From contig NJBI01000008.1 in NCBI GenBank assembly GCA_005222975.1, positions 1 to 64,000 of the forward strand: 64,000 bases of DNA, read 5' to 3'. Position 1 is the stretch's first letter. Each line of letters opens with the position of its first letter. Source of the stretch: Promethearchaeota archaeon Loki_b31. Lineage in GTDB: Archaea > Asgardarchaeota > Lokiarchaeia > Sigyniarchaeales > SOKP01. Shown in pieces: positions 1-64,000 of this stretch. The notes beneath the pieces were generated by a model. That model made no database searches. It had not been told where the DNA came from and saw only the letters and a list, made by a program, of their open reading frames with translations. The position numbers were made by a program, and so were the translations under genes.

Positions 1-35
1 TCTTACTTGGATCAATTATCAGCGTAATTTTTGCT

Positions 36-314
36 TTGAAAAAGAGGAAACCTGATCAATCTCCTTTAAAAATAGGTATCATGGTAGGTATTATTGGAGG
101 ATTCTTATCTACTATTGCCCCTACTATTTATATATGTACAGCATATCAGTTGCCTATTGATTGGTATTTTATTTATATAGCTATACTAAGTATAACTGGA
201 CTTGTTATTGGGAGTATAGTTGGACTACTAATGGGGTATTACTATAAGAAAAAGGATGCTAAAGCAAAATATTCAAAGGATGATGAATTCTATCAAGGTT
301 TAATAGTGAGATAA
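36..314 (+). CDS. Small membrane protein (2 TM)
   Basis: 92-aa ORF with two hydrophobic Gly-rich segments. Confidence 0.55.
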   Translation: MKKRKPDQSPLKIGIMVGIIGGFLSTIAPTIYICTAYQLPIDWYFIYIAILSITGLVIGSIVGLLMGYYYKKKDAKAKYSKDDEFYQGLIVR

Positions 315-663
315 TTTAATTGCATTATTACACATGATTTTTTTTATTTTAATCATTTGAAATTATAAATCTTGTTAGAAGGTTATCATTTGGTGGGCTC
401 CTTGATCTATAAAGGACGACCTGAAAAATTTAATACCAAATTTATACTCTAATTTAAAAGCTAGAAAGGTCCTAAAATGAAATTTATTGATTTAAGTATT
501 CTTATAATAAATCCCGCTGAATTAGTTTTTTTCGTACCATTCTAATTTTAAAATGATAAAATTATTCATAGATGCTAATGACCAATCTCAATATTTTTTG
601 TTACTACATCCTCTTACTTTTTTACTTTACTATCTATATTTAAAATTCCAATGTAATCAATTT

Positions 664-762
664 TTATTCTCCAGGATATTTAAAATGCCGTTGAGAGCGT
701 AAAATATCCATAGTTTTCATTATTTCTAAAGTTTCATCTAATGGCATGGTTTTACTTTCGAA
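664..762 (-). pseudogene. Remnant duplicate of the 3' end of the Gfo/Idh/MocA gene
   Basis: 664-762 matches 2101-2199 with 10 mismatches in 99 nt by manual alignment, including the stop codon. Confidence 0.85.
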
Positions 763-829
763 AGTCCCGTTCTAATAAACGCATGTACATTGTTGGCACT
801 CCTGGAAACATAGCAGGGCTAGTTGCCTT

Positions 830-1418
830 TATGGCAAAACTTAAAAGATTGCATAAAAAATTAGGAATTACAATTATTTATGTAACTCACGACCAGATAG
901 AAGCACTTTCAATGGGAACTTCAATTGCAATTTTAAACAACGGAAAAATAGAACAAGTAGGTAAACCAGATAGTATTTATAACTTTCCTAAAAATTTATT
1001 TGTTGCTGGATTCATTGGAAGTCCTCTAATGAATATGTTAGATGGTAATTTGAAAAAAGATAATGGAAATGCATATCTAGATTTCGGTTTTACAGAACAT
1101 AAATTACTATATGAATTATATCTAATTAATACAGTAAAACATAAGGAAATAATGTTAGGCATTCGACCAGAAGATGTTCTTATGTCAAAAGAAATTGGTA
1201 ATAATTCAGTTAGAGCAATAATTGATATTATAGAACCAATGGGGAGAGAATTTGAAATACATCTAGATGTAGGGGGAAAAATAATAATAAGTGTAATGAG
1301 AAAAATAGAGAATTTTAGAATAGGTGATGAAGTTTATCTAACTTTTAATGATAAAAAACTCCATTTATTTGATAAAAAAACGGGAGAAAATATATTTGCA
1401 TCAAATTATAACGATTAA
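830..1418 (+). pseudogene. MalK/MsmX-type sugar ABC ATPase, C-terminal fragment (H-loop + TOBE)
   Basis: LKRLHKKLGITIIYVTHDQIEALSM, FVAGFIGSP, LGIRPED and LHLFD motifs; no Walker A/B or signature motif; start approximate. Confidence 0.8.
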
Positions 1419-1603
1419 TTCCATTGGAACAAAAGATATTATTTTTTATTCCATTCTTGTTTATAATGGTTTTGCTAGTATAGCTTTAACTCTATGATTT
1501 TTAAATTCCCTTGTTGGTGCTGGTTTAATTAGACAAATCGTATCTGCCCTCTCCCTGTTCCACCAATAGCAATGATCTCTCTATTAATAAAAAGGATATG
1601 CAG

Positions 1604-1993
1604 TCACACAGTTATTTCAATTCGATTTTTTTCAGGATCTAATATCGTACTTTCGAAATAGCCGTCCCCCGTATATCTTGGACCGCCTAAAACTTCATAA
1701 CCATCATTAGCTAACCGAATAGTCAAAGCAATTACCTTTTCCTTAGATCCTACAGATATGGCTAAATGAATAAAACCTGTAAACTGTTTATATGGGTTAT
1801 TTGAAGATTCTGGAATTGATGGCATTTGCATTAGTTCCAACCTAGTTCCACCATCAAAGGTTAAGAAAATTGACGAGAACTCATGTTTACTATTGAAGTA
1901 TATATCATTTGATTTTGCACCAAAATAAGTTTCATAAAAAATTCTAATCTTTTCCAAGTCCCTAACCCAGATTGCAATATGGTCGATTTTCAA
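1604..1993 (-). CDS. VOC/glyoxalase family protein
   Basis: IDHIAIWV, RLELM, HLAISVG, YFES..LDPE.NRIEIT. Confidence 0.9.
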   Translation of the reverse strand: MKIDHIAIWVRDLEKIRIFYETYFGAKSNDIYFNSKHEFSSIFLTFDGGTRLELMQMPSIPESSNNPYKQFTGFIHLAISVGSKEKVIALTIRLANDGYEVLGGPRYTGDGYFESTILDPEKNRIEITV

Positions 1994-2100
1994 TGGAATT
2001 TTTCCTTAAATAGTTTTAACTAATTTAGCCTAATCTTCTTCTAAATGCTATTTCTTATTTTCTTTATCTTTGTTCCTTAAAATTAACGTATAGTAATTAT

Positions 2101-3093
2101 TTATTCTCCGGGATATTTAAGATGCCACTGAGAACGTAATATGTCCATAGTTTTCATTATTTCTAAAGTTTCATCCAATGGCATGATTTCACTTTCGAAT
2201 TTACCAGTATTTAGACAATGCATAACTTCCATTGCTTCATAATTATAACCAGTTGATTTAAAAGGTATTCTAATCGTTTTTTTTCGTTTACCCTCTAATT
2301 TCAGAATTATTTTTGATGGATGATAGAAGTTAGGAATTTCCAGATATCCTTTAGTTCCAAAGATGGAAGCATCATGTGGCATAATCAGTCTATGTGAAGA
2401 AGAAAGCATTGCAGTTTGTCCATTTTCATATTCAAATAAATAACAAGATTTTTCATCCACTTTTGTTTTTCCAATATATGCGCTACTTTTTATTTTTGAA
2501 GGAGGTTGTTTATAAATCATTCTCGCAAATGAAATAGGATAGACCCCTAGATCAAGTAATGCACCCCCTCCTAGATCAGGATTGAATGAACGTCCTCTAG
2601 GGTCTAATTCCTTTTTAATTCCAAAGTTAGCCGTAACATGTTGAATTTCTCCTACTATTCCCCTATCTAAAAATTCATTTAATTTTACGATACAAGGTAA
2701 AAACCTTGTCCACATAGCTTCCATTAAAAATACATTATTGTTACGGGCTGTGTTAATTAACTCTTCAGCTTGTTTAGCATTCAATGTAATAGGTTTTTCA
2801 CAGAGAACTGGTTTTCCGTGATTTAGACAGAGTAATGCATTTTTATAATGAAAATTATGAGTAGTCGCAATATAAATAACATCCACAGCGTGATAGTTCA
2901 CCAAATCTTCATAATTATTATATGTGTTTTTCACACCGAACATTTTACCAAAACTTTCAGCTTTTCCCTCTGTTTTAGAAGCAACACCCTCCAATATTGC
3001 ATCGGGAAGTACCTTTAATCCTTCAGCAAACTTATAGGCTATCCTTCCACAACCTAAAATTCCCCATTTTATTATTTTACTCATATTATTCAT
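2101..3093 (-). CDS. Gfo/Idh/MocA family oxidoreductase
   Basis: WGILGCGRIA, VLCEKP, LMEAMWTRF, GGGALLDLGVY. Confidence 0.92.
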   Translation of the reverse strand: MNNMSKIIKWGILGCGRIAYKFAEGLKVLPDAILEGVASKTEGKAESFGKMFGVKNTYNNYEDLVNYHAVDVIYIATTHNFHYKNALLCLNHGKPVLCEKPITLNAKQAEELINTARNNNVFLMEAMWTRFLPCIVKLNEFLDRGIVGEIQHVTANFGIKKELDPRGRSFNPDLGGGALLDLGVYPISFARMIYKQPPSKIKSSAYIGKTKVDEKSCYLFEYENGQTAMLSSSHRLIMPHDASIFGTKGYLEIPNFYHPSKIILKLEGKRKKTIRIPFKSTGYNYEAMEVMHCLNTGKFESEIMPLDETLEIMKTMDILRSQWHLKYPGE

Positions 3094-3387
3094 TTATGAT
3101 GATCAGTTTAAAATTTTTTTTTTTCATAAAAATGTAAAAATGTATAATTGAAATCTTTTTTGAAAAATATATAAAATTTCATAGGAAATCTGATTTGGAC
3201 TTGATGATTATAGGAATTGGTAAAAACTCTATCCCTTAAAAAAGCATTCTTATCTGAAAAAGGTAAATAAACCATTCTTTTCATCATCCACGAAATCGTC
3301 CACATAAAGATCATCAAGGCATATTGTTTACTTATTTTTTAATTTAAAGATTTTTATATTTTGTAGCAATATTATATTAGAATTCTT

Positions 3388-4308
3388 ATGAAAGTTTTAT
3401 TCATTGGTGGAACAGGAAATATTAGTTCTTATGTAAGTAAATTACTATTAGAAAAAGGATTTGATCTTTATTTATTAAATCGAGGTAATATCAAATTAGA
3501 TTTACCCGGAGCAAATTATTTTAAAGGTGATATAAGAAATAAAGAAGAAATTATTAAAATTCTTTCTAATCAGAAATTTGATGTTGTAGTAGATTGGATT
3601 GCTTTTATAGTAGATCATGTAGAGTTTGATTATGAATTGTTTGAAGATAGGGTTAAGCAATATATTTTTATAAGCAGTGCTTCTATTTATCAAAAACCCC
3701 TTCAACTCCATATATCACGGAATCTACACCATTAAAAAACCCTTATTGGCAATATAGTCGTGATAAAATTGCTTGTGAAGATTTTTTAAGGAAAAAATAT
3801 CGTGAGAACGATTTTCCTATTACAATTGTTCGTCCTTCTCATACTTATAATACTATTTTTCCCATAATTTCTCCTGGAAGTAATAATTACACTTTTATTG
3901 ATAGAATTAAAAAGGGAATGTGGTTTAATTGGAAATATCCATTCAATCGGTCATCCATTTCATATTACATCTGATGAAATTCTAACTTGGAATCAAATAT
4001 ATGAGATTATGGCTGATACTCTTGGAGTAAAATTAAATCTCGTCTATATTCCTTCAGAATTTCTTAATAAATGTAATAATCAAGTAGGTTCTTCCTTATT
4101 AGGAGATAAATCCTATAGTATGATTTTTGACAATTCAAAAATTAAGCAATTTGTTCCTGAATTCAAAGCGACGATCCCCTTTTCAGAGGGAATAAAGCGA
4201 GTTTTTGAATGGTTTGAAGCAGATCCTAAAAGAAAGATTATCGATGAATCTATAAATGATGGAATGGATAGAATAATATCATTATATAAAAACAATAGAA
4301 ATCTCTGA
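3388..4308 (+). pseudogene. NAD-dependent epimerase/dehydratase (extended SDR), frameshifted with an apparent internal deletion
   Basis: IGGTGNIS start; after a frameshift near 3700 another frame reads ITESTPLKNPYWQYSRDKIACE...IVRPSHTY; a second break near 3915 joins to GHPFHITSDE..TWNQIY. Confidence 0.8.
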
Positions 4309-4443
4309 AGAAAGAGATCATCTTGGTTGCATTATATACTGGTATTTTAATATGTTCTGATGCCGTTTCTTTTATTGTCTCCATAAACTTTTAATATTCG
4401 ATTTTCATTTTATTCAATGTTTCAATATATCGAGATTAATATC

Positions 4444-5430
4444 ATGAAATATAGAGTTTTAGGAAAAACAGGATATAAAGTTTCAGAGATATCAATTGGA
4501 ACATGGCAATTAGGAGGTAAATGGGGAGAACCATTCGATAAAACTATAGCTCAAAATACACTATCTATAGCAGTTTCAAATGGAATCAATTTCTTTGATA
4601 CTGCTGATGTGTATAAAGAACGCCAAAGCGAACAATTTTGCGGGAATTTTTCAAAATCTACTAATGAAAAAGTCTATGTTGCAACCAAATGCGGTAGACG
4701 ATTAAATCCTCATAATACTGAAGGATATAATGAGGAAAATATTAGAAAATTTGTTGATGATAGTTTAAAGAATATGGAAATTGACACAATTGATTTACTT
4801 CAACTTCACTGTCCTCCAACAGCAGTATATTATAGACCAATGGTCTTTGATATTTTAGATTCCTTGAAAGATGAAGGGAAAATTCAAAATTATGGTGTGA
4901 GTGTAGAAAGAGTTGAAGAGGCATTAAAAGCTATTGAATTTCCAAACGTATCAACTGTACAAATTATTTTTAATGTGTTTCGACAAAGGTCAAGCGAATT
5001 ATTTTTTGAGCAAGCTAAAAAGAAAAACATTGGCATTATTGTTCGTGTTCCATTAGCAAGTGGATTACTTACTGGAAAATTCACCAAGGATACTGTATTT
5101 AAAGAGGGAGATCATAGATATTTTAACAGGAACGGACTAGCATTTGATAAAGGTGAAACATTTTCGGGAGTGGATTATGAAATAGGATTAAAAGCTGTTG
5201 AAGAAATAAAGAAAGTATTTGGAAATCCTGAAAATCTTGCTCCTCATGCATTACGTTGGATTTTAATGTTTGATGCTGTTTCTTGTATCATTCCTGGTGC
5301 AAGTCGGGTATCCCATGTTAAATCAAACATTCAAGCTTCATATTTAGAGCCTTTATCAAATGATCAAATGGTTCAAATTCAAGAAATCTATGAAAAATAT
5401 ATTAAAAAGACAGTTCATCATCTCTGGTAA
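4444..5430 (+). CDS. Aldo/keto reductase
   Basis: MKYRVLGKTG, FFDTADVY, IDLLQLH, RVPLASGLL, IPGAS. Confidence 0.92.
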   Translation: MKYRVLGKTGYKVSEISIGTWQLGGKWGEPFDKTIAQNTLSIAVSNGINFFDTADVYKERQSEQFCGNFSKSTNEKVYVATKCGRRLNPHNTEGYNEENIRKFVDDSLKNMEIDTIDLLQLHCPPTAVYYRPMVFDILDSLKDEGKIQNYGVSVERVEEALKAIEFPNVSTVQIIFNVFRQRSSELFFEQAKKKNIGIIVRVPLASGLLTGKFTKDTVFKEGDHRYFNRNGLAFDKGETFSGVDYEIGLKAVEEIKKVFGNPENLAPHALRWILMFDAVSCIIPGASRVSHVKSNIQASYLEPLSNDQMVQIQEIYEKYIKKTVHHLW

Positions 5431-5494
5431 AAAAAAATTCCATTTTTTATATTTTTAATAGTAATGAAGTATTTAACTGCACTATACATAGTGA

Positions 5495-5671
5495 TTAGAT
5501 TATGGATCTTCCATTCAATGTTAATTTGAAAAATAAGGTAACTTCATCGCCATATTCCGAACTTTTATCACTAATTCCCGTAGTAAAATTGAAATTACCC
5601 TTAATTATAGGTGATAAAACGAAAACCATTCCTAAAAACATTAAAGATATTATTTTTAATTTTAATTTCAT
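5495..5671 (-). pseudogene. N-terminal signal-anchor fragment of a secreted protein
   Basis: MKLKLKIISLMFLGMVFVLSPII signal-like start followed by an early stop; start approximate. Confidence 0.35.
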
Positions 5672-5854
5672 TTTATCTTTGCCTAAATGTATAGACTTTG
5701 GTATAGAAAGATTATGATAGGAGATATTTAAATTTATGCTCAATTAGGCTAAGACGGGTAAAATATTAGTTTTCATTATTTTAGCTTTAAGATTTTTTAT
5801 TTCTACTTTTTATTTTAATAATTTTTTCTAAATTTTTATTTAGAATTATCTAAC

Positions 5855-6256
5855 ATGTTAGATATTGTTTTAAAACAAGAAAATGGATATAGATGCATAG
5901 ATCTTGGTTTTACTAAATATAAATTATCAGATGAATTGGAAAAAATCAAAAAAATGAATAATAAAAGAATAATATTAGGCATTCGACCTGAAGATGTTTT
6001 AATATCAAAACAAAATGCTAGCAATTCAATTAAAGCAAAAATTGATATTATAGAGCCAATGGGGAGAGAATTTGAAATACATCTAGATTTAGGTTTAAAA
6101 ACATTAATTGCTGTTATTAGAAAAATTGAAAGTTTTAATATTGGTGACGAAGTTTATTTAACTTTTAATGATAAAAAAATTCATTTATTTGATAAAAATA
6201 CTGAAGAAAATATATTTGCATCAATATATAAAGATAAATCTAATTTTTTTTTTTGA
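5855..6256 (+). pseudogene. Second MalK-type C-terminal (TOBE) fragment
   Basis: LGIRPEDVL, IDIIEPMGREFEIHLD, GDEVYLTFNDKK; paralog of 1033-1418. Confidence 0.75.
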
Positions 6257-6510
6257 ATAAATTAAATTCAAATAAAAGAAATTTAGGGTAATTTTATAAA
6301 TGAATGAAGAATTATAAAGATTTTCAACGCTCTTCGTTTATAAAATCTTTCTACCCGCTTTTTTTTATCTTTCACCTCATTAACGCTAAGAATTCATTTG
6401 AGCATTTGAGATTTTTATCGGTCTTGAATTAATCACTATTGGCTGTAATGATTTGAGTTAGATCGTCCCATTCTTCATCCAAAAGATATTTAAGCCAAGT
6501 TTCATTATTA

Positions 6511-7848
6511 TTGCACATGGTTGGAAGAAAAAAAAAGGTTTATGGACCGAATTGGCAACCCATCGAAGCTCAGAGCGAGAGTGGAGCGCGCTTTTCGTTA
6601 GGTAAGATCCAACTTTTTTGTCCCGTGTGCGGGAGTCCAAAAGTTGGCCCATATGGAACACACGGTAGAGAAAACACCCGTGTTAAGACGTTTCAGTGTA
6701 AAAATCGCAAATGTCCGCATTTAAAGAATTATAAAACGGGCAAACAGTTTGTTTTAACCACTTCATATCAATTCAGAGAGTTAATATTCGGTAAACTCAA
6801 GGCTCTTTACGAAGACTTGCTGAAAGACGGTGCTAAAAACAAGACAATCGCGAAAAAGTATGGCATATCCGAGTCGCAAGTATCGGCGCTTAGAACTGAG
6901 ATTAAATTTGCTATTGACAAGTTAAACGGGTTGGATACGCTCGTATTGGCACCTCAACCAGATACAGCTGTTGCCATTGATGAAACATTCCTTAAAATCG
7001 AAGGTTCGTCCATTTATGTTATCATAGCCACGGGGTATACATCCCATAAAACTTTAGGAATAAAAGTGTCTAAAAGTCGTTCAGAAGAAGATATTCGCGA
7101 GGTTTTTAACGAGGCAGATGGGAATGCTAAGCATGATATTAGCGCGATTAGTTCCGATGCCTTGAACGCTACGCAATCTATGGCAAAAAACTTAAACAGG
7201 GAGATCACCCATATCATCCACCCCCATAAAAAGCCGTTCAAAAAAGCCATTATCCGACATTACAGCTACGAAAACAACGAAAGAATCACGACGACGATTG
7301 GTGTGAAAAGTAATTTCTTTAAAAAACGCGGTAAGCGGCAATTTAAGTACATGGAAGCAAGAACTGACTTGACTCCTAAGATAATGAAAAAGCGCGGACG
7401 ACCTAAGGGTTCTAAAACCAAGAAGAGGCGCAAAAAGCCAATGACAAAAAAGAAACGCGGTCGCAAAGGACTTTACACTGTGTTTGAGAAAGGAACGATC
7501 GGCTACGCCACAATCGACCCATATCGAGACAAGTTAAAGTTAGGAAAAGGGTTGTCCAGACCGGTTGGCGCCGGGCTGAACGCGACATTAAAGTTGTTCC
7601 CCCTAATGTCAATACAAAATAATCTTGCGGAAAATATAAATTCTATCCTCCGCGCTATTATCCGGTTAAGAGGTCCAAAAACAATAGAATCCGTGGAGAG
7701 ACGCATTAGGGCAACATTGAAGATACGGAATCATCCCGAAATCCTAGATGAGGTGCGAATCGTGAGGCAAGTGAGGGGAAACTTTTTAATGAACAATCTA
7801 AAACTCATAGAATGCGCCGATTTACTAGAACGGGGGATTATAATGTAA
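6511..7848 (+). mobile_element. DDE transposase (IS6/ISH6-like architecture): Zn ribbon, HTH, DDE core with a basic AT-hook insert
   Basis: CPVCGS...CKNRKC; TIAKKYGISESQVS HTH; AIDET / SSDA / NNLAEN triad; visibly higher GC than the flanks; element ends not resolved. Confidence 0.8.
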
Positions 7849-8060
7849 GAGAATAAAAAAAGGGGTTAATTTATAATAGTTAATTCGTTTATAAAATTAA
7901 CCGAAATTTAAGATATATTTTAATTTTAGTAATTTTAATTTTTTCGAACCTATATAACAATTAACTTTTAATAATTCCAAAAAATAAATTAAAATAATTG
8001 AATTTTAAGAGTATAGTTTAAAAAATCTATCCTTTGAATAATATTGATTAGGTAAATTAA

Positions 8061-8861
8061 ATGAAAATTCTAAGAATAATTGAAAAGAAGAAAATTCACC
8101 AAGCAGCAGAACTACTATTGAATTCTAAAGAAGCCATTGCTTTAACTGGGGCGGGAGTTTCTACGGAATCTGGAATTCCTGACTTTAGAGGGGAAGATGG
8201 CATTTGGAAGAAGTTTCCGATTGAAACGTTTGGTACATTGGAAAGTCTCCTAAAAAATCCCGCCAAATTCTGGGAGATGGCACAAAAAATTGCCCCAAAC
8301 TTATTCAAAGCAAAACCAAATCCAGGACATTGTGCTCTTGCAGAACTCGAGAAGATGGATTTAATTAAAGCTGTCATTACTCAAAATATTGATGAACTTC
8401 ATCAAAAAGCGGGCTCTATAATAGTTTATGAAGTACATGGAAGTATTAATAGATTTAATTGTTTAGGTTGTAAAGCCTCTTATACAAAAGAGCAAGTTTA
8501 TCGCAAATTGAAGAAAGAGAAAAAAACGGGGCCACAATGCGAATTTTGCGCAACTCCACTCAAACCTTCGGTTGTATTGTTTGGAGAAGGATTACCTAGA
8601 TTTGAAATATTCCAATCTCAAGCTTTAGCTAAAAAAGCAGATGTCATGTTAATTGTGGGATCCTCCCTCTCAGTTGCCCCTATATGCGATCTACCCCTCT
8701 ATACGCTAAGGGAAAAAGGAAAATTAATAATTGTAAATGACCAACCAACTCATTTGGATGAAAAAGCAGAGGTTGTAATTAACCACAAATCAGGCACTAT
8801 TTTACCTTTAATTGTGGAAGAAATTAAAAAATTAAAATCAGAACAAGAACCTATTGTATAA
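8061..8861 (+). CDS. cobB: NAD-dependent protein deacylase (sirtuin)
   Basis: LTGAGVSTESGIPDFRG, ITQNIDELH, HGS, CxxC..CxxC, GSSLSV. Confidence 0.95.
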   Translation: MKILRIIEKKKIHQAAELLLNSKEAIALTGAGVSTESGIPDFRGEDGIWKKFPIETFGTLESLLKNPAKFWEMAQKIAPNLFKAKPNPGHCALAELEKMDLIKAVITQNIDELHQKAGSIIVYEVHGSINRFNCLGCKASYTKEQVYRKLKKEKKTGPQCEFCATPLKPSVVLFGEGLPRFEIFQSQALAKKADVMLIVGSSLSVAPICDLPLYTLREKGKLIIVNDQPTHLDEKAEVVINHKSGTILPLIVEEIKKLKSEQEPIV

Positions 8862-8898
8862 TCTCATAAAGTTCTTAATTTTTTAAGAAGTTTTTTAT

Positions 8899-10476
8899 AT
8901 GTATGAAGAAAGCGTAATTATTAAAGATTGGAGAAATGTTGACTTCTCTTTTGGTCTAATATATCCAAACAATTATAAATTGGGAATGTCTTCCTATTCA
9001 ATCAGATTACTTTATCATTTAATTAACTCCAACGAAAGAGTTGTATGCGAGCGAATTTGCCTTCCTGAAAAAATAAAATTTCCAGCATCTAAAGATCTAT
9101 CTTCCATTGACCGCCTTCGAAGTATAGAAAATAAAGTTTTACCTAAAGATTTTGACATTTTAGGATTCTCAGTTCATTACGAAAACGATTATAGAAATAT
9201 TTTATGGATTTTAGACAAAGCCCATATCCCATTAGATGCAAAAAAACGTCACGATTCTTACTTTCGTAATATAATAAATTATCCTCTCATAATTGGTGGA
9301 GGGCCCACAGTAACTTCAAATCCTTTACCATTGAGTAAGGTTTTTGATCTCTTCTTTATCGGTGATGCAGAACCAAATCTTAATGTATTTTTTGATGTTT
9401 TCATGGATTACAAATTAAAAAAAATTAATTTTCAAGCATTTCTTAATCGGGTAAAAAATATAGAAGGTATTTTTATACCAGCTCTCGATAACAAAACAAA
9501 TCGAGCAGTTTTAAAAAATCTAGATGAATCTCCTACGCCACAATTTCAATTATTAGCTAAGAATGATAATACTAATAAGATATTTGAAGAAAACTATTTT
9601 ATTGAAGTTAATAGAGGTTGTCCGTATCAATGCAAATTTTGTTTATCTTCTTTCCACAATTCTCCGTTTAGAAATAAGAGTTATGAGGAGATAATTAAAA
9701 GCATTGAAGAAGGTATAAAATATTCAAATTTTAAAAAAATTAGTCTAATTGGATCGTGCATATCCTCCCATCCTAAATTTGTTGAAATATGCGAGTTTAT
9801 AATCAATAAAGGCAAGAACTTCAGCATCCCTTCAATTCGTTTAGAACATATCACGCCTAAAATCATTAAAATATTCGAAAAAAACGGTGTTAAAACGATT
9901 ACCATTGCTCCAGAAACGGGAACAGAATCGTTACGATACGACTTAGGAAAAAGAATATCTAACGAGAAGATTTTACAAGTTTTAAACCAAATTAAAGAAT
10001 CTAAGATAAAAAAAGTAAAATTTTATTTTCTAGTAGGATTGCCAAACGAAACCGATGATGATGTTTTAGAAATTATTAATCTTTTGAAATCCATTAAGAA
10101 AATTGGTTTTACGAGGAATGAACTTAAGGTTAATATTAATCCGTTTGTTCCTAAACTAAACACACCCTACGGAAATAAATGTCACTTTTATTTATCAAAT
10201 AATCTTAGTGATTTAAAAATGAAACTTAAAACATTAGAAGTAGCGTTAAAAAACATCGTCTCAATTAAATTTAAAAACCCAAAAAACATCGTTAATAACG
10301 CGAGATTACAGGCTTTAATATCGTTAGGAAATCGAAATGTATCCGAATTACTCCTACAATATTACTTTAATGGTGCTAATATGGGCGCTTTAAGAAGGGC
10401 TGAAAAAGATTTGAATTTTTCAATCGATAGCTATTTCCAAAAAGTCCAAGATGGTTATAAACCGTGGATAATCTAG
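8899..10476 (+). CDS. Radical SAM protein with N-terminal B12-binding-like domain
   Basis: YPNNYKLGMSS, IGGGP..NP.P, EVNRGCPYQCKFC, APETG. Confidence 0.88.
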   Translation: MYEESVIIKDWRNVDFSFGLIYPNNYKLGMSSYSIRLLYHLINSNERVVCERICLPEKIKFPASKDLSSIDRLRSIENKVLPKDFDILGFSVHYENDYRNILWILDKAHIPLDAKKRHDSYFRNIINYPLIIGGGPTVTSNPLPLSKVFDLFFIGDAEPNLNVFFDVFMDYKLKKINFQAFLNRVKNIEGIFIPALDNKTNRAVLKNLDESPTPQFQLLAKNDNTNKIFEENYFIEVNRGCPYQCKFCLSSFHNSPFRNKSYEEIIKSIEEGIKYSNFKKISLIGSCISSHPKFVEICEFIINKGKNFSIPSIRLEHITPKIIKIFEKNGVKTITIAPETGTESLRYDLGKRISNEKILQVLNQIKESKIKKVKFYFLVGLPNETDDDVLEIINLLKSIKKIGFTRNELKVNINPFVPKLNTPYGNKCHFYLSNNLSDLKMKLKTLEVALKNIVSIKFKNPKNIVNNARLQALISLGNRNVSELLLQYYFNGANMGALRRAEKDLNFSIDSYFQKVQDGYKPWII

Positions 10477-10507
10477 ATTACAAATAAAAAGAAAAATTAG
10501 ATTGGTT

Positions 10508-11023
10508 TTAATCGATTTTATTAAATACTTGTTTAGGAGATTTACAAACTGGGCATTGGTCTGGAGGTTCTCCTTCGTGCGTATACCCGCATACAGAGCA
10601 TACATATATTGGCCCATCTTCTAAATCTTTACCGTTTTCAACTACTTCTAAAGCTTTTTGATAAAGTTTATGATGTATTTTCTCCACATCGTTAGCAAAA
10701 TTAAAAGTTCTTTCTGCGCTTCTATTTTCTTCAGTTTTGGCATCGTTAATGAAATCAGGGTACATTTTTGTAAATTCGTAAAATTCACCCTCAATTGCTT
10801 CTTTTAAGTTTTCGGTAGTAGACTTGATACCTCCCATAGCACGCAAGTGGTTATGTGCGTGTACCGTTTCTGCATCCGCAGCAGCTCTAAATAAGTGCGC
10901 TACTCCTGGAAGTCCGTCTTGTTCTGCTTTTTTTGCAAAAGCTAGATACTTTCTATTGGCTTGAGATTCGCCCGCAAAAGCGGCTTTTAAATCTTCTTCT
11001 GATTTTGTCATATTTAAGTTCAC
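10508..11023 (-). CDS. rbr: Rubrerythrin
   Basis: AFAGESQANRKY, AETVHA, VEKIH, CSVCGY...CPVC. Confidence 0.95.
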   Translation of the reverse strand: MNLNMTKSEEDLKAAFAGESQANRKYLAFAKKAEQDGLPGVAHLFRAAADAETVHAHNHLRAMGGIKSTTENLKEAIEGEFYEFTKMYPDFINDAKTEENRSAERTFNFANDVEKIHHKLYQKALEVVENGKDLEDGPIYVCSVCGYTHEGEPPDQCPVCKSPKQVFNKID

Positions 11024-11165
11024 TCATTAAATTTTTATTGTGAATTATATTTCAGAATATTTTAAGTTTCATCTTATAATTAATAATCTTTTCTGAATCG
11101 CGAAATTTAGCAACAAATCATGAAAAGGCTAAAAATAGACCGATTAGAAACATGATTTTCTAATA

Positions 11166-11972
11166 CTAATCATTAAGAAAATTTATTATCTTCTTTATAA
11201 CTTTCTGTAAATAAAATTCTGCCATTCCAAATCTAATTTTGGCATCGAAGATAAGAATCAATATGTAAAGATCATTTATATTTTCAGAAAAAATTAGTTC
11301 GTTGTTTTTAGAGGTGTAAAACAATTTTAGAATAGTATTATTACAAATTTTCACTCTAAAATCGACCTCCTTTAAAAAATCTTTTATAATCGTCTTATTG
11401 AGAGAGGAAAAAATTAATTTACCTATATTAGTTAAAAGAATAGCGCCCTTAATGTCATCGTTTAAGTGGAGTTCTTTGAGTAAGCTAATAATTTCCTCTT
11501 CTTTGATTAAATCAAATTCGCTACTATAGGGTTCCCTTATAATGTCTTCGATGAGATAATTTAATTGTTCGTCATAGATATATTCTAAATCGGTTTGTAT
11601 ATCGTTTTTGATTACGTATTCTGAAAATTTAGAGTGGATTTTGGAAATTATTTCATCTAAAAGCTGCCAATTTTCGATCGTATTACACAGAAGGTTGTAG
11701 TATAAATTCTTTTTTTCAAAAACTACTAATTTTATACCTCCGCCCATTTCAACCGTTTTAATCTTATTTCCGATAAGCTCTTTAGTAAAGGACATTAGCG
11801 CTGTAAAGTATGAGGAGATTAATTGTTCTTGCTCTAAGGGGTACAAATTTGTAAGATTTAAGCCATAGATACATATACCAGATTTATTGAAGATGAATAA
11901 GTTATGTATATTCGTTTTATCAGATGTTCTTTTGATCTTTGAAACAATTACGGAATTGTCGGGAATACCCAT
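11166..11972 (-). CDS. Longin-like + roadblock-like two-domain protein
   Basis: IHNLFIFNKSGICIY...LISSYFTALMSFTKEL (longin pattern); IKGAILLTNIGKLIFSSL (roadblock pattern). Confidence 0.6.
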   Translation of the reverse strand: MGIPDNSVIVSKIKRTSDKTNIHNLFIFNKSGICIYGLNLTNLYPLEQEQLISSYFTALMSFTKELIGNKIKTVEMGGGIKLVVFEKKNLYYNLLCNTIENWQLLDEIISKIHSKFSEYVIKNDIQTDLEYIYDEQLNYLIEDIIREPYSSEFDLIKEEEIISLLKELHLNDDIKGAILLTNIGKLIFSSLNKTIIKDFLKEVDFRVKICNNTILKLFYTSKNNELIFSENINDLYILILIFDAKIRFGMAEFYLQKVIKKIINFLND

Positions 11973-12019
11973 ATTAAATTGTTAAGATCAAACTATAAAA
12001 AGCACAAACTTTTCGATAA

Positions 12020-13021
12020 CTAAGTTATAATGCTATGAACTCCCTTAAAACATAATTTACATGGAAGTATTGTATATCCTTTCTCAATCAACTTCTCTTT
12101 AATTTGGTTTTCATAACCAATTTCTGCAAGTATGGTTGCTGAACCGCCACCTCCAGCCCCATTGCATTTAAAGCCAAGAGCACCATTATCTTTTGATATT
12201 TTTTCTGCGTTTGTAATGCTTGTGTTGACCATTAATGGATGGAGTCTTTTTTGTGCGTCCCAATTTTTATTCATAATTTCTCCTATACTTGCTAAATCAG
12301 ATTTAATTACCCTTTTCATTTCCCACGCACAATTTTTCATAACCTCAAACGATTTAATAGTATTTGGGTCTTTTTTTTTGTAATTTTCTATAACAGCTCT
12401 ATGCATTTCACTCGAGCTTCTCGAACTTAAAAATACTAATATGAGCTGGCTTTCTAATTCATAAATTCTTTTTTCTTCAATCTTAATGTTTGATATTTTA
12501 ACATCTGGATAATCAATTTCCATAAAATTTATTCCTCCATAAGCAGCAGCAAACTGATCTTGAACTCCACTTTCTAACTTTAGCTCTTCAATTTCAAGTT
12601 TATGGGCTAATTGCGCAATTTCATAATTAGTTAAATCTACTTGATTATATTTAGATAACGCAGAAATTAAAGTAACAGCAATACTCGCACTAGTGCCAGT
12701 TCCACACCCGGGAGGCGCGTCTGCGCTCACATTAATATCTAATCCTTTTTCAATATTCATCCTTTTAACTGCGGCTTTTAATAAATCAAAGTTTCCATTG
12801 TATTCAACTGCTTTAAAATTTATAATTTCAGTGCTTTGTTCGAAATTTTCGGCGAAAATTCTTATTTTATTCAATCCATTTTCCATTAGTTTTACTTTAC
12901 TATAAAGATCAACACAAAAGCTAAAAACGGCACCTTTAGGATAAAACCACGTGTCAGTCCAACCACCTATATCACAAATTCTCACAGGTGCTCTTGATAA
13001 GATTACCTTTTTTATACTCAT
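12020..13021 (-). CDS. GHMP sugar kinase (HddA-like)
   Basis: APVRICDIGGWTD, PPGCGTGTSAS, GVQDQFAAAYGG, GAGGGG. Confidence 0.88.
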   Translation of the reverse strand: MSIKKVILSRAPVRICDIGGWTDTWFYPKGAVFSFCVDLYSKVKLMENGLNKIRIFAENFEQSTEIINFKAVEYNGNFDLLKAAVKRMNIEKGLDINVSADAPPGCGTGTSASIAVTLISALSKYNQVDLTNYEIAQLAHKLEIEELKLESGVQDQFAAAYGGINFMEIDYPDVKISNIKIEEKRIYELESQLILVFLSSRSSSEMHRAVIENYKKKDPNTIKSFEVMKNCAWEMKRVIKSDLASIGEIMNKNWDAQKRLHPLMVNTSITNAEKISKDNGALGFKCNGAGGGGSATILAEIGYENQIKEKLIEKGYTILPCKLCFKGVHSIIT

Positions 13022-13141
13022 ATCTAAAATTTTTAATTATCTCTTCAATAATCATTTGTATGTTCCTAATTGTTAAAATTTTTGTATGTTTTATATGAAT
13101 TATAACAATCAATTTGTAAGAATTAAATTTATTGATCTACA

Positions 13142-14659
13142 ATGCGAATAAATCAATTGAAAGTTTTAAATAAAGATGAAATTCAGATCATCCACGATTC
13201 TTCAATAGAATTGCTTGAATCTTTAGGTGTTAAAGTTGAGTCCGATGAAGCTATAAAGCTCCTTAAAGAACACGGGGCTATTGTTGACGATAAAAAGAAG
13301 AGCACATTTGTTAGGTTCCCAGAAAGTTTAGTTAATGAGCAATTAAAGAAAGTTCCAGATTCCTTCTCTCTTTATGGTCCGGACGGTTCTTATCAAGTAA
13401 CAGTTAATACATCTAATTTGAATTTTTCTACTATGGGAGCCACAGTAAATATTAATGATTCTACAAAAAAAAAAGGAGTAAGAAAAACCACACTTGAAGA
13501 TGCCATAAATCACATCCGAATTGTAAACGAGTTAGAACATATTGTTTGCTCTCAGGTTGATGTATAATCTCATGATATTCCTTTTACTGAATTACATTGT
13601 CATACATTACGTGAGTGGGGGCGTCATAACTATAAACCTTATGGAATGGCTTGTTATGGAAAGACTGCTTCTCAGGATATGATAAATCTTGTTTCTATTA
13701 TTGTAGATGGAGAAGAAGAATTAATTAAAAAGCCCCGCTTGTTAGGCGTATATAACCCAACATCTCCTCTTTTACAAACGAAAATCCTTCTTAACGGTCT
13801 TTTTATTTTCGCTAAATATAACCAGCCATTGCTCATAAGCTCAGCAGCAAGCGCGGGTTCTACTTCGCCAGTTACTCTTGCGGGTACGCTTGTTCAAACA
13901 AACATGGAAGTGTTATCGGCTATAGTACTAACTCAGTTGATTAACCCCGGAACTCCTGTTTTATATGGATCTACTAATACGATAATGGATCCGACTAATG
14001 GAAACCCCGCATATGGTTCTATCGAATTTTCACTTATTACTATCGCTTCGGCTCAATTGGCTCACTATTATAATATTCCCTCCAAGGGGTCAGGAGCTCT
14101 AACTGATTCAAAATGTTTCGATGTTCAAAATGGATTTGAAAGATTCATGACATTATATTGTGCGGCATCAGCTGGACACAACTTCATTACATGCGCAGGT
14201 ACATACGAAACTTTATTATCAGAATCTTTTGAATTACTTATCATCGACGACGAAATGGCGGGTATTATTAAACGGGGATTAAAGGGTATATCCGTCACTA
14301 AAGAAACTCTCGCCTTAGATCAAATAAGAAAAGTAGCAACTGAAAAAAAAAACTATTTAATGTTAAAGCACACAGTTAAAAACACGAGAAAGGAAATATT
14401 TGTGCCAAAGCTAGTTAACAGAGAGAAAAGAGGGATATGGAGGAAAAATGGCGCGAAAGACATTATAACAGTTGCTAAGGAAAGAGTAGATGAAATACTT
14501 GAGACACAAAAAGGACCAGATTTATCATCAAACATCGAGAAACAGATTGCTAAATACACTCAAATTGTAACTTCGAGATCACTAGAAGATTACATAAAGC
14601 TAGAAGGTATAGATAACTCAAAAGGAACTATAGATGTGGCCGGCGTAAAGATAGAATAA
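13142..14659 (+). pseudogene. MttB-superfamily (trimethylamine methyltransferase-like, non-pyrrolysine) gene interrupted by one in-frame TAA at 13565-13567
   Basis: The two ORFs are in the same frame and the bridge is open (SHDIPFTELHCHTLREWGRHNYKPYG); SPVTLAGTL, PGTPVLYG and LTDSK..D.QNGFE motifs. Confidence 0.85.
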
Positions 14660-14871
14660 AACAAATTCTTTAAATAGCCTTTAATATTCCAAATCATAAT
14701 GATTATCGACTGTACCTCGTGCTTTTTAAGACTAACTCATATTTTGTAGATCGCTAGTATTAACCTTCTATGATGATTTTTTAACTAACTTTATATATGA
14801 GCAAGGAGAAATATACTTTAAACACTAATTAATTTTAAAACGTATTTAAATAATAAAAGGAGGAATAAAAA

Positions 14872-15066
14872 ATGGCTAAAAAACCAGTTGAAGTCCTATT
14901 TGTAAAAAGTAAAATTCGAGAGTACATTAAGTCAAAAGGGTGCAACACTAGTGGGGATGTTATTGATGGTCCTGCTCTTAATGAAGCAATTGTAACCATT
15001 CTCGATGCAGCGATTGGGCGCGCTAAAGCAAATGGACGAAAAACTGTTCAAGAAAAAGATCTATAA
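14872..15066 (+). CDS. Histone-fold protein, face-to-face/Bd0055-like type
   Basis: 64 aa; LFVKSKIREYIKS..NTS, RAKANGRKTVQEKDL; AGGAGG upstream. Confidence 0.85.
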   Translation: MAKKPVEVLFVKSKIREYIKSKGCNTSGDVIDGPALNEAIVTILDAAIGRAKANGRKTVQEKDL

Positions 15067-15394
15067 ATGATTTTATAAAAAGAATTTAATTCTTTAATTT
15101 TTTTTTTAAATTTTATTATTATTTTATTTGAAATTAACCTCTCTTAATGGACAATAGATTCCAAATATCGATTAAATTTAATTTATTATACAAATTAATA
15201 ATTTTTCACTGTATTTTACTTTTTAATTAGAAAAAAGTTTATTATTTCTAACACACACAATTAACACGACCTAACGGAATAAAAAATACTTCAATAATCG
15301 CCTTATCCTTTTTCTTTTCATATTTGAAGGAAATTTTTTATTCTTAACTCTTCCTTTTAAAATTTTATAATTATTATAATTACATATCTAATAT

Positions 15395-15922
15395 TTATTT
15401 AAATTCCTTATCAATGATGAAAAAATCAATAGATATTACACTTTTTAACCTTTGTAGCGCTTCTTTTAACTTTTTGACTCGGTTATATGGTCCTGAAACA
15501 GCAATAATTTCTAAACATTTTTCAAACTCTAAATGAATGTGCATTGTTGAAATAATGATGTCATAAAAATGGTGTTGAATGTCATTTTTTAGTATTTCAT
15601 CAGTTTGCTGAACTGAAGCATAAACGGGTCTAGAATCATATTTATGGTCGTGGTAGTCGTGATCGTGATTAACTCCGTGCGAATGTTCATGAGAGTCTTC
15701 TTTATCGGATTTTCCAATAAAATGTTCGTGCAACATAATAATAGGAATGCATCCTACAACGTTCACCGAAGCAACAGGAATACTTTCTTCACTAATCATT
15801 AAAAAATGCATAGCTTTTCTAATACTATCTGATCTTGAGATACCTATTTTGTTTCTAAATGCCTCGAATTTATCGTACAAATCTTTTGGAAGAGACACTG
15901 TAAAGCGTTTGTATTCCTCCAT
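15395..15922 (-). CDS. nikR: NikR-like nickel-responsive regulator with a His-rich insertion
   Basis: RFTVSLP..SRSDSIRKAM RHH; IQHHF..IISTMHIHL...CLEIIAVSG. Confidence 0.85.
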   Translation of the reverse strand: MEEYKRFTVSLPKDLYDKFEAFRNKIGISRSDSIRKAMHFLMISEESIPVASVNVVGCIPIIMLHEHFIGKSDKEDSHEHSHGVNHDHDYHDHKYDSRPVYASVQQTDEILKNDIQHHFYDIIISTMHIHLEFEKCLEIIAVSGPYNRVKKLKEALQRLKSVISIDFFIIDKEFK

Positions 15923-15960
15923 CCTAAACATCTTTAATTTTTTTTTTTTATAGTACTGAA

Positions 15961-16695
15961 TTATTTTTTTATTAAAATAGCTATTGGAACGCTTGCTTCT
16001 CGCCATTGGGCAATTTTACCAGAGTATTCTAAATTTAGTTTCACTCTTCCATGATCTCCTAATATTATCATCAAGGAATTATTTCTAAGCTGTTTGTAGT
16101 TGCCTAAAATCCACTTATCAGTACGCAAAATCAGTTTATCAATTAAATCCTCAGGAGTTCTTTGTTTAAGTGCTTGTTGTTGTTTATGAAGATTTTCAAA
16201 ATCCAAATAATGCATCCAAGAAAGCTCAAAATTGTTAATTATTTTTGCAGATTCCACCCATGTACTCATGTCAGTTTCTTTTGGGATTGAATGGGTCCCA
16301 CCATCGTACCTTTCTATATCTTTTTTTCTTCCGACAAAACAAGTCTTTTTTCCGTGTTCATTTAGATATCTTAACAAATGAAAACCGTTGGGTTCAGAAT
16401 CAAAACCACCGTACATAATTTGATGTAAAACGCCTAAAGTGTAAGGATTTTTAGTAGATAGAAGTAACATCGCTTGAGAATTAGTAATCATAAATTGTGG
16501 CTTATGATATGTGAGTTCGAATAAGCCAAAATTATCAATGATGTTTATACTGATCCTTTCAACGCCTTGATAGAGATCGATAACAGATTGGACGGGTTCT
16601 GGAATAGTACCGAGCGGAGGAGCAATTCCTAATAATTTTAGAAGTGTTGCTGGTAACTGATTTAAGTAACACTTTATAGTTTGAAGTTCACTCAT
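15961..16695 (-). CDS. Alkaline-phosphatase-superfamily-like protein (divergent)
   Basis: IIDNFG, MIILGDHG, VPIAI; resembles a reduced AP core. Confidence 0.5.
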   Translation of the reverse strand: MSELQTIKCYLNQLPATLLKLLGIAPPLGTIPEPVQSVIDLYQGVERISINIIDNFGLFELTYHKPQFMITNSQAMLLLSTKNPYTLGVLHQIMYGGFDSEPNGFHLLRYLNEHGKKTCFVGRKKDIERYDGGTHSIPKETDMSTWVESAKIINNFELSWMHYLDFENLHKQQQALKQRTPEDLIDKLILRTDKWILGNYKQLRNNSLMIILGDHGRVKLNLEYSGKIAQWREASVPIAILIKK

Positions 16696-16857
16696 AATTA
16701 AATAATAAAAATCTATTCTTAAATTTTAAAATTATTAAATTGAAATTAATTACAATTTATTATAAAATAATGACAGTTTATTATTTTTAGTATAGTAAAT
16801 ATTTTTTAAATATTAGGTTTAAATTTACCTACTTTTAAAAGTAAGAGAACCCATGAA

Positions 16858-18153
16858 ATGAAATCTTTATATATTGATACAGCTAATTCAGGAATCTCGG
16901 GAGATATGCTCTTGGCATCCCTTTTAAGCTTAGTATCCGATTCAAACGAAATAATAGCTGATTTAAAAGAATTAAAGCACTTTTTAAAAGGAGTTTCCCA
17001 TATCGAACTTGAACTAACAAAAGTTAAAAGAATGGGAGTCGTTGTTAATCAACTTAAATTAGCTATCAAAGAATCTAAAAACCATAGAACTTCTAATGCA
17101 CTTTACAACGCACTGGAACGATTTCTACTTGAAAAAAACTTCTCTGAGCCAGCAAAAATATACGCTAAAAAAGTATTAAACACATTATTCGAAGCAGAAG
17201 CAGAAGTTCACGGAGATCTAGTTGAAAATATTCATCTACACGAATTAAGCTCTGTAGACACTTTAATTGATATTTTAGGAGTAACTAAAGCATTAGATAA
17301 ATTAGGAGGTTTTAACGAAAGTTTTGAATATTATTATAGTAAGGTTCCGCTTGGAGGGGGTAGTATAAAAACTGCGCACGGAATTTTGCCTGTACCAGCT
17401 CCAGCAACAGCTAAAATTTTAGAACTATCCGAACTAGTAGTATTCGGAGGTCCTATCGAAAATGAACTCGTAACTCCTACTGGTGCTGCGCTTTTGGTTA
17501 ATTTAAATCCAAGATTTGCTCGATTTACGAACCAGATGAAAATATTAAGAGTAACATATAGTACTGGGCAAAAAGAGTTTAAAAACTTCTCAAATGTTCT
17601 TCGGTTAATATATGGCGAGAGCGAAGAGACAATTAGCACCCCAAATATGCACCCATTACAAAAATATGTTGAAGATGTAACTGTTTTAGAAACGGATGTT
17701 GATGATGTATCAGGGGAGATGTTAGGAAACTTCATCAATACTATGGAAAATGAAAAAATACTTGATATTCAAGTTTTACCAAGTGTAACTAAAAAAAATA
17801 GACCTAGTCACATTATTAAAATATTATGTCATCCTCAAAACAGTTTTGAGATAATGTATAAAATAATTAACGAGTTAAGCACGTTAGGGATAAGGTTTTA
17901 TACAATTAAGCGAGTATGCGTTGATCGTAAATTTGAAAAGAGTAAAATTGATATAAATAGTAAAACTTACGAGCTAAATTTTAAAATATCTTACGTTAAA
18001 ATGAATGATGAAATCAATGTAATTAATGTTAAACCTGAATTTGAAGATCTTAAGAGAATTAGTAAAGAAAGTACTTTATCTATCAAAAAGATATTATTTT
18101 ATTGTCAATCTGAGATAAAAAAGCATTTTGAAAGCAGTAAAAAAACGAAATAA
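16858..18153 (+). CDS. larC: Nickel pincer cofactor biosynthesis protein LarC
   Basis: SGISGDMLL, AEAEVHG, HLHE...DTLIDI, AHGILPVPAPAT, ELVTPTGAA, ETDVDD.SGE. Confidence 0.95.
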   Translation: MKSLYIDTANSGISGDMLLASLLSLVSDSNEIIADLKELKHFLKGVSHIELELTKVKRMGVVVNQLKLAIKESKNHRTSNALYNALERFLLEKNFSEPAKIYAKKVLNTLFEAEAEVHGDLVENIHLHELSSVDTLIDILGVTKALDKLGGFNESFEYYYSKVPLGGGSIKTAHGILPVPAPATAKILELSELVVFGGPIENELVTPTGAALLVNLNPRFARFTNQMKILRVTYSTGQKEFKNFSNVLRLIYGESEETISTPNMHPLQKYVEDVTVLETDVDDVSGEMLGNFINTMENEKILDIQVLPSVTKKNRPSHIIKILCHPQNSFEIMYKIINELSTLGIRFYTIKRVCVDRKFEKSKIDINSKTYELNFKISYVKMNDEINVINVKPEFEDLKRISKESTLSIKKILFYCQSEIKKHFESSKKTK

Positions 18154-18220
18154 TTAGTAAAAACAAAATAGAAAAGAAAAAAAAATAATTTTTTATTTAA
18201 ATGGCTATACCATTCTTATT

Positions 18221-18754
18221 TTAATATTTATCTACTTGATATTTGTTTAAGAAATACTCGTCTTCAACCATTTGCTTAGAAAAGTCTTTTAAGCGTTCAA
18301 TTTCTGTTTTTACAACTTCTTCCTTCTCTAGTTCCCCTAATTCATGGAAAATCTCCGCAGCTTCATTAAAAGATTTTATAACTTCTTCATAGTTTCCAGA
18401 AACTTCAAGATCCTCAGCCAAAAATACTAAGCTCTCGGCTACAACTAACTTCTTTCCTAATTTCTTTTGGATTTTTAGTGCTTGATACGAATATTTTAAG
18501 CCTTTTACGTGATCTCTAAACTTAGTATGTGTTCTTCCTAAAGTCCTTAAAACCATAGCTTCTTCGTTTTGTAGATTATTATCCCGGCAATATTGTAAAA
18601 GATCATTCAAAAATTGAATTAATTCATTCTTTTTAAAGACCTTCGTACTATCGTAATGATCAATGGCTTCATTGAAACTCACTAAAGTATTAATGATATC
18701 GCCACTTTCAAAAAATTCTTTAGACTTCTGAAAATTATCGGTTGTTGCGACCAT
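18221..18754 (-). CDS. TPR-repeat protein
   Basis: Helical repeats LRTLGRTH, YQALKI, FNEAAEIF. Confidence 0.7.
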   Translation of the reverse strand: MVATTDNFQKSKEFFESGDIINTLVSFNEAIDHYDSTKVFKKNELIQFLNDLLQYCRDNNLQNEEAMVLRTLGRTHTKFRDHVKGLKYSYQALKIQKKLGKKLVVAESLVFLAEDLEVSGNYEEVIKSFNEAAEIFHELGELEKEEVVKTEIERLKDFSKQMVEDEYFLNKYQVDKY

Positions 18755-19116
18755 TTAAAGTCTCAACTACATTGTAATTTATTTTATTTTTTTTTTTTAG
18801 ATTTTTAAGAATTAGTAATTTCAATATTAATTATATTGCACTATCTATATATATCTTTAGGTTCGAAGAAAAAGATGTAAGAATATTAAAAAACCAATAG
18901 AGTTTTAATAATCTCCATTTGGATAACAATTGATTTTGGTAATTGATTTGGGTAAAAAAGTAATTTAATGATATTCGATACACTCATTAAAAAATTGTTC
19001 AAATGGATGTCTATACAAATAAAATAGGATAGTCAATAATAGATTGAGTAAGCGCGTTTGAATTAATTATCAAAACGTCTACAATTTTCTATTAAAAAAA
19101 AATGTGTTTGTTATTT

Positions 19117-19779
19117 TTAGAATATTCCTAAGGGTCCGAATAAGGGTCCGAAAATGCATAAAAGTGTTATGCCAACTCCATAAATAATCCCAACTACTTT
19201 AATCTTGTCTTTTAATTCTGGAAGGTCGTAGACGTAAAAAGCGCCAACGAAGAAATGGAAATATCCAATTAAGAAAATTAAAATGGGATTATACCAATTC
19301 CACCAGACATATTCCCAAATTAAGTAATTTCCCAAATTTAGAAAGATCTCGACAATTACACAAAATAATGAAAATCCAATAGCCATAGCCCATCGATTAG
19401 GAAGTCCTAGGATCTTCTCGTTTTTATCATCAGGCAAAAATTTAGCAAAGGTTATGCCTGCTATAGAAAACATAAAAGCGATTTCTAAGTTCCAACCTAT
19501 TAAAATAATATAGGCACTTGCACTTGGCGTAGTCCAAAATGCAGAATAATTACTGAACGTAAAAACTAAAGCGTTCGAAATCTCGTTAATTAGATCTAAG
19601 CCTAATACCGTCAAGCCAGCAAATACTGTGTTCCAGTTTTTCGTTTCTCTCGCTTTTTTAATTTCAATGCCATAAATATATAGAACTATTGCTAAAATCG
19701 GGATTATATACCATCCAGTTTCGGGATTTAACTGTCTTAATTTAGACAAAGCTTCAAGAGAAGCGTCTGTAGGTGCCAT
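19117..19779 (-). CDS. Multi-pass membrane protein
   Basis: About six hydrophobic segments; IGWNLEIAFMF motif. Confidence 0.75.
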   Translation of the reverse strand: MAPTDASLEALSKLRQLNPETGWYIIPILAIVLYIYGIEIKKARETKNWNTVFAGLTVLGLDLINEISNALVFTFSNYSAFWTTPSASAYIILIGWNLEIAFMFSIAGITFAKFLPDDKNEKILGLPNRWAMAIGFSLFCVIVEIFLNLGNYLIWEYVWWNWYNPILIFLIGYFHFFVGAFYVYDLPELKDKIKVVGIIYGVGITLLCIFGPLFGPLGIF

Positions 19780-19920
19780 CTTAATACACTTTTTTTTATT
19801 ATAATTTTTAAATTTTTATTTTAGTTATGCAAAATCTTTATTTTTGATATATATATACTTTTTTCGTTAGGAACTGATCTTCCTTAATTTTTTAAGGAAT
19901 TAGTATAATAAAAAATAAAA

Positions 19921-20976
19921 TTAAGGTTCTAGATTTATTAATGGATAGGTTCCATATTTTGAACCAGCATTTATTAATGATTTAATATTTGCTGATGGAG
20001 TTCCTGGGGCGATATCGCAAGCAGTACTAAGCATAAATTTACCCCCTTCTGCAGCCGCCCTAATACACGATTTTGCTTCTTCTTCGACCTGTTGAGCTGT
20101 TCCATATCGCATGGTTGCTGTTGACACATTACCCATAAGAATTATAAATTTTTTTCCTAAAGCTTCTTTCGCTTTTTTTAAATCTACCATATCAACGCTA
20201 ATTACTAGTATTTTAGGGACTCTCGTAAGAGGTTTTAATATATTATAAACCTCTCCACATATATGTACCAAAAACGCAACAGTATTTACTTTTCTGGAAA
20301 TTTTTTTATAATAGGGAAAAGCAAACTTCTGAAAAAATTGAGGGGAAATGCACGTACACGAAGCGCTTGGATCAGATAACACAGCCAAATCAGCACCTGT
20401 TTCCATTTGTTCGTTTAAAAAATCAATAATTGAATCTGTCGTTACATCTAAAATTTTGTGTACGAGATCTGGGTTATTGATCATATTTCTCATTAGGTTT
20501 TCCATACCCCACACTGAACCCGCGGCGGTAATTGGTCCTTCAACTCCAGCACCGATGATGTTTTCTGAGTTTTTAAATTTTTTAACATAGTTTCTGCAAG
20601 TTTCAATGATTACTGGCATTCTACCATCTTTATTAGGATCTGCCGTTTCTAAAACTTCGATGTCTTCTGCCGTTTTAACCGCTGCGATTTCGTGTACGGG
20701 TATTACATCGGGCATGTAAGTTAAAGTCGCACCTAAGGCTTCACCAATTACATTTAAGTCAGAAAAACCTATAACAAAAGGCAAATTAAATTCTTTAGCG
20801 ACATATAATTGAGCAGCGGCGTGTTTTTTACCGTCTTTCATTATCTCATAGGCGGGTATTCCTGTATGATTGTGATACGACCATATAGAGTAGCCTAATA
20901 TAATTGGAAACGAAGGGACGCTAGTTCCTGATTTACCTAATATCCCCCGGAAATAATCGGTATCAATTAGTTCCAT
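19921..20976 (-). CDS. MtaA/CmuA-like methylcobamide methyltransferase (UroD family)
   Basis: EALGA, DGRMP, GPITAA, SDPSAS, VHICG, GNVST, STACDI.PGTP; overlaps the corrinoid gene. Confidence 0.88.
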   Translation of the reverse strand: MELIDTDYFRGILGKSGTSVPSFPIILGYSIWSYHNHTGIPAYEIMKDGKKHAAAQLYVAKEFNLPFVIGFSDLNVIGEALGATLTYMPDVIPVHEIAAVKTAEDIEVLETADPNKDGRMPVIIETCRNYVKKFKNSENIIGAGVEGPITAAGSVWGMENLMRNMINNPDLVHKILDVTTDSIIDFLNEQMETGADLAVLSDPSASCTCISPQFFQKFAFPYYKKISRKVNTVAFLVHICGEVYNILKPLTRVPKILVISVDMVDLKKAKEALGKKFIILMGNVSTATMRYGTAQQVEEEAKSCIRAAAEGGKFMLSTACDIAPGTPSANIKSLINAGSKYGTYPLINLEP

Positions 20977-21623
20977 TAGCTTTTTTCCTCCAATATTAGT
21001 TCATCTAATATTTTAGCCGCTTTTGAAGCATCGTCACAATGTATTACTCCAATCTTTTGAGCAAATTGTTCGCTAGTAGCAGCACCTCCAATAATTATTT
21101 TTAACTTTTCTTTGAGATTTTCTTCTTTTAATAGCTCGATTAAATTGGTAATACTCTCTAATGTTGGGTTCATTAATGTAGATAATGCTAATACATCTGC
21201 GTTGTTTTCTTTAATAGTTTTAATAAAGATATCTGGTTGTACGTTCCTTCCGCAATCTATAACCTTATATCCAGAAGCTTCTAAAAAAAGTTTAGTTAAA
21301 TTCTTGCCTATATCGTGCACATCCCCATGTACGACACCAATTACGACAATTGCTTTACTTTTTGTATTTGTAAGATCTAGATGTGGTTTGAAAACTTCCA
21401 AAGCGTCGTATAAAGCATCAGCAGAAATAGAAATAATAATTTCGGGTAAAAAGTATTCTCGTTCAGCGTAAAGGTCGCTTACGATTCTCATCCCTTCGTT
21501 TAACCCCTTAAAAATCGCATCGTTGATATCTACACCTTGGGAAATTATGTTTTTTGCGATAGATACGGCTAACTCTGAATTTCCTTCTATGACCGCGTTC
21601 GATAAATCTTTAAATGAATTCAT
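20976..21623 (-). CDS. Corrinoid (B12-binding) methyltransferase partner protein, MtaC/MttC-like
   Basis: GDVHDIGKN, LSTLM, IIGGA B12-binding motifs. Confidence 0.92.
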   Translation of the reverse strand: MNSFKDLSNAVIEGNSELAVSIAKNIISQGVDINDAIFKGLNEGMRIVSDLYAEREYFLPEIIISISADALYDALEVFKPHLDLTNTKSKAIVVIGVVHGDVHDIGKNLTKLFLEASGYKVIDCGRNVQPDIFIKTIKENNADVLALSTLMNPTLESITNLIELLKEENLKEKLKIIIGGAATSEQFAQKIGVIHCDDASKAAKILDELILEEKS

Positions 21624-21712
21624 AATAATAATTTTAAATTAACTTGTTATTAAAAATATACAAAATTCGTAATCTCTTACCAATAGTAAGAAGAAATTCT
21701 TAAATGAAAAAT

Positions 21713-22498
21713 TTATTTTGCGATTTTATTAGCTATTAAAGCGGCAGAAGCTCCTGCTCCAAACCCATTGTCAATGTTGACTACTAATAATCCTGGTGAG
21801 CATGATTGAAGCATCGTTGTTAAAGCACCAATACCTTTTTCCCCTAAACCATATCCACTAGATATGGGAACGCCTATTACAGGAATGTCAACGAGCGCTG
21901 CAACTATCCCTGGCAAGGTTCCCTCCATGCCTGCGCATACAATTACTACGTGAATATCTTCTTTAATCATTTCACTGAGAGGTTTAAAAAGACGATGAAT
22001 GCCAGCAATTCCTAAATCGTAGCTAGTAAATGTTTCACATCCCATTGATTCTGCAATCACTTTAGCTTCCTCAGCAATAGGGATATCTGAACTTCCGGCT
22101 GAAATTATACCAATTCTTCCACCTTTCTTTTTGAATTTGAAATCTTTTTCTTTTACTATTACAATTTTAGCCAATTCGTTAACAACTAACGATAATTCTT
22201 CTTTGATACCAAATTCTTTAGAAATTAAAGCCTTTTGGTCGTCTTTATACCTTGATACAATAGCAAATTTATTTTTCTTTAAGAACGAATAAATTATTTC
22301 TATAATCATTTGAGGAGTTTTGTTTTCCGCATAAATAACCTCAACAACGCCAGTGCGTAACCTTCTGAAGACATCTAATTTAGCAAAATCTCCAACTTCT
22401 TCGATAGTATTAGCCTTCAACATTTTTTCTGCCTCTTCAATAGAACACTTCTTATCAAGCAGTTTGTTTAAAATTTCTCTAATCTCATCCACACTCAA
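21713..22498 (-). CDS. larB: Nickel pincer cofactor biosynthesis protein LarB
   Basis: RRLRTG..EVIY..NKT, AGSSDIPIAEEA, AGMEG.LP, VVNIDNGFGA. Confidence 0.95.
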   Translation of the reverse strand: MSVDEIREILNKLLDKKCSIEEAEKMLKANTIEEVGDFAKLDVFRRLRTGVVEVIYAENKTPQMIIEIIYSFLKKNKFAIVSRYKDDQKALISKEFGIKEELSLVVNELAKIVIVKEKDFKFKKKGGRIGIISAGSSDIPIAEEAKVIAESMGCETFTSYDLGIAGIHRLFKPLSEMIKEDIHVVIVCAGMEGTLPGIVAALVDIPVIGVPISSGYGLGEKGIGALTTMLQSCSPGLLVVNIDNGFGAGASAALIANKIAK

Positions 22499-22686
22499 TC
22501 ACCAATTTAAAACGTTTCAAACTTTCAGTTCATAATAATTTACTAGTATAATATATACTAAATAGAATCTTTTGGTCTTAATAAATTTAAAAACATAGCT
22601 CCAATGTATTAATTATACTATTTGATTATTTTAATATTACATAGAATCTAACGATAGATTTAAAAATATTAATTGAATCCCATTAG

Positions 22687-23589
22687 ATGAATTCACAAGG
22701 TGTTTATATGAGAAAACGACAACAAATACTTTCCGTTCTTATTGCTCTATTTCTCCTAACGAACGGTATCGTTTTACCCATTAATATAACAGCACCTCCT
22801 CCTCCGATACCAGATCAATTTATCGCAGATATTTTTCCCCGCACCAACACAACCGTTCGCTTAATAAACATCAACACGATGATTACCATAGATGCTACCG
22901 ACTTTTCTAACAAAATAGGAATTAATTTTGATGGAAATTACACGCTGTTTAACCCAGAAAATACTACGAATCTTATCCTAATCTTGCCATTCTCGCTATG
23001 TATAGATGTCCAAAACTCCACTTTTGAAGCGTCCGTAAACGATACCCAAATCCCTTTCGAAGTGTTAAGTAATACTGAAGAAAACTTAACTAGTACGGGA
23101 ATAAATCTTGATTGCTTGAAGTTTTTTGTCGTCCATTGCCCAATAACTTTAATTACTTCCAATTTAACCCTTTTAGAAAACAAAACTTACGTTATTAATT
23201 ATCAATTCAGCGGTTCAATACCTAAACCGTTAGGTTTTCGGAATTTATTCTACATGGCGTATTATTTAGAAACTGCAAGAGTTTGGAAAGGAAATCTAAC
23301 GCAAAGAGTAGAGTTTAAATTATTTGGTAAGCTTCCTATATATTGTACAGTAGCGAGGTATGGGGAGTACGATGGGGATTGGCAAATCTCAGATATTCAA
23401 GGAGGGCAAAGTGTTATATTAGAATGGAATAAAGGAAAAGTTGACATGGTGTATGTAGGAATTAGCTATTACGGATCTACATCCGATGATGTCTTTGGAA
23501 TCGTTGCTATAGTCGTTCTTAATGGCTTGGCGTATATAGCAATAATAAGCGGTGTAGTAATATGGATAAAAAGAAAGAAAAGGAACTAA
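22687..23589 (+). CDS. Secreted, C-terminally membrane-anchored glycoprotein-like protein
   Basis: Signal peptide, many N-x-T/S sequons, C-terminal TM + KRKKRN. Confidence 0.7.
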   Translation: MNSQGVYMRKRQQILSVLIALFLLTNGIVLPINITAPPPPIPDQFIADIFPRTNTTVRLININTMITIDATDFSNKIGINFDGNYTLFNPENTTNLILILPFSLCIDVQNSTFEASVNDTQIPFEVLSNTEENLTSTGINLDCLKFFVVHCPITLITSNLTLLENKTYVINYQFSGSIPKPLGFRNLFYMAYYLETARVWKGNLTQRVEFKLFGKLPIYCTVARYGEYDGDWQISDIQGGQSVILEWNKGKVDMVYVGISYYGSTSDDVFGIVAIVVLNGLAYIAIISGVVIWIKRKKRN

Positions 23590-23727
23590 TTACTTATCTC
23601 TAAAGCTCATTATTTTTATTATTTTTGAGTTTAGCAAAAATTTAGGTTTTAAAAAACAATATTAACTAATCAAACTTTTTTTGATATTAATCAATACTAT
23701 TATTATATCCATTAAAAGTGGTTTTAA

Positions 23728-24945
23728 ATGTTTGATTATAAATCGTATAAAGATGTTGATTTAAAAGGAAAAAAAGTTTTGATGAGAGTCGATATCAACT
23801 CTAATATCGACATTGAAAACAATAGAATTCGCGAATCACCTCGTATTCATGCTTTAATTCCGTCATTAGAAGAATTAAAAGATAGTGCTGTAGTAATTAT
23901 GGCACATCAATCTCGCCCAGGAGCTAAAGATTTTACTTCTTTGGAAATGCATGCCGAAGAAATACGAAAACTATTAGATCGTCCTGTAATATATGTAGAA
24001 GATGTTTTTGGAGAAAAGGCAATACATGCAATAAAAGATCTCAAAACAGGGGAAGTTTTAGTTCTTAATAATGTGCGAACCTGGGAACTTGAAACTAAAC
24101 AATTTAAAGATTTCTCCGAAGCTGAAGAATTAGAAATGATTCAAACTCTTGCGCCATTATTCGATTATTTCATCGCAGATGCGTTTGGTGCGGCCCATAG
24201 AGCACAACCTTCGATAATTGGATGGCCTACCTTACTTGCAGGTCCTACGACAGTTAAAGAATTTAAATACATGAGTAAAATAATAGAAAGCCCAGAAAAA
24301 CCTATGGTCATGCTTATTGGAGGAGCGAAAGCAATAGATAAATTTAAAGCTATGAAATTTAATTTTGAAAACGATAAACTTGATTACGCACTTTGCTCCG
24401 GTTTAACGGCAATCTTAATTATGGAAGCTATAGGAATCGAAACTGGGGAACCTAATAAGGCGGCAATAGCAAAAGATTTAGACAAAGCAAAAGAGGACAT
24501 CAAGGACACATACGAAAAATTCAAAGATAAGATAATTTTACCAAAAGACTTGGTAATTGACGATAATGGCAACAGAAAAGCAATTAATATCGACGAATTA
24601 AAGAAATATAATGCCGTAACTGGTGATATTGGACCTAAAACTACGGAAGAATTCAAAAGTATAATCATTAAAGCTAAAACTATCATCGCTAACGGCCCAC
24701 CAGGAATATTTGAAAAAGAAGTGTTTAGAAAAGGAACTTTTGATATGGTTGAAGCAATGGCTGAAGCTGCTAAAACAGGGGGAGCACTTGCCGTAATTGG
24801 AGGCGGCGAAATGGGAACTGCAGCAGAAATGTCTGGATATGCAAAAGATGTTTCATTTATTTCTACTGGTGGAGGCGCATTGTTAGAAATATTATCTGGA
24901 AAGGATGTACCAATGGTAAGAGCTCTAAGAGAAAAAAAACCATAA
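23728..24945 (+). CDS. pgk: Phosphoglycerate kinase
   Basis: RVDINS, AHQSRPG, DAFGAAHRA, GGAK, NGPPGIFE, STGGGA. Confidence 0.97.
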   Translation: MFDYKSYKDVDLKGKKVLMRVDINSNIDIENNRIRESPRIHALIPSLEELKDSAVVIMAHQSRPGAKDFTSLEMHAEEIRKLLDRPVIYVEDVFGEKAIHAIKDLKTGEVLVLNNVRTWELETKQFKDFSEAEELEMIQTLAPLFDYFIADAFGAAHRAQPSIIGWPTLLAGPTTVKEFKYMSKIIESPEKPMVMLIGGAKAIDKFKAMKFNFENDKLDYALCSGLTAILIMEAIGIETGEPNKAAIAKDLDKAKEDIKDTYEKFKDKIILPKDLVIDDNGNRKAINIDELKKYNAVTGDIGPKTTEEFKSIIIKAKTIIANGPPGIFEKEVFRKGTFDMVEAMAEAAKTGGALAVIGGGEMGTAAEMSGYAKDVSFISTGGGALLEILSGKDVPMVRALREKKP

Positions 24946-25018
24946 AATAATACTTTATTTAATTTTTTTTACTATTTTATTACCTAAAAAAGTAAATCAT
25001 CTCTAATATTAAATTAAG

Positions 25019-25654
25019 ATGAAAAATCTAGAATATTTTATTTGGGATTTTGACGGAACTTTATTTAATACATATCCTGCCATTGCCTTAACAATAGTAA
25101 ATCTGATAAAAAAAATTTATAATAAAGATTTAAATTTTAACAATGTCAAAGAATTGTGTCAAGATAGTCTTTATTCTTGTTTTAATCAAATATCAAGAGA
25201 GTTAAATATTAATAGAGAAAAACTTCAACAAGAATTTGCTCGTGAATATTCAAATACTAAAGAAAGTGAAGAACCACCTTTTTCTGGTGCGATAGAAATT
25301 CTTAAATTTATTAGAAATAAAGGAGGAAAAAATTTTATTGTTACTCATCGAGGAAAAAAAAAATTATATAAACTTTTAAAATATTACAAAATAAGGCATC
25401 TTTTTGAAGATATCATAACACATGAACATGGGTATCCCAAAAAACCGAACCCTACATCATTTCTTTATCTGATTGAGAAATATAAAATTCCTAGAGAAAA
25501 TATACTCTCGATTGGTGATCGAGATATTGATATTCAGGCTGCTAGAAAAATTAATATAAATTCTTGCTATTTTAATCCTAATGGAAAAATTAATCATTTA
25601 GCCGATTTAAACATAAGAAGTTTTTTTGAGTTAAAAAAGAAACTCAATCCATAA
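25019..25654 (+). CDS. HAD-IA family hydrolase
   Basis: WDFDGTLFNT, KPNP, IGDRDID. Confidence 0.9.
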   Translation: MKNLEYFIWDFDGTLFNTYPAIALTIVNLIKKIYNKDLNFNNVKELCQDSLYSCFNQISRELNINREKLQQEFAREYSNTKESEEPPFSGAIEILKFIRNKGGKNFIVTHRGKKKLYKLLKYYKIRHLFEDIITHEHGYPKKPNPTSFLYLIEKYKIPRENILSIGDRDIDIQAARKININSCYFNPNGKINHLADLNIRSFFELKKKLNP

Positions 25655-25792
25655 TGGTTTCTTGAATCTACAATTATTCATATAAATTTAAATATTACAT
25701 AATTTCACAAGAAAACTAATAAAATATTTATTTTTTAATAATATAAAATACATATCTCTAAGTTTAGTATTTTTTATACTAAAATTAAACAC

Positions 25793-25867
25793 GGGCCAAT
25801 GGTCTAGTGGTATGACATCTGCTTGACGTGCAGAAGGTCGGGAGTTCAATCCTCCCTTGGCCCACCA
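25793..25867 (+). tRNA. tRNA-Val(GAC), CCA encoded
   Basis: GGGCCAA/TTGGCCC acceptor stem, TCTGC-TTGACGT-GCAGA anticodon arm, GGGAG-TTCAATC-CTCCC T arm. Confidence 0.95.
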
Positions 25868-25892
25868 AATTACAGAAAAGAATTAGATTAAA

Positions 25893-26372
25893 ATGCCATT
25901 AAAATTTCGCTGGTCATCTAAGGAATATATATCGGTTGCTTTTATGCTATTCGGTGCTTGTGGGCTTTTCCAGTTATTTTTTATATTTGTAGCTCAATAC
26001 TTTTTAGGCGTAGGTAATCATCTTGTTGTAATCCTAATCCCTATTGGAGCAACAGTAGCCTTATTTTTTGGCGTGGTTATTATTTTTGAATCGTTTGCTC
26101 AAGTCGAAAGAAAGAAAAAATTAAAAACTCAATTTAGTAAATCGCGACAAAACATTTCGAAAATTCAAAAATTCTTGTATTTTCCAATTGTGAGACCTTT
26201 AATTATAACTTTCCCTATTTTTACTATTCTATTTTTTAGTACATATGGAGTATGTTATACTTTCTTAAACAATAGCATGTCATTTTTAATTGCGGAGAAT
26301 TTAGCCACATTAATTTCCTTACTAATAGCTAATTATATTGAGAAAAAATACGCAAGAATCCAAAGATATTAA
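25893..26372 (+). CDS. Membrane protein (4 TM)
   Basis: Four hydrophobic segments. Confidence 0.7.
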   Translation: MPLKFRWSSKEYISVAFMLFGACGLFQLFFIFVAQYFLGVGNHLVVILIPIGATVALFFGVVIIFESFAQVERKKKLKTQFSKSRQNISKIQKFLYFPIVRPLIITFPIFTILFFSTYGVCYTFLNNSMSFLIAENLATLISLLIANYIEKKYARIQRY

Positions 26373-26521
26373 ATAAATTTGAGAGATTAAAAAAAACTGT
26401 ATATAAATCAACAATTTTAATTTTCTAACTCAGTTAAAATTTAAATATTAAAGTAATTAAAAATTAATTACAGTTCATATTTAATAGGAACTTTTAAATT
26501 ATATTACGATTATTAAGATTT

Positions 26522-27373
26522 TTGAATATGAAGAAAATAGAAGTTCGTTGCCCCTCATGTGCCGGTAGAGGCTTTATTGAAGTTTCTGAAGAAAAGGTAG
26601 GAAAAGTTGAAAGAGGGGTGTTTGCAGTAAATGTGTCGGAAGGAATTATTTGTGAGCATTCTTTCGTTGCTTATATAGATAAGAACTTCATGGTGAGAGA
26701 CACATTCATAACAGATTTCCAATTAGAAGTTCCTGATATAATTCCTAAAAAAAGTATAGAACCTAAGGCCTCCGCTCAACTTGATTCAATTAATGTAAGT
26801 TTAATCAAACTTAATTTGTCTGCTTCTTTAATCGCTTACATAATTAGGGCTATTTTACATAAGAGAAAGATCGTTTTAATTTTTGACCAGCTATTTATGT
26901 TTGATGATGTTCGAAGGTTTTTTGACTATATAACAAGAAATTCTTTTGAAACTGAGCTTGTTGTCATTTCAGAAGATCAATATAATAGCGAAAGTTATAA
27001 CGATTATATTGTCTTTAACCGTAAGGATGTTATAAAGGACGATGATGGTATTATTGATGTAAAAAAATTAGGCGTAGAAAGAGCCTTGGTTCAGAAATTT
27101 TTTGAGGAATATGAGCCAATACCCAGTTTAATATATCTACAAAATGGACTTCAAAAAGCTTACGAATTATCTGAAACGATAGCAGACATAGTTAAAGGTT
27201 TAAAAAAGAAAGAGCAGGTTTATTCGAAAAAAATAATTAAAGATTTATCTAAAATTCACAATGTAAAAATCCAATTAACATATCTCAATTTTCTTTTTAA
27301 AATCGTTGAGAATTATTTCAAGATTGAGGTTCCTAAATCTTCAAAGGTTTCAAATTTTCTTGGAACTTTGTAA
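26522..27373 (+). CDS. Zn-finger-containing hypothetical protein
   Basis: N-terminal CPSC...CEHSFVAYID motif. Confidence 0.65.
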   Translation: MNMKKIEVRCPSCAGRGFIEVSEEKVGKVERGVFAVNVSEGIICEHSFVAYIDKNFMVRDTFITDFQLEVPDIIPKKSIEPKASAQLDSINVSLIKLNLSASLIAYIIRAILHKRKIVLIFDQLFMFDDVRRFFDYITRNSFETELVVISEDQYNSESYNDYIVFNRKDVIKDDDGIIDVKKLGVERALVQKFFEEYEPIPSLIYLQNGLQKAYELSETIADIVKGLKKKEQVYSKKIIKDLSKIHNVKIQLTYLNFLFKIVENYFKIEVPKSSKVSNFLGTL

Positions 27374-27456
27374 GGAAGCTTTTTTCTATTTTTAGAATTC
27401 AAGTGATACAGATCGTGAAACAATCCTTTCACGAAGTTTTGTAAAATCGTAAAAGT

Positions 27457-28248
27457 CTATTTATTTGGTTTCCGACAGCGTATAATCAAAAAATAGGGTA
27501 TAATTGTGCTATCATGCTCCCCTGGAAAATTTTTTAAAATTTCATCATCGGGATAAGGTTCGCAAAATTCCTCTAAAACTAAACCTTTTGCTATCAATAA
27601 ATTAAGCCATTCTGATAGTATCATATTAAATCGGGGAATTCTAAATTTCCTCATTTTATCGGTCATATCTTTTGGAGCCGCTCCAAAGATCCATTCTTCA
27701 ATCTCACCATTAAACTTTTTAAAATAGTCCCCTACAATTAATCCAATCCTTCTACCTTCTTCATCCTTAACCCATTCCCATTTAGGTGTTGCAAAACAAG
27801 GATGAGAAATTGAAAATTGGAAGAAACCACCGGGCTTTATAACTCTATAGGCTTCAGCTATTGCTATTTCGGTTTCTGCGATATCCATCAAACTCATTGT
27901 AGCTACTGCAAAATCAAAATTGTTATCTGGATATGGAAGCTCTGTTGCACTTGCAACTTCATAAATAATTCCTAATGGTTCTTGCTGTTCTTTTTCTTTT
28001 GCATATTTGATAAACACTTTAGAAATGTCAATTGCCGTTAATTTTGCTCCTTTTTTTGCAGAAATTCTAGTGTTGTATCCTTCTCCACTACCAATGTCTA
28101 ACCCTTTTAAGTTTACAATATCGGGTAGTATTTTAAAAAAAGCTGGTGAATTAATTAAATCTCTGCATCGATCATATCCCATTCTGGCGAGTCTTGTCCA
28201 ATTTTCTGCATTTTCATCCCAGTATTTACTAACTTCTTTATCATCCAT
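27457..28248 (-). CDS. Class I SAM-dependent methyltransferase
   Basis: LDIGSGEG, IDIS, LPY..N.FD, RVIKPGG. Confidence 0.9.
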   Translation of the reverse strand: MDDKEVSKYWDENAENWTRLARMGYDRCRDLINSPAFFKILPDIVNLKGLDIGSGEGYNTRISAKKGAKLTAIDISKVFIKYAKEKEQQEPLGIIYEVASATELPYPDNNFDFAVATMSLMDIAETEIAIAEAYRVIKPGGFFQFSISHPCFATPKWEWVKDEEGRRIGLIVGDYFKKFNGEIEEWIFGAAPKDMTDKMRKFRIPRFNMILSEWLNLLIAKGLVLEEFCEPYPDDEILKNFPGEHDSTIIPYFLIIRCRKPNK

Positions 28249-28328
28249 CTGAAATTACCTCATCTTCTCATACATCTTATTAGGTAATCATTTTAGTTTA
28301 AAAAAGATATAAGAAATATTGAAAAAAA

Positions 28329-28460
28329 TGCGCCGCCCGGGAATCGAACCCGGGTCACCAAGTTGGCAACCTGTTTTACCCATATTGCTTTGCAACATTG
28401 GTGTATACTGACCAATCTACATTCTATTAAGATATTTAATAGAATCTATACTAGCAGCGC
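28329..28460 (-). tRNA. tRNA-Gly(GCC) with two non-canonical introns (~28445-28415 and ~28402-28374)
   Basis: Removing two hairpin inserts gives the 72-nt cloverleaf GCGCTGCTAGTATAG|TGGTCAGTATAC|CAGGTTGCCAACTTGGTGACCCGGGTTCGATTCCCGGGCGGCGCA. Confidence 0.85.
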
Positions 28461-28554
28461 TTTTTAGTATAAGTCGTTTAACGATATAAAAAATATATTA
28501 AGAAATTAAAATTTATTGCTTTAATAGGAGTTAATATAAAGAAGGTAATAAGGT

Positions 28555-29418
28555 TTAATTTCTTAATTCAAAATTCACTTCTACATTAGATGTAATACCC
28601 AATTTACTTGCTTTTTTCCTTATATATTTTATTCTGTGTTCTTTTAGCCAATCTGAAATTATGAAAGCTGGAATTATAGGAATAACTATAACCAATGGAA
28701 ACGGGACAAACACAATTAATAGCATAATGAATAACGTTAAAGAAAGGTCATTTGCAAGTTGAGGTATAAATAAATTCATAAAATCAATATAGGAAAGTAT
28801 TACTGATACTCCAGCGTAACCTTTTAAAAACTGTCCGTACCATCTTCCAACAGATCTGATTTCAGCAGGTTTATTTGAATCTTCTGCTCTTTTTAAGTTA
28901 GAATATAATATACCGGAATCCTTTAGAAACCACGTACTTGAAAATACCAAACTCGCTATACCAATTGTTAGCATTAATAAAGCTAAAAACGTGGTTAGGT
29001 CATCAAGAAAACTATCTGGATCTGATCCAACTGATAGTGAGATAACCCAACGTGTAGTTAAAAGCAAGGACAAGTTGATTGCCATTAGTGCTGAAAATAT
29101 TCCTTCAGAAAAAAATTTAAATCCTTTAAAATCCTTGTTATATATCCCATATTCCACTTTAGATCCAAATATTCTTTTATGAGTAAAAAGAAGGATCGGA
29201 GCAAAAACATATCCTCCTATTAATACCCCTAAAATTGATGATAAAGGTAAAATCACTATAAAAATCAACCCAATTTCAATTCCAATATCTGATATTGGGA
29301 TAAAATAAGTTAAGTTTAAGCTAGGAAGGAATTTTGATAATGCAATAGATAAAATTATAATAAAAATGCAATAGAAGATATAAATGATTATAGGTTTTGA
29401 ATACTTAGATTTTAACAT
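28555..29418 (-). CDS. Multi-pass membrane protein
   Basis: About six hydrophobic segments; WFLKDSGILY..VGRWY...LKGYAG. Confidence 0.7.
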   Translation of the reverse strand: MLKSKYSKPIIIYIFYCIFIIILSIALSKFLPSLNLTYFIPISDIGIEIGLIFIVILPLSSILGVLIGGYVFAPILLFTHKRIFGSKVEYGIYNKDFKGFKFFSEGIFSALMAINLSLLLTTRWVISLSVGSDPDSFLDDLTTFLALLMLTIGIASLVFSSTWFLKDSGILYSNLKRAEDSNKPAEIRSVGRWYGQFLKGYAGVSVILSYIDFMNLFIPQLANDLSLTLFIMLLIVFVPFPLVIVIPIIPAFIISDWLKEHRIKYIRKKASKLGITSNVEVNFELRN

Positions 29419-29451
29419 TTCAAATCAAAAATTTTTATGAAATTTATTCAA

Positions 29452-30468
29452 TTAAACAATCTTTGAAACTTTTTGTTTTATCTCATTATTATCGATAAAG
29501 ACTTCTAATTCACTTAAGCTATTAGGTAAGCCCTCTCGAACCCCAGTCTCTTTGCTTTCTAAGTAAGACATTGCTGTTGCCATCTTAGAAGATTTCTCTA
29601 GACTAAACTCGTTTAGTTGGGATATTAGAAGCCCGCTTAGAAAAGCATCTCCTGCTCCTGTGGTGTCTTCTACCGGCCCCTCATAAATTGAACTGTTCAC
29701 AATGTGTTTACCATCAGATATAATTGAGCCATTGGGACCATCGGTAATTGAAATTAATTTTATTCCAAGATCTAAAAAAGTATGAATCATATGAACTATA
29801 TCTGTCTCGCTTGTAAACTCTTGAGCCTCTTCTTTATTTAATGAAACTACATTTGAGTTTGAAATAAGAATTTTTGCCCATTTTGGGTTGTTTTTTATAA
29901 TTGACATGCTGGGTGCGGCAAATACTTTACCACCGTTTTCTAAAGTGAGCGTCAGTGCTTTCTCAATTGCTCTACAACCATTTTCGGTAGTTAACGATGT
30001 CCAAGCAAACGCTTTAATATTTTGAAACAAATCGGCTTTCACATCCTCAGGTTTTAACATGTTATTTGCGCCTTTATACGCAAGAATACTTCTGTCTTTT
30101 CCCCACTCAGTTTTTAAAATTACTGAGAACGCCGTACAATCATCATCAGTTTGAATGACACTTGAAAGATCTACTCCTCTTTTTTTCATATCTTCTAGAC
30201 AAATACTTGCCGAAAAGTCGTTCCCTAATACTCCAAGATAAGCGCTTTTTAACCCCAACATCGCACAATTTGACGCAATATTGGCAGCAGAACCTCCAGG
30301 GACAAATAGAACGCCATCGACATTCAGTTTGCGACTGTATTCAATTGCAGTGTATTTTTTAACAATTTCTTTATCAAACAATTCAAATCTAAGGATATCC
30401 TTAACTTGTAGCATACAATCAAGAGTACAACTACCAATCGTTATTAATTCTGGATTCATTTTTAACAC
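29452..30468 (-). CDS. PfkB family carbohydrate kinase
   Basis: GGSAANIA, DTTGAGDAF. Confidence 0.92.
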   Translation of the reverse strand: MLKMNPELITIGSCTLDCMLQVKDILRFELFDKEIVKKYTAIEYSRKLNVDGVLFVPGGSAANIASNCAMLGLKSAYLGVLGNDFSASICLEDMKKRGVDLSSVIQTDDDCTAFSVILKTEWGKDRSILAYKGANNMLKPEDVKADLFQNIKAFAWTSLTTENGCRAIEKALTLTLENGGKVFAAPSMSIIKNNPKWAKILISNSNVVSLNKEEAQEFTSETDIVHMIHTFLDLGIKLISITDGPNGSIISDGKHIVNSSIYEGPVEDTTGAGDAFLSGLLISQLNEFSLEKSSKMATAMSYLESKETGVREGLPNSLSELEVFIDNNEIKQKVSKIV

Positions 30469-30561
30469 TTTTAAATATTGAATTAGAGAATAAATTAAAA
30501 ATAGAGTTTAAGCTTAAATAATTTTGCTTGGTAGTCAAAAAGGGAAACTTAAAAAAAAAAT

Positions 30562-31188
30562 CTAATCTCGCGACTTCAATTTGTTTAATTCTTCTTCTAA
30601 TTCTTTTACCTTTCCATCGGGATCAACCGAAGGTAATGCTCCACCTACTTCAACTTGTATCTCCGCATCGATTTCGCCTAATATCTCCATAACTTGTTTA
30701 TCAGTAACTGCTGTATCGAGAGTCATGTCGTCTATTCCATCAGATGTTATCTCTTCAACAACAGAAAAATCTTCCATGTCAATACCAATTGTGGTCATCA
30801 AGTCTGTAAGCTGAGGAACCGATAACTGATTTTTTAATGCACCTAAGCTATTGGCAATACCTTGCATGATAACGGAAATATCTTTAACAGCGTTAGCCTG
30901 TTCCAACTTAAATACCATTCCTTCTAAGTTAGTTCTGAAATGGTCAATCGCTCTAGCTTGTTTTTTAACTTGAAGATAATTTCGCGCGTGAAATTCTGAA
31001 CCTTCCATATCACCCGCTTTTCGAAGTCTTACGGCTTTATCTCTCGCTTGTTTAGCCGTCATTTCCATTTTTCTAGTTTGTCTCGCCAATCTTTTGTTAA
31101 AAACCTTTAATTTGACGGTTGCTGAACGAACAGAATCGCTTTTTTGGCCACCTGAGAGCCATTTTGACATATCCTTGAGAAAACCCAT
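30562..31188 (-). CDS. ESCRT-III subunit, Vps2/24/46 (CHMP1-3) class
   Basis: Amphipathic N-terminal helix, basic coiled coil, HARNYLQ, acidic C-terminal half, terminal ELEEELNKLKS; divergent from vps4. Confidence 0.85.
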   Translation of the reverse strand: MGFLKDMSKWLSGGQKSDSVRSATVKLKVFNKRLARQTRKMEMTAKQARDKAVRLRKAGDMEGSEFHARNYLQVKKQARAIDHFRTNLEGMVFKLEQANAVKDISVIMQGIANSLGALKNQLSVPQLTDLMTTIGIDMEDFSVVEEITSDGIDDMTLDTAVTDKQVMEILGEIDAEIQVEVGGALPSVDPDGKVKELEEELNKLKSRD

Positions 31189-31415
31189 ATCTTATATCAT
31201 CAATTTTTTCGTTATTACTATATAATAATATTAAAAATTCAAGATTATATAATTTTTTGTTGTAGACCAATGTTTACAATACAATTTTAAAGAGAAAATT
31301 TGATATATTTGGATGTATTAATAAATAAAATAAGTATCGAACTAGATTATCTATAAATATTAATAATTTTTTAAGATAAACAAGATAAATAAATAATTTA
31401 AAAAGGTAATTATCA

Positions 31416-32633
31416 TTGAGTAGTGTCGATAGTAAACTTTATCAATACGCTGTTCAAGAAGCACAAGCTGCGGTTGCGTTAGACGAAAAGGGACATTATA
31501 GACAAGCGCTAAATAAATATCAAAGAGCCGCAGAAATTCTAATTCAATTCGTACAATATAATAAAAACCCAATAATGGTTAGAAAATGTCACGACCAAAT
31601 TGAACAGTATATTAATCGTGCTAACGTACTAAAAGCACATTTAAGTGGCCCTCGTGCTAGAAAAGGAAGGCCCTCTATGGGTACAAGTGAAGCCAAAGAT
31701 AGCGAGGGAAAGGGAGAGGAAGGACAATATTCTGCTGAAGAACAAGAAATTATAGATTCGATTTCAGGTACAATATTAACAGAATCTCCTAATGTAAGGT
31801 GGAACGATATTGCGGGCTTAAAGTCGTCTAAACAAGCTTTAAGAGAAGCAATAGTCTTGCCAATTATGAAACCCAAACTTTTTACGGGAGCAAGAAAACC
31901 ATGGTCAGGCATTTTATTGTTTGGCCCACCTGGATGTGGAAAAACCCTTTTAGCGAGAGCTGCTGCTACGGAATGTGCAGCAACATTTTTTAGCGTCTCG
32001 TCCGCAGATTTATTAAGCAAATGGTTAGGCGAAAGTGAGAAATTAATTAGCTCGCTTTTTAAAGTTGCTCGAATTAAAGCTCCAAGTTTAATTTTTATGG
32101 ATGAAATTGACTCGGTGGCAACTAAGAGAGGCGAAGGGCACGAAGGTGGAGGCGAAAGACGGGTAAAAACGCAATTGTTAAGCGAAATTCAAGGCATTAA
32201 ATCGGGTTCTAAAAAACCGTTATTAGTTTTAGGCGCTACTAATCGACCTTGGGACATTGACGCTGCTATGCTTAGTAGATTTGAAAAGAAAGTGTATGTA
32301 CCGCTTCCAGATCTAACAGCCAGAATTGGAATCTTTAAAATTCATACCGCAGGTATTAATATGGCGTTAACTGAAGAAGATTTTATCGAATTAGGAGTTA
32401 GATCTGAAAGATATTCTGGAAGAGATATTTCTAACGTGTGCCGCGAAGTTATTATGCTTCCAATTAGAGAATTAGATATGAGTGGACTTTTAGAAAACTC
32501 CGATCAAGAAATAATTGTAAGGGATATTAATTTAAAAGATTTTACTAAAACATTAAAAAAAGTTAAGCCAATGACAACTAACGCTGCTCTAAAGCGATAC
32601 GAACAATGGGCAAAAGATTTTGGAGAATATTAA
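31416..32633 (+). CDS. vps4: Vps4 AAA+ ATPase with N-terminal MIT domain
   Basis: AVALDEKGHY..AL..Y MIT; GPPGCGKT, SKWLGESEK, FMDEIDS, GATNRPW, YEQWAKDFG. Confidence 0.95.
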   Translation: MSSVDSKLYQYAVQEAQAAVALDEKGHYRQALNKYQRAAEILIQFVQYNKNPIMVRKCHDQIEQYINRANVLKAHLSGPRARKGRPSMGTSEAKDSEGKGEEGQYSAEEQEIIDSISGTILTESPNVRWNDIAGLKSSKQALREAIVLPIMKPKLFTGARKPWSGILLFGPPGCGKTLLARAAATECAATFFSVSSADLLSKWLGESEKLISSLFKVARIKAPSLIFMDEIDSVATKRGEGHEGGGERRVKTQLLSEIQGIKSGSKKPLLVLGATNRPWDIDAAMLSRFEKKVYVPLPDLTARIGIFKIHTAGINMALTEEDFIELGVRSERYSGRDISNVCREVIMLPIRELDMSGLLENSDQEIIVRDINLKDFTKTLKKVKPMTTNAALKRYEQWAKDFGEY

Positions 32634-32645
32634 TAAAAATTTAAG

Positions 32646-33557
32646 TTGGAAAATATGGAGAGGCAAAAAGTAAAACCGAAAGAAGTTCCTAAAGAAGTTA
32701 AAGAAAAAGCAGATAAGGAACTTGAAGACTTAAGGAAAGAATTGGCTCGGTTAAAAGAACTAAGAAGCCAAAAAACGATAGAAAAACACGAATCGATACA
32801 AGAAGTGGGTACAGAAGAAATTGTTGAGGAAGAAACAATCGAAAAATTACCAAACGAAGAAATAGAGGCACGTTTAGATAAAATTGAAGACTTTCTCACC
32901 TCAAAGCTAGGAGAAATCGACCAAGAAACGTATAAACAGAATGCCGTTCAAATCGAGAAAGAGCTTCAAGAGATTGAGTTAGAAATAATAAGAGAGAAGG
33001 GTGTTGTTGCCAGAGAAATATCAACTTACGAGTTGTTATTGAACGATTACCCTTGGCTCGAAGAAAAAAGATATGTTTTCATGTTTTCTCTTCCTAATAA
33101 AAAAATAGACCTTAAGGATTACGAATCCTGGAAAAATGAGTGGTCCAAAGTTATTTTTGACTACGCTCGGTACGCTATTCTTCATATATTATATCTAAGA
33201 AAGTTAGAATCCGAGAAACCCTTTTCTAAATTTGATAATCGCAACTCAGCTTTAAAGGAAATCGCTGAAGAACTAGTAAATAAAGAACAAGCTGAATGGT
33301 TATCAAAAAGTAAAGAGAAATTAAGAGTTTATTGGAAAAGTTTGGATAATTGGGCCGAAGAAATCTACGATTGGGCAATGGAAATTTCACCATTAGAACC
33401 AATATTAATATTTGAAATAAGAGAATCTAACAAAGAATTTAACACGCTTCCCCACAACGACATTCTAAAAATATTTAAAATATTGGAAAAGGATAAGAGA
33501 GGGAAGATTATAAAACTAGATGACGGTCAGCTTTCTTTTAAAATTAAAATAGAATAA
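32646..33557 (+). CDS. vps25: ESCRT-II Vps25-like protein with long N-terminal coiled-coil extension
   Basis: WKNEWSKVIFDY and VYWKSLDNWAEEIYDWA winged-helix motifs; 12 nt downstream of vps4. Confidence 0.8.
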   Translation: MENMERQKVKPKEVPKEVKEKADKELEDLRKELARLKELRSQKTIEKHESIQEVGTEEIVEEETIEKLPNEEIEARLDKIEDFLTSKLGEIDQETYKQNAVQIEKELQEIELEIIREKGVVAREISTYELLLNDYPWLEEKRYVFMFSLPNKKIDLKDYESWKNEWSKVIFDYARYAILHILYLRKLESEKPFSKFDNRNSALKEIAEELVNKEQAEWLSKSKEKLRVYWKSLDNWAEEIYDWAMEISPLEPILIFEIRESNKEFNTLPHNDILKIFKILEKDKRGKIIKLDDGQLSFKIKIE

Positions 33558-33562
33558 AACGC

Positions 33563-34279
33563 TTATATTGAAGGGAAATACCACTGCTTTCCTTTTAAAA
33601 GAGATTCCCTAAATTTAGCAACTCCACTATCTTCTAACGATTTTAAGGTTTGTAGTGCGCGATCCTGAGACCATGTTAGAGCAACACAAACATCTTCAAG
33701 CGATATATAGCCTTTTTCTTTTGCTATACCTATAACTTTCACTTGATCGTTAGTATATTGTACTGGAAAGAACCTTACCATTACGGAACTGCCCCTTAAT
33801 TCTTGTAGTTCCTCTATGACACGATCTTTTTTCAGAATCTTTAATGCTTTGAGTAAATCTTTAATATCTAATACTTCTTTTAAAATACCTGTATTTACTA
33901 AGGCATAAACTTCAGAAATGGGCATTAAACCAACTCCAATTTCTTCTTTTTGCATCAAAACTCTTTGGTAGGCAAGCATTCCTAACTTTTCGTGGTCGAT
34001 TTTTGAAAACTTCTTCAAAACATCGTTTTCCGTGATTTGTTCCGTTATGATTTTTGAAGATGGTATGTTGTACTTTTTTTGTAAATCTCTAACTTGATCC
34101 TTCAATTCAGGAGTTAAAGCTAATATAACACCGTGTTTTTTTGCCAGTTCCCGAAGTCTTTCTTTTGTAAAGTTTTCTGTAGAAGCTTTCGCTTGAATGT
34201 CTTTTATTTTTAATTCTGCTGCCTTCCTTTTCATAGCTTCTCTTAAATCAATTTCATCTTCAATCTTTCGAATGCCCAT
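33563..34279 (-). CDS. ESCRT-II Vps22/36-like (EAP30) protein
   Basis: MGIRKI start, LRELAKKH, GLMPISEV, LTWSQDRA..L..L...G, WYFPS end. Confidence 0.8.
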   Translation of the reverse strand: MGIRKIEDEIDLREAMKRKAAELKIKDIQAKASTENFTKERLRELAKKHGVILALTPELKDQVRDLQKKYNIPSSKIITEQITENDVLKKFSKIDHEKLGMLAYQRVLMQKEEIGVGLMPISEVYALVNTGILKEVLDIKDLLKALKILKKDRVIEELQELRGSSVMVRFFPVQYTNDQVKVIGIAKEKGYISLEDVCVALTWSQDRALQTLKSLEDSGVAKFRESLLKGKQWYFPSI

Positions 34280-34358
34280 TTTTATTTTACACTATTTTTT
34301 AATACCTTTATTGATTAATAATTATAAAACTACTTATTTCTTTTTATTTTATTCGAGA

Positions 34359-34937
34359 ATGAGAGATTTGAAAACATTTAGGTTTGTTAATAAAATTGAA
34401 ACAACGATGATTTACGACTCCCTTATAAAATTATCCCCCAATATATTTCTCTTTTTCGAGAAAAACGACTATAGATTATATATTTCCTTAAATGAGTTGG
34501 AAGCAGAAAGCAAGTTTCCCTCAATTTTTTTAATTTCAAAAGATCAACTTAAATTATTACGGACTTTAAAAAACAATAAAATTATCTCAGCAGGTTTATA
34601 TTTTGGTTTTATTAAGAAAGGAAATTTCTATCTCAGTTTAGAAGGTGCAGAATTTCTGTATAATAATAATTTGTTTTCTGATCTTAAGAGAATTCATTTG
34701 AATGATAAGGGAGAAAAATCCATTCTTTATGGAAATAGTGTTTTAAAAAATATGATTCACGCTATTCCCGGTTCGTTAAAGAAGAATGATATTTTATTGA
34801 TTTTTAATAGAAATGATGAAATTATAGCATTAGCCCAATCTAAATATAATTATCAAAATATTCAAAAACTCAAACCGAAAGAAATTATTGCTATTAATTT
34901 AAATGATAAAGGTTATTATTTAAGAAGAAATCAATGA
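34359..34937 (+). CDS. Nip7-like ribosome biogenesis protein (PUA domain)
   Basis: AGLYFG, LSLEGA, GEKSILYG..VLK, DKGYYLR. Confidence 0.75.
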   Translation: MRDLKTFRFVNKIETTMIYDSLIKLSPNIFLFFEKNDYRLYISLNELEAESKFPSIFLISKDQLKLLRTLKNNKIISAGLYFGFIKKGNFYLSLEGAEFLYNNNLFSDLKRIHLNDKGEKSILYGNSVLKNMIHAIPGSLKKNDILLIFNRNDEIIALAQSKYNYQNIQKLKPKEIIAINLNDKGYYLRRNQ

Positions 34938-35152
34938 TTAGATAACTTTTCTACTAGAAAAAGAAAGATAAAACGGAAAATTGAATCATTATATTATCCT
35001 CTTAAATTAAGTTAACATTGAATTTCGCTTCAATATCTCTTCCGTTGTAAAAAGAATCACACACTAAAATTTACTTTTTTTGCATATATAAATCTATTAG
35101 GACTGAATTTCGAAAAAATAAAACAATCACTCATTAAACCTTAAAATAGAAA

Positions 35153-35358
35153 AGGAGAAATCGACCAAGAAACGTATAAACAGAATGCCGTTCAAATCGA
35201 GAAAGAGCTTCAAGAGATTGAGTTAGAAATAATAAGAGAGAAGGGTGTTGTTGCCAGAGAAATATCAACTTACGAGTTGTTATTGAACGATTACCCTTGG
35301 CTCGAAGAAAAAAGATATGTTTTCATGTTTTCTCTTCCTAATAAAAAAATAGACCTTA
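35153..35358 (+). repeat. 206-bp perfect direct copy of 32909-33114 (internal vps25 segment)
   Basis: Base-by-base identity from AGGAGAAATCGACC to ATAGACCTTA. Confidence 0.95.
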
Positions 35359-35381
35359 TTGATTAAAAATCATAAAACTGG

Positions 35382-36716
35382 TTAATTCAACTTATCCAAA
35401 TCTGTATCTTCAATCATATATTGAACTTTTTCTTCAGAAATTCGCTTAGTTTCATCTAGTAAATCATTATAAAGAGTAAAAAACTCCGAAGAAAGTCCAA
35501 GAGGTGATTTTAGTAGTTCAATTTTTATTGCTTGATACTCTTTTTCATCCGTAAAGATATTGTTCAGTTTATTCTCTATCTCTAATGGTATTTTCGCAAA
35601 TTTTCCCGCTAATAATAATGGTTGTTTTTTACTTTTAATATTTTTATAAGGAAAATTAGAAAAATATTTTTCAATCAATTTAAATGCTCCCTCGTATTGG
35701 GCTATATCCTTAACCTGTTTTTTCAACTCTCGTTCGAATTTTTGCTCAAAATCTCGAGTAAATTGTACAACACACTCTCGTAGTAATTTAGAGTATTTAG
35801 ATGCGACTAGTCCAACTGAAATTAATTCAGATTCATATAATGTAAGGATACCTTCTTCTAATTTAATGTCTAATAGCCCCCCCATATTTATAACTTCTTC
35901 ACTCATAAGTTGCACAGCATTTAGAAATCCTGTAAAAATTGATTCACTTAAGTTAGATCTAGACCAATCGTGATCGAATAATGGATTTCCTTCTCGATCT
36001 CTTACAACAATCCTATTAACAGTAAATGGTAAAATATAAAGGAGTTTAGGCTCTCTTAATATTCCTAAACAAACAATTAAGTTTCCTAAACCTGTAGTAG
36101 CGTAAGCAAATAGAATAAAAATTGGATTCCAATAATAAAAAAGGTATATAATTAGAGTTAATGGTCCATTTATTACAGTACCAATAAAAAATATAAGAGC
36201 TTCTCTTTTTATCAAAAATGGAGCATTCAACCAAGTTTTTAAACCCCAATAAAACGATGCACTACCAACAAAGAATATAAAAAATGAACCCACCGCTTCA
36301 TACAATCCAATCCAATTCATATTTAAAAACCCTCCCGCAAATTCAAATCCGACAGCTCCAGGTTGAAATGCAAGAAAACAATATAAAACACCTAACCCAA
36401 CTACTATAATTAAGAAAGGTGAATTAGATGTTTCTTTAATCGTATAATTAATCCCAATCGCAAAAAACACTGCACTAGGCAATAGCATAAGACCAGAAAT
36501 CCGAGAAAGTAATGTGATCAAAAAAAGATTTGCCAACAAGTCTAATGTAAAGAGCATGCCCATAAAAAAGAGACCTAATCTAATATAAGATAGAGATTTT
36601 ATATTCTTAGTTCTAGGTGTAATGTACATTAATAGAGTAGCTAGTAGGGTAATTGCGCTTGTGAAAATTTCAACAATTACTTCAGGTGTCCAATTTAATA
36701 CCATTTTCCCCTTCAC
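35382..36716 (-). CDS. 7-TM membrane protein fused to a C-terminal longin-like domain
   Basis: Seven hydrophobic segments, then RIVVRDREGNPLF...IFTGFLNAVQLMSEEV...VGLVAS. Confidence 0.65.
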   Translation of the reverse strand: MKGKMVLNWTPEVIVEIFTSAITLLATLLMYITPRTKNIKSLSYIRLGLFFMGMLFTLDLLANLFLITLLSRISGLMLLPSAVFFAIGINYTIKETSNSPFLIIVVGLGVLYCFLAFQPGAVGFEFAGGFLNMNWIGLYEAVGSFFIFFVGSASFYWGLKTWLNAPFLIKREALIFFIGTVINGPLTLIIYLFYYWNPIFILFAYATTGLGNLIVCLGILREPKLLYILPFTVNRIVVRDREGNPLFDHDWSRSNLSESIFTGFLNAVQLMSEEVINMGGLLDIKLEEGILTLYESELISVGLVASKYSKLLRECVVQFTRDFEQKFERELKKQVKDIAQYEGAFKLIEKYFSNFPYKNIKSKKQPLLLAGKFAKIPLEIENKLNNIFTDEKEYQAIKIELLKSPLGLSSEFFTLYNDLLDETKRISEEKVQYMIEDTDLDKLN

Positions 36717-36730
36717 ACGCTTAATTTAAA

Positions 36731-37447
36731 TTATTTTTTATATAAACTTATTTTGATATTATTTAATATATTAATAGCATCCTCTTGTTTATCTGGATTT
36801 AAATAGACTTCTTTACTTGGATCTTCTTTAAAGCAAATTAAATCGTAATCAATTAAATTATTTAGTCGATAATTGACTTTTTCTCGTTTTTCATCTATTG
36901 ATTTAAAAACTTCTGAATTTTTAATTGAATTTTGTGTTGTTAATAAGTCTAGAATTTTCCTATTTATCTTATCTCTTAATAAAAAATAAATTATTCCTAA
37001 CTCAACTTCCATCTCAATGGGAAGAAACACTGTGTAATTTCCTACTTTAATTTTCTTGATATAATTAAATTTTAATAACATCTCTAAGTGCCATACTAAT
37101 TGCCCTGAACTCCCCGATTCATCAGATAACGCCTTCTTTCTTAAAATAGAAAAGTGTGCGCCGGGGTTCACTCTAATGAAATTGTAAATCCCTCTTCTAG
37201 TAGGATTTGAAAGAACAGTTTCCCTTGAAAACTTTGAACCTTCAATTAAAATTTTTTTATTTATTAAAAATTGAATTATAAATAAGAGTCCGTTTCTAGG
37301 TAATTTCAAGCTTTTTTTTGCCACATTGTAGAGAGTCTCTATATTTAAGACTTTATTTTTACTCATAATAGCCTCAGCTATCTCTATAACTCTCTTCACA
37401 TTAGGATGCTCTAATCCCATAGATTTAGATAAAATCTTGATTTCCAT
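36731..37447 (-). CDS. Tandem winged-helix transcriptional regulator
   Basis: RRGIYNFIRVNPGAHFS, LVWHLEML, VNYRLNNL; the upstream ORF extension looks non-coding. Confidence 0.75.
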   Translation of the reverse strand: MEIKILSKSMGLEHPNVKRVIEIAEAIMSKNKVLNIETLYNVAKKSLKLPRNGLLFIIQFLINKKILIEGSKFSRETVLSNPTRRGIYNFIRVNPGAHFSILRKKALSDESGSSGQLVWHLEMLLKFNYIKKIKVGNYTVFLPIEMEVELGIIYFLLRDKINRKILDLLTTQNSIKNSEVFKSIDEKREKVNYRLNNLIDYDLICFKEDPSKEVYLNPDKQEDAINILNNIKISLYKK

Positions 37448-37878
37448 AATAGAGATAACTAATTGTATTATATGATTGAAATATACACAGTATTCTTGAA
37501 ATTCAAGGGCTTTCAGAATTTCAAGTTTTATTGATTTCCTAAAGTTGGTAACTATTATACTTCTGTTAAGAAATCTATAAAGATTACTTCTTAATAAATA
37601 TAGATATAATTGATCGTTGAAAACAAATAAAATGGAAATAGTTCTTAACTTTTTTGAAAGCCTAAAAAATTTATAGCTTCTTTTATTGATTGTTTTAATC
37701 CTCCTATTATTTTGTAGAACTAACACATTAATTTTTTCAAGAATATTAGACTTTTTCTTAAGGTACCTATTAAGAAGATTCAACATAACAATGAGGATTC
37801 CACTAAAAATGCAACTTATAATTTACAAGTAATTTATTTTATCCTATAAATCTATATAGACCAAAATTCCCAAATTTA

Positions 37879-38784
37879 TTAATCTTCTTTTTTTATAAGA
37901 CAAAAATAGAAGCCAATAGTATTATGAAGATGAGGATACAAGCGTTGTGAAAACATTAAATCTTCTAATAAATTGACTCCAAAAACATTAGTTAATCCTT
38001 TCACGCCATAATTTTTGGAAATTTCAACGATTTTAAAATTATTAGATTTGTTCAATACTTCATCAACAACTAGCTCATTTTCTTCAGGGGCAATAGAACA
38101 AGTACAATATAAAAGCATCCCTCCTGAATTTAATGCTTTCAACCCGGTAGTTAATAACCTCTTTTGAATTGAAGACATTTTTTCAATATCTTTCATTTTT
38201 TTACTTTTTTTCCTGCTTGGATCTTGTCTTATTAATCCTTCCCCCGTACATGGAGCATCTAATAGAATTTTATCTCCTTTAACATTCATATTTGATAAAT
38301 TAATAGCATCCATATTAAGTACAATTGAATTAATAATTCCCATTCTTCTTAGGTTGACTTCTAAAGCGGGAATTCGATTTAAATTCTTTTCAATCAAAAT
38401 AAGCGTTCCTTCATTTTCCATTAGTTGAGCTAAGTGTGTTGATTTACTTCCTGGAGCTGCACACATATCAATTACAATATCATTTGGTTTAGGATCGAGA
38501 ATAATAGCTGAAAGCATTGAAGCGATATTTTGCAAATAATAATAACCTTGTAGAAATTCATGAGAAGAGCCTAAATTAGAACTTACTTTAACAATCTTAA
38601 ATCCATAAGGAACCCATTCAATTGGTTTTAACTCATTTCCTTTCTTTTCTATTCGTTTTTTTAATTCTAATACAGATGTTTTAAGAGTATTAACACGTAT
38701 TGAAGGTATTAATGGCCGCTCATTTGCCTCTAATAATTTTAATGTTTCATCTAATCCTAAGAATTGAATATATCTTTCAATCAT
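37879..38784 (-). CDS. NOL1/NOP2/Sun RNA m5C methyltransferase
   Basis: IRVNTLK, DMCAAPGSKS, LLDAPCTGEG, YCTCSI.PEENE. Confidence 0.93.
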   Translation of the reverse strand: MIERYIQFLGLDETLKLLEANERPLIPSIRVNTLKTSVLELKKRIEKKGNELKPIEWVPYGFKIVKVSSNLGSSHEFLQGYYYLQNIASMLSAIILDPKPNDIVIDMCAAPGSKSTHLAQLMENEGTLILIEKNLNRIPALEVNLRRMGIINSIVLNMDAINLSNMNVKGDKILLDAPCTGEGLIRQDPSRKKSKKMKDIEKMSSIQKRLLTTGLKALNSGGMLLYCTCSIAPEENELVVDEVLNKSNNFKIVEISKNYGVKGLTNVFGVNLLEDLMFSQRLYPHLHNTIGFYFCLIKKED

Positions 38785-38929
38785 ATAAGGGAGATATCCA
38801 AATTCTTCCGCAAGTTTATGAGCAGTTTTAACCTTCTGGGAAATTAAATATCAACTCTAAGTGAAACTATTATTACTTAATAAAAATTAATCTATTATAT
38901 TTGTTATTAATATAGAAAAGAGTAGCATT

Positions 38930-39544
38930 ATGATTGAAGTCGAAATTAAAGTTAAAATTTCTGATCCTAATCAAATGAGGAAAAGATTTGAAGAGAACAA
39001 AGGGGTTTACAAAATTTCTTTACATCATGAAGATACATATTTTAATATGCCTAAAGGATTAAGGGATTTTAAACAAACTGACGAAGCACTAAGATTAAGA
39101 AAATCCATTGAATTTAATAAGGATAATCCAGAAAAAACTCAGAAAATTAATTATTTTATAACTTATAAAGGGAAAAAGATTGACAAAACAACCAAAACAC
39201 GAGAAGAATTCGAAATTAGAATAAGTGAAATTGAAGAAATGAAAAATCTTCTTAAAATATTAGGGTTTCAAGAAGTTTTCACTGTCGTTAAAGAAAGAGA
39301 ATTATATGAATTTTTATTTAAAGACGTGAGAATCGAAGCTTTAATCGATTATTTACCTATTTTAAAGCAACATTTCGTAGAAGTTGAATTAATGACCGAA
39401 TCGTATGAAGATATAAAGAAAAGTAGAAAGATTCTTTTTCAATTTTTAGAGAAATTTGGAATTAAGAAGGAAAAATCAATTAGAAAGTCTTATTTGGAAT
39501 TAATTGCAGGAAAATTAAAAAAAAAGGATTTAAAAGATAAGTAG
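38930..39544 (+). CDS. cyaB: CYTH-domain protein (class IV adenylate cyclase family)
   Basis: IEVEIK, DTYF, ALRLR, TYKG, FVEVE, SYLEL. Confidence 0.88.
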   Translation: MIEVEIKVKISDPNQMRKRFEENKGVYKISLHHEDTYFNMPKGLRDFKQTDEALRLRKSIEFNKDNPEKTQKINYFITYKGKKIDKTTKTREEFEIRISEIEEMKNLLKILGFQEVFTVVKERELYEFLFKDVRIEALIDYLPILKQHFVEVELMTESYEDIKKSRKILFQFLEKFGIKKEKSIRKSYLELIAGKLKKKDLKDK

Positions 39545-39549
39545 GTATT

Positions 39550-39738
39550 CTACTTAATTATTAATTTATCGAGTTCTGCTATTTCTTTCTCTAATTTTAT
39601 TCGATATAGCCTTAAATCATAATTCTGATAGACTTTTTTTATTAAATCTTTCTGTATAGATTGCGATTTTTTCGATATTTCGTGAATGACACTCAAAAAT
39701 TCATAATATCCAACATTATCTTCTTTTAATTCATTCAT
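39550..39738 (-). CDS. Small hypothetical protein
   Basis: 62-aa ORF with host-like composition. Confidence 0.4.
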   Translation of the reverse strand: MNELKEDNVGYYEFLSVIHEISKKSQSIQKDLIKKVYQNYDLRLYRIKLEKEIAELDKLIIK

Positions 39739-40095
39739 TATCTTTCAATTCTCCATTTTAAGTTATTTTTATTTTCTTACAATTACAAAATAGCAATATA
39801 CAATTAAAAATAATATGGAGTCCAGTCTTTACGGGTTCAGAATTCTGAGTAATACTAAATAATGTGATTCTGTAACACTTTAAAATATTAAATGGGAAGA
39901 CAATCCCATTTTTAAAGCGGTTTATATCTTCAAGTCTTCATCTATTCTTCTTTTCTTTCTGATCTTAAGTCGAACGAATGATATAGGATGCAATTCTGAA
40001 GATTTTAGAGTCCTATAAGCGATTAAATGAATTACTTTTGAAATTGTATGAACTTGTATGTAGATTAGGAGTATTTTTTCAAAAATGAAATAGTT

Positions 40096-40383
40096 TTACG
40101 CTGATTTTTTCTTTAATTCGGTATATTCTCCATCTATTATTTGGGAGATGTATCTCCTTCCTTTAATTATCCACATAATTTTATGGCCCTCTCGAGCTTT
40201 TTTCCCCCATTCTGACTTTTTGTTGCGATTTTGTTCTATAAAGCGATACCCAAATAAATCAACATATTTAATTCCGTTTGAAAATTTTTTAATGGGGTAT
40301 TCGATCTCTTCAATTTCAACATTTTTTTCTCCTTGAAATATGGCATTATAAATTTTTAACCCGTTTTTTTCTAAATCTTCCAT
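40096..40383 (-). CDS. Hypothetical protein
   Basis: 95 aa; FIEQN..K.S.WG..AR.GHKIMW; co-oriented with upstream genes. Confidence 0.7.
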   Translation of the reverse strand: MEDLEKNGLKIYNAIFQGEKNVEIEEIEYPIKKFSNGIKYVDLFGYRFIEQNRNKKSEWGKKAREGHKIMWIIKGRRYISQIIDGEYTELKKKSA

Positions 40384-40408
40384 GTTTTTTACTCCATATA
40401 TTATTCTA

Positions 40409-41674
40409 TTAGAATTTTTTGATGTTACTCTTTAAATAGAAAGATTCGAGATTATTTAACTTTTTTATCGATTCAGGCACATTATTTATTTTATTAAAGC
40501 TAAGGTTGAGCACTTTTAACCATTTAAGCCTCCCAATAGTTTCTGGAATAAGGTGTAAGTTTTGATCGATTAAAATTAATTCTTCTAGAAATTCTAAACT
40601 ACAAAGCTCTTTTGGAAACACACCAATTCGAGATTCTGTTGATAAATAAATAATTTTGGTGATATGCCCTACATTGTTTACTTCATAATGTACGGCTCCT
40701 TCAGAATCAATCTTTCCATCTCCTTGCATTTTCTTACATGTTAGCCCTGTTAGAATCTCTAATAAACCCAGGATATGAACTTCTGATTTTTTAACTCCCT
40801 CAAATATATACTTATGGACGTATTCGTTTTTGCTTGCAATCTCTACAACCCAGCTAGGTAAACTGTCTAACTGATTGTTGCTTAAAATTAATTTCTTAAG
40901 TGACAAAAGATTTGGGCACATATCTGGATATTTTTTTAGTTTACAATATGATATTTCCAAGAATTCTAATTTTGATAGCTTACAAATCGACGATGGAATT
41001 TCTTTAAGGCCTTTGAGAGACAAACTTAATATGAAACCTTTTTTGGCAGCTCTAACGCGACCTAGTCCTTTATACCCTATTTCGGTATTTTCTTTAATTA
41101 GTACTTGTTTAGCTTCGTCTGATAACTCAAACTTTTGTAAAAAATTCTTTAATTCGCTCCTAAATTTCCTATAATCTAAATAATCGATATCGAGAACAAA
41201 TTTTGAGTCTGCTGAGTTTAAGTTATAATAAGTTCTAATCTTTTTTAACGCTTTTTCTCGAATTTCTTCAAATTGAGGATACTCTTCTGTTTCAAATAAA
41301 TCTAATAGTTTTTTAAAGAAATATATAGATTTTTCATTTTGGATCGCCCATAATAAAGGTTCATGTTCCCGTGTTGGAAAGTTCTGGATCAATACTTTAG
41401 CTGCTTCAAATCTAACTAATGTAGACTCATCAGAAATTAAGCAATTTTCTATTATGTTAAAGGTTAGTTCGTCTTCAATCGATAATTTACCGATATATTC
41501 TAAGCTTGAATATCTAATAGCCTCATTATCACTTTTATTTATTAACGATTCGAAAAGCTTTAAGGCGTCCTTCTTTCCTACTTCGTTATTAAGTACTTTG
41601 AAATAAATTTTTTCAGGTGTTAATTGATCGCTCATTTTTACTTTATACTTTCTTTTACTACTTCGTGATGACAT
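40409..41674 (-). CDS. HEAT-like + leucine-rich-repeat protein
   Basis: CLISDES..VRFEAA; LxxLxLxxN repeats. Confidence 0.8.
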   Translation of the reverse strand: MSSRSSKRKYKVKMSDQLTPEKIYFKVLNNEVGKKDALKLFESLINKSDNEAIRYSSLEYIGKLSIEDELTFNIIENCLISDESTLVRFEAAKVLIQNFPTREHEPLLWAIQNEKSIYFFKKLLDLFETEEYPQFEEIREKALKKIRTYYNLNSADSKFVLDIDYLDYRKFRSELKNFLQKFELSDEAKQVLIKENTEIGYKGLGRVRAAKKGFILSLSLKGLKEIPSSICKLSKLEFLEISYCKLKKYPDMCPNLLSLKKLILSNNQLDSLPSWVVEIASKNEYVHKYIFEGVKKSEVHILGLLEILTGLTCKKMQGDGKIDSEGAVHYEVNNVGHITKIIYLSTESRIGVFPKELCSLEFLEELILIDQNLHLIPETIGRLKWLKVLNLSFNKINNVPESIKKLNNLESFYLKSNIKKF

Positions 41675-42774
41675 ACCGTCAATGAGAGCGTTTTAGGGGC
41701 AATCATTTCGATGTTTTTCATAACATGCACATATGAGGATAAGATTATTAAATTTTCGTTATTACCTTTTAATTTTACATTTTCTTGGATATTACAATTA
41801 TCAGCAATGATAGCTTTTTCGATTTGAACATTACTTGAGATATGTGTCTTGTTATAGATTAGACATTCCTTAAGTTCGGAATGCTTATTAATAACTACAT
41901 TATCGCCAATTATTACATTCGGACCAACTTTACAATTCTCTCGAATTACAACGTTTTCACCAATTGTACAAGGAGGATAAATTTTTACGCTTGTGTGGAT
42001 GTCTGTAGAAGGTTCTATTAAATTTCTTACATTTCCTTTCTGATTTTTTATTAAGTCGTTCATTAATAGAACATTTCCTTGCAATAAATCGTAGGGTTTA
42101 CCAACATCGCTCCATATTCCACTAATAGGGTAATGATAGAGCATATTTTTATCGGCAACTTTAGGAAATACATCCCTTTCAATAGAAACTTTTTTGTTTG
42201 GTTCGATAAAGGAAAATATTTCAGGTTCTAGGATATACACGCCAGCGTTAATAGGCATAGGAACATATTTGCCGTCTGGAGGAGCGTATTCGTCCTTTTC
42301 AAGAAATTTTAATAGTTGATGCGTTTCATTATTTACTATCAATACACCATATCTTAAGGGATCCTCTACGGTTTTACCGGCTACTGTTCCAATACCTTTA
42401 CACTTTTCGTGAAATTTAAGCATGTCGCTAAAACTATAATTCAAAATTACATCTCCATTTAACATGAAAAAGTTATCGTTTTCGAGGTAAGATTCTGCTA
42501 ATTTAATTGCTCCCGCAGTTCCCATTGGATGTTTTTCGTCTGTATAATGGATTTTTATTCCTAACATTCTACCTTCCTTGAAATAGCTTTTAACAATATC
42601 ATCCATCACACTAACGGCTAAAACTACTTCTTTAACTCCAGCTGCTTTTAATAAGAGTATCTGTCGCTCCATAACTGGTTTATTCACGATTGGAATTAAT
42701 GTTTTGGGTATAGTACATGTTAGTGGTCTTAATCGCGTTCCCCAACCGCCCGATAAAATTATTGCTTTCGTCAT
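41638..42774 (-). CDS. NDP-sugar pyrophosphorylase (mannose-1-phosphate guanylyltransferase-like)
   Basis: ILSGGWGTRLRPLT..PK, GTAGAI, NGD, hexapeptide-repeat C-terminus. Confidence 0.9.
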   Translation of the reverse strand: MTKAIILSGGWGTRLRPLTCTIPKTLIPIVNKPVMERQILLLKAAGVKEVVLAVSVMDDIVKSYFKEGRMLGIKIHYTDEKHPMGTAGAIKLAESYLENDNFFMLNGDVILNYSFSDMLKFHEKCKGIGTVAGKTVEDPLRYGVLIVNNETHQLLKFLEKDEYAPPDGKYVPMPINAGVYILEPEIFSFIEPNKKVSIERDVFPKVADKNMLYHYPISGIWSDVGKPYDLLQGNVLLMNDLIKNQKGNVRNLIEPSTDIHTSVKIYPPCTIGENVVIRENCKVGPNVIIGDNVVINKHSELKECLIYNKTHISSNVQIEKAIIADNCNIQENVKLKGNNENLIILSSYVHVMKNIEMIAPKTLSLTVCHHEVVKESIK

Positions 42775-42828
42775 TTTTTTTAATATAAAGTTTTAATAGG
42801 ATGTATAAAATAATAAAAAAGCTCTTTT

Positions 42829-44118
42829 TTAAAAACTATTTTGGTAATTAATATTTTCATCCAATTCAAATTCATACACTTTATCGTAATCATTATTTCT
42901 AATATTTGAAAAAATCCAAACAAATATTATAAAAATAAAATTTAACACAGCACATATAATAAAAAGGGTAGTAATACCAATCAGTTCTGCTATCGGTCCT
43001 GATATTAGCATTGCTATTGGAGAAACTAAAGTAACTATAGTTATCACATTAGACATAACTCGTCCTTGTTTATCTGGAGGTATGACGGTTTGTAGAATCG
43101 TTAAAAACATGGTGTTAACAAAAGGAACAATAAACGCAAACATAAAGCCACCAATACTAATCATAAGAAAATTTTGTGGAGGTGCCAAGGCTAATATTAA
43201 ATGTCCGATCTCGCCGATTAGGATTCCGGCAAAGATAATTAAGGGTTTTTTATTCCAAACCTTTTTAATAACTACAATTATTGCTCCAACAAACATCCCA
43301 GCTTGAATTGATGCTAGAACAATAGCTAGATTTGCCACAGATCCAGAATGAGTCCCACTTATATAAGGTATCATTAAAGTGCTAAAAGGGTTTCCTAAAA
43401 AATTTAAAATAGTTGCTACAAAGAGCAATGTTAGGAGCCCCGGAACAACTTTTATAGCTTTAAACCCTACTTTGAATTCTCTAAAATATGATCTTTTATG
43501 CTTAGGAAGAAATTTCTTTAGTATAGGGGGTATTTTTATTAATAATAGAGGGGTTATAGCAATCAAAAAAGTAAGAACATCAACCCATAAAATCATATCA
43601 ATTGGAAATAATATTAACAAAATGCCAGCAATAATTGGGCCCATTGTATTAACTAATCCGGTAAAAAAGTAATTAATACCATTCATTCTGCTTAAATGTT
43701 TCTTTGGTATCATTAAGGGAATTATTGCGTTTACAACTGGCCAATGAAATGCTTGAAATACCCCTCTAATACTATTAATCAAAATTATTAACCATACTTG
43801 CTGAATATTAAAAAAAAATAATAAAACTAAGCTAAAAGTTGTAAGTGCTTGACAAAAATCAGAAAGCCCGATTAAAAGTTTTCGATTCCATCTGTCGGCA
43901 AATACGCCAGCGAGAGGTCCAAGAATAAATATTGGTAGAAAAGAGAAAAAAGAGGCTAGTGATACCATTGTCAAGCTTCCAGTTTCAAAAAAAATCCAAT
44001 AAATTAGTACTATTTGAACTATAGATGACCCTAACAACGAAAATAATTGACCTGACCAAAAAAATATATAGCTTCTAAAAGTCTGTACCGTAGCAGTGGA
44101 TTCCATCTTTCCCAACAT
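42829..44118 (-). CDS. MFS transporter (MefA/DHA3-like)
   Basis: GQLFSLLGS, GVFADRWNRK, 12 TM. Confidence 0.9.
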   Translation of the reverse strand: MLGKMESTATVQTFRSYIFFWSGQLFSLLGSSIVQIVLIYWIFFETGSLTMVSLASFFSFLPIFILGPLAGVFADRWNRKLLIGLSDFCQALTTFSLVLLFFFNIQQVWLIILINSIRGVFQAFHWPVVNAIIPLMIPKKHLSRMNGINYFFTGLVNTMGPIIAGILLILFPIDMILWVDVLTFLIAITPLLLIKIPPILKKFLPKHKRSYFREFKVGFKAIKVVPGLLTLLFVATILNFLGNPFSTLMIPYISGTHSGSVANLAIVLASIQAGMFVGAIIVVIKKVWNKKPLIIFAGILIGEIGHLILALAPPQNFLMISIGGFMFAFIVPFVNTMFLTILQTVIPPDKQGRVMSNVITIVTLVSPIAMLISGPIAELIGITTLFIICAVLNFIFIIFVWIFSNIRNNDYDKVYEFELDENINYQNSF

Positions 44119-44171
44119 TTGAATTAAATTTTAAATTAAATAATTAGTAATTTTTCTTAGTCTTAATATTG

Positions 44172-45290
44172 TTATATGTCGTTGGTTATTTTCTGTGAAT
44201 ATAAAAACTTACCTGGTTCAATTCCTTTTTTTTCTGCCATCTTGTAAAATAGTAATTGAAGAATTATTATTTCCATTATCGGTGCTAAATGAGGATCCTT
44301 TATTTTATGCTTATAAGTTATAATCTTAGGATCGTCGTGTATCTTCTTTGCTTTCTCGTCAAATTCTTGATTTGTAATGTGCAGAATTTTTCCACAAGCC
44401 CATTCGTTAGTCAATTTATCTATGAATTGAATGTTGAATTCGAAATTCCCTTTATCGGATGAAAGAATTATAAGTTTAGTACTCTCTTTTAAGCATTCAA
44501 TACCACCATGTCTAAAAGTTGATATAGAACTTGCTTCCGAGTAAGATTTGACGATTTCCTTAAAATTTAATGCCGCTTGATGCGCAGAAGTTAGTGAAGG
44601 ACCTCTTGAGAGAATTTCTAGAAAATCAATATCGTGTCCAAATGAAGATAGAAGCTCCTTCCATATCTTATTAATCTGTTTCTGATCTTGTAAAATTCTT
44701 CGAACTTCCCCTAAGAAGGCTTCTACATTTTGAATTTCGGTTTCATTTGTAAAGAATTCGCCTATAATTGTTTTTGCCATAACATACAGCAATAGCAGCG
44801 TACAAACATAACTTTTCGTAGTAACTGAAACCTCTTCGTCAAAATTCATATAAACTTGTAATTCTGTCATGTAAGCTAAATAACTATCAGGATTATTCGT
44901 GATACCAATTGTTAACGGCTTATCATTAAGATCTATTGCATTTATTTTCCTTAATAGCTCTCTAATTTCTCCAGATTTGCCAGATTGTGAAATAATTATA
45001 ATTCCTGTGTCTTTAAAACAATTCTGTTTAATGTTAGGAAAGGTATTAAACAAGAACTCTCCTGCTTCTCGAATTTCAACAGCGATTCCATACTGGTTTA
45101 AAATATAATAAGGTAAGTATGAGCTGACGAAACTAGAACCCATTCCTGTAAAAATAAGTTTGGTAATACCACCTCTCTTAATAAAATCTCTTATTTTTAA
45201 AAATTGAGGTTTACCTTCTCCTACAATGTAGCTAAACGTGTCTTTAAGAGCATCTGGTTGAGATTTTAACTCTTCTAAAAAATCATTCAT
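44172..45290 (-). CDS. Double SIS-domain sugar-phosphate isomerase/deaminase (GlmS C-terminal-like)
   Basis: ELKSQP, GMGSS, ISQSG.S.E, TKSY, ALNFKE, FRHG. Confidence 0.88.
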   Translation of the reverse strand: MNDFLEELKSQPDALKDTFSYIVGEGKPQFLKIRDFIKRGGITKLIFTGMGSSFVSSYLPYYILNQYGIAVEIREAGEFLFNTFPNIKQNCFKDTGIIIISQSGKSGEIRELLRKINAIDLNDKPLTIGITNNPDSYLAYMTELQVYMNFDEEVSVTTKSYVCTLLLLYVMAKTIIGEFFTNETEIQNVEAFLGEVRRILQDQKQINKIWKELLSSFGHDIDFLEILSRGPSLTSAHQAALNFKEIVKSYSEASSISTFRHGGIECLKESTKLIILSSDKGNFEFNIQFIDKLTNEWACGKILHITNQEFDEKAKKIHDDPKIITYKHKIKDPHLAPIMEIIILQLLFYKMAEKKGIEPGKFLYSQKITNDI

Positions 45291-45403
45291 ATATAATCCC
45301 CTAAAAAAGCATTCATAATTAATTATAATTAATTATAATAAAAAATATAAGATAAAATTAATTTAAACAATTCAGAATTAAATTATTATTGTTGTGATAT
45401 TTT

Positions 45404-45775
45404 TTGCCTTGTATACACGGTCTTGATATTATCAATTGCCCAATTTGCCGAATGACGAAATCTACAGTTCCTCGAAACCCAATTAACATTAAGGCGGCAA
45501 AAATCGAAAATTTAAGACCAGAAAATCCGTTTTTTAAAAATTATATTAACAATAAAAATAGAACTGAAGAATATTTAGTTAAAAGTAATAAATTATTACA
45601 ACCGAATTTGATAAACCGATTACCAACGCCAAACCTCATTAATCAAATTCCTAATTTTGAAAGTAAGGATTTAATTAATAAGTTAAACGAGTTAGATATT
45701 GATAGATGGGACAATTACGGAATTTCTAAAAAGGTTTCTCTTGAAAAACCTGAATTGAAACTTGATTCTGATTAG
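45404..45775 (+). CDS. Hypothetical protein with N-terminal CxHG...CxxC motif
   Basis: PCIHGLDIINCPIC. Confidence 0.6.
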   Translation: MPCIHGLDIINCPICRMTKSTVPRNPINIKAAKIENLRPENPFFKNYINNKNRTEEYLVKSNKLLQPNLINRLPTPNLINQIPNFESKDLINKLNELDIDRWDNYGISKKVSLEKPELKLDSD

Positions 45776-45893
45776 ACTTATTTTTAAAATTCATTTTAAC
45801 ATAAGAATTTAACATAAGAATTTTAAAACTAATATATACGTATTTATATTATTAATTTCTTAAGAAACTCAAAACTCAATAATGAAGTGTTGA

Positions 45894-47618
45894 ATGATGG
45901 AAATTAACGAAGATTTGAAAAATAGTACGCAAGTTGCCTATATCAGCATGGAGATTGGAATTGATTCGAACATTCCAACTTATAGCGGTGGTTTAGGGGT
46001 TTTATCTGGAGATACTGTAAGAGCCGCGGCAGATTTAGAGCTCCCTATGGTTGGATTATGCTTATGTTATAGTTCAGGCTATTTCTATCAATTTTTTAAC
46101 GAATTTGGTGAACAGAAAGAACGCGAGATCGAGTGGAACTTTTTCTACGAATTTGAAAAAGTTGAAAAACCAATTAAAATAAAAATAGAAAATAAAGAAG
46201 TGTTAGTTTCTGCATGGCTTTATCGCGTTATAGGCCAATCAGGGCATATTCTACCAATTTATTTGTTAACTACTGACATTGAGGGAAACGAAGATTGGAT
46301 GAAAAAAATGACAGGTTCTCTCTATGATTCCACATCTCGATGGAACAGAATCGTGCAGGAAATGATACTAGGCATTGGTGGCTTAAAACTCTTAAATTCC
46401 TTGGGTTTTAATAACATTAAAACATACCATCTAAACGAAGGTCACGGTTCTTTCTCAATAGTAGAACTTTACAATATGTTAAAAGGCGATCTTGATAAGG
46501 TTAGAGAGAAGGTCGTGTTTACTACTCACACACCAGTTCCGGCAGGTCACGATCGATTTAATAAAGATTTAGTTAATAAGGTATTTGAAGATAGAATGCC
46601 TTCTCAAATTCGAAAAATTGCTGACGATAAAGGTCAATTTAATATGACATTCCTAGGAATGGGGCTTTCTAGATATAGAAATGGAGTTGCCAAAAAACAC
46701 GGCCAAATTTCACAGAAAATGTTTCCTCAATACGAAGTTGATTCAATTACTAATGGTATACATTTACCTTTTTGGGTTAGCCAGCCATTTCAACGGATAT
46801 TTGACAAAAAATGGCCAAACTGGAAGGCAAAACCTTCGATACTTCAAAACGCAATTGAATTAGACGATTTAGATATTTTTGATGCTCACATTGAAAATAA
46901 ATTCAATCTAATTAGTTATCAGAAAGGTCATAGTTGGAACTTACTGGATGAAGAATTAATTACAATTGGTTTCGCTAGAAGATTTGCTACGTACAAAAGG
47001 GCTACTTTAATCTTCCACGATATCGACAGGTTAGGTAAAATCTGCCAAGATAAGATTCAATTCATTTTTGCAGGAAAAGCTCACCCTAAGGACACAATGG
47101 GAAAGGATTATATCAAAAAAATCCACGAATCTAGCGAATATGTTTACGACAATTATGGTGTTAAAATTGTAATGATGGAAAATTATAATATGGATTTAGC
47201 TCATATGATGGTATCTGGGTGTGATGTTTGGCTCAATACGCCCAATAGATATCGCGAAGCAAGTGGTACAAGTGGCATGAAAGCCGCATTGAATGGCGTT
47301 TTAAACTTTAGCGTTCAAGATGGTTGGTGGTTGGAAGGATTTCGCATGAACTCTATGGCAGGATGGGCAATTGGCCCTAACGATTCAAATCCCGACGATC
47401 CAGGTGTCTCAAATAGTTGGGAGATTGATTCAAACGCATTATATGAAACGCTAGAAAACGAAATTATACCCACTTATTTGAACCATGACGAGTGGTTATT
47501 CAAAAGTAAAAACGCTATTTCTCTCGCAGCTTTCTTTAACACTAATAGGATGATGAAAGACTATGCTAAAAAAGCTTACAAACTTAAAAAACAAAAACCT
47601 TGGAAATTTATGAGTTAA
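45894..47618 (+). CDS. glgP: Alpha-glucan phosphorylase
   Basis: YSGGLGVLSGD, HLNEGH, FTTHTP, FARRFATYKR, EASGTSGMKA. Confidence 0.95.
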   Translation: MMEINEDLKNSTQVAYISMEIGIDSNIPTYSGGLGVLSGDTVRAAADLELPMVGLCLCYSSGYFYQFFNEFGEQKEREIEWNFFYEFEKVEKPIKIKIENKEVLVSAWLYRVIGQSGHILPIYLLTTDIEGNEDWMKKMTGSLYDSTSRWNRIVQEMILGIGGLKLLNSLGFNNIKTYHLNEGHGSFSIVELYNMLKGDLDKVREKVVFTTHTPVPAGHDRFNKDLVNKVFEDRMPSQIRKIADDKGQFNMTFLGMGLSRYRNGVAKKHGQISQKMFPQYEVDSITNGIHLPFWVSQPFQRIFDKKWPNWKAKPSILQNAIELDDLDIFDAHIENKFNLISYQKGHSWNLLDEELITIGFARRFATYKRATLIFHDIDRLGKICQDKIQFIFAGKAHPKDTMGKDYIKKIHESSEYVYDNYGVKIVMMENYNMDLAHMMVSGCDVWLNTPNRYREASGTSGMKAALNGVLNFSVQDGWWLEGFRMNSMAGWAIGPNDSNPDDPGVSNSWEIDSNALYETLENEIIPTYLNHDEWLFKSKNAISLAAFFNTNRMMKDYAKKAYKLKKQKPWKFMS

Positions 47619-47683
47619 AAATTTCTTTTTTTTTCTAATGTCTGAGAGAGCTTAACAAATTTTAAGATAAAAAAGAGATTAGG

Positions 47684-48202
47684 TTATTTAATACAATTTA
47701 AGAGTTTAAACGGTCTAATTTTTAAATAGTCATCAAAATTCTTTTGTTCGAAATAAATTTCAAATGTTTGAGAAAAAATTTCTTCCATTGTATCTACGCC
47801 AAATGATAACCCTTCCATATCCTTTGCTAACAAAAGCATTGATTCCGAGTTGGATTCAAGAAAGAAGCATCCTGGACTGAGTTCGAGATTTTTATGCGGT
47901 TCAATAATTAGATCGGCTTTTCTTATAATTTGATTTGTAGTAAAAATAACTAGTAGAAAGTTTTCTGAATACTCTTCTTTTAAATAAGAATCCCTTATTC
48001 CCGAAGCTTGGAGCGCGATTTTAGCAAAATCTTTAAAAAAGTTTTGAAGTCGAGTTAATTCTTTCCTGAATTTAATTTTATTATGAAAAAAGCTGAAATC
48101 TTTGCTTAATTTTAAGGGTTCACCGTCAATGTATGTAATTTCTTTTGGTTTTGACTTAAAGACATATTTTTTAATATTTTTTGACATGATAAGTTTTTTC
48201 AC
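47684..48202 (-). CDS. Stand-alone GH20 domain-2-like protein
   Basis: KPKEI start and LLAKDMEGLSFGVDTMEEI resemble the hexosaminidase N-terminal domain. Confidence 0.5.
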   Translation of the reverse strand: MKKLIMSKNIKKYVFKSKPKEITYIDGEPLKLSKDFSFFHNKIKFRKELTRLQNFFKDFAKIALQASGIRDSYLKEEYSENFLLVIFTTNQIIRKADLIIEPHKNLELSPGCFFLESNSESMLLLAKDMEGLSFGVDTMEEIFSQTFEIYFEQKNFDDYLKIRPFKLLNCIK

Positions 48203-48422
48203 ATTTTAGTTTTTTTATAACTGTCTTAAAGTTAACGCTTATATTTGTTTATATTTATATAATTCTCATATCTGGTTGTGACACTTCAGCAAAATCTTAA
48301 AGTTAAGGAAATTCAAAAGCATAAAAAGCAGATGACGCTTCAGTAAATTGGCATATGCACGATATTTATATAATATAATTATTACTTTATTAATAGAAGT
48401 ATTAATGTGAATCCTTAATTTC

Positions 48423-49685
48423 ATGAAAGAATTTAAAATTAATAAGTTCTTAAAACTGCGGTTAGAGAACGATAAAACAAACATTTACGTAAAAGATCAA
48501 TTGTTTAGACAATGTAAATTTTTAATGATTAATATTGAACCTAATAACGCGTCTAATTTTGACGAAGTAACTTCTATAGACGAAGCAGAAAAAATATTAG
48601 ATAAATCGTTAGAAGAAAAAGAACTAGAAGAATTTGATATACGACCTGAGGAGGAGTTTTGGGCACATTGTTCAAACTTGGACGCGTGGGCAAAGCATCA
48701 ATACGATACTCGATTATTGCATAGAACTCTGGCATTTCCTATTTTAAGGGCTTTAACTGAAGCGGGAGATCAAGTAGCAAAAGCAGTATTTAAAGAAGAA
48801 ATTATAAAGAGATTCGAAAGCGGTCATCCAAATGTTGTTCGCTACCTAATTAGAGGAGGCTACATAAGAAAATATGCCAAAAAAGAACTGTTAGAAGCGT
48901 TTTTGGAAAGCAAGGAAGTCTCTATTCTAAAAAAGCTTCAGACTTTTTCTAAAACGGATATGGAAATCGCGGAAGAGATCGATATATTCTATGAGGAATC
49001 ACATTATACCGTAAAATTTGATAAAAATAAACTTAGTGGATTGGAGCTAAGAAGTCTTAACTTAAAGCAATTCCCAATAGAAATAACGGGATTAGTTTCT
49101 CTTAAAAAACTTTTCTTAGATTATAACGCGATACGATCATTACCAGGTGAAATCTGGCAATTAAAGAATCTACGAGAACTGAGTTTAGCAAGTAATTTAC
49201 TAGAAACGCTTCCTTCAGAGATTAGTTCGCTAAAATCTCTTGAATCTCTTTCTGTGAATCTTAATAAATTTAAAGTTTTTCCGGAGGCTTTAACGGAATT
49301 AAAGAATCTTAAATATTTAGGTTTAGCAATGAATCAAATCTGTGATATTCCTGAATCAATTGAAAACCTAAGAGATTTGAGAATTTTAGTTTTAAATCGT
49401 AACCGTATTTGCAGATTACCTGAGACTTTGGGAAATCTAAAATCTCTGGAGCTTTTACACTTGGGCAACAATAAAATAGATTTTATTCCCGAATCACTTG
49501 GTAAATTAAATTCTTTAAAAGAACTTGAAGTTCAATCTAATTATTTAACCATTCTTCCGGAATTTTTATTTAAGCTTAAGAATCTAAAAAGGCTTTATAT
49601 ATCAGACAATAATATTAATCATTTCCCAAACCTAAAAAAAAAGATTAATTCTTTAGAAGTGTTTAGTTACGACGAAAAAAAATGA
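48423..49685 (+). CDS. Leucine-rich-repeat protein with Lokiarchaeia-type N-terminal domain
   Basis: FWAHCSNL.AW...YDTRLLH N-terminal domain; about eight 23-aa LRRs. Confidence 0.88.
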   Translation: MKEFKINKFLKLRLENDKTNIYVKDQLFRQCKFLMINIEPNNASNFDEVTSIDEAEKILDKSLEEKELEEFDIRPEEEFWAHCSNLDAWAKHQYDTRLLHRTLAFPILRALTEAGDQVAKAVFKEEIIKRFESGHPNVVRYLIRGGYIRKYAKKELLEAFLESKEVSILKKLQTFSKTDMEIAEEIDIFYEESHYTVKFDKNKLSGLELRSLNLKQFPIEITGLVSLKKLFLDYNAIRSLPGEIWQLKNLRELSLASNLLETLPSEISSLKSLESLSVNLNKFKVFPEALTELKNLKYLGLAMNQICDIPESIENLRDLRILVLNRNRICRLPETLGNLKSLELLHLGNNKIDFIPESLGKLNSLKELEVQSNYLTILPEFLFKLKNLKRLYISDNNINHFPNLKKKINSLEVFSYDEKK

Positions 49686-49703
49686 ATTATTAAGTTGTTC
49701 TAA

Positions 49704-52700
49704 TTACCACCAAGTTTTATAACTCTTTGGGAACATATAATCTGTTGGAATTAGTAAAAATTCTCTTCTTCTAACCCACTGTTTGATTAGGCCGAGATCA
49801 ATCTCAATCCCGCTTTCAAAACTAGCGATCTTTACTGGCATAAACATAGCCGAACCTATACCAGAGGAAAAGATTTCGTCGGGACCGTAAAATCTGTTAC
49901 GATCAAACGCGCCAATCATTTTATCGTATTCATAAATAGGTTTGCCGCCTAGATCGTCTTTAGCAATAACGAATAAGAAATCCTTTGAATAAGGACTTTT
50001 AGCTCTGGGCATAATAACACTCATTGATAGTTTAACAATGTGTTCTAATTTATTTTGGAGGTCGCTATCTTGCAAATCGATGTCAAAACATCTAGCGTCT
50101 TTTTTATTAGTACCAGATATTGTATGCCTTTCAGATGGAACAAGCTTTTCCCATATTTCCGTCCTCAAGAGGAACTGATAACCAACAATCTGATTTGGCC
50201 TATAAAGAGGATAAATTTTTACCTTACCATTTTTTCCCACAGCGCTTTCGATTGCTTTCTTTAAAATTTGCGCCTTTTCTTTAACTATGCCGTAATTATA
50301 TCCTTGAAAATCAAAATCTTGAAATTGATAATGGACATCCTCTCCTTTAATGAAAATCCTCCAAATTTTTATGTCTTTACCAACAAAGTCGTCCTTATTG
50401 AGCCAAATTTCAACTGGTATACCGTTAAATTCGACCTTAAAGAATTTAATTTTTTTATTATACTTATCTCCAATAATAAGATCTTCAATTTGAACTCTAA
50501 GATTGTATTTTGAGCCATCTTGACAAAAAATACTCTCTCTATGATAGTTTAAAAGTTCTCTTTCGGCAGAGATTAGAAGCCTATTATAAAGGTCAATTTG
50601 CTCGTCTTTCTTTAAACTTAAAGTCTGCACTTTAGTTCTTAAAACGACCTTTAAAGCATCCAGCATTTCCAGCCCAGATTCAACGAATAATTTTATTCGC
50701 CTGTGAGTAGCCAAGCCTGCGTAGTTATTATCTTTGTAATTTTTATATAGACCTTTGAACTGTGATGCAATATCCGAGTCGAAAGATTTTGAACTAGTGG
50801 AGATAAATGAATCGTCTATAAATGAGATAGGAGAATATCCAAAACGAATAATGGCATTTTGTATATCAATCTTTCTCTCTACTGGCAAAACCATGTGCGA
50901 ATCCAAAAAGAACAACGAAAATAAATGCTTATATATGTTACTATCACTAAGAATGGGGGTGGGCTTAGTTTGCGTTGAGGTTATAATTGAAAATTGTTTG
51001 AGATACTTTGAGATATCAAACTTGCTTGGCAAGTTTAAAATATCAATCTTGTAAGATTTAGGACTTCCGTAAAAATCAATCATGTGCATGAAAAGTAGCC
51101 TTAATGTGAAATGTCCGAACAATCGAGATACAACTTCAAACGCGATCTTTCCGGCTTTTATTTCTTCGGGCGAAAAAGCTTCTTTCTTATCGGCACTGAT
51201 ATCAAAAGGGTTTTCCGAATACTTGTTGGTAAAAGATGTTTTTGCTTCTTTTATTAGTTCGCTAACTCTATCGGTTTCCGAATCTCCTTGGTAACTCGTG
51301 ACCTTCTCGAACAACATGTGGAACCATTCCTTTATCGTGAGGTCGCCTTCTTTCATAGGTCTGATTTCGCCGCTGTATTCTTTAAGGAACAAGAAGTCTA
51401 AGATGTCGTTTTTAGTGACAAATAGTTTGTTAATTACTCCTTCAACATCGCTTTTACTTCTTAACGATGACATATCAATTCTCCCGGTAGATGGGGTAAA
51501 TCTTACATTGAACAATCCTAACTTATCGGCAATGTAAGTGTTGGCGTACGATCTTTTAGTTGAAGTGCCTTCTTCTGTTGCTAAAATGTACCTTAAGTCG
51601 ATTAAGTTTAGATAAGTCTTAAAAAATGTGTCTGAAGTAATTAACTTACCCGAGACTATAGGTGTAAAAACAAGACCATCTTTGAACTTTTTCATTGACT
51701 TTCTTGTTAAAGATGGAAATAATTTCGTTATATGAGGATAAGGCTCGAGATTACCTTCAGCTCTCTGTAAAAAGGCGAGACAATGAGTTTCCGCTCCTAA
51801 TAAAATTCCTGAACTTACAGTAAAAGCAAAGTAGTAATTTGATTGGTGAGTGTTTGCATCGACTTTAATGAAGTTAGCGTACCATCCTTCAGGCCGCACG
51901 TTTATTATAATTTCGCTTCCCTCTTTGAATATGTTAACGCGGCTGTTTAAACGAACGTAGTTGGTGTCGCATAAATAAACGTTGCGAAAGACTTTTTCTT
52001 TATTCTGATCGTTTTCCATGTGCTTATATCCCTCAGAAAACCCTTGAGGTAAAATGTTTACGATCTCTGCGGGAATAACTCCAAATGTCGGTAGAGTCTT
52101 ATATTCACCGTCGACATCATTGCTACGATGGGAGACAAGAAGCGGCTTACCTTCGCTTTTATATTGGTTGAATAATTCTTGAGTTAATAGTGTAGGAGTC
52201 AATTTACCATTTACTTTAATGAAAGTGAAAGCTTGAGGTAAATCTTCGAATCTTAAAACCGTGCCTTGCTCGTCCAGGAATAGAAGGTCTATCTGCTCGC
52301 TCAACGCTAACTTATAATGTCCTAAGTTATCTGTATCTTCTTGTATTAGACTATCAATCTCATTCTCTAACCAAGTTAACGTATTTTCAAGATAATTAGA
52401 ACCTTCGAGAAGACTAAATCTATCCTCAGAATATACATTACTGGCGCTTTCCCTAAAAATATTATATAATTCTCCTTCAAATTGAGGATTTGCAAGCATA
52501 TTCTTGATATCTTGAACAATCTTGCTTTTATCATCAGAACTGGTAAGTATTGTATGAAATAATTGATTTAATTCTTGAATTGTTGAAAAAGTGTAAGTTA
52601 AATCACCTACCATCTTATGATCTGAACCTTTTCCGTAATCAAGAAACTTGTTTGCCGCTGCCATTCTTCTCATAAGACTTATTAACGTATTATCAATATC

Positions 52701-54512
52701 GCCTTTTTGGGGTACACATCCAGCAAAAAATCTGAAATTCTTTATATCTTTCAACTGGGTGACTCCTCTTGATAATTCATAGAAGAGACTATGAATGTGA
52801 ACAGAGCCAAAATCGTCTTTTAACTGATTTAGCGTACCGCTACTTATGCCATCAGGATCAGAAGTGGCTTTAATCTCTGTTGCAATATAGGTAGTTGGAG
52901 AGATAATTAACTTTATATCGTTGAACCTAGACATAGAAGGGAATAACGAGGAAAATGGTCTTATGTCTTTACCTATGATTAGATTTTTTAAATCGTATAA
53001 ATCGTTCAAATTAGAGCCCGCTAATGAATCTAAATTCTCTTGAATGTAAACATTTCCATCTAACCAACCTCCTGCTCCGAAATTAATTCCGCTTAAAAAG
53101 GCTTCAGGAGACTGGAAACCATCTTTGATAAATTGTTCAACAACTCTTATAATAAATCCGCTAGAATAATCTATAGTTTCACCAATTCTACCAATAAATG
53201 TCTTTGGGTTTTTAGCTATCGAAAGCCCTGGAACTCTAGTGCTATCAAAAAAGGCTTCTGTAAATTTATACCAAAATGCAGTTATGCCAACAGGTCCTAG
53301 GAACAGTCTTGCTACCTTTTTAACGGAATCTTGATTATCAAGGAATTTCTCAATCTCTTTGATTGCTGTATGAATGTCAGCAGAATCGAGATCGAGACCT
53401 AATATATCTTTAGTTATGTATTCGATAATTGCAGACTCTCCTTGCCGAATAATAGTGTCTTTTAATTTAAACGAGCTCGTTGCGCTCAATACAGTTAATG
53501 GAATTGCGTTCTTTATCATTTTAGATGTCTTCAACCAACTATCCCACCTCTCGTTATTCACATCTTCGTCTTGAGAAGTCTTAATAAGAGTTTCTATGTA
53601 ACTATTCTGCCACAATGTATCGTGAAAACTCGATAAATACTTGTCAACAAAAGCTGTTTTGTCTAACTGACTATTTCTAACAGTATAAATGTCTTTGTTA
53701 TCGGTTATTCTTAGAAGGCTTTCTCTGTTTAATTCCATAATAAAGGAGGAGAAAGCGTCCATAATTTCAATCTCTTCAAGAGTACCACACATTTCATCAA
53801 AACGAAAATCACCAGCAAATTCATGCGAATGCCTTAACCTTATTGCCCTATAAGCGTCAAATTCAGCAAATTGAGAAAGTCTCTGTATTTCATATGCGAC
53901 AGACAAACCGGGCAAACTTGATATTTGAGCAAGTAAGGTATCTTTATTAATAGTAACTTCGCCTTGCTTATCTTCGCTAAACACGTAAGGAGAAACGATT
54001 CTTGTGCCTTCCGTAAGAAACCCAAACTTGGAAGTATAAAACCTTAACTCCATTTTTGAATCTAAACCGAAATTTAGCTTAATAATATCGATTGCGTCCC
54101 ACATTTTAAAAGTTTCTCCATCAAATGGAGGCAAATTAAACTCTGAAATATCTCTGTCCCAACCTTTAACATCTTTTGAAAATTTCCGCAATATATCTCC
54201 ACTGAGTGATTCCATTAAAATTGAAATTTGTCCCGCAGCTTTACCCCCATAAGCAACTGCTTCAACTACCTTTGAGTTTTCTAACCGCGCCAAATCGTTT
54301 TCCTTCTGTCTTGCTGCTTCATATAGTTCTTGAGTCTGTGTTTTATATTTTAATAATCCCATTTGAGCCTCAAGATTAGCAACGCTTTGAGCGGGATCGT
54401 AAGTAATAGTTGAAGTAATGGGACCGTAATATTTAGCGTTTACTAAGTATTCAACTGCTTGTCCAGAAGAGCTTATGCCGTAGATCGATCGAATGGTGGC
54501 GCTATCGAACAA
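49704..54512 (-). CDS. C-terminal part of a giant hypothetical protein
   Basis: 1602-aa ORF in frame with the upstream ORF across one TAA; no recognisable domain. Confidence 0.75.
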   Translation of the reverse strand: MFDSATIRSIYGISSSGQAVEYLVNAKYYGPITSTITYDPAQSVANLEAQMGLLKYKTQTQELYEAARQKENDLARLENSKVVEAVAYGGKAAGQISILMESLSGDILRKFSKDVKGWDRDISEFNLPPFDGETFKMWDAIDIIKLNFGLDSKMELRFYTSKFGFLTEGTRIVSPYVFSEDKQGEVTINKDTLLAQISSLPGLSVAYEIQRLSQFAEFDAYRAIRLRHSHEFAGDFRFDEMCGTLEEIEIMDAFSSFIMELNRESLLRITDNKDIYTVRNSQLDKTAFVDKYLSSFHDTLWQNSYIETLIKTSQDEDVNNERWDSWLKTSKMIKNAIPLTVLSATSSFKLKDTIIRQGESAIIEYITKDILGLDLDSADIHTAIKEIEKFLDNQDSVKKVARLFLGPVGITAFWYKFTEAFFDSTRVPGLSIAKNPKTFIGRIGETIDYSSGFIIRVVEQFIKDGFQSPEAFLSGINFGAGGWLDGNVYIQENLDSLAGSNLNDLYDLKNLIIGKDIRPFSSLFPSMSRFNDIKLIISPTTYIATEIKATSDPDGISSGTLNQLKDDFGSVHIHSLFYELSRGVTQLKDIKNFRFFAGCVPQKGDIDNTLISLMRRMAAANKFLDYGKGSDHKMVGDLTYTFSTIQELNQLFHTILTSSDDKSKIVQDIKNMLANPQFEGELYNIFRESASNVYSEDRFSLLEGSNYLENTLTWLENEIDSLIQEDTDNLGHYKLALSEQIDLLFLDEQGTVLRFEDLPQAFTFIKVNGKLTPTLLTQELFNQYKSEGKPLLVSHRSNDVDGEYKTLPTFGVIPAEIVNILPQGFSEGYKHMENDQNKEKVFRNVYLCDTNYVRLNSRVNIFKEGSEIIINVRPEGWYANFIKVDANTHQSNYYFAFTVSSGILLGAETHCLAFLQRAEGNLEPYPHITKLFPSLTRKSMKKFKDGLVFTPIVSGKLITSDTFFKTYLNLIDLRYILATEEGTSTKRSYANTYIADKLGLFNVRFTPSTGRIDMSSLRSKSDVEGVINKLFVTKNDILDFLFLKEYSGEIRPMKEGDLTIKEWFHMLFEKVTSYQGDSETDRVSELIKEAKTSFTNKYSENPFDISADKKEAFSPEEIKAGKIAFEVVSRLFGHFTLRLLFMHMIDFYGSPKSYKIDILNLPSKFDISKYLKQFSIITSTQTKPTPILSDSNIYKHLFSLFFLDSHMVLPVERKIDIQNAIIRFGYSPISFIDDSFISTSSKSFDSDIASQFKGLYKNYKDNNYAGLATHRRIKLFVESGLEMLDALKVVLRTKVQTLSLKKDEQIDLYNRLLISAERELLNYHRESIFCQDGSKYNLRVQIEDLIIGDKYNKKIKFFKVEFNGIPVEIWLNKDDFVGKDIKIWRIFIKGEDVHYQFQDFDFQGYNYGIVKEKAQILKKAIESAVGKNGKVKIYPLYRPNQIVGYQFLLRTEIWEKLVPSERHTISGTNKKDARCFDIDLQDSDLQNKLEHIVKLSMSVIMPRAKSPYSKDFLFVIAKDDLGGKPIYEYDKMIGAFDRNRFYGPDEIFSSGIGSAMFMPVKIASFESGIEIDLGLIKQWVRRREFLLIPTDYMFPKSYKTWW

Positions 54513-54530
54513 GCTCTTAAGCTCGGCGTC

Positions 54531-57500
54531 TTATCCTAAACCTTTCTTAACGCCTGGTAATTTATCGATCTTAATATCCTTCGATATCATGTCTTGCCTT
54601 GCGTTGCTAATAGCCGCGCGCATCATGGTGGTCGTACCCGCTTTCGGACTCGTAATTTTTTGGCCCAAGTGTTTGATCATAGGGCTAAATCCGTACAAAC
54701 TAAAACCCGCAAAACTAAGTCCTGGAACTAACAGCGAAAGCCCCGCGAAAACGCCCGAACCGATAATTCCCGCCATCTTCAATATTGTCTCGTGCCTACT
54801 TGGAACTAAATCGAGGTTAGACATTATCGACCTTATATCTTTTCTGTTCTCTCTTAGAAACTTTTCCAAGGTAAACGATTGGTCGCTATCTCGTTCCGCG
54901 ATAAGTTGTGATAGTTCGGTAGTTAAAGCGCTGTGTTGTAATTCTTGCTCTATCTGTGTCATTATATCAACGTCAAAAGATATGCCCCCTTGCGTGTCGG
55001 TGCCTAGACCTCCTAGATTGAACGCGCCGAACATTTTAGTTTCCCGAACCGTGGTCATAAGCGTAGAAATTAGCTGTCCTACTCCTTCAGACCAGCCCAA
55101 CATACGAGCCGAGTTTTCGAAGTAGGCCTCGATGAAACCGTCTACTACGATTTCTTCGAACACTTCCCCTATAGTCTGAGCAACGATTTTAACGCTCATA
55201 GAAGCCATTTGAACCGCAACTTTAGTCAATAACGACGACCCTATTTGAGCGCTCGCCTCAATAGCCCCTTGAGCTAAAATCTTTTGAATAGAAACGGCGG
55301 CTCCAGCAAGCGCAACAATAGGCGCTGAACGCGAAGTAGATTGGAAAGTTAAAATCTCGGTGTAAGCGATCTCCCCGATTATTTTAGCCGTAGTCGCCGC
55401 AAAAACGTATTGATCGAAATAATCTAAGATAGGATACATCGTAGCTTGAGCTAAGAGAGTTCTTTGGTTCTCTTCCGAAAGATTGCCGTCGTCAGGTATT
55501 ATCTTAGCAAATTTAACCTGACACACGTAATAATATTCCGTCCCTTCGTCGTAGTTGGAGGCTGAATCGCCCATAAGCTCGTCTATTGGGCGCGCAAAAT
55601 AAAGGTTTTGCAATTTTTCGGGAATCTCGTAATCAGAAGCGTCTAAAGTTTTAGAAGTTACCTCTTTATTTACTACCTTGTGTAGAATTACGCTTTCGAT
55701 TGGGTAATTAAACGCCCCATACAAGTCAGCTAACGGTATTTTTGCGGAATAAAACTCTTTCTCCTCGTCTAAAAGGTCGGTCGAATCGATACCTTTCGTG
55801 TTTGACGCCCCAAAAGAGGCGATGTCCACGAAGAGATAACCAAATTTTCTGGACTCGCTAAGTTGGTCGTATCTTTGGGAACTTATTATCAACGGACTGA
55901 AAAGCGAAGATAAAGGCGCTGTATCGTCTTCTTGAGCGAATAGATATTGAGGAGTTGCGTCCGAACAGATCGGTTTTATAGAATTGAGAGAACCTCCAGT
56001 TTTTTCGTTAATTTCGTGCTGTAAGTAGCCGAGGGTGTTTTGTCTTAACTTGTAAGAATTGTAGTTCTGAATGATTCTTAGAACCATTTGAGGACCCGTT
56101 TTATAATATTTCATCGGTGCGGAAAAGAAAGTGGGCTCGTAGACCTCGTAAATAGGTTCTAATTCTAACATTTTATCGACTAAATCTGGGTCTTCGAAGT
56201 AGGTGTAGTGTTTTTGGTCGTTGTACGAATAAAGCTCGCTCGAGACCATTAAAAAGTCTAAATTGTGGTAATCGAAGTCTAGTCCAGCCATTATATCGGG
56301 ATTTACATCTTGCGGTAAGGTGTTTGTCCACTTTAGATCGATATTAGACCAGATAAAATCTAAAAAGCCCGTGTTAGAGCCTCTCCAACAACGAGCGTCG
56401 CTTGGAGGGGCGGCAACAACGTAGGCGAGGTATTCGTTTCCGGTTTGACCGCCTCGAACTTCAGCGTAATAAGTTCCGGGGTGACCACTTAACGCAGCAG
56501 GCATGCTATCGCTCCAAATGTCGTCCGTAGGATATTTTTTATTGAGAATTCTTGGTTGATTGTTATTGGCGTCTTCTGAGTAAAAAGTTTGCGAGCGCAA
56601 CTTTGCTTCTGCCTCGCGGGCTTTCACGTCGTTAGTAATTAAACTTAGCGAAGTATATATAGCAAAATACACGGGCAATGCCACCAGATCAGTAAAGATT
56701 CTCGCTAAAGCCGCAGCCACTCCCGCAATTATAGAAATAGTAACTTGCTCGGTTAAATCGCGTTCGTATCGTTCGCCAAATATCTTCCAAACTTTATTGA
56801 ATTCTTTATGGCGGGTCTCGTAGAAAAGCTCGGAAAATCTGGCGTTTTGAGCACTTGTTGTGATTAACTTTCTTATTTCAAATACGTTGTCTTTGAGCTC
56901 GTATCCGTCGCGCTCGTCTTCTGGGAACAAACGGTCGCTCCTTCCTAATTTTGCAAACTCAAATATATTTCCTTCCGTTTGATGGAACTCGTGAGATAAT
57001 ACGTCTCTAAATTCGTTTAAATTTTCTATAGGCCAACCAGTTTCGGTTCTAGAATACGGAATAAAATCGTGTTTACCGTCGTAATTAAATCCAATAGCCA
57101 TAACTTCGTAGTAAGCATCGTCTCCCTCGCCCTTTACTGGAGAAAGCACGTAAACCGTTTCCCAAAATCCGTTTTCATCGCTATCGTAATAGAGATAATG
57201 ACCGTTGGTTTTGGCTGCCTTCCCACCGTTGCGCTTGAAAGATTCCTTATCGGAAGTATAGTAAACTTTGCCATCAGCGGGGGTAATAAAAACGCCTGTT
57301 ATTTTCAATTTCATGTCGGAAGTGCTCGAGGTCTTTAACGAGACAACTTTCTTATAGTCGTCGTAAGGGTTAATTCTACTAGGAATAACTATGTTTATTT
57401 CTCGCTCGAACAGATTAATATTTTCGCTAGAAGAAGTTTCCGAATTTACTATAGTTAAAGACTCAAACTTACTTGGAACGTTAGAACCGTCGTCCCATTT

Positions 57501-59039
57501 GTCGTATTCTTCGGTTTGAACTGCGGGGATAAAATCAAGTGGAACGTCTTGCTGTTGCCCCGTTTCGAGACTAGTTATGGTTTGGCTAAGGTCGATTCCT
57601 AAGTCGATCGTCTCGTCTTCAAACAAATCCTTATACACTCTGATTTCTATTAGCGTGCCGTTATCCCAGTGATTTACGGTAATTTGTTCGCTTATTTGAT
57701 TATCAACGTAAAGTTTTGTAGTTATTATCGAATATTTCTTGTAAGTTTGAGTTAGAGTTTCTCGAATATCCGAGGCGAGCCAGTGGTAACTACTTGGATA
57801 AGATCCGCTTTCGATCATTTCAGGAGTGAGCTTCTCGTTAAAAATAGGATCAACCCTTCCTCCTGAAATTAAAGACCCTATCCACTCAGCCATGCTAGCG
57901 TATATGTAAGTAATCGCGTTCTGAGGTTTTGCCGCTAAAATAGTGGTTTCGCTGTTTGTAACGCGTGTATATTGAACGGTATCTGTTTTTTCGTATGTAT
58001 ATTGAATATCGGCGGCTCCATCGTAATCTTCGTCTACCATAACAGAATAAAACGAACTTTGAATGGAATAATCGGTAGAATAAGTTTGCTCGACGCTTTT
58101 TCTGGCCCAATAATCTATATCTGTAAAGATAATCGTAGATAACGAAGTTGAGGTAGCAAACTGGGCATCGTCTACATCAAACCATTTAGTAGTCTCTCTT
58201 GGTCTTGATTTTAAGTTGTAGAGAGATTCGCTTCCTAAAAAGTCGTTTATGACCGTGTGCCAAACGATCTCGTTAGAATCTACGTCAGATTCAACACCAA
58301 ATCTTATAACATCGATTTTACCGTTCTTATCTACGTCAATCACATGTTTAAAGTCTCTTTTACCGTCCATATCTGAATCAGCTTCGTATATAACGTTATA
58401 AGGGTCTAAATAAAGCTCAAAATTGTCAAATAAAGCAGAAGAAATGTATCCCTTAAGGGTTTTATTAGAGCTTAGTTCAGAATTTCGGGTGTAATCAATT
58501 GAAGTAAACGAAGTACTATCAGAAGCTATTGTCTCAGCGCGCTCTACAAATAAATAATCGCCCGCATTTACCGAATATTCGAAAGAACCCGACAAGTAAT
58601 CGTAAAACGAATTTTCTAAGTCGGCTAAATTACTCTGGTTGAAAGAGTCCGATAAATACAATTTAGTTTTTGTCGACACAGGTCCGTGTGTAAAGTTTAA
58701 AACGACCGTAATAGCGTCAAATTCGTTTAATAAACCATCAGTTGAGATTAAGTCTGTTATAGTAATTGTTTTAGCAGAAATATCAAAATTCACGCTATAA
58801 TTGGTGTTATCGTCGTCGATAAATTTTTCTGAAAAGTTAGCGTAAAGTCCAACGATTCTAAACAACGAGAGATTTAAGAAGTCTTTATCGAAATCGTATT
58901 CGAGTTCAAAAGAGTAAATATATTCGTCGGTCTCGGTATAAACAACGAAGTTTTCGGAGTAGAATTGCTCGATCTCGTAGTCATAGTTGCTATTTTCTAT
59001 TAATTCTCCGTACCATTCTTCGAACCTAGGAGTTAACAA
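54531..59039 (-). CDS. Middle part of a giant extracellular/membrane protein (5'-truncated), with Ca-binding-like DxDxDG loops and hydrophobic helices
   Basis: DSDMDGKRD, DVDKNGKID, DEDYDGAAD, DSDENG; three hydrophobic regions; the frame stays open upstream to ~59132 with no start codon or signal peptide. Confidence 0.8.
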   Translation of the reverse strand: MLTPRFEEWYGELIENSNYDYEIEQFYSENFVVYTETDEYIYSFELEYDFDKDFLNLSLFRIVGLYANFSEKFIDDDNTNYSVNFDISAKTITITDLISTDGLLNEFDAITVVLNFTHGPVSTKTKLYLSDSFNQSNLADLENSFYDYLSGSFEYSVNAGDYLFVERAETIASDSTSFTSIDYTRNSELSSNKTLKGYISSALFDNFELYLDPYNVIYEADSDMDGKRDFKHVIDVDKNGKIDVIRFGVESDVDSNEIVWHTVINDFLGSESLYNLKSRPRETTKWFDVDDAQFATSTSLSTIIFTDIDYWARKSVEQTYSTDYSIQSSFYSVMVDEDYDGAADIQYTYEKTDTVQYTRVTNSETTILAAKPQNAITYIYASMAEWIGSLISGGRVDPIFNEKLTPEMIESGSYPSSYHWLASDIRETLTQTYKKYSIITTKLYVDNQISEQITVNHWDNGTLIEIRVYKDLFEDETIDLGIDLSQTITSLETGQQQDVPLDFIPAVQTEEYDKWDDGSNVPSKFESLTIVNSETSSSENINLFEREINIVIPSRINPYDDYKKVVSLKTSSTSDMKLKITGVFITPADGKVYYTSDKESFKRNGGKAAKTNGHYLYYDSDENGFWETVYVLSPVKGEGDDAYYEVMAIGFNYDGKHDFIPYSRTETGWPIENLNEFRDVLSHEFHQTEGNIFEFAKLGRSDRLFPEDERDGYELKDNVFEIRKLITTSAQNARFSELFYETRHKEFNKVWKIFGERYERDLTEQVTISIIAGVAAALARIFTDLVALPVYFAIYTSLSLITNDVKAREAEAKLRSQTFYSEDANNNQPRILNKKYPTDDIWSDSMPAALSGHPGTYYAEVRGGQTGNEYLAYVVAAPPSDARCWRGSNTGFLDFIWSNIDLKWTNTLPQDVNPDIMAGLDFDYHNLDFLMVSSELYSYNDQKHYTYFEDPDLVDKMLELEPIYEVYEPTFFSAPMKYYKTGPQMVLRIIQNYNSYKLRQNTLGYLQHEINEKTGGSLNSIKPICSDATPQYLFAQEDDTAPLSSLFSPLIISSQRYDQLSESRKFGYLFVDIASFGASNTKGIDSTDLLDEEKEFYSAKIPLADLYGAFNYPIESVILHKVVNKEVTSKTLDASDYEIPEKLQNLYFARPIDELMGDSASNYDEGTEYYYVCQVKFAKIIPDDGNLSEENQRTLLAQATMYPILDYFDQYVFAATTAKIIGEIAYTEILTFQSTSRSAPIVALAGAAVSIQKILAQGAIEASAQIGSSLLTKVAVQMASMSVKIVAQTIGEVFEEIVVDGFIEAYFENSARMLGWSEGVGQLISTLMTTVRETKMFGAFNLGGLGTDTQGGISFDVDIMTQIEQELQHSALTTELSQLIAERDSDQSFTLEKFLRENRKDIRSIMSNLDLVPSRHETILKMAGIIGSGVFAGLSLLVPGLSFAGFSLYGFSPMIKHLGQKITSPKAGTTTMMRAAISNARQDMISKDIKIDKLPGVKKGLG

Positions 59040-59092
59040 GTAATCGTAATTATATATTAATTCGAAAGATTCAAAGTTTGCGTTCTCGTATT

Positions 59093-59314
59093 TTAAATCG
59101 ATTCCTCTGGGTAGCCTTCGTATCGAAAGATTTCAATTAGTTTTTCTTCTACAATCTTTTTTTTCCTTTCTTGGATTTGTTCTGTATCGCCTTCTTTTAA
59201 AATGTTTCGGATAGAAGGATACGAGATTCCTTCTAATCTTGCTATGTCTTTTTTGCTTACTCCCTTATTATATAGTTCTAATATTTTCGCTTTTTTTTCT
59301 TCGGAAATTGTCAT
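59093..59314 (-). CDS. HTH DNA-binding protein, probably 3'-truncated
   Basis: ILELYNKGVSKKDIARLEGISYPSIRNIL. Confidence 0.75.
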   Translation of the reverse strand: MTISEEKKAKILELYNKGVSKKDIARLEGISYPSIRNILKEGDTEQIQERKKKIVEEKLIEIFRYEGYPEESI

Positions 59315-59838
59315 GAAATTTTATTCCTCATTTTTAGTGAAAATTTTAGCTTATTTTTCTGAATAATTATTGAATAATTTCTGAGAACGGTATTGGTATT
59401 TTTCATTTTTTTCAGTTAAAAATTTTTTTGAAATTTTTTTTGAAACTTAATTTTTTAAACTTATTTTTTGGCGTTTAGGAGCTTGTTTAATATTTACATT
59501 TTCATGCTTTTAAATTTTTAGTAATAATATTCACAATAATACTTACTATTAATACTAAAATAGATTTTTCAGAAAATTGCGAAATCGCTATAATTCGGTT
59601 TTTTGTTTTGGTTTTTGTCGATAAAAATCACGGTATTACCGATTTGTAAATTCAATTCCGATAAAAATATTGGTTTTGTTGGCTTGGTATTATTTATACT
59701 TGTAAGAGCTTTTTCCAATTCTCTATTTCCAATTTTAAAATTTGGAAGTTGGAAGTAGGAAGTAAGAAAAAGGCACATTTAAAAGGTAGTAATCTAAATA
59801 ACACATAATTAAAAATTAAATATCTGGATGTGTGAATT

Positions 59839-60099
59839 ATGGCAAAAAAATTGAAATGTTCCCCTGACGAAATGCTTTCTTGGATGAAAATAGCCAGAGA
59901 ATCGGAGAAACTTCAACCCGACGCAAGCAAGGTGACGCTTGTTCAAGTAAAAGAAGCCGTTAAAACGGTTTTTGATGAAGGTAAAGGTTGTTTTCCGAAA
60001 CCAAAAGGCAGGGCTATTGGCGAAAGGGCTAAGGAGTTAGGAGCTTACAAGAAAACCATAGAAAAACGCTTAGGAATAAAAATAAAGGATTTGTATTAA
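59839..60099 (+). CDS. Small basic hypothetical protein
   Basis: 86 aa, ATG start, first of three co-oriented ORFs. Confidence 0.65.
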   Translation: MAKKLKCSPDEMLSWMKIARESEKLQPDASKVTLVQVKEAVKTVFDEGKGCFPKPKGRAIGERAKELGAYKKTIEKRLGIKIKDLY

Positions 60100-60143
60100 A
60101 ATATAAATTAATTCTAAATAATTTTTTTTTACAAATATAATAG

Positions 60144-60482
60144 GTGATAAAAATAACTGAAGTAAAAAAACCAGAATCGTGTAAACCCCTATACATACTG
60201 CAAAACTTGGGGAGCATAAAAAAGGATGCTAACAAGTTAGATTTTATTGCAGACACATTAAAAAGGTGTGCTGTTGCTCCCGCAAAAAAGCCCCGACAAA
60301 TGAGTGGTTACAACTGTTTTGTGAAAATACAAATAAAGAAAACGGGAAAACCGTTAAAAGAAGTCGTGAAAGCGAGAACTTGGAGTACGCTTGAGCCAAA
60401 ACAGAAAAAAATTTGGAAATCTCTCGCTCTTGAAGGGTGTCCGCCACGATTGTGGGAAACAGAAGCTTTAAAATTAAAATAA
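60144..60482 (+). CDS. HMG-box-like DNA-binding protein
   Basis: aa 48-95 KKPRQMSGYNCFVK...TWSTLEPKQKKIWKSLA. Confidence 0.7.
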   Translation: MIKITEVKKPESCKPLYILQNLGSIKKDANKLDFIADTLKRCAVAPAKKPRQMSGYNCFVKIQIKKTGKPLKEVVKARTWSTLEPKQKKIWKSLALEGCPPRLWETEALKLK

Positions 60483-60622
60483 TGAGCAATATAGAGAAAC
60501 TTGAGGATGTTAGTTTAAGCGAAATGGTTCGAGAAATCAAAAAATACTTTATAGAGCGTGGTTTCGAGTACAAAGGCAAAACTAACGAGGGAATTTCTAT
60601 TTTTAAAAAAACAGATAAATAA
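60482..60622 (+). CDS. Small hypothetical protein (46 aa)
   Basis: TAATG stop/start overlap with the HMG-box-like gene. Confidence 0.55.
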   Translation: MSNIEKLEDVSLSEMVREIKKYFIERGFEYKGKTNEGISIFKKTDK

Positions 60623-60724
60623 AAAAGCTCCGATAAAAATCCTTTTTTTGATGTAATATTTATAATATTTATTTGAGTGTAAAATATCAAAAAAGAAATA
60701 ATGTATCCAAAAAACGCCTAAAAA

Positions 60725-60877
60725 TTAGGTTTTTTGATTAGAGTTAATCTTTAATTTCTCATATTTTAAAACAAGAATTTGGATGGTGTCCGAAAGCGAT
60801 TTGCTTCCGAATTTCTCTTTATAACGCAATAAAATATCTCGAACTTTTATGTCCACTTTTATAGTTGTAGAAGTCAT
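60725..60877 (-). CDS. Ribbon-helix-helix / antitoxin-like small regulator
   Basis: MTSTTIKVDIKVRDILLRYKEKFGSKSLSDTIQILV. Confidence 0.65.
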   Translation of the reverse strand: MTSTTIKVDIKVRDILLRYKEKFGSKSLSDTIQILVLKYEKLKINSNQKT

Positions 60878-61011
60878 AATAATATAAAATATAAAACCAA
60901 GCGAAATATTTAAATTGTCGGAGAATATATTAACAATATACTGAGAGCATATTAAATATTTCAATCACTTTGAGAAAACAGAAAAAAAATAAATTTTAAA
61001 AGGTTAAAAAA

Positions 61012-61143
61012 TTGGCAAAAGAGAAAAGCGAATTTATAATATCATTAGAAAAAAAGCTTAAGGAACATTGGGAAGATACAAAAGAAGAGCGAGGGAAAAC
61101 ACATACTGCTAAGATTCATCAGAAATTAAATAAAAAAGCGTAG
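61012..61143 (+). CDS. Possible truncated RHH-like small protein (43 aa)
   Basis: TTG start; FIISLEKKLKEHWEDTKEERGKT. Confidence 0.3.
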   Translation: MAKEKSEFIISLEKKLKEHWEDTKEERGKTHTAKIHQKLNKKA

Positions 61144-61363
61144 AAATATGGCGTCCTTTTCGCTCGGGGGGACTTTGGGTAATTGCCGAGAGTAAGCGAG
61201 CTTGTAAACCCGCCATACTACAAAAACGATTTCGAAAAATTTAAATTGGGGAAGGATTAAAACGATACATTCAAGAATGATTGCCATCTGATGTATGTGT
61301 CAACCTAATCCTTTCCCACCTTTTATTTTAAATTACAAATAAGGAGTGTGATAAAAAGAAAAG

Positions 61364-61564
61364 ATGCCTAAGATGACAAAAACTCTTGAGTTTTGGAAAG
61401 GGGAAAGAATAGCTATACCGACAAGTAAAATATATAAATGTCAAAGATGTGAATATAAAACCAAATGTGGTGAAATTTATCTTTTAAATCATTATGCTCA
61501 GCCTTTCATTCCGAGAAGGGAGACTCTAATAGATTTTTGTCTTTTAAACTTTGATTCAATCTAA
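61364..61564 (+). pseudogene. Cas4/Exo5-like nuclease C-terminal Cys-cluster fragment
   Basis: FWKGER...P....KCQRCEYKTKC; no nuclease core. Confidence 0.45.
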
Positions 61565-61676
61565 CCCTCTCATTTGCTCCCTTCTCAATTTACTTTTACA
61601 AAAACACGATGGAATCAATAGGGCTTCCCGATTGACCGTAAACACTAAAATTTAAAACAAAAAATGGCAAAAAACT

Positions 61677-62324
61677 ATGAGAGTTATGAGAGAAAACATA
61701 AAAATTGTTTTAATTGGAATATTAGTTTTTACTGGGGGATTGGCGTTAGGAAGTTTTGTGATGATTGGTATAAAAACGCAAGAACTACAAGATGTTCAGA
61801 ACGACGCAGATTATTGGGAAAATCGATACAACAACCTTTTAGGCGATTACAACGATTTATTGGATGATTACAACATTTTGTTTGGCGATTACCAATCGAT
61901 ATTAAGCGTATTGGAAGACCCTCTAACAAACCCAGTATTACCGACTAATAGCGAGCTTTATTATTGGTTAGAAGACGACAATACGGACACACATAAATAT
62001 ACTGAAAATTGGCGAAGTGGAGATTTTTCCGCAATGCTTATGGTTAGAGCTAAAGAAATGAACTGGCGAATGAGAATATCTTGTATGTTTTGGAGCTATG
62101 ACGGTGATGTCGGTTGGCAAGACCCTGCCGAGCCTTACGGTTCATACGGACACGCTTTTAATGTAATATTGTGTCAAGATTGCGATGGCGATGGTAATGA
62201 AGATTGGTTATATGTCGAACCACAAACCGATAGAGTGTGGTATGTAATTATTGGAGCTGAATCTTTTGTTCATTACGACATTTGGCTAACTTTTACTGGC
62301 GGAATAACGGGGACTGTGTGTTAA
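61677..62324 (+). CDS. Membrane-anchored coiled-coil protein with papain/transglutaminase-like domain
   Basis: N-terminal TM, YNxLLxD heptads, SGDFS / GHAFNV / YVEPQTD. Confidence 0.7.
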   Translation: MRVMRENIKIVLIGILVFTGGLALGSFVMIGIKTQELQDVQNDADYWENRYNNLLGDYNDLLDDYNILFGDYQSILSVLEDPLTNPVLPTNSELYYWLEDDNTDTHKYTENWRSGDFSAMLMVRAKEMNWRMRISCMFWSYDGDVGWQDPAEPYGSYGHAFNVILCQDCDGDGNEDWLYVEPQTDRVWYVIIGAESFVHYDIWLTFTGGITGTVC

Positions 62325-62347
62325 GGAAACAATGGAAATAATGAAAA

Positions 62348-62383
62348 ATATTGATAATATTATAGATATTGATAATATTATAG
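62348..62383. repeat. 18-bp tandem duplication (ATATTGATAATATTATAG x2)
   Basis: Seen directly. Confidence 0.85.
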
Positions 62384-62479
62384 ATCAATATGGTGGATGG
62401 CCGATAGAATAATGAATAAAAAAAATTAATATTAAAAAAAAAAAAAAGCGAGATAAAAATAAAGAAGCTTAAAGATTCT

Positions 62480-62989
62480 GTGGAAATCAATGTTCCGCCA
62501 GAGAGAGTATGGAAAAGTGATAAATTAGATCAAGAAACAAAGGAATTGATGAGAAAAAAAGTTGAGGAACATTTTTCAAAGGAAGAACAAGTATTAGACT
62601 TTATCTTAAATCTTGATCCAGATAGTCTAACTTTGGATTCTACAATTCTAAAATTAGAAGCATTAAGAACACAAGGTCAAAAAATTAAAGATAAGTAATA
62701 TAAACGGAAATTAGGCATTGCTCAGTATCTTGAGAAGATAGTTTTGCGGAAAATCGCTTATATGTGTTTAAAATATAAGATTCATCGAGCCATTTTTGAA
62801 TTGAGTAACGGAATGGATAAAATTTTAGAATTGTTAGAGAGATTACCTTTTTTTAACACTTACTATCTTTTGCATAAAGGATTGGACGATATTCCAGACC
62901 ACCCCATCAATTCTCATGATTTACAAGACAGCTATAGCTTTTGTTTTGCACTTCCATACTGTGATTATGTTGCTGGTGAGATGCCTTAA
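62480..62989 (+). pseudogene. Fragmented hypothetical gene(s)
   Basis: Two short co-oriented ORFs; the second ends HDLQD....ALPYCDYV (weakly PIN-like). Confidence 0.3.
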
Positions 62990-63091
62990 AAAACAAAGAA
63001 AAGCTAATAAAAATCGTTAAGAACGTATTAGATTAAGTAATTACTACCTTAGTACTACTTTAGAAGGGTCTAAATTACAAGTCAAGTAGAG

Positions 63092-63129
63092 CTTTTTTAT
63101 TTTCATTTATCTTTTTTATTTTCATTTAT
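63092..63129. repeat. 19-bp tandem duplication (CTTTTTTATTTTCATTTAT x2)
   Basis: Seen directly. Confidence 0.85.
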
Positions 63130-63300
63130 CTATGGATTGCAGCTCTATTTTTTACTATAAAATATAAAAAAATTAAATATTCCAAGAAAGAAAAACTAAT
63201 TACTATAGAGTCTGACGAAAACTCCGAGAAAGATGACCTTGGAGATAATTTTATAATTAACAAAGAGTTAGAATCTAAAATTAATAATATCCTTGAGAAA

Positions 63301-64000
63301 ATGAAATCTAACTTTAGATTATTTCAACTGCTTAATTTTATTCTAATTATTCCTGTTCCGCTTTTAGTAATGAATTTAATACTGTCAATGGTAACTTTGT
63401 ATCAATTATTAGTATTAAATTATGTATTTACGAATCTTATAGCGTTTATTTCATATCAATCAGTATTGTTATTTCTAAATTTATTCGTCTTCTTTATTGA
63501 AGGATTAAGGATAATTGATTTCTTAATCATTTATAGAATTAATCAAAACTTAGAAAACGTATTTAGTAAAAGGATAGATAGATATTTGGACCAATTTAAG
63601 GAATATAGTAGTACAAATATTAAGGAACTTTATGTAGATAAGGAAAAATTATTATTCTCGCTAAACAATTGGAATGAACTCTATCTAGGAACTTTTTTTA
63701 ATTCAGCCGAATCTAATCTAAAGATTTCTGATTTTAGGGATTTATTATTTATTGAAGATAATGAGCAATATTATGCGTATATATTCTCGAATCTAAAACA
63801 TCGACTTCTTGATTATCTTAGTTATAACGTAATTGAAGGTAAAATCAATGAAAACAAGGAGAACTTGACTAATGTATTACTAATAATTGAAAACATCATT
63901 AATAAACTAGATTATAACATCAAACTTACTAATCAAATTCTAAAAAATAAACATGAAAGAAAAAAAATGATTACAACATGGCTAAGAATTATTAATAGCC
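63301..64000 (+). CDS. Partial membrane protein, runs off the window end
   Basis: Frame open from 63064 to the end; first ATG at 63301; hydrophobic segments. Confidence 0.55.
   Translation, partial: MKSNFRLFQLLNFILIIPVPLLVMNLILSMVTLYQLLVLNYVFTNLIAFISYQSVLLFLNLFVFFIEGLRIIDFLIIYRINQNLENVFSKRIDRYLDQFKEYSSTNIKELYVDKEKLLFSLNNWNELYLGTFFNSAESNLKISDFRDLLFIEDNEQYYAYIFSNLKHRLLDYLSYNVIEGKINENKENLTNVLLIIENIINKLDYNIKLTNQILKNKHERKKMITTWLRIINS

Follow-up and report, generated by a model that had tools for sequence, protein, structure and literature searches.

The window, a stretch of 64,000 nucleotides from the genome of Promethearchaeota archaeon Loki_b31, carries on its minus strand the remains of a gene far larger than either of the two long open reading frames (ORFs) that mark its place. 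As judged from sequence comparison, these ORFs are one gene, split by a single-letter nonsense change (CAA to TAA relative to the closest relative), and they are the 3'-terminal ~3,140 codons, or last fifth, of a membrane-protein gene of ~13,900 codons whose 5' end is missing. We consider it rather probable that this copy, a single ancestral giant-gene frame that was cut at its 5' end and recently hit by a nonsense change, is an orphan cassette of a polymorphic effector/partner system.

One frame interrupted by a single stop codon

The upstream ORF (P0001; 54531..59039, minus strand, 1502 aa) and the downstream ORF (49704..54512, minus strand, 1602 aa) share one minus-strand frame, and the junction between them reads GGA TAA GAC GCC GAG CTT AAG AGC TTG (G*DAELKSL), letter for letter as the initial annotation had given it. 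The 3,111 codons of the joint frame hold a single stop, against 165–287 in each of the other five frames, so an opening of this length is far from chance. The in-frame TAA (54531..54533, minus strand) is CAA (Gln) in the closest relative (L019/P0005), within an otherwise identical GGA-xAA-GAC-GCC context. All homologues found that cover the position read through it, namely the 13,906-aa open frame of a genome of the same genus (G008), P0134 (2,244 aa, from NCBI Loki_b32), P0004, P0005, P0007, P0011, P0013, and P0023. The proposal of one split gene thus holds up: single homologues are continuous across the stop, and none is split at its position. Recoding of the stop codon was rejected, as TAA is a normal terminator in the host genome, where it ends 75% of long ORFs.

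The window copy has dN/dS values of 0.125 and 0.20 and no frameshifts, so that any decay must be very recent; the initial description of the gene as now decaying is right about the damage done by the stop and has to be restricted to that recent time. The TAA itself could be an artefact of assembly or a minor allele, in which case most cells would read CAA or another sense codon and the ~3,140-codon frame would be uninterrupted. A single transition separates the window from its nearest relative, the 3,111 codons contain no other defect and have a low dN/dS, and the source assembly is a metagenome-assembled genome (MAG) of 99 contigs with 6% contamination, all of which would fit such an artefact. 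We nevertheless regard it as unlikely, because short-read assemblies rarely carry consensus base errors and because in-frame stops in further copies of the family (G258:C146, G214:C64, and G224:C108) indicate that such breaks are common in it. The 5' truncation, moreover, would remain even if the TAA were false.

The 3' end of a far larger gene

The window pair is colinear with residues 10753–13904 of the G008 giant, a single tblastn HSP joining these residues to positions 59102–49707 of the window's contig (C14) and bridging the stop. The initial estimate of ~3,100 codons or more was correct in assigning both ORFs to one giant gene and too low in its extent, as they form only the 3' fifth of ~13,900 codons. 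The conserved trunk remnant (P0001 plus 21 upstream codons; 54534..59102, minus strand) corresponds to G008 residues 10753–12309 at 74–76% identity. Residues 1–10752 of the G008 giant have no match anywhere in the window's genome by tblastn; the full-length form, with its N-terminal cluster of transmembrane (TM) helices and ~10,000-aa body carrying Laminin_G_3, was not found there, and this 92%-complete assembly holds no full-length giant as a partner for recombination with the cassette.

The homology begins abruptly and exactly at position 59102, the upper coordinate given in the initial annotation, which is an ATC codon and no start, 10 codons after a stop and beneath the end of a small helix-turn-helix (HTH) gene. 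The last codons of that gene, an HTH_23 ORF of 73 aa with a transposase/resolvase-type HTH (59096..59314, minus strand), overlap the onset of homology and so mark the scar of the 5' truncation. The idea that this ORF is part of a repeated insertion sequence was discarded, since the genome contains no second copy and none accompanies the other cut copies of the giant gene. The trunk remnant has no ATG, its first canonical start being the TTG at 59039, and no signal peptide or anchor was found ahead of the ~770 acidic residues of the upstream half. For want of such a signal or anchor before this acidic N-terminal part, the window copy is probably not translated into a functional surface protein.

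These observations bear on the possibility that the split is functional: trunk fragment and tail would both be produced, translation of the tail restarting at TTG 54512, and the two would act jointly or separately in the absence of the giant body. Each half is intact and evolves under purifying selection, the TTG lies only 6 codons past the stop, and public collections list the two ORFs as separate proteins. Proteins of ~2,250 aa (P0134 and P0004) also begin at one shared point elsewhere in the family, and some short forms may on this account be real genes. In the window, however, no Shine-Dalgarno-like sequence precedes TTG 54512, the upstream half lacks an ATG, signal peptide, or anchor before 770 acidic residues whose presumed place in the full protein is outside the membrane, and the homology starts 10 codons past a stop under the end of another gene. 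As every covering homologue reads through the stop and none is split there, we judge a working split form quite improbable.

Architecture of the conserved trunk

The acidic, beta-rich region with DxDxDG loops noted in the initial annotation is confirmed (57168..58379, minus strand): it contains four DxDxDG calcium-loop motifs, at P0001 residues 221, 235, 336, and 619, where shuffled sequences would give 0.1, and all four are kept in the G008 giant. Asp and Glu together amount to 33–36 per 200 aa over the first 800 residues of P0001. Three hydrophobic Gly/Ala-rich regions were likewise found as described, at residues 770–801, 1238–1259, and 1425–1460. The first (56637..56732, minus strand), with ~32 residues and a central Pro, probably forms a hairpin in the membrane or one long TM helix.

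The module that defines the family (P0001 residues 940–1502; 54534..56222, minus strand) consists of a beta domain (~1010–1185), two helices of 73 and 45 residues, and a second hydrophobic hairpin (1425–1460, ...IIGSGVFAGLSLLVPGLSFAGFSLYGF...; 54660..54767, minus strand), with which conservation ends ahead of the variable tail. A structure model of the module, built from a 70-sequence alignment, has a pLDDT of 67.7, with the beta domain modelled confidently, and its Foldseek matches in the PDB, Atlas, and viral libraries and VIA-wide were only generic helical hairpins or beta sandwiches. Pfam and NCBIfam gave no domain on the trunk, PDB sequence searches returned nothing useful, and the protein Atlas had nothing for either half. 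The earlier suggestion that the giant gene's product is membrane-inserting is supported.

A variable tail with a linked partner gene

Beyond the stop lies a variable, mosaic C-terminal tail (P0002, 1,608 aa plus stop; 49704..54530, minus strand), the ~1600-aa orphan region of the initial annotation. Searches of Pfam, NCBIfam, PDB sequences, and Atlas gave nothing for P0002, and only two similar proteins of comparable length occur among 5.8 billion clusters. Within ~100 aa of the stop, identity to G008 falls from 70–88% to 12–30%. P0002 shares 38% identity with the G008 tail, 78% with a metagenome fragment (L020), and 28–30% with P0134; its middle is the variable part, while its end is 50–68% conserved with G008. 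A model of residues 800–1608 (pLDDT 45.5, with only residues ~1413–1590 confident) gave no fold match, a negative that says little at so low a model confidence. Pfam searches of P0002 and 18 other tails of the family found no toxin or enzyme domain, the sub-threshold hits among the 18 being EAD1 and Ago_PAZ_arc only.

Facing the tail is a convergent gene (48423..49685, plus strand) that the initial annotation had missed. It encodes a 420-aa cytoplasmic protein in which a conserved N-terminal domain of ~170 aa (EFWxHCSNL...YDTR) is followed by leucine-rich repeats (LRRs). An LRR gene adjoins the tail in the window, in G008:C23, in L019, in L020–L026, and in 10 of 15 further giants, and in most window-like loci it is convergent and not co-transcribed. 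The partner type tracks the tail type (5 of 5 window-like tails carry the same type, and 2 of 2 type B tails have a partner of their own), and the N-terminal domain is common only to loci with window-like tails, although this agreement is weaker evidence than it appears, because adjacent genes are co-inherited. Extra partner paralogues are also present in the family.

The same facts admit a reading in which the protein is no weapon. The giant could be an adhesin or a protein for recognition between cells, in which the variable, cytoplasmic tail would serve as docking site for an LRR adaptor of matching type, with a role in signalling, in coupling to the cytoskeleton, or in recognising kin; the copy in the window would then be a dead fragment. 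Consistent with this, none of the 19 tails has a toxin domain, tails reach the great length of 1,900 aa, the window tail varies in its middle and keeps a conserved end, the LRR-based partner is a cytoplasmic protein with its own transcription, and the full-length form combines a Laminin_G_3 domain with calcium loops. Against it stand the replacement of tails by unrelated ones, the stand-alone 5'-cut cassettes, and the extra partner paralogues, which are the signature of a conflict system, though recognition systems show it too. We take an adhesin or recognition protein to be less likely than the effector/partner reading.

A variable island without the tested aloposon features

The window copy lies at the edge of an island of at least 51 kb whose site is empty in four relatives (G017, G008, G002, and G018); the gene that comes next at the site in these four is found on contig C65 in the window's genome. 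At the left edge (48203..48422), the 98% identity to the closest relative, G017, ends at 48202; the edge falls within an ordinary spacer between genes, which measures 94 bp in G017. No direct repeats were seen at the island edges and no tRNA at the boundary, the only tRNA in the window being Val-GAC at 25793–25867, 24 kb from the gene across core genes. Upstream of the gene, the 73-aa HTH_23 ORF is followed by divergent small ORFs, and Pfam and NCBIfam gave no ParA/MinD there. A core chromosomal location with two separate genes, which would have told against the initial annotation, is therefore not what is found: the context is variable and the homologues are continuous.

The initial assignment to an integrated element is supported as far as the variable island is concerned; its link to aloposons is not. 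An aloposon comprises two distinct giant genes in tandem, Otus and Ephialtes, of 3,000–6,000 aa each, integrates at a tRNA gene downstream of them, and has upstream of them a run of four genes, one of which encodes a MinD/ParA-like ATPase; fragmented copies are reported as well (Wu et al., 2022, PMC8813620, the last in the legend to Extended Data Fig. 7). The window resembles them in having a very large orphan gene in variable or mobile Asgard DNA with fragmented copies, and a ParB_N gene ~6 kb upstream of the full-length copy in G008 recalls the ParB-like proteins that aloposons are reported to encode (PMC11529989). Compared by described features, however, none of the three tested (tandem gene pair, tRNA integration, and four-gene ParA/MinD set) is present in the window: there is one gene, core genes intervene before the only tRNA, and the upstream set is absent. 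The taxon differs too, the module being nearly confined to one Lokiarchaeia-type family and aloposons being defined in Heimdallarchaeum. That the two ORFs are the tandem giant genes of such a transposon is accordingly very improbable.

Family distribution and comparison with known systems

A profile of the module (from alignment A2) matches the window at G000:C14:54651-56105 (E = 6.5e-136), 54 of the 134 genomes of the family to which the window's genome belongs, and, elsewhere in the phylum, only 4 genomes from other families; the module has relatives in 131 clusters of a 1.8-billion-protein library. On the distribution of these matches, the giant-gene family is confined almost entirely to one Lokiarchaeia-type family. 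Frames that bear the module are 11,241–20,619 aa long. The homology of all giants to P0001 stops at residues 1467–1494, the conserved-to-variable boundary, and the tails beyond it are of unrelated or mosaic types. Copies cut at the 5' end are common and have differing break points, as in the window, G017:C66, G002:C50, L019, and P0134/P0004; in G019:C185 and in G214:C64 a cut copy lies downstream of a full giant.

Apart from entries for giant Lokiarchaeota proteins in catalogues, we found no paper describing this gene family. One such catalogue includes archaeal 'huge proteins' with a single N-terminal Laminin_G_3; it counts 12 huge proteins in Lokiarchaeota and notes that what they do is not understood (PMC11573180). 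The full-length G008 relative has exactly this architecture, with one Laminin_G_3 at residues ~1824–1969 of 13,906 and no other Pfam domain; the window copy lacks that region, and the catalogue gives no account of a junction module, of tails being swapped, of LRR partners, or of cut copies.

The layout is that of the orphan cassettes of bacterial polymorphic toxin systems (cdiA-CT/cdiI, rhs-CT/rhsI), in which Imm-LRR immunity proteins and standalone cassettes are listed features (Zhang et al., 2012, PMC3482391). As in those systems, the window family has a long trunk that is conserved up to a sharp boundary, C-terminal tails past it that are unrelated to one another, a candidate partner gene beside each tail that varies with it and is of LRR type, recombination mosaics, and 5'-truncated stand-alone copies made of a trunk piece, a tail, and a partner. 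Unlike them, it is found in an archaeal host for which no secretion route is known, its partner gene often lies convergent to the tail, neither its trunk nor its junction module shows a detectable relation to FHA, Rhs, LXG, or MafB, and its tails, of 570–1,900 aa and putative toxicity, contain no recognisable toxin domain. Pfam and NCBIfam gave no delivery apparatus or delivery-associated trunk domain (T5SS, T6SS, T7SS, or similar) on the trunk, and the full-length relative has only its Laminin_G_3.

Proposed origin and significance

We suggest that the full giant would be anchored in the membrane and would display a huge TM-free body, presumably outside the cell, although the count of 6–8 TM helices is ambiguous and this placement accordingly tentative. 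Near the C-terminus, the beta domain, long helices, and two hydrophobic hairpins would precede a tail of 570–1,900 aa. Recombination may exchange tails between unrelated and mosaic types, each type travelling with a matching cytoplasmic LRR protein that putatively binds or neutralises it, which would make the family a polymorphic system of effectors and partners, comparable to CdiA-CT/CdiI or Rhs. Against this reading count the lack of toxin domains in the tails, the lack of fold matches for module and tail, the convergent partner gene of most window-like loci, and the absence of a full-length giant from this assembly. In the window, a rearrangement would have cut the 5' end, removing ~650 N-terminal residues, the 6–8 TM helix cluster, and the ~10,000-aa TM-free body, and a later, recent CAA-to-TAA change would have struck 8–35 residues past the conserved-to-variable boundary. 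The copy would be a stand-alone 'orphan' cassette of trunk fragment, tail, and partner.

More tentatively, this Lokiarchaeia-type family may use membrane proteins of 11,000–20,000 residues as contact-dependent effectors or recognition devices, with tails of 0.6–1.9k aa swapped in from silent 5'-cut cassettes. The window tail and its partner, with the 'EFWxHCSNL' domain and LRRs, might then be a wholly new effector/immunity or self-recognition pair without bacterial counterpart.

For annotation, the consequence is that two public 'hypothetical proteins' should become one pseudogene or cassette. The window offers a clean case, and one that can be dated, of a cassette that was cut and has only just been broken; it adds a tail type without a nuclease-like domain, and evidence that the N-terminal domain of the LRR partner follows the tail type. 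If our proposal is correct, very large cell-surface systems for intercellular conflict or recognition exist in Asgard archaea, which of all prokaryotes are most closely related to eukaryotes; these systems use parts without described relatives and diversify by cassette exchange. Such systems would bear on how archaea living in tight syntrophic contact with partners discriminate among their neighbours.

One gene with an in-frame stop

The ORFs at 54531..59039 (1502 aa, P0001) and 49704..54512 (1602 aa), both on the minus strand, share one reading frame, as the initial annotation had stated, and meet at the junction GGA TAA GAC GCC GAG CTT AAG AGC TTG. The shared frame holds one stop in 3,111 codons, and the remaining five frames hold 165–287 each. 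The nearest relative, P0005 (77–81% identical), reads KKGLGQDAELKS at this position, and the DNA differs by a single C-to-T change: GGA CAA GAC GCC in the relative, GGA TAA GAC GCC in the window. A 1,200-residue query across the stop, searched against 1.84 billion representative proteins, found 131 relatives. P0004, P0005, P0007, P0011, P0013, and P0023 cross the junction position as single proteins, and an NCBI protein from 'Promethearchaeota archaeon Loki_b32' (P0134, 2,244 aa) gives one continuous alignment to residues 955–3142 of the read-through sequence. Because none of the homologues found is split at the junction, the family is not consistently a pair of genes in core context, and the proposal of one gene is upheld. 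Recoding of the stop codon was considered and is ruled out, because TAA terminates 75% of the long ORFs in this genome.

The protein features described earlier were also recovered. Four DxDxDG loops were found versus 0.1 expected by chance, the first 800 residues of P0001 are strongly acidic, hydrophobic Gly/Ala-rich segments lie at 770–801, 1238–1259, and 1425–1460, and the second half (P0002, the tail; 1608 aa when read from directly behind the stop) is an orphan that matched nothing in Pfam, NCBIfam, PDB sequences, or the Atlas. Antisense to the conserved trunk lies a 210-aa ORF (54493–55125, plus strand) that shares 67% identity with its counterpart frame in the related genome G008; most likely it is a side effect of the coding strand being conserved and richer in GC, and not a gene.

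The remnant of a far larger gene

The suggested size of about 3,100 codons or more is too low, as the pair is the 3′ end of a far larger gene. In G008, of the same genus, an open frame of 13,906 aa occupies positions 9282–50999 of contig C23. A tblastn search of the whole window genome with this protein gave one HSP, which matches residues 10753–13904 to contig C14 (the window's contig) 59102–49707 at 53.7% identity and passes straight over the stop; residues 1–10752 had no tblastn match anywhere in this 92%-complete MAG. By hydropathy, the G008 giant would consist of about 650 N-terminal residues, 6–8 TM helices at 652–886, and then some 10,600 TM-free residues, after which, toward the C-terminus, come both hydrophobic segments kept in the window copy. 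Its sole Pfam match is Laminin_G_3 at about 1824–1969, and it agrees with the 'huge proteins' catalogued in archaea, which carry a single N-terminal Laminin_G_3 and whose function is not understood (PMC11573180). The gene's upstream neighbors (40–3112, locus piece L015) are plasmid- or element-like: a weak primase-like ORF, a ParB_N protein, a wHTH protein, and several small ORFs in a row.

A profile of the conserved module (P0001 940–1502), searched against 400 genomes of the phylum, matched 59 genomes, among them 54 of the 134 that belong to the window's own family and four from other families. In many genomes the open frame that houses the module runs to 11,241–20,619 aa; the module also occurs in many frames of 1,000–3,500 aa, several with in-frame stops. 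The longest frame seen in this analysis, 20,619 aa, carries it at about 141384–142694 of G235:C13, and the same genome family contains at least 15 frames of 11,000–15,000 aa.

The window copy is cut at its 5′ end. Homology to G008 begins ten codons past an in-frame stop, with the ATC codon at 59102, and the upstream DNA shows no nucleotide- or protein-level similarity. The stop end of a 73-aa ORF with an HTH_23/transposase-type helix-turn-helix (59314..59096, minus strand, E = 5e-7) overlaps this exact point; no second copy of the ORF exists in the genome or beside other cut copies. No canonical start precedes the TTG at 59039, and Met first occurs at residue 224. As neither a signal peptide nor an anchor precedes the 770 acidic residues, the copy could scarcely be produced as a functional surface protein, judging from its sequence. 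Cut copies occur often, and their break points differ (the window, G017:C66, G002:C50, and the metagenomic locus L019). P0134 and P0004 have one common start point. At G019:C185 and G214:C64, a full giant is followed a few kilobases downstream by a cut copy that has a tail and LRR gene of its own. The L019 remnant (3465–11623) is shorter: a 294-aa ORF holds the last ~135 trunk and 70 tail residues, followed in another frame by a 1,146–1,215-aa tail, 24% identical to that of the window, and then by a convergent LRR partner.

Variable tails, an LRR partner, and a genomic island

In every giant, homology to P0001 stops at residues 1467–1494, just past the second hydrophobic hairpin, and around the window's stop identity to G008 falls from 70–88% to 12–30% across about 100 residues. 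The tails beyond this boundary, 566–1,875 aa long, are unrelated between groups and mosaic within them. The window tail is 14–30% identical to that of G008 at residues 100–900 and 50–68% at 1000–1608, with the opposite pattern versus the metagenomic orthologue L020. GC3 also steps at the trunk/tail junction, from 0.41 in the trunk part to 0.32 in the tail, compared with 0.26 ± 0.05 (SD) for long ORFs of the genome; over most of the G008 giant it is 0.35–0.41. The giant genes as a set (window 49707–59102 and locus pieces L015–L017) show GC3 of 0.35–0.41 against a long-ORF mean of 0.26 (SD 0.05).

An LRR-protein gene directly follows the tail in the window (48423..49685, plus strand), at G008:C23, L019, and L020–L026, and in 10 of 15 further giants. 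The window partner has no signal peptide or TM segment. Its ~170-aa N-terminal domain (EFWxHCSNL...YDTR...LAFP) recurs in the partner at every one of the five loci whose tails resemble the window's. Partners of the two type-B tails form a separate pair, 66% identical, and other loci are alike in the LRRs only. This co-variation is seen through adjacency and is confounded by linkage. Three further paralogues of the domain (34–49% identity) lie in the window genome at C24 16954–17451 (minus), C67 44753–45220 (plus), and C97 25678–26172 (plus), with no junction module beside them, and could be partner genes that stand alone. The genome is rich in LRR genes; one in core context 7 kb away (40409–41674, minus strand), with weak HEAT matches, has C-terminal repeats that resemble those of the partner.

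The partner gene and the giant-gene remnant are the first two genes of an island of at least 51 kb, comprising C14 48203 to its end (87167) and C65 34942–47319. It is recognized because 98% identity to G017, the closest relative, ends at 48202 and resumes at C65 ~34941, across a 94-bp spacer in G017, and because the core order is unbroken in G017, G008, G002, and G018, where a phosphorylase and a 172-aa gene lead directly to the genes found here on C65; all four lack the island at this site. Neither a flanking direct repeat nor a tRNA was seen at its edges.

What the family may be

The initial annotation had related the giant to aloposons, which are defined, besides homology to Otus/Ephialtes, by tandem separate giant genes, a tRNA integration site, and four upstream genes with ParA/MinD (PMC8813620). 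The relationship is not borne out, as none of the latter three features was found. Given the ParB_N gene and weak primase-like match near the full-length G008 copy, the giants may ride on mobile DNA, without thereby being aloposons.

The family does share the defining combination of bacterial polymorphic toxin systems, namely a sharp-edged conserved trunk, swappable unrelated tails, a neighboring partner that varies along with the tail, and cut cassettes standing alone, and Imm-LRR partners are on record in those systems (PMC3482391). Pfam searches of P0002 and 18 other tails recovered no toxin or enzyme domain, however, and AlphaFold models gave no fold match. A giant adhesin or recognition protein, combining a variable tail in the cytoplasm with an LRR adaptor, is therefore a serious rival, and a weapon mechanism for the family is suggested only tentatively. 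As to identity, we favor, with some reservation, a polymorphic effector/partner cassette, currently inactive, for the window copy.

For the trunk versus G008, dN/dS is 0.125; for the tail versus L020 it is 0.20, and 0.14–0.16 in the least diverged part (dS ~0.3). These low values and the absence of frameshifts in the window copy indicate that purifying selection acted for most of the time since divergence. Two readings follow: the cut and the nonsense change happened recently, or such cassettes are maintained intact through occasional use.
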